Shown in pieces: positions 1 to 38,270 of a DNA stretch of 38,270 bases. The notes under the pieces are model-generated. The model searched no databases, was not told the DNA's origin, and saw only the letters and a program-made list of their open reading frames with translations. The position numbers and the translations under genes were made by a program. Within the stretch, counting starts at the first letter, position 1, and each line of letters begins with the position of its first letter. Source of the stretch: Macrostomum lignano (taxonomy: Eukaryota); contig NIVC01004030.1 of NCBI GenBank assembly GCA_002269645.1, forward strand, positions 1 to 38,270, written 5' to 3'.

Positions 1-800
1 GGGAATTCCGATAATCTCAACCTAATCATATGAGAAATCCCCCCTATGAATTGGAATCTACAGTAGGGAATTCCGACGAGTCTCAACCTAATCATATGAG
101 AAATTCCGCCCCTATGAATTGGAATCTACACTAGGGAATTCCGATAATCTCAACCTAATCATATGAGAAATTCCCACCTATGAATTGGAATCTACAGTAG
201 GGAATTCCGATAATCTCAACCTAATCATATGAGAAATTCCGCCCTATGAATTGGAATCTACACAGTAGGGAATTCCGATAATCTCAACCTAATCATATGA
301 GAAATTCCCACCTATATGAATTGGAATCTACAGTAGGGAATTCCGATAATCTCAACCTAATCATATGAGAATTCCCCCCTATGAATTGGAATCTACACGT
401 AGGAATTCCGATAATCTCAACCTAATCATATGAGAAATTCCCACCTATGAAATTGGAATCTCACAGTGGAATTCCGACGAGTCTCAACCTAATCATATGA
501 GAAATCCCCCCTATGAATTGGAATCTACACTAGGGAATTCCGATAATCTCAACCTAATCATATGAGAAATTCCCACCTATGAATTGAGAATCGACAGTAG
601 GGAATTCCGACGAGTCTCAACCTAATCATATGAGAAATTCCCCGCCAATGAGCCTTTTGGAATCTACACTAAGGGAATTCCGATAATCTCAACCTAATCA
701 TATGAGAAATTCCCACCTATGAATTGGAATCTACAGTAGGGAATTCCGATGAGTCTAAGCCTAATCATACGAGAAATTCCCCCAATGAGCCTTTTGAAAT
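1..800. repeat. ~66-bp satellite array (left copy; runs off the window start)
   Basis: Unit gggaattccg(ataa/acgag)tctcaacctaatcatatgagaaattcccacctatgaattggaatctacagta, with starts near 1, 66, 134 and 200. It is the same family as 6369-7604 and has many 1-2 nt indels. Confidence 0.97.
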
Positions 801-864
801 CCACCTCGTACAGACTGCTTCCCTTAGTCAAGGATTCCATCTATGGAGTTAATCGCAGCCCTAA

Positions 865-3650
865 TTAGAAGGGATTAATCCTGGCGCCAGTCATGCTAGG
901 CGAGAACGGGTTCACCTTGGCCCACATGTACGCATCGTTCAGCCCGATGGTGAACCGGCCGTCCTCCAGGTAAAACACCGGCCCCCTGATTCGCTTCTCC
1001 ATGAAGAAGCAGTTGTCGAAGTCAGAGTGGTACGGCAGGGCGCTGCCGGCGGCCACATCTTCGCCGACCTCCAGGCCGGTGTCCCCAACGCACTTGCGCA
1101 CCAGCCCGCGCCACACCGGCCGCATCTCCTCCGGCAGGTGGCGCTCGTCGGCGCTGCCGCCCGAGCGCCTCATAAGCTTCCAGGCGTGCAGCTCCTTGTC
1201 CAGCAGCGACCGCGGTCAGCGCCCCGGCCCAGCCCGGCCATGGCGTCTTTGTGCCGCTCGAAGTGAAGCCGGGCGTGCCGAAACAGCGGCGCCACCACGG
1301 AATGGTAGCCCTGCCTGATGGCCTTCAACGCGCCAGGTAGGTGGCCAGGAACAGCAGCTCGTTCTTCTCCTGCACGGCGGAGGCCTGCTGCAGCTTGCCA
1401 GTGCGAGCGCAGCTCATCAGCTCCACGAGCGCCTCCACGGAGTTCAACGTCCACGGCGAGTCGCGATCGTTAAGAATGTCGCGCACCGCGGCCAGACCGA
1501 ACTCCAGGCCAGCCAGCGGGTTGGGCGACAGCAGATAGTGGCCGACAATGTCCAGCTGGAGGCGCAGCGAGACTCCGGCGTGCCAGAAGCGCCAGTCGGA
1601 GCGTCGGCCCGCAGCCGCTCGGCGATCTCCAGGCAGGCGTCCAGGCCGGGCAGGCCCAGCACGCGGTGCACAGCGTCAATGTCGCCAGCCGAGCCCGAGA
1701 AGCGGCAGGCGAACGCCACCAAGAGGTCCTGGCGCCGGCTGTGCAGCTCCGCCAGCTTGGCCAGCAGCTCCGCCCGGCGCTTGGCGTCCAGGCCGGGCAG
1801 CCTGTCGAGTCGCCAGCCGCTCCACTCGGCGGCGAAGTTGCGCAGCCGCTGGTCGCAGGACTCGACTCGCGTCGCCAGCCAGAGCGCCAAGTCGAGCTCG
1901 TTGCCGCGCAGCAGCTTGCCGACGGCCGATTCAACGTCGCCGATGGCCAAGTGGCAACAGGCGGCGTCCACCGGGGCGCCGCGCTGAAACAGACTGTCGG
2001 CCAGGCTGCCCAGGCGTGCGCAGCCGATCTGGGCTGCTGACGCCGGCCTGCGGTGCTCCCGGATTCGTCCGGATCGTCCGGCCCGGCGAACAGGCCCTCG
2101 TGCGCAGCCTGCGCCACCATCAGCGCGTCCGAATATTTCCCGCGCCGGGTGAGCAACTGGGCGGCGGAGTCGGCCGCCCCGGTGGCCACGGAGAAAGCAA
2201 CTAGGTCGTCGAGTTCCAGGCTTCGCTGGCTGGCCATGTACCGGTGGCACAGCTCGCGCCAGAAGGCCTGAGAGACGCCCGGCGCCAGGGCCAGGGCGCG
2301 CTCCCCGGCCCAGCTGGGCCTGCAGCTCGCAGTAGCGGCGCAGGTGGCCGCAGCGCAGATGGGCCGCGGCCGCGTCCCGCAGCTGTCGGTGCCGCGAAGT
2401 CGGCCGTCCGGCCGTCGCCACCGATGCCGACGAGGACAAGGAATTGGAGGCGGCCAGTTCAAGCTGCTGGGCCCGGGCGGCCTGGAACTTCAGCAGGTCC
2501 TTGGCGGCCACGTAGCTGCCGGCCGGCCGTAGGAGTCGCCAAGCGCGGCTGTCGGCGTGCCGGCGAGCGCCCGCTGCAGGTCATGCAGGTTGCCGGCAGC
2601 CGGGCTGGCGTGCAGCAGCAGAGCCAGCTGGTCGCCGCCGCAGCTGCTGGTGCTGCGACCACGCTGCCAGCATCGCGGAGAAGCCGGCGCGACTGGCTGC
2701 CGGACAGAGCCGGCTGGCCCGGCTGCTGCCTGAGCGCGGCTTCGGCCGGCAGGATGAAGGAGTCGGCCATGCCGCGGAACAGCAGGCAGGCGGGCAGGGG
2801 CCGGCCAGCTCGGCAAGCGACCACAGCCGCAGCGTGGAGTCGCGCGAGCACGAGGCCAGCAGCATGGGCGGCGCGGGTGCAGCGCCAGGCCGTAGACGTC
2901 GGAGCGGTGGTCGGTGACGGCCGCCAGACAGGAGCCGTCGCGGATGTCCCAGCAGTGGATGTGGCAGTCCCAGCTGCCGGACACGAGCATGTAGGCCAAC
3001 TCGGGGTGCCAGACAAGGCCGCGCACTGGCCCGGTGTGGCCTTTGAGGTGGGCGACGCTCTTCTCGGCGGTGCAGTCCCAGACTCGAATCGTGCCGTCGT
3101 CCGAGCCGCTGCACAGGTAGCTCTCGCGCAGCGGCGACCAGCGCACGCCGAACACCTTGCTGGCGTGGCCGGTGAAAACTCGGTTGGGCCGGTCACCGCC
3201 CGCGCTGGCCAGATAGAAGATCCGGACAGCTTTGTCCTCGCAGGCTGTGGCCAGAATGTCGCGCGAGTGCTGGTGCCAGGCGACGCCGTAGACAGCGGCC
3301 GGGTGGCTCAACCGGCGGGCAAGTCGGCCGCAGTCGTCGCGCACAACGCAGGTGCAGTCGGCCGAGGCCGAGGCGAGATGGTGCGGCGCCTTGGCGCTCC
3401 AGCTGACGCAGTAGACCGCCTGCTGGCCGTGCTCGGTAAAGCGGCTGTCGATGCAGCCAGTGGCGACGTCGAGGACGAAGATGCCGTTCTTGGCGGTGGC
3501 TCCGGCTACGCGCGCGCCGTCCGGGCTCCAGGCGATGCTGTAGACGATGCCCTCGTTGTCCGGCGAGCTCTGCACCGGGCTGAAGCCGGCGCCGCTGATC
3601 CGCCAGAGCTTCACGGCGCGGCCGTCGAAGCTGCCGGTGGCCAGCAGGCT
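865..3650 (-). pseudogene. WDR17: 5'-truncated duplicate of WDR17 (3' ~2.8 kb) with multiple frameshifts
   Basis: Near-identical to 7669-10461 at an offset of about 6804-6810. It ends in the same C-terminus (..WAKVNPFSPSMTGARINPF*) and stops abruptly at SLLATGSFDG (3650), where a CT microsatellite begins. Many single-base indels fall in homopolymers, so it is either a decaying copy or a poorly polished haplotig. Confidence 0.85.
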
Positions 3651-4010
3651 CCTCTCTCTCTCCTCTCCTCTCTCTCTCCTCTCTCTCTCCTCTCCTCTCT
3701 CTCTCCTCTCCTCTCCTCTCCTCCTCTCTCTCTCTCTCTCTCCTCTCATCTCCTCTCCTCTCCTCTCCTCTCTCTCTCCTCTCCTCTCTCTCCTCTCCTC
3801 TCCTCTCCTCTCCTCTCCTCTCCTCTCCTCTCCTCTCCTCTCCTCTCCTCTCCTCTCCTCTCCTCTCCTCTCCTCTCCTCTCCTCTCCTCTCCTCTCCTC
3901 TCCTCTCCTCTCCTCTCCTCTCTCTCCTCTCCTCTCCTCTCCTCTCCTCTCCTCTCCTCTCTCTCCTCTCCTCTCCTCTCCTCTCCTCTCCTCTCCTCTA
4001 CTCTCCTCTC
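3651..4010. repeat. (CTCTC)n/(CT)n microsatellite
   Basis: About 360 bp of pure C/T repeat, directly abutting the truncation point of the WDR17 duplicate. Confidence 0.98.
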
Positions 4011-4734
4011 CATTATTCTTTCGCATATCATTTCTCCTATTTCTCTTGTCTCTTATCTATTTCCTCTGACCCTCTCCTCTCTGCCCTCCGCAGTCATGCC
4101 ACTAGATTCTCTATCTGGCCCTTGATGTAAAAGAGTTTGCCGACACGTGAATTATCGTGTCCAACTAAGCTCAGCTCCAGAGCACCCTGCTGTGCCGGAA
4201 CTTTTAAAACCATGAAATGCCTTTAGGATCCAAGCGAAGTAGTATCTAGAGAACAGACAGGTGTGTACTCCTATCTTCAGCTTTATTTATTAACCTGAAA
4301 CTGAACTGAGCTGGCCTCAGCTAGTTCGCGAAGTAATCTTGGCATTGTTGATCGATAAACAAAACGAGGAAAACGAGGAAAACACAACGGCCAGCTCGAG
4401 AGACTGACAGGATGCAGCGGGAGAGAAGGGGTGTTAAATGGCCTGTAGCCTCTTCCACCACTCGTATAATCTGCAAGTATGATAAATCATAAATGAATTC
4501 GCAGACAGGAGACAACGGAAACTTGGATGGAGATTATGGGGGTGGGCAGGAAGAGACCAGAGAGACAGAGACTGGTGAATGGATGGGAATATTAGTTAGT
4601 TAATTAGGAGACTTATAGAGATATTAGGGTTTGAAGGAATTATGAAGAGATGCGACAGGAACAGTATAAGGGTAGGGTAGGTTGAGAGAGGTAATGACGG
4701 ACTGACGAAATAATGGAGAGGTTGTGAGGGAGAG

Positions 4735-5820
4735 GGGTAGTGACGTAGTGAGATAGTGAGGGAGAGGAGTGAGAAAGGTAGTGAGACAGGTAGTGAGAGA
4801 GGTAGTGAGTGAGGTTGTGATGTAGGTTGTGATAGAGATAGTAAGGGGGAGGGTTAGTGAGGGAGAGGGGTAGTGAGGGGAGGGTTAGTGAGGAAGAGGG
4901 GTAGTGAGGGAGAGGGTTAGTGAGGGAGAGGGGTAGTGAGGGGGAGGGGTAGTGAGGGAGAGGGTAGTGAGGGGAGGGGTAGTGAGGGAGAGGGTTAGTG
5001 AGGAAGAGGGGTAGTGAGGGGGAGGGGTAGTGAGGGAGAGGGGTAGTGAGGGAGAGGGTTAGTGAGGGAGAGGGGTAGTGAGGGGAGGGTTAGTGAGGAA
5101 GAGGGGTAGTGAGGGAGAGGGTTAGTGAGGGAGAGGGGTAGTGAGGGGGAGGGTAGTGAGGGAGAGGGTAGTGAGGGGAGGGGTAGTGAGGGAGAGGGTT
5201 AGTGAGGAAGAGGGGTAGTGAGGGGGAGGGGTAGTGAGGGAGAGGGTTAGTGAGGGAGAGGGGTAGTGAGGGGGAGGGGTAGTGAGGGAGAGGGGTAGTG
5301 AGGGAGAGGGTAGTGAGGGAGAGGGGTAGTGAGGGAGAGGGGTAGTGAGGGAGAGGGTAGTGAGGGGGAGGGGTAGTGAGGGAGAGGGTTAGTGAGGAAG
5401 AGGGGTAGTGAGGGAGAGGGTTAGTGAGGGAGAGGGGTAGTGAGGGGGAGGGGTAGTGAGGGAGAGGGGTAGTGAGGGAGAGGGGTAGTGAGGGAGAGGG
5501 GTAGTGAGGGAGAGGGGTAGTGAGGGAGAGGGGTAGTGAGAGAGAGGGGTAGTGAGAGGGGGTAGTGAGGGAGAGGGGTAATGAGGGAGAGGGGTAGTGA
5601 GGGGGAGGGGTAGTGAGGGGGAGGGGTATTGAAGGAGAGGGGTAGTGAGGGAAAGAGGTAGTGAGGGAGAGGGGTAGTGAGGGAGAGGGGTAGTGAGGGG
5701 AGGGGTAGTGAGGGAGAGGGGTAGTGAGGAAGAGGGGTAGTGAGGGAGAGGGGTAGTGAGGAAGAGGGGTAGTGAGGAAGAGGGGTAGTGAGAGAGAGGG
5801 GTAGTGAGGGAGAGGGGTAG
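4735..5820. repeat. ~16-17-bp G-rich minisatellite (AGTGAGGGAGAGGGGT)n
   Basis: Visible tandem units with small variants over about 1.1 kb. It generates the spurious PLPHYPSPSLPLSLTT ORFs. Confidence 0.96.
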
Positions 5821-6368
5821 CGATTGAGAGGTGGTGAGGGAATGGTGAAGAGAGGTAGCAGTGAGGCCAGGAACGGAGAGCACTGATGGAGAAAGGTATT
5901 GCAGAGACTGTGGATGCAGTACATGCCTGAAAGAGTGTGCCTGGCTGAAGCGCGCAGCGGAGGAGGCCTAGCAGCTGATTGCCAAAGCAAAGCAACAAAT
6001 TGCGGTCTCCAATACAGTTTTTCACAAGGAAAATCATCGCACAAAAACTGATATTATAAAATAGTTAACAAATTAAGATTACAGACAGTAACAGTTAGGG
6101 GGTGAAAATTGAAATTATTGTTCAATTTTAGGATCGGGCACAGCGGGGGGGGGGCTTCGGTGGCACACAGTTGGACATAAAGTGAAATAATCAAAAACAC
6201 GCAGAGCTATTTGAGTCAATTATAGAAGAACTAATTGTGCGCTAATGAATAGAGCAGTGGAATGAACGGCTCAATAAAGAATTCAGCGATTACATAGACC
6301 TATAATTTGAGGCCAATTATTTAACTGCGCTCCAACGAGCTGTGAATAATGAACGCACCTTAGTCTTG

Positions 6369-7604
6369 TCATATGAGAAATTCCCCCCAATGAGCCTTTT
6401 GGAATCTACACTAGGGAATTCCGATAAATCTCAACCTAATCATATGAGAAATCCCCCCCCTATGAATTGAAATCGACAGTAGGGAATTCCGACGAGTCTC
6501 AACCTAATCATATGAGAAATCCCCCCTATGAATTGGAATCTACACTAGGGAATTCCGATAATCTCAACCTAATCATATGAGAAATTCCCACCTATGAATT
6601 GAAATCGACAGTAGGGAATTCCGACGAGTCTCAACCTAATCATATGAGAAATCCCCCTATGAATTGGAATCTACACTAGGGAATTCCGATAATCTCAACC
6701 TAATCATATGAGAAATCCCCCCCCTATGAATTGAAATCGACAGTAGGGAATTCCGACGAGTCTCAACCTAATTATATGAGAAATCCCCCTATGAATTGGA
6801 ATCTACACTAGGGAATTCCGATAATCTCAACCTAATCATATGAGAAATTCCCACCTATGAATTGAAATCGACAGTAGGGAATTCCGACGAGTCTCAACCT
6901 AATCATATGAGAAATCCCCCCTATGAATTGGAATCTACACTAGGGAATTCCGATAATCTCAACCTAATCATATGAGAAATTCCCACCTATGAATTGGAAT
7001 CTACAGTAGGGAATTCCGATGAGTCTAAGCCTAATCATATGAGAAATCCCCCCTATGAATTGGAATCTACACTAGGGAATTCCGATAATCTCAACCTAAT
7101 CATATGAGAAATTCCCACCTATGAATTGAAATCGACAGTAGGGAATTCCGACGAGTCTCAACCTAATCATATGAGAAATCCCCCCTATGAATTGGAATCT
7201 ACACTAGGGAATTCCGATAATCTCAACCTAATCATATGAGAAATTCCCACCTATGAATTGGAATCTACAGTAGGGAATTCCGACGAGTCTCAACCTAATC
7301 ATATGAGAAATCCCCCCTATGAATTGGAATCTACACTAGGGAATTCCGATAATCTCAACCTAATCATATGAGAAATCCCCCCTATGAATTGAAATCGACA
7401 GTAGGGAATTCCGACGAGTCTCAACCTAATCATATGAGAAATTCCCCCCAATGAGCCTTTTGGAATCTACACTAGGGAATTCCGATAATCTCAACCTAAT
7501 CATATGAGAAATTCCCACCTATGAATTGGAATCTACAGTAGGGAATTCCGATGAGTCTAAGCCTAATCATACGAGAAATTCCCCCCAATGAGCCTTTTGA
7601 AATC
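6369..7604. repeat. ~66-bp satellite array with alternating A/B units (~133-bp dimer)
   Basis: About 18-19 units. Variants ccgataatctc...tcgacagta and ccgacgagtctc...ctacacta mostly alternate. The array ends about 65 bp from the WDR17 stop codon. Confidence 0.97.
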
Positions 7605-7668
7605 CACCTCGTACAGACTGCTTCCCTTAGTCAAGGATTCCATCTATGGAGTTAATCCGCAGCCCTAA

Positions 7669-10600
7669 TTAGAAGGGATTAATCCTGGCGCCAGTCATGC
7701 TAGGCGAGAACGGGTTCACCTTGGCCCACATGTACGCATCGTTCAGCCCGATGGTGAACCGGCCGTCCTCCAGGTAAAACACCGGCCCCCTGATTCGCTT
7801 CTCCATGAAGAAGCAGTTGTCGAAGTCAGAGTGGTACGGCAGGGCGCTGCCGGCGGCCACATCTTCGCCGACCTCCAGGCCGGTGTCCCCAGCGCACTTG
7901 CGCACCAGCCCGCGCCACACCGGCCGCATCTCCTCCGGCAGGTGGCGCTCGTCGGCGCTGCCGCCCGAGCGCCTCATAAGCTTCCAGGCGTGCAGCTCCT
8001 TGTCCAGCAGCGACCCGGTCAGCGCCCGGCCCAGCCCGGCCATGGCGTCTTTGTGCCGCTCGAAGTGAAGCCGGGCGTGCCGAAACAGCGGCGCCACCAC
8101 GGAATGGTAGCCCTGCCTGATGGCCTTCAACGCGCCCAGGTAGGTGGCCAGGAACAGCAGCTCGTTCTTCTCCTGCACGGCGGAGGCCTGCTGCAGCTTG
8201 CCAGTGCGAGCGCAGCTCATCAGCTCCACGAGCGCCTCCACGGAGTTCAACGTCCACGGCGAGTCGCGATCGTTAAGAATGTCGCGCACCGCGGCCAGAC
8301 CGAACTCCAGGCCAGCCAGCGGGTTGGGCGACAGCAGATAGTGGCCGACAATGTCCAGCTGGAGGCGCAGCCGAGACTCCGGCGTGCCAGAAGCGCCAGT
8401 CGGAGCGTCGGCCCGCAGCCGCTCGGCGATCTCCAGGCAGGCGTCCAGGCCGGGCAGGCCCAGCACGCGGTGCACAGCGTCAATGTCGCCAGCCGAGCCC
8501 GAGAAGCGGCAGGCGAACGCCACCAAGAGGTCCTGGCGCCGGCTGTGCAGCTCCGCCAGCTTGGCCAGCAGCTCCGCCCGGCGCTTGGCGTCCAGGCCGG
8601 GCAGCCTGTCGAGTCGCCAGCCGCTCCACTCGGCGGCGAAGTTGCGCAGCCGCTGGTCGCAGGACTCGACTCGCGTCGCCAGCCAGAGCGCCAAGTCGAG
8701 CTCGTTGCCGCGCAGCAGCTTGCCGACGGCCGATTCAACGTCGCCGATGGCCAAGTGGCAACAGGCGGCGTCCACCGGGGCGCCGCGCTGAAACAGACTG
8801 TCGGCCAGGCTGCCCCAGGCCGTGCGCAGCCGATCTGGGCTGCTGACGCCGGGCCTGCGGTGCTCCCGGGATTCGTCCGGATCGTCCGGCCCGGCGAACA
8901 GGCCCTCGTGCGCAGCCTGCGCCACCATCAGCGCGTCCGAATATTTCCCGCGCCGGGTGAGCAACTGGGCGGCGGAGTCGGCCGCCCCGGTGGCCACGGA
9001 GAAAGCAACTAGGTCGTCGAGTTCCAGGCTTCGCTGGCTGGCCATGTACCGGTGGCACAGCTCGCGCCAGAAGGCCTGAGAGACGCCCGGCGCCAGGGCC
9101 AGGGCGCGCTCCCACCGGCCCAGCTGGGCCTGCAGCTCGCAGTAGCGGCGCAGGTGGCCGCAGCGCAGATGGGCCGCGGCCGCGTCCCGCAGCTGTCGGT
9201 GCCGCGAAGTCGGCCGTCCGGCCGTCGCCACCGATGCCGACGAGGACAAGGAATTGGAGGCGGCCAGTTCAAGCTGCTGGGCCCGGGCGGCCTGGAACTT
9301 CAGCAGGTCCTTGGCGGCCACGTAGCTGCCGGGCCGGCCGTAGGAGTCGCCAAGCGCGGCTGTCGGCGTGCCGGCGAGCGCCCGCTGCAGGTCATGCAGG
9401 TTGCCGGCAGCCGGGCTGGCGTGCAGCAGCAGAGCCAGCTGGTCGCCGCCGCAGCTGCTGGTGCTGCCGACCACGCTGCCAGCATCGCGGAGAAGCCGGC
9501 GCGACTGGCTGCCGGACAGAGCCGGCTGGCCCGGCTGCTGCCTGAGCGCGGCTTCGGCCGGCAGGATGAAGGAGTCGGCCATGCCGCGGAACAGCAGGCA
9601 GGCGGGCAGGGGCCGGCCAGCTCGGCAAGCGACCACAGCCGCAGCGTGGAGTCGCGCGAGCACGAGGCCAGCAGCATGGGGCGGCGCGGGTGCAGCGCCA
9701 GGCCGTAGACGTCGGAGCGGTGGTCGGTGACGGCCGCCAGACAGGAGCCGTCGCGGATGTCCCAGCAGTGGATGTGGCAGTCCCAGCTGCCGGACACGAG
9801 CATGTAGGCCAACTCGGGGTGCCAGACAAGGCCGCGCACTGGCCCGGTGTGGCCTTTGAGGTGGGCGACGCTCTTCTCGGCGGTGCAGTCCCAGACTCGA
9901 ATCGTGCCGTCGTCCGAGCCGCTGCACAGGTAGCTCTCGCGCAGCGGCGACCAGCGCACGCCGAACACCTTGCTGGCGTGGCCGGTGAAAACTCGGTTGG
10001 GCCGGTCACCGCCCGCGCTGGCCAGATAGAAGATCCGGACAGCTTTGTCCTCGCAGGCTGTGGCCAGAATGTCGCGCGAGTGCTGGTGCCAGGCGACGCC
10101 GTAGACAGCGGCCGGGTGGCTCAACCGGCGGGCAAGTCGGCCGCAGTCGTCGCGCACAACGCAGGTGCAGTCGGCCGAGGCCGAGGCGAGATGGTGCGGC
10201 GCCTTGGCGCTCCAGCTGACGCAGTAGACCGCCTGCTGGCCGTGCTCGGTAAAGCGGCTGTCGATGCAGCCAGTGGCGACGTCGAGGACGAAGATGCCGT
10301 TCTTGGCGGTGGCTCCGGCTACGCGCGCGCCGTCCGGGCTCCAGGCGATGCTGTAGACGATGCCCTCGTTGTCCGGCGAGCTCTGCACCGGGCTGAAGCC
10401 GGCGCCGCTGATCCGCCAGAGCTTCACGGTGCCGTCGAAGCTGCCGGTGGCCAGCAGGCTCTCGTCCCGCGGGCTGAACTCGCAGTCGAAGACGGTCTCG
10501 ACGTGGCCCATTTCGCGCAGGAAGTGCCAGTCCCGACGCTGAACGTCGTACAGCCCGACTCCGCCGTCCAGAAAGGCGCACAGCAGCAGGCAGTCGGGCA

Positions 10601-11708
10601 GGCAGTAGCCCCCGACGGTTGTCGCAGTCGCCAATGAAGAAGCCGTCGAAGCCGCCGTCGAGTCGCAGCCGGCGTCCCCGACAGTTGGCGGCTCTAACGG
10701 CGCGGCGGAGCACCCCGTCAAGGCCAGCACGCGCAGATTGCGGAAGCCGGACTTTTTCACGCGGATGTTATCGATCGGGGTGGCCCGGGACACGCTGTAG
10801 AGCCGCAGCACGCCTGTGGCGGAGTCGCCGGCAACGAACAGGCCGGGAGCGCTAGGCAGCCAGGCCAGGCTGTGCGCCGGAGAAGCAGCCGAGGGCAGCT
10901 GGAACACCACGCTGGTCGTCTGCGCGTCCACATCAACCAGTCGCAGGCCGTTGCAGCGCGAGTCCACCAGAAGGAAATTCGGCGACAGAGCGTCCCATTC
11001 AAGGCCAAGCACGGTGTCCTCGGCGTCTTCTTCGTCCTCGGCGAGGTCGTCCTCGGCCTCGAGGAAGCTGACTCGACGCAGAGCTTTCTTGCCGGGCCGG
11101 ACAACGCTCAGAGTGCCGTCCTCGTGGCCCAGGGCGATGCGTCCAGCAGCTTCGCTGGAGTTGGCAGCTCCGGCCGGGTGCCAGCGGTAGATTGTCACCT
11201 GACTGGCCAGGGCCTGCGTCTCCTTGTGCACTGCCGGCGTCTGCGAGGCCGACCCGGCGGCGCCGCTGTAGTTCCACAGCATCAGCGGGCCGCCGCCGTC
11301 AAGGAAGCCGACGGTGCCGTGGCTGTGCGGCAGGAAGGAGGCGCATCGCGGCTGCATCGGCTCCGGCAGGGCCAGGCGAACCAGCGGCGCCTGCTTGCGG
11401 ACGTTCCACACCAGCAGCAGCGGATCCAGGCTCGCCGACACGAACAGATCGCCGTCGGCTGGGTGCCAGGACAGCGAGGTGACGGTCTTCTTGTGCTGCG
11501 CCATGACGCTGACCAGCTGGTAGGGCCCGCCGCCGCCCGGCTTGGCCTGCTCGTAGACATAGACGGCCAGGGTGGCTGCGAAGGCGAACCTACTGGCGTC
11601 CGGCGAGCAGGCCAGCGTGTCGGAGCTCCAGGGCTGGCAGCCGGCCTCCAGCAGCGCCAGCTGACGCACCTGACACGGCATTGTGTAGGGAAACACTGTG
11701 CTCATCAT
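7669..11708 (-). CDS. WDR17: WD repeat-containing protein 17 (~1,346 aa), single exon, one frameshift at 9609-9612
   Basis: The N-terminal ORF (QVRQLALLEAGCQPW; GHVETVFDCEF; HPAAVYGVAW; SCSRDSTLRLWSL) and the C-terminal ORF (AACCHLAIGDVESAVGKLLRGNELDLA; GPVFYLEDG; NDAYMWAKVNPFS..RINPF*) match the known WDR17 sequence by recall. Adding one base to the G4 run at 9609-9612 joins them colinearly (LAELAGP-LPACLLF). Confidence 0.95.
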
Positions 11709-11757
11709 GATGACTGCTCCTGCTCCTGCTGCCCGTGGGTCCTTTGAGTCTTTTGAG

Positions 11758-11790
11758 CTGATGAAGCGAGGTTAATAACAAAAAATCGGG
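11758..11790 (-). promoter_or_regulatory. Splice-acceptor-like site ~50 nt upstream of the WDR17 ATG (5'UTR intron or trans-splice acceptor)
   Basis: The minus strand reads ttttttgttattaacctcgcttcatcAG, followed by a short leader to the ATG. A candidate donor G|GTGAGC lies at about 12080. Confidence 0.4.
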
Positions 11791-12995
11791 GAGCAAGGAC
11801 GCAGAGGCGGCAGCTGCTGACAGACTGACAGGAATTGCAAAAAAACTATACAGTGGGAAGAAGTGAGCGAAATGTTGCTTTAGTCCTCAGATGCGCCACC
11901 CCTTAGCCATGCCGAGTTCGCACCCTCCTCCCTCCCTTATCCCCCTTCCTCCCGCTCTCCCCTCCCCCCTGTGTGTGCTTGCCGGGGTGAAGGGGACGCA
12001 TTTTTTGCATTGGCTGGAAGCTGCAGCAGCAAATACCGCCTCGGGTTCAGCATATCCTCAGCCTCTCTCTCTCTGCTCACCGCCCATTCAGTAATAAGCT
12101 GCTGTTGCTGCTAGGCCCCTCAGTGGGGAGGGTGGCACCCAATGGTGGGCTAAGGGTAGGCAGGGACGGAGAAGAAATGAAACGAAAGACAATAGAAAAG
12201 CAAGGCGGTCTTTAAGTGGGCGAGGAATGCAGCAAGAGATGATGAGGGAGGAAGAAGAAGATGTCTCTTTGACAAGAAGACAAGAACAGGTACAAGATGA
12301 AGGATATAGATTTGCTAATCTGTTGCCAGACCAGGCCGTCTTCTAGAGGAGACCCGCGTTCTCCCCCTCCACCTGGCTTCTTGTTTTCTTCCCGTCCCGG
12401 ATTTTTTCTGCTTCTGGAAGCGGAGGGAACGGCTGCAGGAGGTTACAATAGTGCAAGCGAGTGTAAACAGGGTAGAGGGCAAACACTGGGCTATGGCAAC
12501 TCAGCCAGGTGGTCTCGCACTCTCCCCTTTCCCTCTGGGTATCGTTTGCTTTTCCCTCTCTTTTCCTGTGCCTCCGTTTCCCTACAACTCTCCGGAACTC
12601 GAAGCCGGTGACTCGGCGGCTGTCTAATCCGTCTAAATTTCTCGTTTCATGGATCTCTACATCATCTAATCTTTGTTACTTGGATACTTTTGAAGGGCTC
12701 AAGCAATTACTGAAAAAACTGAGAGAGGGGGAGACGGAAGAGTAGTCCTCAAACCCCGAAGCACTGAGGCCGTAACGCAGATGTATAAGCAAAGTGACGA
12801 TATTTCGAATATTCTATGCTCTTCCTCAGGACTGACACTGACGCGAATACTCGTATTTTTAAGCCAGGTGTTCTCCGATGTAAAGGCGAGAAACTGAGAG
12901 TTCGATGGGTGAGTGGGGAGTGCGCAAATGTAAATTAAAAACGTGCGCAGACACTGTGCACATCAGAATTAGTCGGAGACTCTGAAGAGCCTAAT

Positions 12996-13550
12996 GAGTG
13001 AGGGGAGAGGAGGAGAGAGGGGAGAGAGGAGGGGAGAGAGGAGTGGACAGAGGAGGGGAGAGAGAGGAAGGAACAGAGGAGGGGAGAGAGGAGGGGAGAG
13101 AGGGAACAGAGGAGGGGAGAGAGGGAACAGAGGAGGGGAGAGAGGGAACAGAGGAGGGGAGAGAGGGAACAGAGGAGGGGAGAGAGGCAACAGAGGAGGG
13201 GAGGGAGGGAACAGAGGAGGGGAGAGAGGAGGCGAGAGAGGAGGCGAGAGAGGAGGCGAGAGAGGAAGGAACAGAGGAGGAAAGAATGGAGGAGAGCGAG
13301 AGAGGAGGGGAGAGAGGAGGGGAGAGACGAGGGAACAGAGGAGGGGAGAGAGGAGGGGAGAGAGGGAACAGAGGAGAGAGAGGCAGAGAGGAGGGGAGAG
13401 AGGCAACAGAGGAGGGGAGAGAGAAGGAGAGAGAGGCGAGAGAGTAGAGGGGAGAGGGAAGTAGGCGAAGGGAAAGAGAGAGGAGGGGAGAGAGAAGAGG
13501 GAGAGGAGGGGATGGGAGAGAGAAGAGAGGGGAGGGGGTGAGATAGGAGA
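12996..13550. repeat. GA-rich ~21-bp low-complexity array (AGAGGAGGGGAGAGAGGGAAC)n
   Basis: A purine-only tandem repeat with degenerate units. Confidence 0.95.
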
Positions 13551-14859
13551 GGAGTTAAAAAGAAAAGAGAAGAGTCACAAACCCGGAGCGGGCCGGATCG
13601 CTATTGTGAAGTTTCAAAGGACCCGAGGGCCGGCACACCCCAGATTTACAAGCTCAAGATTCGCCAGTCGCTCTTCTAGCTTGAAAAATTTCCATTTTAG
13701 AGCTTGTGAAGCTTCGCTCCAACGAAAGTAACAAGCAGGACTTCTCGACGATGCCCCTAACCTGGCAAGAGTTCACTAAATGAGTGAACTCTTTTTTTTT
13801 GGTCTGCTGGTTACCAAAGATCCGGAACTCGGTTTTCAGGGCGGTGTGGCCGCATTTAATTCTGGGGTGGTAGCTTCTTCTGCAGTCCTCGTGAGCCCTT
13901 TTGTGCAAAACTGCGCGAGGCCTCAGGAGAGCCTAATTCTAATCCTAATCCTAATCCTAATTCTAATCGATACGGCACAGTTATTGTCCATTTCTTCACT
14001 TTTATTCTGCAGCAAACAAGCAAACCAGAAATAAATTTATTGTTGAAGGCGAGGGTTAAAAAATAGTAATATTTCAACGTGTCTAACATTGACCACTATA
14101 TAGTTGAGAAGAGTCGAGCTTATTAGCTGGCGACTTATAAAAATCGATAATTTTCAATCAAGAATTATAAAGGCACTGCAACAACCTCCCCTCCTCGCAT
14201 CCCTTTCTCCCCCTTTCTCTGTAAGTTTTCTTTCGTTTCTCCTCTTTAAAATGGACCAGAATTTCTAGCCATCAGCTCTTCCACCCTTCCTCGGCTAACC
14301 GCGGCCCTGAAAGTCAAGCGAATCTGCTGAAGTGTTGCAAATGAAAATAGAAATAGTGAAAGTGCACTATTCCTATTCAGTATGTATTATATTATACAAT
14401 AAGTTGGAGCCGCGCCCGACCCAAGTGTCGACTCAATCACGCGTGGAAGAATTAGAAACAGTTATAGACGAGAGCCTCACCTCAACTTGGTGGGGCGCGC
14501 CTTCGGCTTTTGCCCTTCTTTCGCCACACCATGGTACTCTTACCTCTCTGCCGACTGTCCCCTGGGGCCAACGAGCTTCGATCTTTGCTGGCTGGTAGAT
14601 CATTCTGCTTCTGGCGGGGGGGGTCGTAGCGCTCGTCCTACTCTACTATGCTCTGCTTTCAGGGCATTCGATTTCCCCGTCAAAGTCGCTGCTCCCTCCC
14701 TTCCCAACAGCGGGAAAAGAATCAGTGCAGCCTGCGCCGATTGAAATGCCGGCAGCGCCACCCAATTTCCGCTCAGTTTTGACAAGTAAAAGCGGTGCGA
14801 ATCGTGCAACACTGTTAGAGAATCGACCCGGATATCGGAGAGAACATCCGGCAGGCAAC

Positions 14860-15300
14860 CGGGATTCTCAGAGGCCTGTCGTGCGATTCAACAGCTATGA
14901 GGGACAACCCCCAAGGCACAGAGAGTGCACACACATTCCTGACAATTAGAAAGTACATTATTGGCGCGCTTGTATGCGCTCCCCAAGGCACAGAGACTGC
15001 ACACACATTCCTGACAATTAGAAAGTACATTATTGGCGCGCTTGTATGCGCTCCCCAAGGCACAGAGACTGCACACACATTCCTGACAATTAGAAAGTAC
15101 ATTATTGGCGCGCTTGTATGCGCTCCCCAAGGCACAGAGAGTGCACACACATTCCTGACAATTAGAAAGTACATTATTGGCGCGCTTGTATGCGCTCCCC
15201 AAGGCACAGAGACTGCACACACATTCCTCACAATTAGAAAGTACATTATTGGCGCGCTTGTATGCGCTCAAAAGTCAGCGGAATTGGCAGAATTGCCTTT
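14860..15300 (+). mobile_element. Decayed copy of the SINE at 35963-36328, with an internal tandem amplification
   Basis: ctgtcgtgcgattcaacagctatgagggacaacccccaaggcacag aligns with ctgctcgtgcaattaacggccttgagagccaaccccccaaggcgcag. Also, gcgcgcttgtatgc..agtcagcggaattggcagaattgcct aligns with gcgcgcttgtatgc..agtcggcggaatgggcagtaatgcct. Confidence 0.7.
14909..15270. repeat. 72-bp minisatellite, 5 near-identical copies
   Basis: The motif ccaaggcaca recurs at 14911, 14983, 15055, 15127 and 15199. Confidence 0.97.
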
Positions 15301-15890
15301 AGCACTTGGTCGCTGGTAATCGGCCGGGATGTCTTTTTTTGTCGAGATGACGCCTTCGCGAGTAGAGCTCTGGGCCGACTGGCAGACAAATTTCTTCCCA
15401 ATCGATGTCAGGCGTTGCTGGGGGCGCAATGAAGGACGAGTCGGGGAAGAGGCAGATCAGAAACTTGGGCCTGTGGATGGGAGACCGTGGCTCTAGGGGG
15501 ATGAGTTTCGAGCAGGGTATAGTTTGTTAAGAGAGCTGGAGGCTGGAGACACAACAGAGGCAGTTGGCACTATACCCAGATAAACTTTTTGTACGCGACG
15601 AAACATTTGCAGAAGATGTACGAAAGGACAGCGACTGAGGGAGAATGAGAACGAAATTAAATGATGAAGCGCTGCATATAGGGGAGCGGAATATTGAGAT
15701 CTGAGAGGCTGACTACAAGCTAGATGAAAGTGAATTCCCCCTAGCTAGCCGCTCCCCCGTATCATGCCAAATATAAGGAAAGAGTGAAAAAGCAGTAGTG
15801 GACAAAATTTCCATTAAAAAGCTTTTAATGGCTTTTCTAACTTCATTCAAAATTACCATGGATGGCTATTTGTTATCTAATACTCAAGGT

Positions 15891-16418
15891 ATCTATTGCA
15901 GATCGATGGGGGTATTTATTGCTTATCCATTGCAGATCGGGGGGTATTTAATGCTTATCTATTGCAGATCGGGGGGTATTTAATGCTTATCTATTGCAGA
16001 TCGTGGGTTATTTAATGCTTATCTATTGCAGATCGATGGGGTATTTATTGCTTATCTCTTGCATATCGATGGGGGTATTTATTGCTTATCTCTTGCATAT
16101 CGATGGGGGTATTTATTGCTTATCTCTTGCAGATCGATGGGGACATTTATTTCATATCTATTGCAGATCGTGGGTTATTTAATGCTTATCTATTGCAGAT
16201 CGATGGGGGTATTTATTGTTTATCTCTTGCATATCGATGGGGTATTTATTGCTTATCTCTTGCATATCGATGGGGTATTTATTGCTTATCCATTGCAGAT
16301 CGATGGGGGTATTTATTGCTTATCTCTTGCAGATCGATGGGGGTATTTATTGCTTATCTCTTGCAGATCGATGGGGGTATTTATTGCTCATCTCTTGCAG
16401 ATCGATGGGGTATTTATT
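15891..16418. repeat. 33-34-bp minisatellite (atctcttgcagatcgatgggggtatttattgctt)n
   Basis: About 16 tandem units; the G-run length varies. Confidence 0.95.
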
Positions 16419-16816
16419 GGACTTTTGTTGCAAGAAACTCAACCTTAAATTTGCTGTCTGATGAGTACTACTAATAGTAGTTCGCAGTTGGAGTTGGATT
16501 CTTATCGACAATTGATGTCAGAAATTTTTTATCGGAAAGGCAAAGGGCAGAACGGATTAAGTCGCTTTATTTGCACGGGTGCTGTTTGCAGTTGGGCGAG
16601 GCTGAGTTGCTGACTGCATGGTTTTGTGTGAGTTGCGCAAATTCGAATGGCGCATTGTTGTCAAGCCCAAAGCTCTGTTCAAATAGTTGCTACGGTGCAG
16701 CGATGTGACAAGCGGACAGATTTGGCCCCCGGGGTCTACAGCGAGGAATGCCTAAATTTTAGGCGTTCTCTTTCGGACTAACTGGGCTCCTATATGACAA
16801 TAGTAACTAATGTTGC

Positions 16817-16872
<56 letters not shown>

Positions 16873-16907
16873 CAGTTAGTTAGTCAGTTAGTTAGTCAGT
16901 TAGTTAA

Positions 16908-16976
<69 letters not shown>

Positions 16977-17009
16977 CAGTTAGTTAGTTAGTTAGTAAGT
17001 TAGTTAGTC

Positions 17010-17052
<43 letters not shown>

Positions 17053-17075
17053 CAGTTAGTTAGTCAGTTAGTTAA

Positions 17076-17118
<43 letters not shown>

Positions 17119-17121
17119 TTC

Positions 17122-17170
<49 letters not shown>

Positions 17171-17187
17171 ATTAGTTAGTTAGTTAA

Positions 17188-17250
<63 letters not shown>

Positions 17251-17252
17251 AC

Positions 17253-17299
<47 letters not shown>
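16817..17299. repeat. (TTAG)n microsatellite
   Basis: About 480 bp of TTAG with occasional TCAG and TTAA variants. Confidence 0.99.
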
Positions 17300-18073
17300 C
17301 TTTACACAAAAGTACAATTTTCAAGGTGAGCCGTGCCCCGTAAGCTCTCCAGACTCAATTGTGTCTCAGATTTCGTGTGAGCCGCACAAGCGAAGTGCCC
17401 ATTATCATCAGCTCACGCGCCAGTTCAGAGCAGCATTTCAAGCACTCCAGACAGGCTTAGAAAGCCTTCCTGTGAGTCAATTTGGCTCTCAGCGCACTGT
17501 GCCTCGAGTAGAAAAGAACGATGAAGAAAAAGCAAGCTCTGATTGCGCACTTTATACGGTTAGTTATTTTTCTCCCCATGCCAACCGTAATTAGATTGCC
17601 CCCCTAAGGCGAGCGGGGCCAGCAGATGGACAGGTTCGGTGCCAGCCACTCAGGACAGCTCACCGACTGCCACTTACTACAATATAGTAAATATGAGCTA
17701 ATGCTCAGCTTGACGGGTGGCAAATTAAGGGACAGAGAAAGACCAAGAGTGCCTTCCCGTGGAGATGATAGTGCAGTACCTCAACTGAGAGCACAATGCA
17801 ATCTCTTCTGCTCATTCCTTTCCTCTCTCATGCCTCTCCTTACCTGGTCTGCTTCTGCTCCCCCCGTTGGCGCCCCAAATTTCTATAGCAGCGCCAGAAG
17901 ACATTCACTGTCGCCGTAACAGAGCTAAACTGTGCCCACTTTATGAAGGAATTTTCCTTATTGCTCACATGAAACTGCCTGAGTTCTGCACAATCTTGTC
18001 TTCCTGCAAAAGCAGATTGGTCATAAGAAATTCCACTTGCAAAACCGGTTGGCATAAAGGTTTAAAACTCCAA

Positions 18074-18833
18074 GGTTTAAAATCACTTGGACCATCACCG
18101 GAAGTGAGATTGGTTTAAAATCACTTGGACCATCACCGGAAGTGAGATTGGTTTAAAATCACTTGGACCATCACCGGAAGTGAGATTGGTTTAAAATCAC
18201 TTGGACCATCACCGGAAGTGACATTGGTTTAAAATCACTTGGACCATCACCGGAAGTGACATTGGTTTAAAATCACTTGGACCATCACCGGAAGTGACAT
18301 TGGTTTAAAATCATTTGGACCATCACCGGAAGTGACATTGGTTTAAAATCATTTGGACCATCACCGGAAGTGACATTGGTTTAAATTCAATTGGACCATC
18401 ACCAGAAGTGACATTGGTTTAAAATCACTTGGACCATCACCGGAAGTGACATTGGTTTAAATTCACTTGGACCATCACCGGAAGTGACATTGGTTTAAAA
18501 TCACTTGGACCATCACCGGAAGTGACATTGGTTGAAAATCACTTGGACCATCACCGGAAGTGACATTGGTTTAAAATCACTTGGACCATCACCGGAAGTG
18601 ACATTGGTTTAAAATCACTTGGACCATCACCGGAAGTGACATTGGTTTAAATTCACTTGGACCATCACCAGAAGTGACATTGGTTTAAAATCACTTGGAC
18701 CATCACCGGAAGTGACATTGGTTTAAATTCACTTGGACCATCACCGGAAGTGACATTGGTTTAAAATCACTTGGACCATCACCGGAAGTGACATTGGTTT
18801 AAATTCACTTGGACCATCACCAGAAGTGACATT
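18074..18833. repeat. 38-bp minisatellite x20, 17 units containing ACCGGAAGTG (ETS consensus)
   Basis: Unit ggtttaaaatcacttggaccatcACCGGAAGTGacatt at a strict 38-bp period. Units 9, 16 and 20 carry ACCAGAAGTG instead. Confidence 0.97.
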
Positions 18834-18875
18834 GGTTCAGGATCACCAGTACAATAACCAGAAATAGTACCGCAA

Positions 18876-19046
18876 ATGCAGGTAAGTGTACAATCCAGAG
18901 CTCCGGTCGTGGTCAGCCTTCTGAGCTGGTTTTGCTGCCTTCTCGTGTCGGGCCAGCTGACGACGGAGCAGCAGCAGGCGGCCCTCGACTTTCACAACGA
19001 ACTGCGGGCATCGGTAGTGCCGACTGCGGCTAATATGCGAATGCTG
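18876..19046 (+). CDS. CAP/SCP (CRISP/GLIPR-like) protein, exon 1: signal peptide and start of the CAP domain
   Basis: MQVSVQSRAPVVVSLLSWFCCLLVSG is followed by LTTEQQQAALDFHNELRASVVPTAANMRML (the HN..R..V.P.A.NM motif). Phase-0 donor GTGAGT at 19047. Confidence 0.85.
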
Positions 19047-19129
19047 GTGAGTCAGCATCTTCATCTGCTCATTGGCTTCTTTTATTGCGTAGAAGATTGC
19101 TCTAATAGAGAGTGGTTCAGCTGTATGGT

Positions 19130-19663
19130 AGAGAGAGAGGGTTCCGTTGTAAGAGAGAGGCTTCAGTTGTAGGGTAGAGAGAGGGTTCCGCTGTAGGGTA
19201 GAGAGAGGGTTCCGCTGTAGGGTAGAGAGAGGGTTCCGCTGTAGGGTAGAGAGAGGGTTCCGTTGTAGGGTAGAAAGAGGGTTCCGCTGTAGGGTAAAGA
19301 GAGGGTTCCGCTGTAGGGTAGAGAGAGGGTTCCGCTGTAGGGTAGAGAGAGGATTCCGCTGTAGGGTAGAGAGAGGATTCCGCTGTAGGGTAGAAAGAGG
19401 GTTCCGCTGTAGGGTAAAGAGAGGGTTCCGCTGTAGGGTAGAGAGAGGATTCCGCTGTAGGGTAGAGAGAGGGTTCCGCTGTAGGGTAAAGAGAGGATTC
19501 CGCTGTAGGGTAGAGAGAGGGTTCCGCTGTAGGGTAGAGAGAGGATTCCGCTGTAGGGTAGAGAGAGGATTCCACTGTAGGGTAAAGAGAGGATTCCGCT
19601 GTAGGGTAGAGAGAGGGTTCCGCTGTAGGGTAGAGAATGGGCTCCGCTGTAGGGTAGAGAGGG
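19130..19663. repeat. 24-bp minisatellite (ccgctgtagggtagagagagggtt)n in CAP intron 1
   Basis: About 22 tandem units. Confidence 0.96.
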
Positions 19664-19732
19664 TTATGCTATATGATAAAAAGAACTTTCGCTGTAAGCT
19701 GCTTCTCTAATCTGCGCCACGCTCCGCCCCAG

Positions 19733-19966
19733 GCGTGGTCCAGCCGTCTGGCCAGCCTGGCGCAGGCCGCGGCAGACAAGTGCATCTTCGAGCACAACTA
19801 CGGAGGCGACTACGCGGGCCTGGGCGAGAATCTGTACATGGGCGGCGCGGACATCAAATCGGCGATCATGCTTTGGTACACCGAGGGCGAGAATTACAAT
19901 TTCGCTACTGGCTCGTGCAGTCCCGGACGATATCCATCGTATACAACCTGTGGCCATTGGAGCCAG
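19733..19966 (+). CDS. CAP protein, exon 2
   Basis: ccccAG|AWSSRLASLAQAAADKCIFEH..GENLY..AIMLWYTEGENYNF..CGHWSQ|GTAG. The exon is 234 nt, phase 0-0, and carries CAP motifs. Confidence 0.92.
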
Positions 19967-20107
19967 GTAGGCAGCTTTGTACTCTTGTTGCTGCTAGAGA
20001 CCATTTTATGCTCATTGTAAGACATCAAACTCAGATCGAAATCCAACACACTACCGGTAAACGTGAGTATCTCTGTACAGCAGATTATTCTTGCCCGTCC
20101 TTCGCAG

Positions 20108-20193
20108 GTTGTCAAAGCCAGCGTTTCGAGCGTTGGCTGCGGTCTGAAGAACTGCGGTGGCTCCAGCTTGATCGTCTGCGAGTACAATTCTGG
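20108..20193 (+). CDS. CAP protein, exon 3
   Basis: ttcgcAG|VVKASVSSVGCGLKNCGGSSLIVCEYNSG|GTGAG. It completes GHWSQVV and the VGCG..C..VC.Y motif, and ends in phase 2. Confidence 0.9.
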
Positions 20194-20210
20194 GTGAGGG
20201 ACTGTCTGTT

Positions 20211-20521
<311 letters not shown>

Positions 20522-20877
20522 CCACGACTATAAAAGTACATCATAGGAATAGTCACATGATCAAGGTCGCATATTGTTGGCTTCAGGGGATAATCTTTCT
20601 CAGAGAACTGATGTCTGTCAATCTCCAGACAAGACAGGCATATCAAATTCATTTTCTCCGAATCTTTGCTGTTGCTGTGTGATAATTAACTGCATTTGTC
20701 AACATCATGTGATTTAAAAAAGGATTTTATTGATCATCCCGTGTTTGAATGGTAAGAATAAGAAAAAAATGGCGGTTCTGATTACAAACAAATATTTCTT
20801 TCTGATTAATGAATTCTATCTCTGGGTAGGATTCTTTTAGCGCACTGAATGACCCTGTAATTACCCTGTAATTGGAG

Positions 20878-21662
20878 TCCCTGACTACCCCCAGAACACA
20901 CCCTGGCGTCCCTGACTACACCCAAAACACACCCTGGCGTCCCTGACTACACCCAGAACACATCTGGCGTCCCTGACTACACCCAGAACACACCTGGCGT
21001 CCCTGACTACACCCAGAACACACCTGGCGTCCCTGACTACACCCAGAACACACCTGGCGTCCCTGACTACCCCAAGAACACACCTTGCGTCCCTGACTAC
21101 ACCCAGAACACACCTGGCGTCCCTGACTACACCCAGAACACACCTGGCGTCCCTGACTACACCCAGAACGCACCTGGCGTCCCTGACTACACCCGGAACA
21201 CACCTGGCGTCCCTGACTACCCCAAGAACACACCTGGCGTCCCTGACTACACCCAGAACACACCTGGCGTCCCTGACTACACCCAGAACACACCTGGCGT
21301 CCCTGACTACACCCAGAACACACCTGGCGTCCCTGACTACACCCAGAACACACCTGGCGTCCCTGACTACACCCAGAACACACCTGGCGTCCCTGACTAC
21401 ACCCAGAACACACCTGGCGTCCCTGACTATCCCCAGAACACACCTTGCGTCCCTGACTACACCCAGAACACACACATTGCGTCCCTGACTATCCCCAGAA
21501 CACACCTGGCGTCCCTGACTACCCCCAGAACACACCTGGCGTCCCTGACTACACCCAGAACACACCTGGCGTCCCTGACTACACCCAGAACACACCTGGC
21601 GTCCCTGACTACACCCAGAACACACCTGGCGTCCCTGACTACACCCAGAACACACCTGGCGT
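20878..21662. repeat. 30-bp minisatellite (ccctgactacacccagaacacacctggcgt)n in CAP intron 3
   Basis: About 26 tandem units. Confidence 0.97.
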
Positions 21663-21790
21663 CATTGACAGCACGCATTACTGCTTGTTATGACTCGAGC
21701 TTAGTCTATGGTTTTACGATCTTAATTGTAAACGCCAGATCTAGCCCGTAAGTGTCCCCAACATCAGGTAAATCTGCTCCTTTGTTGCAG

Positions 21791-21918
21791 CGAGGCTCAG
21801 CCGCCCTATACGACAGGCAAGCCGTGCTCGCAGTGCCCCTACTACGCAATGTACTGCTACAGAGGTCTCTGCCTGACCAGCGCACAACGCAGCGCCCTGA
21901 CAAATCCGTCAAATGCAG
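21791..21918 (+). CDS. CAP protein, exon 4: Cys-rich hinge
   Basis: tttgttgcAG|(G)EAQPPYTTGKPCSQCPYYAMYCYRGLCLTSAQRSALTNPSNA(G)|GTGAG. This is the CRISP/GLIPR hinge PY..G.PCS.CP...C...LC. Phase 2 in, phase 1 out. Confidence 0.88.
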
Positions 21919-24704
21919 GTGAGACAAAAAACCAAAGTGGCTGTTTGTTGATTTCATAGCCACAGTAATGAGAGAAAAACAATGTAACCGTCATAAAAGT
22001 CGGGGGTTTTAATATAGATAGCTGATATGTCATTGTCGTTGACTCCAGATTGATTGTAGTCACCATTAGAGGGGCCAATTGGCAAATACGAACGTGTTTT
22101 AATATGGCGCGATTTCTTATAAGCACGCTAAACTGCCTACTTTTAATCAGTAGACGTTTCAGCTCATTAATAGTATTAGTTTTGCTAACTTGCTAAGACG
22201 CCAAGTAAACGCTGCGTTTCGCCCCCATACTTCCCATTTTTGAGTCCGGTGGCCGGATCGGGTGTGGGGTGGGGGTTCGGGACAAAGCCGCGGACTCGGA
22301 AGTAAAGCTCAGCGGAGCAGAAAGAAGTGTGGCGGATGAGTCAGAGCTTCTGCAGCTACTCCCTCTCTTGAAGGGGGGGCAGGGGCTGAAAGAGCTTTGA
22401 AAATGGAAAGCTTTGTCTTCCGGCGTTATTGAACGGAAGCGAGGAAATACATACAGAGAATGAAGAAAACTTCTTCTAAAGAAAAAATCAGATTATCTGC
22501 CCTACTAGAACCAACGGAAGGTGTTATGCCTACCGATAGCGGAAGCACTTTCATTTACCAAGGGGAGTAGCTGGGGGCATCCAAAGAAGGGTGGAAAAAA
22601 CTATGGCAGCCAAACTGAATAAGCGCCCCCTTTGTAGCAGCTGTGGCGCCCCTTAATGCTGGGTGCTCCCACGATAGCGCCCCAAGATGGCGCCTCCCTC
22701 TGACTATTGCCCGCTGCATTTACCATCATAAAACGCGATATAGTAAACACAAATGATAAACGTATTTTGTTTACAAATCACCAACAAAAATATAAACAAA
22801 TATCTGAATACGCAAAACTGATCTGTCCAAGCAGCATGCATTGGAGAGACCTTGAAATTTACGCTAGCAAAATTGAAAAAATAACCTAATGCCTGCATAA
22901 TAGGCGATCCCAGGGGACCCTCTGATGGGGCGGAGGCTGGGGCGGGAACTCAGACAGGCTTAACCGAGACGAATGCCTCCATGGAATTTCCTCGGCCAGC
23001 TTCCACCATCTACCTATACTGCTTCCTGCCTTCTCAGGTGAAAATTTCTAACCCTCCTCAGGCGACCGGGTTCTGCTACCTCAGAAAGGGAAAAGCAAAT
23101 GTAGAATAATGGGGAGGCGGGTGAGCGGGCAGGGTGGGGGCAATTTTTCGATCCGGAATCCCCGCCGCCAACCACCTCACCAGCGTGCGGATGAATTTCC
23201 CACTTTGTCCCGCCAAGGCCCTTTTTTCTCCTTCGAGGGGGGGGCTCCCGAGGTCCGAGCGGCTATTTCCACTTCCCGCTTGTCAGTCAGCCCATCTCCT
23301 ACCTCCAAGTCCCAGTAAATGAGGAAGGAGAGATGGATTAAGTAGAGAGAATCTGGGAGGGGACCAGAGAGCTAAAGCAGCATATTATCCATCCTCTCAG
23401 CAGCTTCCAAAGCTCCCCATCTCGGTATGGGGGAAGGATTGCCTAACTCAGCTGCTTCCTTCTGCACACGCTCAGGTATCCGGAATGGGGGATTCGGAGG
23501 ATGGGGTGGGGCTAGCCAAAAGCCTGGCTGTGGCCGGGAGAGGAAGTGGATCGGCCCTCCCGCCACTACGTTTCCCTCCAGCTTCCTCCCAGTCGCATTT
23601 CCTCTTCTCTTCCTCTTAGTCCAGCACCGGCAGTTTCCTCCTCCGACCTCCGGCCCGGGCCCAAGGATCCCAAGGCTTTTTTGTGATCTCCTAAACCCAC
23701 CCCATCGCCCAGTTTCCTTCCTTCCTCTTACCCTCATCTTCCGCCCGTATAAGTCGTATACTATATACATATACTTACATATACTATATACTTACATACA
23801 TAAAGGTCCTACCCCCAACCTCCTAGGCCCCATCTCTTTCCGCTCCCTTTCGGAGGTTGGTTTGGGGAGGATGCGGAAAAAGAATGGGGGGGCTGTGAGA
23901 CTCGCCATTAAGACCCAGACCCAGATTCCGTCTCCTCAGCCTCTCCAATGCCCAACTCTCCGCAGTCTCCTCTCGGTGTAACCCTTCGGAGTTCTGAACT
24001 GAACCCTCCCGTCGTGCATCTATCAGCCTATCTAACCCTCCGGGCTCGTCCTATTGGATTGCGGGTAGGCTGCGTGGATCAGGGTTTGGGGGAGGGAGGT
24101 GAAAAACCTTCGCTCACTCACGCTCACACACGTCAGCCACGGCTGCCACGCCACGCGACGCGACAGGCCACCTCAGCTTTTCTCTCGTTCTCTCTCTCTT
24201 CTCTCTCGCGCGCCCCCATCCACCCACACACCCACTGGCTGGCGCTATACATTTCATTAGATAGCACGGAGAGAGAGGAGGGCGCAGGGGTGTCAGAGAG
24301 GACGGGGCAGGAATAAAAACGGTCTTTCCTTGGCTTGGGTTGTAAAGGCCAAGGTGGGGGAGGGGGCGAAGGAGAGAGGCGACGGGGGGAGAGGGGTGTG
24401 TGGAGGGGTGACGTTTTAGAAGCCCCCCCCGCCCCGCACGCATTGAAGGCAAGCGTCGCGTGGGGAGGTTGGGGTTGTTTGCAGCGGAGGTAGGGTTGGC
24501 TGGGGGTCTAGCAGAGAGAAAGGACAAGAGCATAGCGGAGGCTAAAAAGGAAAGGAAAGGGAGAGAGGAGGGGTACACGCGGACGCGTACAGCAGGAAGC
24601 GTATGGCTCATGTGCTCCGGCGCTTCCTGCCTCAACTGCCCTAGCCAAAGCTCTCTTTCTTGCCTCCCTCACCCAGACCAACCCTCCCCCTCAGTTCGGG
24701 CCTG

Positions 24705-24898
24705 ACTTCCTGCTTGCCTTGATTATGGGTGGGGTGTCCTCGCTAGAGCGGAAATGAATCCTACCGACTTCCGCTGTTTAATAAGGCTCGGCGGATTCGC
24801 TTGCTTCCGCTCCGAGCCGAGCTGCAGGAAATCGAAGCCCGACTGGATTGGCCTGTCCGCTCCAACTTCCTGCTCCTTAAAACCCTGCCACTTCCTGT
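24705..24898. promoter_or_regulatory. Cluster of 7 ETS-type GGAA sites plus a CCAAT box upstream of the ETS gene
   Basis: ACTTCCTG 24705, GCGGAAAT 24748, ACTTCCGC 24767, GCTTCCGC 24803, CAGGAAAT 24825, ACTTCCTG 24865 and CACTTCCTGT 24889; ATTGG at 24847. Confidence 0.5.
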
Positions 24899-25093
24899 TC
24901 CATTTTCGGGTCTTCATTTAACCGTAGTCCGTAGCCCTGTTTACCAGAGCTGAGCTGACGCCAGGACCCGCAGAGCAGAGCAGAAGTGAGCCCGCTGGAG
25001 GAAGGGAGAGTCCCCTATAGTGAGCAGGCAGGACTTTGAACAGCGAAACTTTTTAAGTCCGTTCTATCGCAAGCCGAAGCTAAAAACCAACTC

Positions 25094-25315
25094 ATGGAGA
25101 CTGAATCGGCTGCTGCGGCTAGCGAAGATCTTCGCCGTCACCGCCACAACAATCACAGTCGGCACAGCAGCGACGGCGAAGACAACAATAATTTTAACAA
25201 TAATAACAATAACCATAATAATAACAGTCATCCGGCAGAGCAGGCTTTGTCCTCAGATGAGGACGGCGACTTCGGATCCGCCGACGAGATTGGGAGCGAG
25301 GAGGCCAGCGCATGG
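25094..25315 (+). CDS. ELK: ELK-like ETS factor, coding exon 1 (74 aa, His/Asn/acidic low complexity)
   Basis: ATG at 25094 and donor TGG|GTGAGT at 25316 (phase 0). It splices in frame to the acceptor at 28238/28239. Confidence 0.7.
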
Positions 25316-25489
25316 GTGAGTTACTGGCAAATTTCCTGTCCTGTATAGTTAATATTTTAACATGATATTAAACTTTTCCGTTTAATTTTCACTAATAAAT
25401 CGACACGACACTAACAGGTCGAATCGCTTGGTCCCCCCTTTGATTTTTTTTGGGTCTCCGCCTAGGTTTTTAAAGCACCAGATTGCCTT

Positions 25490-26000
25490 TTGAGGTTTCT
25501 TTTAAGAGGCGCCATGTTGAATTTTTGAGGCGTCGGGTTGCTTTTTGAGGTTCCAAGTTGCTTTTTGAGGTGCCATGTTGCTTTTTGAGGCGCTTAGATT
25601 GCTTTTTGAGATGCCATGTTGCTTTTTGAGGCGCTTAGATTGCTTTTTGAGATGCCATGTTGCTTTTTGAGGCGCTTAGATTGCTTTTAGAGGCGCTTAG
25701 ATTGCTTTTAGAGGCGCTTAGATTGCTTTTTAGGCACCAGGTTGCTTTTTGAGGCGTCAAGTTGCTTTTTTAGGCACCAGGTTGCTTTTAGAGGTGCTTA
25801 GATTGCTTTTAGAGGTGCTTTAATAGCTTTTTAATTGCTTTTTGAGGCGTCAGATTGCCCTCTTAGGTACCAGATTTCTATCCTAGGCGCCAGGTTTCTA
25901 TCCGAGGCGCCAGATTGCTTTTCGGCGCGTTTAAGAGGCGCCACATTGCTTTTTCAGACGCCACATCGCTTCTTTAGGTGTCAAATTGCTTTTTGAGGTT
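25490..26000. repeat. Degenerate ~21-bp repeat (gaggcgcttagattgcttttt)n in the ETS intron
   Basis: Recurring gaggcgcc/ttag..attgcttttt units. Confidence 0.85.
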
Positions 26001-26479
26001 TCTTGCTGAGACACCAGACCGGTTTCTAGGGGTGCTTATATATATGGAGCAATTAGTGTGCACAAGTGTTTACGAGTTCAAATATTCCATAGTCAATTTT
26101 CGAACGAAGCTGAGCTGGTTGGTGTCATAAATTATCATAAAAAACTCCAACATAGCATAACCCAAAGCACTCAAAATATTCATAATCGTCTTTACCACGG
26201 GCATAACCTTAAAAAAATTCCTAATAAGGACTTGAAATCAAGAGACCCCGACTGCGCAGTTCTGCTTGCCAGTACCAAGGCATAAACTAAGGTGATCCTT
26301 TTTACTAAACCTAAATTTAGTGTGTGTGGATAGCAAAGTTATAAAAATTAGCATCGAATATATTAAAATTGCCACTAATCGTGTGTCGCGCAGGGCTGAA
26401 CAGCTGTTAGTGAGGAAGTTGGTTTGGTTAATGGTTGGCATGATTTTCATCGAAGCAACTCTTATTTACATTGCATGTA

Positions 26480-26870
26480 AAAATGGCACCTCTCAGATTC
26501 AAAGTGGCGCTGAAATGACAAAAATGGCACCTCTCAGATTCAAAGTGGCACAAACTCAATTAAAATGGCACCTCTCAGACTCAAAGTGGCACAAACTCTT
26601 GAAATGAAAATGGCACCTCTCAGATTCAAAGTGGCACAAACTCAATGAAAATGGCACCTCTCAGATTCAAAGTGGCACAAACTCATAATTAAAATGGCAC
26701 CTCTCAGATTCAAAGTGGCACAAACTCAATGAAAATGGCACCTCTCAGATTCAAAGTGGCACAAACTCAATTAAAATGGCACCTCTCAGATTCAAAGTGG
26801 CACAAACTCAATGAAAATGGCACCTCTCAGATTCAAAGTGGCACAAACTCAGAATTAAAATGGCACCTCT
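26480..26870. repeat. ~41-bp minisatellite (aaaatggcacctctcagattcaaagtggcacaaactcaatt)n
   Basis: About 9 units, with a period of 41-44 bp. Confidence 0.95.
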
Positions 26871-27374
26871 CTTTGGCGCCGCTGCCAATGCTGCATCTTA
26901 AAGAACTTATCTTTTTGAATTTCCTTTTTTGAGACAATCATTTCTATTCTTATGCATTACTATTACTATCACTATAATTACTATTACTATTACTATTACG
27001 AAACTATACTATAGTAAGTAAACAATCTGCAGTTATTGCCAGCCATGGACGCCTAGAATATAATGATCTGGAACATTTTGAAGTTTTGAAGTTTACAGAG
27101 AAAGCTTCTAGTCCAGATCACTACCATCAGGCGTCCATGGTTAGTTCGTTCGCCATGGATAACATAGATTGTTATCGAACAGCATTCCTGTGGTTTTTGT
27201 GCCTTGGAATCTGTTGTGTCATGTCGTGAATTCTTGATGCTATTTATAGAAGCACATAGTTGTAGTATTTAAGTCTGTTTGATGACTATATAAGTATTAG
27301 GCTTGTCAGATCAGATCACGCACAAGAAAAACAAAGATTGTTCATAGGCTGTCATTTAGGGCGCCAAAATAAAC

Positions 27375-28100
27375 ATGAGGTCGCCAAAATGATCACGAGG
27401 TAACCAAAACGATCACGAGGTCACTAAAATGATAATGAAGTCACCAAAATGATCACGAGGTAACCAAAAAATCACGAGGTCACTAAAATGATCACGAGTT
27501 TACCAAAATGATCATCAGGTCACCAAAATAATCATGAGGTCGCTAGAATGATTTCGAGGTCACCAAACTGAGCATGAGGTCGCCAAAATGATCACGAGGT
27601 AACCAAAATGATCACAAGGTCACTAAAATGATAATGAGGTCACCAAAATGACCATGAGGTCAGCAAACTGATCATGAGGTCACCAAAATGACCGTGAGGT
27701 CAGAAAACTGATCATGAGGTCACCAAAATGACCATGAGGTAACCAAAATGATCATAGGTCACTAAAATGATCATGAGGTCACCAAAATGACCATGAGGTC
27801 AGCAAACTGATCATGAGGTCACCAAAATGACCATGAGGTAACCAAAATGATCATAGGTCACCAAAATGATCATGACGTCACCAAAATGATCATGAGGTCG
27901 TTAAAGTGATAATGAGGTCACCAAAATGATCATGAGGTCCCAAAATGACCATGAGGTCACCAAAATGATCATGAGGTTATTAAAATGATCATGAGGTCAC
28001 CAAAATGATCATGCGGTCACCAAACGATCATGAGGTCATCAAAGTGATAATGAGGTCACCGAAATGATCATGACGTCGCTAGAATTATCACGAGGTAACC
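27375..28100. repeat. Degenerate 20-bp minisatellite (gaggtcaccaaaatgatcat)n
   Basis: About 36 units in the ETS intron. Confidence 0.93.
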
Positions 28101-28238
28101 AAAATTAACGCGAGAGAGTCTAACCTTAATAATAATTTCCCAGAGCTAATTACAATGGCTATATAATATACATACAAAAGTATAAATTATACTCGAATTC
28201 CTAATGATGATGATAATTTAAATGAATTCTATTCGCAG

Positions 28239-29909
28239 CTCGCCCGCGCCAGCCGCAGCCTATGCGAAGATTCCCAAGCCGCTGCTGCAGGCATGGACCT
28301 CAGTGGCGCGATCGGCGTCGGAGGCGCCGGCAGTGTCACCAGCACTGGCGGCGGCGTCGGGATCGGCGTCGGCGCCGACGGTTCTTCGCCGCCGTTGCAA
28401 GGCGAGGTGAACGTCACGCTGTGGCAGTTCCTGCTGGAGCTGCTGATGAGCCGGCAGTACTCGCACGTGATCCAGTGGACCAACCGGGAGGGCGAGTTCC
28501 AGCTGCTGAGAGCCGAGGAGGTGGCCCGGCTGTGGGGCATGCGGAAGAACAAGAACCACCGGATGAACTACGACAAGCTGTCCCGGGCGCTGAGGTACTA
28601 TTACCAGAAGAACATCATCAAGAAGGTCCAGGGGCAGAAGTTTGTGTACAGATTTGTCGGTTTAAGCGACAGCGTACTGAGGGCGCCGAGGTCACTTGGC
28701 ACCGCGGCGGCCGCGGCGGCAGCGGCGTCGAGCATCGCGACACCGTCTGACGGAGTCAGCCCGAAGCTCGAAGCGGTGGACGACGATTTGCCGGCCTCTC
28801 CGCAGCTCGAAGAGCCGCAGGCGGCGATTCCCGTCCCGTTGTTGCAGAAGCAGCCGCAGCCGCCTCAACAGCTTCAGCATCAGCCGACCGAGTCGCTGAC
28901 TCCGCCCCCACAGCCAGCGGTGCTGAACCACCAGCCCAGGAGGCTGTGGCAGCATCATCATATCCAGCAGCATCAGCAGCAGCAGCACCAAGGCCTCGAT
29001 CTCAGTCTGCCGCACGCGGCTGCAGCAGCCGCAGCCTTGCTAGCGTCGTCAGCAGCGTCAACACCGCCGCAGCCGCAGCCTTTGGCGCTGTCTAAGCGGC
29101 TCCGTTCGCCCGAATCCGCCGCCGCCGCCGCCGCTGCCTCCGCCAGATCGCCGGAGTCTCCGCCGGCCAAGCGGCCCTGCTGCGCTTGCCGCTGCCACGA
29201 GTCGCCGGTGGACTCGGCAGCGTCCGGAGCGAATTCTACTGCCGGCTCGACTCCTCGCATCAAAACCGAGCCGACAGTCGGAGCAGCGACAGCGGCGTCG
29301 GCTGCCGACTCGCCAGATAGCGGCAGCAGCGGCGGCGGCGGCTTGCCCAGCAGCTACATCCAATGGCTGACTCTCGAGCTCGCTGGCGGAGCGGCTGCAG
29401 CCGCAGGAGGAAGCGGCAGCGGCGGAGGCAGCGGCGGCGGCCCCCCGGCTTTCCTGCACTCCAGCCGGCACGCGGCCAACATGAAGAAGCTGGCAGAGCA
29501 CATCCGCCTGCAGAAGCTGTTCAAGAGGCCGTCGCTGACACCGACGCAGCCGCACCAGCCGCCGCCGACGCATCAGTCCGCGGATCCTGTCGCTGCCGCG
29601 GCTGCCTCGCCGTCAGCGTCAAGCCACGGCCTGAGCCATCAGCAGCCGGCTCCGCCGCACGCCGCAGCCGCTGGCCTCACCGCCGCCTCGTCGTCGTATG
29701 CAAGCAACGGGTCGCCGTTCTCCCCGCCCGGCTGCGTGTGGATGCCGGTGCCCGTGGCCATGCTGTCCCAGCTCTGGGCCGGCCAGGAAGCCGCCGCCGC
29801 CGTGGCCGCCGCCTCCGCAGCCGCCGCCGCTGCAGCCGCGGCCGCGGCCGCTCCCTCTTCAACCTCCGGTGGCGTCCCCGGCGGCGAGTCCGAAGGTCAA
29901 GGCGAATAA
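28239..29909 (+). CDS. ELK: ELK/TCF-subfamily ETS transcription factor (ELK1/3/4, lin-1-like), main exon
   Basis: The ETS domain [74 protein letters not shown] (~28413-28660) closely matches ELK1 by recall. The acceptor attcgcAG at 28237-38 is in frame with the ATG at 28293. The C-terminus is Ala/Gln/Pro-rich with SP/TP sites. Confidence 0.93.
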
Positions 29910-30757
29910 ACGGCGGGACTCCGCCAGTGAAGCGCTATAGCTTATGGGTTGTCGACATCGTAGTGAGCAGCACTCTTTACATACCAATATTCCTACATAC
30001 TCGCATATTAAACTATCAATATTATAGTAAATCTTTGTTTAAACTGTACAGCTAGTACTGAATGCACGTCAAAACACTCCCAAGTGTACTTTTGTTTGTA
30101 CTTTAATTTTTAGACAATATCTCGCCTCGGCCCGCTTTATAAATGCCATCCTTTGCTGCTACCCGATTTTCTTTTTGTCTCTCTTTCCTGTTTTCCTTTT
30201 CTTGTTGCAAACCTCTCTTCTGCGCGTTTTTTCCTACTCCGCTCTGTCACCTGGGAGGGACAATGCGAGCAATTATCAGTTCAAAGCGAAACTCGCAGCA
30301 GAAGAATGGACGTTGCGCCTACTGTTAGTAGCATTGGATTTTCGGTCAGTTTTTTTTTATGATTCCTTTTCTTTTTAATATATTTTTGTCCTTAACTCCG
30401 CCCTCCACCCTCTTTCTTCGCTTGGGTCCCCACGTCCTGCCAACCGATGCATTCCCAGTAGTGCAGATCCCCCCCTGTACATAGCAGCACGATCCCCTCC
30501 CTCGGAAGATCGCAGTTGTTGTACGCCATCAAAATCCGACTGGCTAAATAAATTATTAGTTGGGCACCAATGCTGCATGAGAAGGGGCAGACTAAGCTTC
30601 TCTTCTTGTTTTCAAATCGTCTGCAATGACCTTTCTTTGTGAAATTATTTCTATTTACAAAGAAATTGCTTGTTCAGGGAAGCGCGCGCTGTTTTTTGGG
30701 GGGCGCGGTTGATGGGGCCAGTACCAGTGGCGCCAGTATCAATGGGCACCAGTGCCA

Positions 30758-30826
30758 GTGGCGCCACAACTGCTGTGAACGGGGCGCCACAATTGCTGTG
30801 AATGGGGCGCCACAATTGCTGTGAAT
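30758..30826. repeat. 23-bp unit x3 (ggggcgccacaattgctgtgaat)
   Basis: Starts at about 30758, 30781 and 30804. Confidence 0.85.
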
Positions 30827-31288
30827 AGGACATTGTGTGATGCTAGGAAATGAACTGTCAGAGTGCAACAAATCTTGACCACCACTTCGTATAGCCCCTG
30901 TCTGGCTGGCAGAAAAAGATTGAAAGAATAAAAATATAAATATTTTTTCATTAAACTGAAATTTAAATTGTGTCCGTGGAATTGACAGTTCCAAGGGGAC
31001 AGCTGTAGCTATATTAATATCCGGCCAGCAGGGAAGTGACTGCAGCTTACTTTACAGCTGCCTCGGACAGGAAGTTCAATTTCCGGTTTGGAAAGACTGG
31101 CGCCACCGTTTTGGCATCCTTGCTTCCGGCCTCGATTCAGTAGCAAAACTTTTGCCAATCTCTCTTTGCAGGAAATTTCTATGTATACCTTACTAGTTCC
31201 TCCGGATAAAGTTGTCATTTTTGTATCTTTTCAAGACTGTAATTTATGCATGACAAAGCGCATCTGTTGACATGTTTGAGAATGAATA

Positions 31289-31950
31289 ACTGCCATTTTG
31301 GGTTTGAAGTGGACTGCCATTTTGTGTTTGAATTGGATTGCCATTTTGGGTTTGAATTGGATTGCCATTTTGGTTTTGAATTGGACTGTCATTTTGTGTT
31401 TGAATTGGACTGCCATTTTGTGTTTGAAGTGGACTGCCATTTTGTGTTTGAATTGGATTGCCATTTTGGGTTTGAATTGGATTGCCATTTTGGTTTTGAA
31501 TTGGACTGTCATTTTGTGTTTGAAGTGGACTGCCATTTTGTGTTTGAATTGGATTGCCATTTTGTGTTTGAATTGGATTGCCATTTTGTGTTTGAATTGG
31601 ACTGTCATTTTGTGTTTGAATTGGATTGTCATTTTGTGTTTGAATTGGATTGCCATTTTGTGTTTGAATTAGATTGCCATTTTGGGTTTGAATTGGATTG
31701 CCATTTTGGGTTTGAATTGGACTGTCATTTTGTGTTTGAATTGGACTGCCATTTTGTGTTTGAATTGGATTGTCATTTTGTGTTTGAATTGGATTGCCAT
31801 TTTGTGTTTGAATTAGATTGCCATTTTGGGTTTGAATTGGATTGCCATTTTGGGTTTGAATTGGACTGTCATTTTGGGTTTGAATTGGACTGCCATTTTG
31901 TGTTTGAATGGGACTGTCATTTTTTTATGTGGACTGCCATTTTGTGTTTG
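31289..31950. repeat. 24-bp minisatellite (tgccattttgtgtttgaattggat)n
   Basis: About 27 units; it gives the spurious DCHFVFEL ORF. Confidence 0.97.
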
Positions 31951-32429
31951 AATGCGGCTAACCTTTCTGCTTTGTTACATGTACCTCACACACGAGTCTG
32001 GAGAGCGGGGTGGATGCAGTTTGGATCAGTCTCAGGGGTCACGACAGACTTAGACAGAGCAAAACAGCGGTTGAAAGTGAATATGCTTGACTAATGTGTT
32101 TCTTTAGCAAATGATTTGGAAAGCTTTGAGCTGGCGTGCAAGCGGGAATCGCACATACACTGTATAGGGGCGGGGGGGGGCACCAGGGCATGTTTCAGCC
32201 GGCAGGTGCGGGCAAATGCATGGCGCCGTTCCCCATCATTATTCCCCAGCTCCTCATCAATTCCACACGTGACCCCAGCTGCAGTCACCTCAGAGCCCGC
32301 GCTGTTTCAAAGAAGCCTTTAATAAAATAGTGCAGCTCAGATAATAAGCCCGCGCATCCGATGCTTCACTAATTACACGGCATTAGCATGAGCTTTTAAT
32401 CACACGGTTTTATCCCTGCTAATCGACAG

Positions 32430-32507
32430 CCTGCAGACCCGATTGCAACGACTGTCAGCACGTGACCTACTTGGAGAATGTCATGTGCCAGTGCACCAAC
32501 AACGCCT
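32430..32507 (+). CDS. Cys-rich exon (putative exon 5 of the CAP-EGF gene)
   Basis: atcgacAG|(A)CRPDCNDCQHVTYLENVMCQCTNNA|GTAAGT. The exon is 78 nt, phase 1-1, which is compatible with the phase-1 donor at 21919. Confidence 0.8.
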
Positions 32508-33183
32508 GTAAGTGTGCTCCATATTGGTGACTTTTTAGTTAGTCCTACTTTTAAAGACACTACCAATCAAATTCAACCAGTATTTCTAATTTTGTCTATG
32601 GTCAAAACGAATGGTCAGATTCAGACAAGTCATGAGGCTCCTGTTGTATAAATGAAGTTGGGGAGTCAGCCGGACCCATTCAATCGATAGGATTGGTGTT
32701 CCATCCATGGATGTCCTCACGGTTGCCATGCGAGTGAAGTCCAGTTTGCTCCCGCACTGCGCTTCAGGCCCCGAGCGTGAAGATATCTGATTTTGTACAC
32801 ATGTTGTCTGACAGTTTAGTCACAGTTGCTATGGTTTCACTTGTTCGCTGTGAGCATGTCGCAAATCAAACAATTCTCGGTCTAATGCCAATGGTTCTGA
32901 GTTTGAAGTCTGAATTACAGTACACGGTTTTGGCCACAGACGATCGATGAAGCATTGGTTGAATATGGTACATTGCTGTGTGTGGAACCCCTTGACACAC
33001 AGAGAGTATCGAACTAAGGCCCACGGCATTCGACAGCCAGTCTTTGTACCAAGCCCCCATGAAACTTTTACTACAAGCTATACTCGTACAAAGTACTTCC
33101 TCTTGCTCCGCCAATATTCAATCCCTATATAAGTTCAACTATAAACCGTCACTGTAATTGAAACTTCCTACCACTTGGTACAG

Positions 33184-33306
33184 CCTGCACTGCTTCGGTG
33201 TGCAGCGCTGCGGGCACGCCGTGCGTTCATGGCAGCGACACGTCCAGCAGCGGTGGGGCCTGCGTTTGCACCTGCGCAAGCGGCTACTCAGGGCCGCAGT
33301 GCCAGT
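33184..33306 (+). CDS. EGF-like domain exon (putative exon 6)
   Basis: ggtacAG|(S)CTASVCSAAGTPCVHGSDTSSSGGACVCTCASGYSGPQCQ|GTGAGT. It carries the EGF C.C..GY.G..C signature and is 123 nt, phase 1-1. Confidence 0.88.
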
Positions 33307-33459
33307 GTGAGTTTTGCGTCTTTGTTGCGTCTGCTAGCTTAGCAAAACTTTTAATGAGGCAGCTGCGCTACATTGGAAAGATGAAAGGCTTGTAAACTAC
33401 TTTTTTTGGTTTCTATTGCATTTTCTAAGAAATTGACTCCAATTGGTACAGTCATTAGT

Positions 33460-33580
33460 GTCGATTCTTAGAAAATGACTCCACTTTTTACAGCCATTAG
33501 AAAGGATTCTTAGAAACTGACTCTTTGTTACAGTCATTAGAGTGGATTCTTAGAAACTGACTCTTTGCTCACAGCTTTTT
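33460..33580. repeat. ~40-bp unit x3 (gattcttagaaactgactc..acagtcattag)
   Basis: Three degenerate tandem copies in an intron. Confidence 0.75.
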
Positions 33581-33666
33581 AATTAAACTGAAAGGTAGTC
33601 TATTAAGAGCCAGAGCGAATGGTGAATTTCTTAGACAGCAAGCTCTTTCGCGTGGATCTATTCTAG

Positions 33667-33755
33667 TCGATACAAGTCAGCTGGACAATGGCATTCAGCT
33701 GCGCTTTGCTGGCGGAGTGCGGTCCTGCAGTTACTATCCGACACCCACGTATTTG
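33667..33755 (+). CDS. Putative exon 7
   Basis: attctAG|(F)DTSQLDNGIQLRFAGGVRSCSYYPTPTYL|GTGAGA. Phase 1 in and phase 0 out, bridging exons 6 and 8 exactly. Confidence 0.75.
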
Positions 33756-33924
33756 GTGAGAGATAAAAATATAAATTTTAGCTGCCTTATGGGCCTACTT
33801 AAAGTAGCATTGATTGAACACGCTGATTAACTAGTTAACCAGTTACTAATAGAGAAGGGATCAGTGACAAGTCAATGAATGGCCCTAGGGGAAGAGAGGG
33901 AGTGACAAGTGATAAGCCAAGTCA

Positions 33925-34211
33925 AGTGACAAGTCAGTGCCTCAGAGGAATGGGAGGGAGTGACAAGTCAATATCTCAAAGGAATGGGAGGGAGTGACAA
34001 GTCAGTGCCTGAGAGGAATGGGAGGGAGTGACAAGTCAAAGCCTCAAAGGAATGGGAGAGAGTGACAAGTCAATGCCTCAAAGGAACGGGAGGGAGTGAC
34101 AAGTCAATGCCTCAAAGGAATGGGAGGGAGTGACAAGTCAATGCCTCAAAGGAATGGGAGGGAGTGACAAGTCAATGCCTCAAAGGAACGGGAGGGGTGA
34201 CAAGTCAATGC
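33925..34211. repeat. 34-bp minisatellite (gtgacaagtcaatgcctcaaaggaatgggaggga)n
   Basis: About 8-9 units, with degenerate units back to about 33860. Confidence 0.95.
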
Positions 34212-34269
34212 GTAGGGTAGGGTAAAGGCATGTCAGATATCCAACCACCAGCCTCTCCTCCGTCCACAG

Positions 34270-34567
34270 TGGCAGAGCTCCCTCCAGTTACCCGTGCTCG
34301 CCTCAATCGCGGATATTCTCAACAAATTCTGCTCCGGTGACGACCTGGGATCGAATCTGACGGCCGCGGCAATCGCGGCGCTGTGCTGCCCGGACACCGG
34401 CGCCACGGCAGGCAACAGCCAGCTGTTCATCAATGCCAGCGACTTTGGCGTGGTGGCAGCCGACAGCGGCTATTATCCGCTGCAGGAGGTGACAGGCGAG
34501 ACCAAGGTGGTGCTGTACGCAAGGCGGAGATCCACTGACGCGTTCTGCAAGCGGGTGACTGCTTCCG
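34270..34567 (+). CDS. Putative exon 8 (unrecognised Cys-containing extracellular domain)
   Basis: ctcctccgtccacAG|WQSSLQLPVLASIADILNKFCSGDD..ALCCPDTG..KVVLYARRRSTDAFCKRVTAS(G)|GTGAGG. GC3-rich codons; phase 0 in, phase 1 out. Confidence 0.82.
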
Positions 34568-34600
34568 GTGAGGAATACTCTCAGTTCTCCATTATCCATG

Positions 34601-34886
34601 TACTTTGAGTTCTCCGTGTACTTTGAGTTCTCCTTGTACTTTGAGTTCTCCGTGTACTTTGAGTTCTCTATGTACTTTGAGTTCTCCGTGTACTTTGAGT
34701 TCTCCGTGTACTTTGAATTCTCCGTGTACTTTGAGGTCTCCGTGTACTTTGAGATCTCTATGTACTTTGAGTTCTCCGTGTACTTTGAGTTCACCGTGTA
34801 CTTTGAATTCTCCGTGTACTTTGAGTTCTGTATGTACTTTGAGTTCTCCGTGTATTTTGAGTTCTTTATGTACTTTGAGTTCTCCA
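34601..34886. repeat. 18-bp minisatellite (tactttgagttctccgtg)n
   Basis: About 16 intronic units. Confidence 0.96.
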
Positions 34887-35089
34887 TGAACTTAGAGTTC
34901 GCGTGTCTCCAAACGGATTTTGTACAGATTTTTTCTTTTCTCCGTAGTTTAAATAGGGAACAATTACGATATAGACAGACAAACTCAGTTGGGAAAAATC
35001 GTCTAAAAAGGTACACAAAAAGATGAAATGAAATGACATTTCCTGTAGTTGTTGTTCATGTTTAGTAAAACCAAAACCTTGCACTGCAG

Positions 35090-35444
35090 GCTCCGGTCAG
35101 TACCTGAACCTGTCCTCATTCGAGTCAATTCTACGGCTAGGCAACGCCAGTTTAGCTGGGAACGGGTCCGACCCAATTGGCTGCTGCGGCTATTATGCCA
35201 CCGTGATTACATCGGCAAGAAATGCCACGGTGCAGTGGCCAACCTACTGCCTGGGCGGCGGCGGCGGCGGCGGCGGTGGGGGTGGTGGATCAAGCAGCGG
35301 CAGCTCAGGCTCCGAAAGCAGCAGCGGCACCGGAAGTGGCCAGCTAACCAAAGTTGTCCTGGAGGCCGCCATCGTGGCGGGATAGTCAGCTCGGCAGCGC
35401 TTCTGACCGTTTTGGGACTGGTCGTTGCGCTGGTTATTGTGTAA
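35090..35444 (+). CDS. Putative terminal exon 9: Gly/Ser stalk and C-terminal hydrophobic anchor (frameshift at 35379-35381)
   Basis: gcactgcAG|(G)SGQYLNLSSFESILRLGNASLAGNGSDPIGCCGYY..WPTYCLG12SSSGSS..KVVLEAAIVAG. One extra G in the G3 run continues the frame into IVSSAALLTVLGLVVALVIV*. Confidence 0.8.
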
Positions 35445-35962
35445 GAGAAATTGGAGCCTTTGGTCTTGTGTATGATGTGTGCATGGTTCATGTACATGTA
35501 TTTACAGGTACATGTACATGTAGTGCACATGCGAACCACAGAATTTCTTTCCACTAAAAGACGCAGAATCTGTCCTGATCATCTTGTACGAGGCGTGTCC
35601 AAAAGTGAGATTCGAACTCGTTACTTGATCAGCTTCAAATTTGCCTGCGCTGCCTGCATGCATATAGAAGGGCCTTCGGCTGTGTCTTGCCTTAGTCTAT
35701 GACTTATGGGCCACAGATTGCAAAAAGCCAAGCGAATTGATAAGAAGCCACCTACACTGAGAATCAATCGGTTTATACGTTGGCGTACATTGGAACTAAA
35801 ATGGCCGTCCCTCAATGCACTGACCAAACAGTCAGCTGGAGAGAGCTGGAAAAGTACCAGCTGGTCGATTCTCAGTGTAGGTAGCTTTTTATCACTTTGC
35901 TTGGCTTTTGTAGTCTATGGCCCATAGACTACAAGGCAATCCACAGCCAAGGACTTAAATTA

Positions 35963-36328
35963 GGGGGGCCGTAGCCCAGCGGTAGCGCAGCTGCTCTGGT
36001 GTGCCAGCGACCCAGGCTCGATTCCAAGTGCAGTCACATTAATTTGGGGCTGAATTGGAATCTCGGCTTGGCTCTGCTCGTGCAATTAACGGCCTTGAGA
36101 GCCAACCCCCCAAGGCGCAGTGAAGTGTACATGCCTAACGATAATATAAAGTTAGGGCCGCTGTACACTCCTGTGTGAGTGTGTGCCTGCGTACGTATCC
36201 GCGCGCTTGTATGCCTGCTCAGGGGAGTCGGCGGAATGGGCAGTAATGCCTCTCGCCGGTTGTGTGCCTATGTCGCTTAAAGTGCGCCAGGGTGCACACA
36301 ACCCCCCTGCCTCTAATAATACAAAAAT
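35963..36328 (+). mobile_element. tRNA-derived SINE (~370 bp)
   Basis: A box TAGCCCAGCGG (35972), B box GGCTCGATTCC (36015), and an A-rich tail aataatacaaaaataa. Degenerate TSD: aaggacttaaatt (35949) and aaggtctttaatt (36329), 11/13 identical. A related copy lies at about 14.9 kb. Confidence 0.75.
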
Positions 36329-36515
36329 AAGGTCTTTAATTGTTATGCAGGTTTGCGTAAACCTAGGTAAGCGCGAGATATCTACATATGTATGATGTAT
36401 TTATTAAATATATTATTTCTAAATCTGAGTGGATCGATCGATCGATCAACCGGCCGGGTTTAACGCGTATCTTAATCTATATACCGGTAGAACATTGTTT
36501 ACTCGTCACGAGTAG

Positions 36516-36660
36516 AGGGTTTGTAGCCTAGTAGTTATAAAGCGTCGCGGACTCACAATGAAAAGGTCGGGGTTCGATTCTCAGAATAATTGGTCTTTGA
36601 GCAAGACACTTAACTCTGCATTGCTTCAGTTCACCCAAGCTGTGAAATAGGTACCAGCTT
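36516..36660 (+). mobile_element. Second tRNA-derived SINE with a CORE-like segment (3' end undefined)
   Basis: A box TAGCCTAGTAG (36524) and B box GGTTCGATTCT (36571). These are followed by ctttgagcaagacacttaactctgcattgcttcagttcacccaagctgtgaaataggtacc, which resembles the CORE-SINE central domain by recall. Confidence 0.65.
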
Positions 36661-36909
36661 AGCTGAGGTAATCGAGGGCGATGTGGCGAACCCCCGTCCT
36701 TGGACTAAACAGCCGTACGCGGATGCGCGCCGCGCAATAGCTGCGACTGTATATACACATCTACTCATTGGGGCAGGTGTACAGTGTAATAACAAACTCG
36801 AAGACAATTGGTGCTGCAACCGCCGTCGAATGAGGCCAATTACCTGCCTATCGGTCGCTTCACAGTCGCGATCATCACAGTTTTCTAATTTTTTGAGTAC
36901 GAACATTAG

Positions 36910-37200
36910 ATGATCGCCCAATCCTCATTCTGCAGCCCGAAGATCCGAGCAGCCACTTCAGCATCGGTCAGCCCGTCGATCAACAAGAAGCCGGGGGAGG
37001 CGGCGGACCCGGATCCGCAGAGACCAACGACTCCGCCGCCAGAATTTGCCAACGCTGGCGATCAAGGAGGCGAAGCCCCTGGGCAGCAGCAAGACCAGCC
37101 CGCCGTGTTCAATGCGCCCGGACCGCTAATGGGGATGCCATTCATACCGGACTCTGGCAACGACCCGCTGCCTTCGTTTCTATGGAGACCGCCGGTGTAG
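36910..37200. other. GC-rich, exon-like segment of unknown gene and strand
   Basis: A GC island in AT-rich surroundings. There is a + strand ORF of 96 aa with the acceptor-like cattctgcAG at 36934. There is also a plausible minus-strand terminal exon ending ..LLIDGLTDAEVAARIFGLQNEDWAII*. No family was recognised. Confidence 0.3.
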
Positions 37201-37404
37201 CTTAAAGTAGTACCCAATTGACTGATTAAGCTAATTGGAGCTTCTAGGAGAACAGCTTAAAGACCATGCAGTCGGTAATCTGTCCTGGACATCAAGAGTC
37301 GACTAACAATAGCCCTTCGTAGATGCAAGAAAAATTTCTCACCCCCTGTAAAAATCCATATACTAAAAATCCTGGCTAAAAATATCACCAACTGACAGAT
37401 CGAA

Positions 37405-37640
37405 TCCAAAAATCTCACCCTTTAAGAGATCGAAGCCACAAATCTCACCCCTTACAGATCCAAACAAAAATCTCACCCCTTCAGATCCAAGCCACAATCT
37501 CACCCTTACAGATCCAAGCCACAAATCTCACCCTTACAGATCCGAGCCACAAATCCCACCACCTACAGATCCAACCACAAATCTCACCCCTTACAGATCC
37601 GAGCCACAAATCTCACCCCTTACAGACCAAAGCCGCAAAT
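37405..37640. repeat. ~29-bp minisatellite (aaatctcaccccttacagatccgagccac)n
   Basis: About 8 degenerate units. Confidence 0.92.
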
Positions 37641-38270
37641 CGAACTCGTCTGGAGAAAAATGAAGTTATTGACAATGAGTTCCAAATAATTTCAACTACC
37701 AATGACTTCCACCTCAAATATTAGCAAGCAGTGAGTAGATAGCCTGTTGGTTCAAACCCTCCGTGATGTTGCTTGAATTAAAATGTTACTCTATTGGAAT
37801 AAAATATTGCTATAAATATATTATTACTCTTTGTTTTACGATTTGTTGATGCTGATACCCCAAACTTTACACTTAAGCTAGCCGAATAAAAAATATATGT
37901 ATTTCAATATTCTGTGTCAGCAACAATCAGATTTGACAAACAAAAAAGTCACTGCAATTGTTTTAACTAACAAAAACAAAAGTTATAATATAATATCTGA
38001 TTTTCCCGTGCACATTATATCAACATTCCGGACAATTTATATTTGTTAACTATTCGAAATTGAACTCAAAACGTTTTCACCAGCACTGAATAAAGAGCAA
38101 ATAAGACAAGGCTTCGAAATCGATGAGATGGAGTATTGGAGTAATATTTAAGACCGAAACTGGATACAGTAACACCGCAGCAAAGGCTCACTAAGCCGAT
38201 TTAAAGGTACAATAACTGCCAGAGTGCCCGAAAATATTGTAAACTGCTAACTGCTTCAACCGACTCGCAT

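Follow-up and report, generated by a model that had tools for sequence, protein, structure and literature searches.

The question raised by this locus is whether two sets of exons lying on either side of a transcription-factor gene belong together. In the window, by which we mean the whole stretch of Macrostomum lignano DNA analysed (38,270 nt), a first-pass annotation had placed a two-exon ELK-type ETS gene inside intron 4 of a single CAP–EGF gene on the same strand. One-chain paralogues, mRNA contigs, a crinoid protein and an intron of the paralogous locus L001 support that proposal, and we put the probability at about three in four that the exons at 18.9-21.9 kb and 32.4-35.4 kb (probably up to 37.2 kb) form one gene, whose fourth intron would hold a complete same-strand ELK-type ETS gene, the two being separate transcription units. 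The exons of the host model are as follows.

18876-19046, + strand: host exon 1; ATG, signal peptide VVVSLLSWFCCLLVSG and CAP domain start; family tblastn matches at 18909-19073.
19733-19966, + strand: host exon 2; CAP domain core, EHNYGGDYAGLGENLY ... CGHWSQ; Pfam CAP and family tblastn matches.
20108-20193, + strand: host exon 3; CAP domain end, VGCG ... CEYNSG; family tblastn matches.
21791-21918, + strand: host exon 4; CRISP-type hinge PCSQCPYYAMYCYRGLC; family matches at 21747-21917, L001 homologue at 8968-9075.
32430-32507, + strand: host exon 5; Cys-rich segment ACRPDCNDC...CQC, phase 1 at its 5' and 3' ends.
33184-33306, + strand: host exon 6; EGF-like domain, CVHG...CVCTCASGYSGPQCQ; family matches.
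33667-33755, + strand: host exon 7; start of the C-terminal module, LQLRFAGGVRSCSYYPTPTYL, 46-50% identical to P0132 and P0001.
34270-34567, + strand: host exon 8; C-terminal module with the family-invariant pattern F-C ... CCP ... D ... C.
35090-35385, + strand: host exon 9; CCG motif, Gly/Ser linker, 10 hydrophobic residues and in-frame TAG at 35383-35385.

Joined, these nine exons give one 500-codon frame, encoding 500 amino acids without an internal stop, in which Pfam recognizes CAP (residues 37-161) and no other domain. The four exons of the 5' half end in a phase-1 donor, GCAG/gtgaga, at 21918, and the next family-homologous exon begins at 32430, again in phase 1, behind the acceptor cgacag/CCTGCA; the earlier reading of both boundaries is confirmed. 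Its claim that five downstream exons join in consistent phase also holds, provided that the small exon at 33667-33755 is included: with it the frame is kept throughout the 3' half, and without it the chain falls out of phase.

If the two halves belong to one gene, proteins with both CAP and EGF should exist. CAP, hinge, Cys-rich segment, EGF and module occur in one chain in the M. lignano paralogues P0001, P0002, P0127, P0274 and P0276, and in the same order in the mRNA-derived contigs P0161 and P0133 and in a crinoid RefSeq protein, XP_071958483. P0001 and P0002 are colinear with the host model across the 21918/32430 junction. Searched by itself, the part after 32430 matched residues 181-374 of P0001 (E = 6e-19), P0161 (E = 4e-14) and crinoid P0258 (E = 2e-9), all three of which have an N-terminal CAP domain. 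Because P0161 and P0133 are unbroken open reading frames on 1.6-2.1-kb contigs from public RNA-seq runs, the complete CAP-to-module architecture occurs in real mRNAs. As predicted from these sequences, the host family is a lineage-expanded set of secreted or membrane-anchored proteins, with the order signal peptide, CAP, CRISP-type hinge, Cys-rich segment, EGF, an undescribed Cys-containing module, Gly/Ser linker and hydrophobic C-terminus.

Intron positions provide a second line of evidence. All seven that could be compared are common to the host and L001; there, the intron homologous to host intron 4 lies at the identical codon and phase, measures 85 nt and is followed by a phase-1 exon (9161-9235) that begins CCTGC, as does host exon 5. 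By this comparison, the fourth intron of the host is an ancestral phase-1 intron, expanded here to 10.5 kb.

21919-32429, + strand: host intron 4, 10,511 nt, with the whole ELK-type gene inside; the homologous paralogue intron is 85 nt.

The mean intron of M. lignano is 1.1-1.4 kb (PMC5730564), so that this one is ∼8-10 times as long, which weighs against the one-gene reading. The family search of the window returned one ordered exon set and nothing else, with no family-homologous exon inside intron 4. Likewise, no Pfam domain was found in its other open reading frames, and no inverted or direct repeats were found flanking it.

The nested gene and its surroundings comprise the following features.

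22200-25093, + strand: GC-richer (0.5-0.6) non-coding block before the ELK ATG; putative promoter and 5' UTR.
25094-25315, + strand: ELK exon 1; ATG, 74 acidic/Asn-rich codons, donor CATGG/gtgagt; the older model P0005 covers 25032-25292.
27099-27139, + strand: optional 41-nt exon in the ELK intron, tttacag/AGAAAG...TCCATG/gttagt, used by P0005; it ends in an ATG that reads in frame into exon 2.
28239-29909, + strand: ELK exon 2; ETS domain at 28416-28658, long Ala/Gln/Pro-rich C-terminal region, TAA at 29907-29909.
29905-29910, + strand: AATAAA overlapping the TAA at 29907-29909.

Translated from its two exons (25094-25315 and 28239-29909), the predicted gene is a conserved ELK-type ETS gene. 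Pfam places Ets at residues 134-214 (E = 5e-33), the top named database matches are nearly all annotated Elk-1/3/4, and the best PDB matches are ELK4 (129 bits) and ELK1 (127 bits), with the next subfamily (ETV4) at 100 bits. Motifs specific to flatworm ELKs are common to the nested protein and P0006. Two frames are open across exon 1, which makes its coding status uncertain. The overlap of AATAAA with the stop codon is as the first-pass annotation had described it; further poly(A) hexamers follow at 30007 (ATTAAA) and 30547 (AATAAA). [T/C]TNCAG motifs at 24485 and 24828, within the GC-richer block, are candidate spliced-leader (SL) trans-splice acceptors.

How the two genes might coexist can be outlined. 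Transcription of the ELK gene would begin from a separate promoter within the block at 22.2-25.1 kb and end at a poly(A) site of its own, probably between 29.9 and 30.6 kb, where the hexamer in use could be that at 29905, 30007 or 30547. Host transcripts would start near 18.86 kb, traverse the separate ELK unit and be spliced from 21918 to 32430, and readthrough would probably take place in cells or at times of weak ELK 3'-end formation. Since the host must read through the ELK unit, mutual transcriptional interference is to be expected.

The 3' end of the host bears on whether such transcripts still make a full protein. The terminal hydrophobic tail reported previously is present in part: the in-frame stretch is only the 10 residues VVLEAAIVAG, followed by TAG at 35383-35385, while the full transmembrane segment lies one base out of frame.

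35382-35440, + strand: transmembrane-like segment IVSSAALLTVLGLVVALVIV, 20 residues, one base out of frame with exon 9, with a phase-2 donor, TTGT/gtaaga.
36936-37200, + strand: putative last host exon, 265 nt, PKIRAATS...LWRPPV and stop, a Pro-rich cytoplasmic tail whose use would require restoration of the frame near 35381.

A transmembrane segment occupies the equivalent place in the paralogue P0132 and in the crinoid protein P0258, and in P0132 the tail is also a separate last exon. Either the assembly carries an indel here or the gene was recently truncated; because the expected segment is out of frame, the host copy may be damaged.

It could then be argued that the host is disabled: once intron 4 had acquired the ELK-containing DNA, splicing across it stopped, leaving at most a short secreted CAP–hinge protein, made by read-through (ending in SNAGETKNQSGCLLIS and a stop) or from an acceptor at 22048, with the EGF, module and transmembrane exons as a decaying remnant. 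The frameshift or stop ahead of the transmembrane segment favours this explanation, and a CAP domain plus hinge alone is a viable architecture, seen in P0003 and P0004. The intron is very large and carries competing splice and poly(A) signals; the pyrimidine tract of the ELK exon-2 acceptor, ttctattcgcag, is better than that of the host acceptor at 32429, and an alternative splice from 21918 to 28239 would yield a frameshifted chimera of 376 residues. In addition, the searched collections, in which other M. lignano proteins did match, yielded no protein, annotated or transcript-derived, that was ∼100% identical to one half or the other, so the host may be expressed only weakly or be missing from the annotation; exact look-ups with the spliced products also gave no match. 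Nevertheless, we consider a disabled host unlikely. There is a single lesion in ∼1.8 kb of coding sequence, canonical splice sites are present in all 10 exons (the putative tail included), and the family-invariant Cys and CAP residues are all retained. The family member P0274 combines a short hydrophobic C-terminus with a true 3' UTR, so the stop at 35383 need not disable the host, and the assembly may itself contain indel errors (cf. the P0005 model of the same locus, which is riddled with frameshifts). Moreover, no AATAAA or ATTAAA able to end a CAP-only mRNA occurs at 21919-24311, that is, for 2.4 kb past 21918.

An assembly artefact, in which an ELK block was misjoined into the CAP–EGF intron of a repeat-rich, recently duplicated genome, has very little probability. 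M. lignano is described as a hidden polyploid with difficult assemblies (PMC10468722), and almost every intron in the window contains a minisatellite. The upstream Gemin5-like gene has a partial tandem duplicate 6.8 kb away, identical to it in all three 300-nt blocks compared, which could itself be an artefact. Against this, the window contains no runs of N; 21664-25521, a stretch that takes in host exon 4, ELK exon 1 and the block upstream of it, is free of tandem repeats; and the sole array between the ELK 3' end and 32430 measures 665 bp (31289-31953), easily spanned by long reads. P0005, an independent older M. lignano model, is colinear with 25032-30780. The same protein reproduces window sequence even in out-of-frame translations, by which the window almost certainly belongs to M. 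lignano or a near-identical relative.

The first-pass annotation had seen no convincing signal-peptide first exon for the downstream exons. Scanning 29910-32429 for hydrophobic exons that start with ATG and end in phase 1 led to the same result: the best candidate, MAPFPIIIPQLLINST (32220-32268, donor CAC/gtgacc), is weak, with a poor hydrophobic core and two prolines. An SL ATG joined at 32430 would be out of frame, reading MPADPIATTVST and then a stop, and the acceptor does not have the [T/C]TNCAG trans-splice motif. Least probable of all is a pair of separate genes, one CAP-only and ending soon past 21918, the other an EGF–module gene with its own first exon or SL site at 29.9-32.4 kb and ELK lying between neighbours: 30-39% of M. 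lignano genes are trans-spliced and the weak candidate exon exists, but the two halves complement each other exactly within one family architecture, meeting at an ancestral phase-1 intron, and every complete module-bearing family member has CAP, module-only matches being fragments.

We therefore compare the locus with known systems as one host gene containing an ELK-type gene. The ETS domain is nearest to those of ELK4 and ELK1, in the ternary complex factor subfamily (ELK1/ELK3/ELK4), but in the two-exon model it is not at the extreme N-terminus, and no SRF-binding B-box is recognizable in the window protein. Its C-terminal motifs (CCxCxCH, NMKKLxE and one of 11 residues) are common to flatworm ELK-like proteins, not vertebrate ELKs. 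In the secreted CLEC18 proteins, EGF-type Cys-rich modules follow a CAP domain. The host protein shares that order; the CLEC18-type label given to it earlier nevertheless fails, because it has no C-type lectin domain (Pfam finds CAP only), and it has instead the undescribed module, the Gly/Ser linker and a hydrophobic C-terminus. Membrane-tethered CAP proteins include GLIPR1, with a transmembrane segment, and PI16, with a GPI/hydrophobic tail. P0132 and P0258, from the host family, similarly place an extracellular CAP domain and hinge on a C-terminal hydrophobic tether, but with EGF and the extra module between hinge and anchor, and in the window the anchor is broken by the stop/frameshift.

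At the level of gene arrangement, polycistronic units make up ∼7% of the transcriptional units of M. lignano, and operons contain ∼15% of its genes (PMC5730564, PMC8629364). Like SL-resolved operons, the window pair consists of same-strand genes that one primary transcript could cover; unlike them, it is not a tandem pair with a (repeat-adjusted) ∼100-bp spacer but a guest inside a host intron, with no sign that this guest is trans-spliced. Nesting is also seen elsewhere in the CAP–EGF family: P0276 and P0274 (PAA70698, PAA70697; locus L002) lie inside a Dis3-like RNB exonuclease gene. There the CAP–EGF genes are guests on the opposite strand, whereas here the CAP–EGF gene is the host of a same-strand guest.

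The closest parallel is with intronic nested pairs of metazoans, in which a complete, intron-bearing protein-coding gene occupies a single intron of another and interference or site competition is expected. Accounts of mammalian pairs describe how the two transcription units interfere and how their splice and poly(A) sites compete (PMC3192792, PMC11694760, PMC13309782). In humans, ∼63% of nested genes lie on the strand opposite to the host, leaving ∼37% on the host strand (PMC3192792), so same-strand nesting, which had been called the rarer form, is a minority class but only mildly so. The window pair differs in belonging to that minority, in a flatworm with spliced-leader trans-splicing and operons, and in being known here from sequence. 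Nested genes are common, and we therefore regard the nesting of an ELK-type gene in a CAP–EGF gene as real but ordinary, a new instance of a known arrangement.

The CAP-type and EGF-type exons on either side of ELK can be joined into a single 500-codon ORF, in which the frame is kept across the predicted 21918/32430 junction. The nine exons of this host gene are as follows.

18876-19046, + strand, host exon 1: signal peptide and start of CAP
19733-19966, + strand, host exon 2: CAP
20108-20193, + strand, host exon 3: end of CAP
21791-21918, + strand, host exon 4: CRISP-type Cys hinge; donor GCAG/gtgaga, phase 1
32430-32507, + strand, host exon 5: acceptor cgacag/CCTGCA, phase 1
33184-33306, + strand, host exon 6: EGF-like
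33667-33755, + strand, host exon 7: in frame with its neighbours
34270-34567, + strand, host exon 8: in frame with its neighbours
35090-35385, + strand, host exon 9: ends at TAG 35383

Both phase-1 splice sites described in the first-pass annotation, the donor after CAP exon 4 and the acceptor of the Cys-rich exon at 32430, are present, and the five downstream exons (32430-35385), reported there to be in consistent phase, join in frame with the CAP exons. The CAP domain is matched over its full length by Pfam PF00188 (1-117 of 117, E = 5.7e-19) and the hinge, PCSQCP..C..GLC, lines up with that of family members; the host thus carries the core CAP domain and Cys-rich hinge of the CAP (CRISP / Antigen 5 / PR-1) superfamily. 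The window is DNA of a metazoan, with GC-rich exons and AT-richer introns. Fourteen distinct tandem arrays, comprising (TTAG)n, (CTGT)n and (TCTA)n microsatellites and minisatellites with periods of 18-42 nt, lie in introns and intergenic DNA of 17000-37640 and are present in almost every intron, for example:

18074-18837, 19107-19661, 20873-21663, 26478-26871, 27364-28105, 31289-31953 and 34595-34900: tandem arrays

A tRNA scan and an Rfam search of the whole window gave no match; the promoter/terminator scan is built for bacteria and says nothing about this DNA.

In frame, the host C-terminus reads ...SGQLTKVVLEAAIVAG and is closed by TAG 35383. Shifted by one base (+2 frame), exon 9 runs on as IVSSAALLTVLGLVVALVIV to a donor at 35440, whose phase fits an acceptor at 36936 that opens an 88-codon Pro-rich ORF to 37200. 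The terminal hydrophobic tail noted in the first-pass annotation is present in frame, but consists of just 10 residues, while the full transmembrane segment of 20 residues lies out of frame. P0132, the closest paralogue, has the same layout, with a Gly/Ser linker, a transmembrane segment at the exon end and the tail as a separate last exon, and P0258, a family member from the crinoid Antedon mediterranea (XP_071958483), likewise carries both a transmembrane segment and a tail. In other family members the protein does stop after a few hydrophobic residues, with a genuine 3' UTR beyond (P0274, ending ...LGVAVVALG and stop; so too the mRNA-derived P0161). Two readings of the TAG at 35383 thus fit: an assembly error of one base, or a true truncation of recent date.

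The main rival explanation is that the host is disabled, yielding a CAP-only product while its 3' half decays. The frameshift and stop before the transmembrane segment favour this, as does the result of the database searches: no annotated protein with nearly 100% identity to the 5' or the 3' half turned up in the collections searched, which include the M. lignano proteins of UniProt and GenBank (PAA...). Exact look-ups of the fused model, the same model with the transmembrane segment repaired, the product of CAP read-through, and the ETS protein from two different starts recovered none of the five, and the contiguous ETS ORF from MDLSG was likewise absent. Both public annotations apparently lack the gene (18876-37200). 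The TAG/frameshift is the sole lesion in ~1.8 kb of coding sequence, and all residues invariant in the family, among them C324, C342, C343, D361 and C396, are kept.

The EGF-like segment is followed by a module of ~180 residues, encoded in 33667-35260 (host residues about 274-455), with the pattern F-C ... CCP ... D ... C ... CCG. No Pfam model matches the host module. Seen also in P0132 and P0161, it is shared by flatworm proteins and the crinoid P0258, always after CAP-EGF, and appears to be an undescribed extracellular domain.

The search for proteins containing both CAP and EGF proposed in the first-pass annotation found them in one chain: a query spanning the junction matched two M. lignano proteins, P0001 (45% identity, 90% coverage) and P0002, colinearly over 21918/32430, and the part of the host 3' of 32430, used alone, aligned with residues 181-374 of P0001 (E = 6e-19). 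A 401-aa query made up of the downstream part and the tail gave no match, for which Gly/Ser low-complexity words are probably responsible; later searches, with a CAP-to-EGF query and with a profile, did recover the family. When 1.84 billion representative proteins were searched with a profile, further members came up in which a single chain combines CAP, hinge, Cys-rich segment, EGF and module, among them P0126, P0127, P0146, PAA70697 and PAA70698. Two others, P0161 and P0133, are ORFs that run without a break on contigs of 1.6-2.1 kb built from RNA-seq data (SRR30276812, SRR30276804), and therefore represent real mRNAs. The downstream part of the host alone matched P0161 (E = 4e-14) and P0258 (E = 2e-9), both of which have an N-terminal CAP. 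The host is colinear with this family in its parts and shows the same F-C / CCP / D / C pattern. Since the window itself comes from M. lignano, or from a copy or relative that is nearly identical, the CAP proteins of M. lignano at 37-45% identity to the host are paralogues rather than orthologues. No contig is recorded for P0001 or P0002; AlphaFold2 on the paralogue P0002, with a two-sequence alignment, gave a mean pLDDT of 33.

In genomic DNA, the closest paralogue lies at locus L001 (GCA_002269645.1 NIVC01002975), where the hinge exon ends TCC A/gtgagt and the next exon opens ttgcag/CC TGC; codon position, phase 1 and the first five bases of the next exon are identical to those at host intron 4. 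The homologous intron in L001 is 85 nt long, and the intron positions of the two genes coincide at 7 of the 7 that are comparable. Extra CAP-like tblastn matches (39-47% identity to P0001) flank the paralogue gene at L001 7553-7873 and 11104-11487, suggesting that this locus holds tandem CAP-family copies.

When 13 family members were compared with the window by tblastn, they matched the proposed exons only, each once and in order, with no match within 21919-32429. As reported previously, no convincing signal-peptide exon precedes the EGF exons; our scan of 29910-32429 for such an exon ending in phase 1 agrees. Nor does the stretch from 21919 to 24311 contain an AATAAA or ATTAAA at which a CAP-only mRNA could end. 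The trans-splice motif of M. lignano is missing from the acceptor at 32430. An EGF gene trans-spliced to the spliced leader (SL) and using the leader ATG was rejected: joined at 32430 this ATG is out of frame, with a stop after 12 codons. Two independent genes, one CAP and one EGF-module, are unlikely in the face of colinear family chains, a conserved intron, a single exon set and no alternative gene ends. Together with the wider family, these observations make one ancestral gene, with ELK now in its intron 4, appear much the most economical reading; the single-gene proposal of the first-pass annotation is thus backed by comparison, through colinear chains and a shared intron codon and phase.

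The nesting geometry proposed at the outset is as described: ELK (25094-29909) lies wholly between the host exon ends 21918 and 32430, with all exons on the + strand. Its two-exon model encodes 630 residues and has an intron of 2.9 kb.

25094-25315, + strand, tentative ELK exon 1: open in two frames
28239-29909, + strand, ELK exon 2: ETS domain at 28416-28658

The ETS domain is matched in full by Pfam PF00178 (1-81 of 81, residues 134-214, E = 5.2e-33). The best solved structures are those of ELK4 (129 bits) and ELK1 (127 bits), the next subfamily being ETV4 (100 bits), and the named top database matches are nearly all Elk-1, Elk-3 or Elk-4. By these comparisons the domain is ELK-type, nearer to ELK1/3/4 than to other ETS subfamilies. 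The vertebrate ELK B-box (SRF interaction), sought in the ELK protein by eye only, was not seen. Outside the ETS domain, ELK resembles P0006, a distant flatworm-type ELK-like protein, only in flatworm-type motifs: CCxCxCH, NMKKLxE and an 11-residue motif. In the C-terminal region of ELK (window 29150-29760), motifs of 27 and 16 residues are common to P0006. ELK is thus a conserved and presumably functional gene and, with its 2.9-kb intron, no retrocopy.

The best match of the ETS protein is an M. lignano protein, A0A1I8JN23 (P0005; E = 1e-217). Long stretches are identical between P0005 and the window, even in another frame (25032-25292) or beyond the stop (30676-30780), and because identity persists out of frame and past the stop, P0005 is an older, frameshifted model of the same locus. 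It uses a 41-nt exon with good splice sites within the ELK intron (27099-27139), which ends in ATG, in frame with ELK exon 2, and this points to a second possible 5' exon or translation start. In M. lignano the spliced leader itself ends in ATG (PMC8629364); a junction with 28239 would give MLARASRS..., continuing into the ETS ORF in frame. The trans-splice motif, [T/C]TNCAG, occurs at 24485, 24828, 27033 and 27099. The AATAAA that had been placed over the ELK stop codon was found at 29905-29910, overlapping the TAA, and more poly(A) hexamers (AATAAA/ATTAAA) follow at 30007 and 30547. Directly upstream of ELK lies a GC-richer block of 2.9 kb (22.2-25.1 kb) that is free of tandem repeats. Ten other ORFs, on both strands of the rest of intron 4, have no Pfam match. 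No terminal inverted or long direct repeats were found around the ELK block, so that capture by a transposon has no terminal repeats in its support.

That mis-assembly placed the ELK block in the host intron is unlikely: an upstream tandem duplicate, identical in three 300-nt blocks compared, is a warning about the assembly, but 21664-25521 has no tandem repeat, the sole array to the right of ELK is just 665 bp, and P0005 independently spans 25.0-30.8 kb. The duplicated sequence is that of a Gemin5-like gene on the - strand (7672-11771), with WD40 propellers and a GEMI5 TPR domain; a partial copy, 100% identical in those blocks, lies 6804-6813 nt upstream at 854-4052, and reflects either a tandem duplication of very recent date or an artefact of the assembly. 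The Gemin5-like ORF changes frame between about 9300 and 9600, marking an intron or an indel.

From the observed geometry, and from the conservation of host and ELK, we infer how the pair may operate. ELK is probably driven by a promoter of its own within the 22.2-25.1 kb block, and probably ends at its own poly(A) site. Transcripts of the host would read through ELK and then be spliced from 21918 to 32430, for which the donor would have to bypass a competing acceptor at 28238 that looks stronger than that of 32430. Joining 21918 to 28239 would yield a frameshifted chimera (phase 1 against phase 0); a fusion of CAP exon 4 with ELK exon 2 was rejected as a real product on account of this mismatch and the resulting frameshifted, Arg-rich tail. 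Because the host must read through ELK and pass the competing acceptor, expression of the two genes would be expected to be mutually exclusive or interfering, as is described for mammalian host/nested pairs (PMC3192792).

Trans-splicing affects 30-39% of M. lignano genes, and polycistronic units make up ~7% of all its transcriptional units (PMC5730564, PMC8629364). With about one-third of genes trans-spliced and some units polycistronic, ELK mRNA might conceivably be excised from the host primary transcript, with no promoter of its own or without sole dependence on one, by SL trans-splicing at 24485, 24828, 27099 or 28239 and then polyadenylation. We consider such an 'intronic operon' improbable, and less likely than an ELK gene with its own promoter. 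If it did exist, host mRNA and ELK mRNA from one primary transcript would be mutually exclusive, and the choice between splicing and cleavage would link a gene for a secreted protein to a signalling transcription factor.

For annotation, this host gene is likely to be split or overlooked by gene finders. If the host is expressed, the locus would offer a compact, tractable case of interference between host and guest on the same strand, in an animal with transgenesis, spliced-leader trans-splicing and operons, where removal of a gene-bearing 10.5-kb intron can be studied. A by-product is the CAP-EGF-module family itself, found with or without a transmembrane segment in flatworm and crinoid.

The host/ELK pair belongs to the ordinary kind of intronic nested genes, which are common; it is a further instance of that kind and leaves current understanding unchanged. 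Same-strand nesting, which the first-pass annotation called the rarer form, is indeed a minority class, ~37% in human, but it is not rare (PMC3192792). The likening of the host to CLEC18 does not hold. CLEC18 has a C-type lectin domain after CAP and EGF, whereas Pfam found no match to lectin_C in the 500-aa host model at E up to 0.1 or, at E up to 1, in the module searched by itself; lacking this domain, the host is no CLEC18 member and belongs to an unnamed CAP-EGF-module family. At a second M. lignano locus (L002, NIVC01001211, 3608-19584), two + strand CAP-EGF paralogues, the pair PAA70697/PAA70698, one of 400 and one of 440 aa, lie within a minus-strand gene for a 1097-aa Dis3-like RNB exonuclease. 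Nesting therefore recurs in the CAP-EGF family and in the M. lignano genome, with the roles exchanged: the CAP-EGF paralogues are guests at L002, whereas in the window the CAP-EGF gene is the host.
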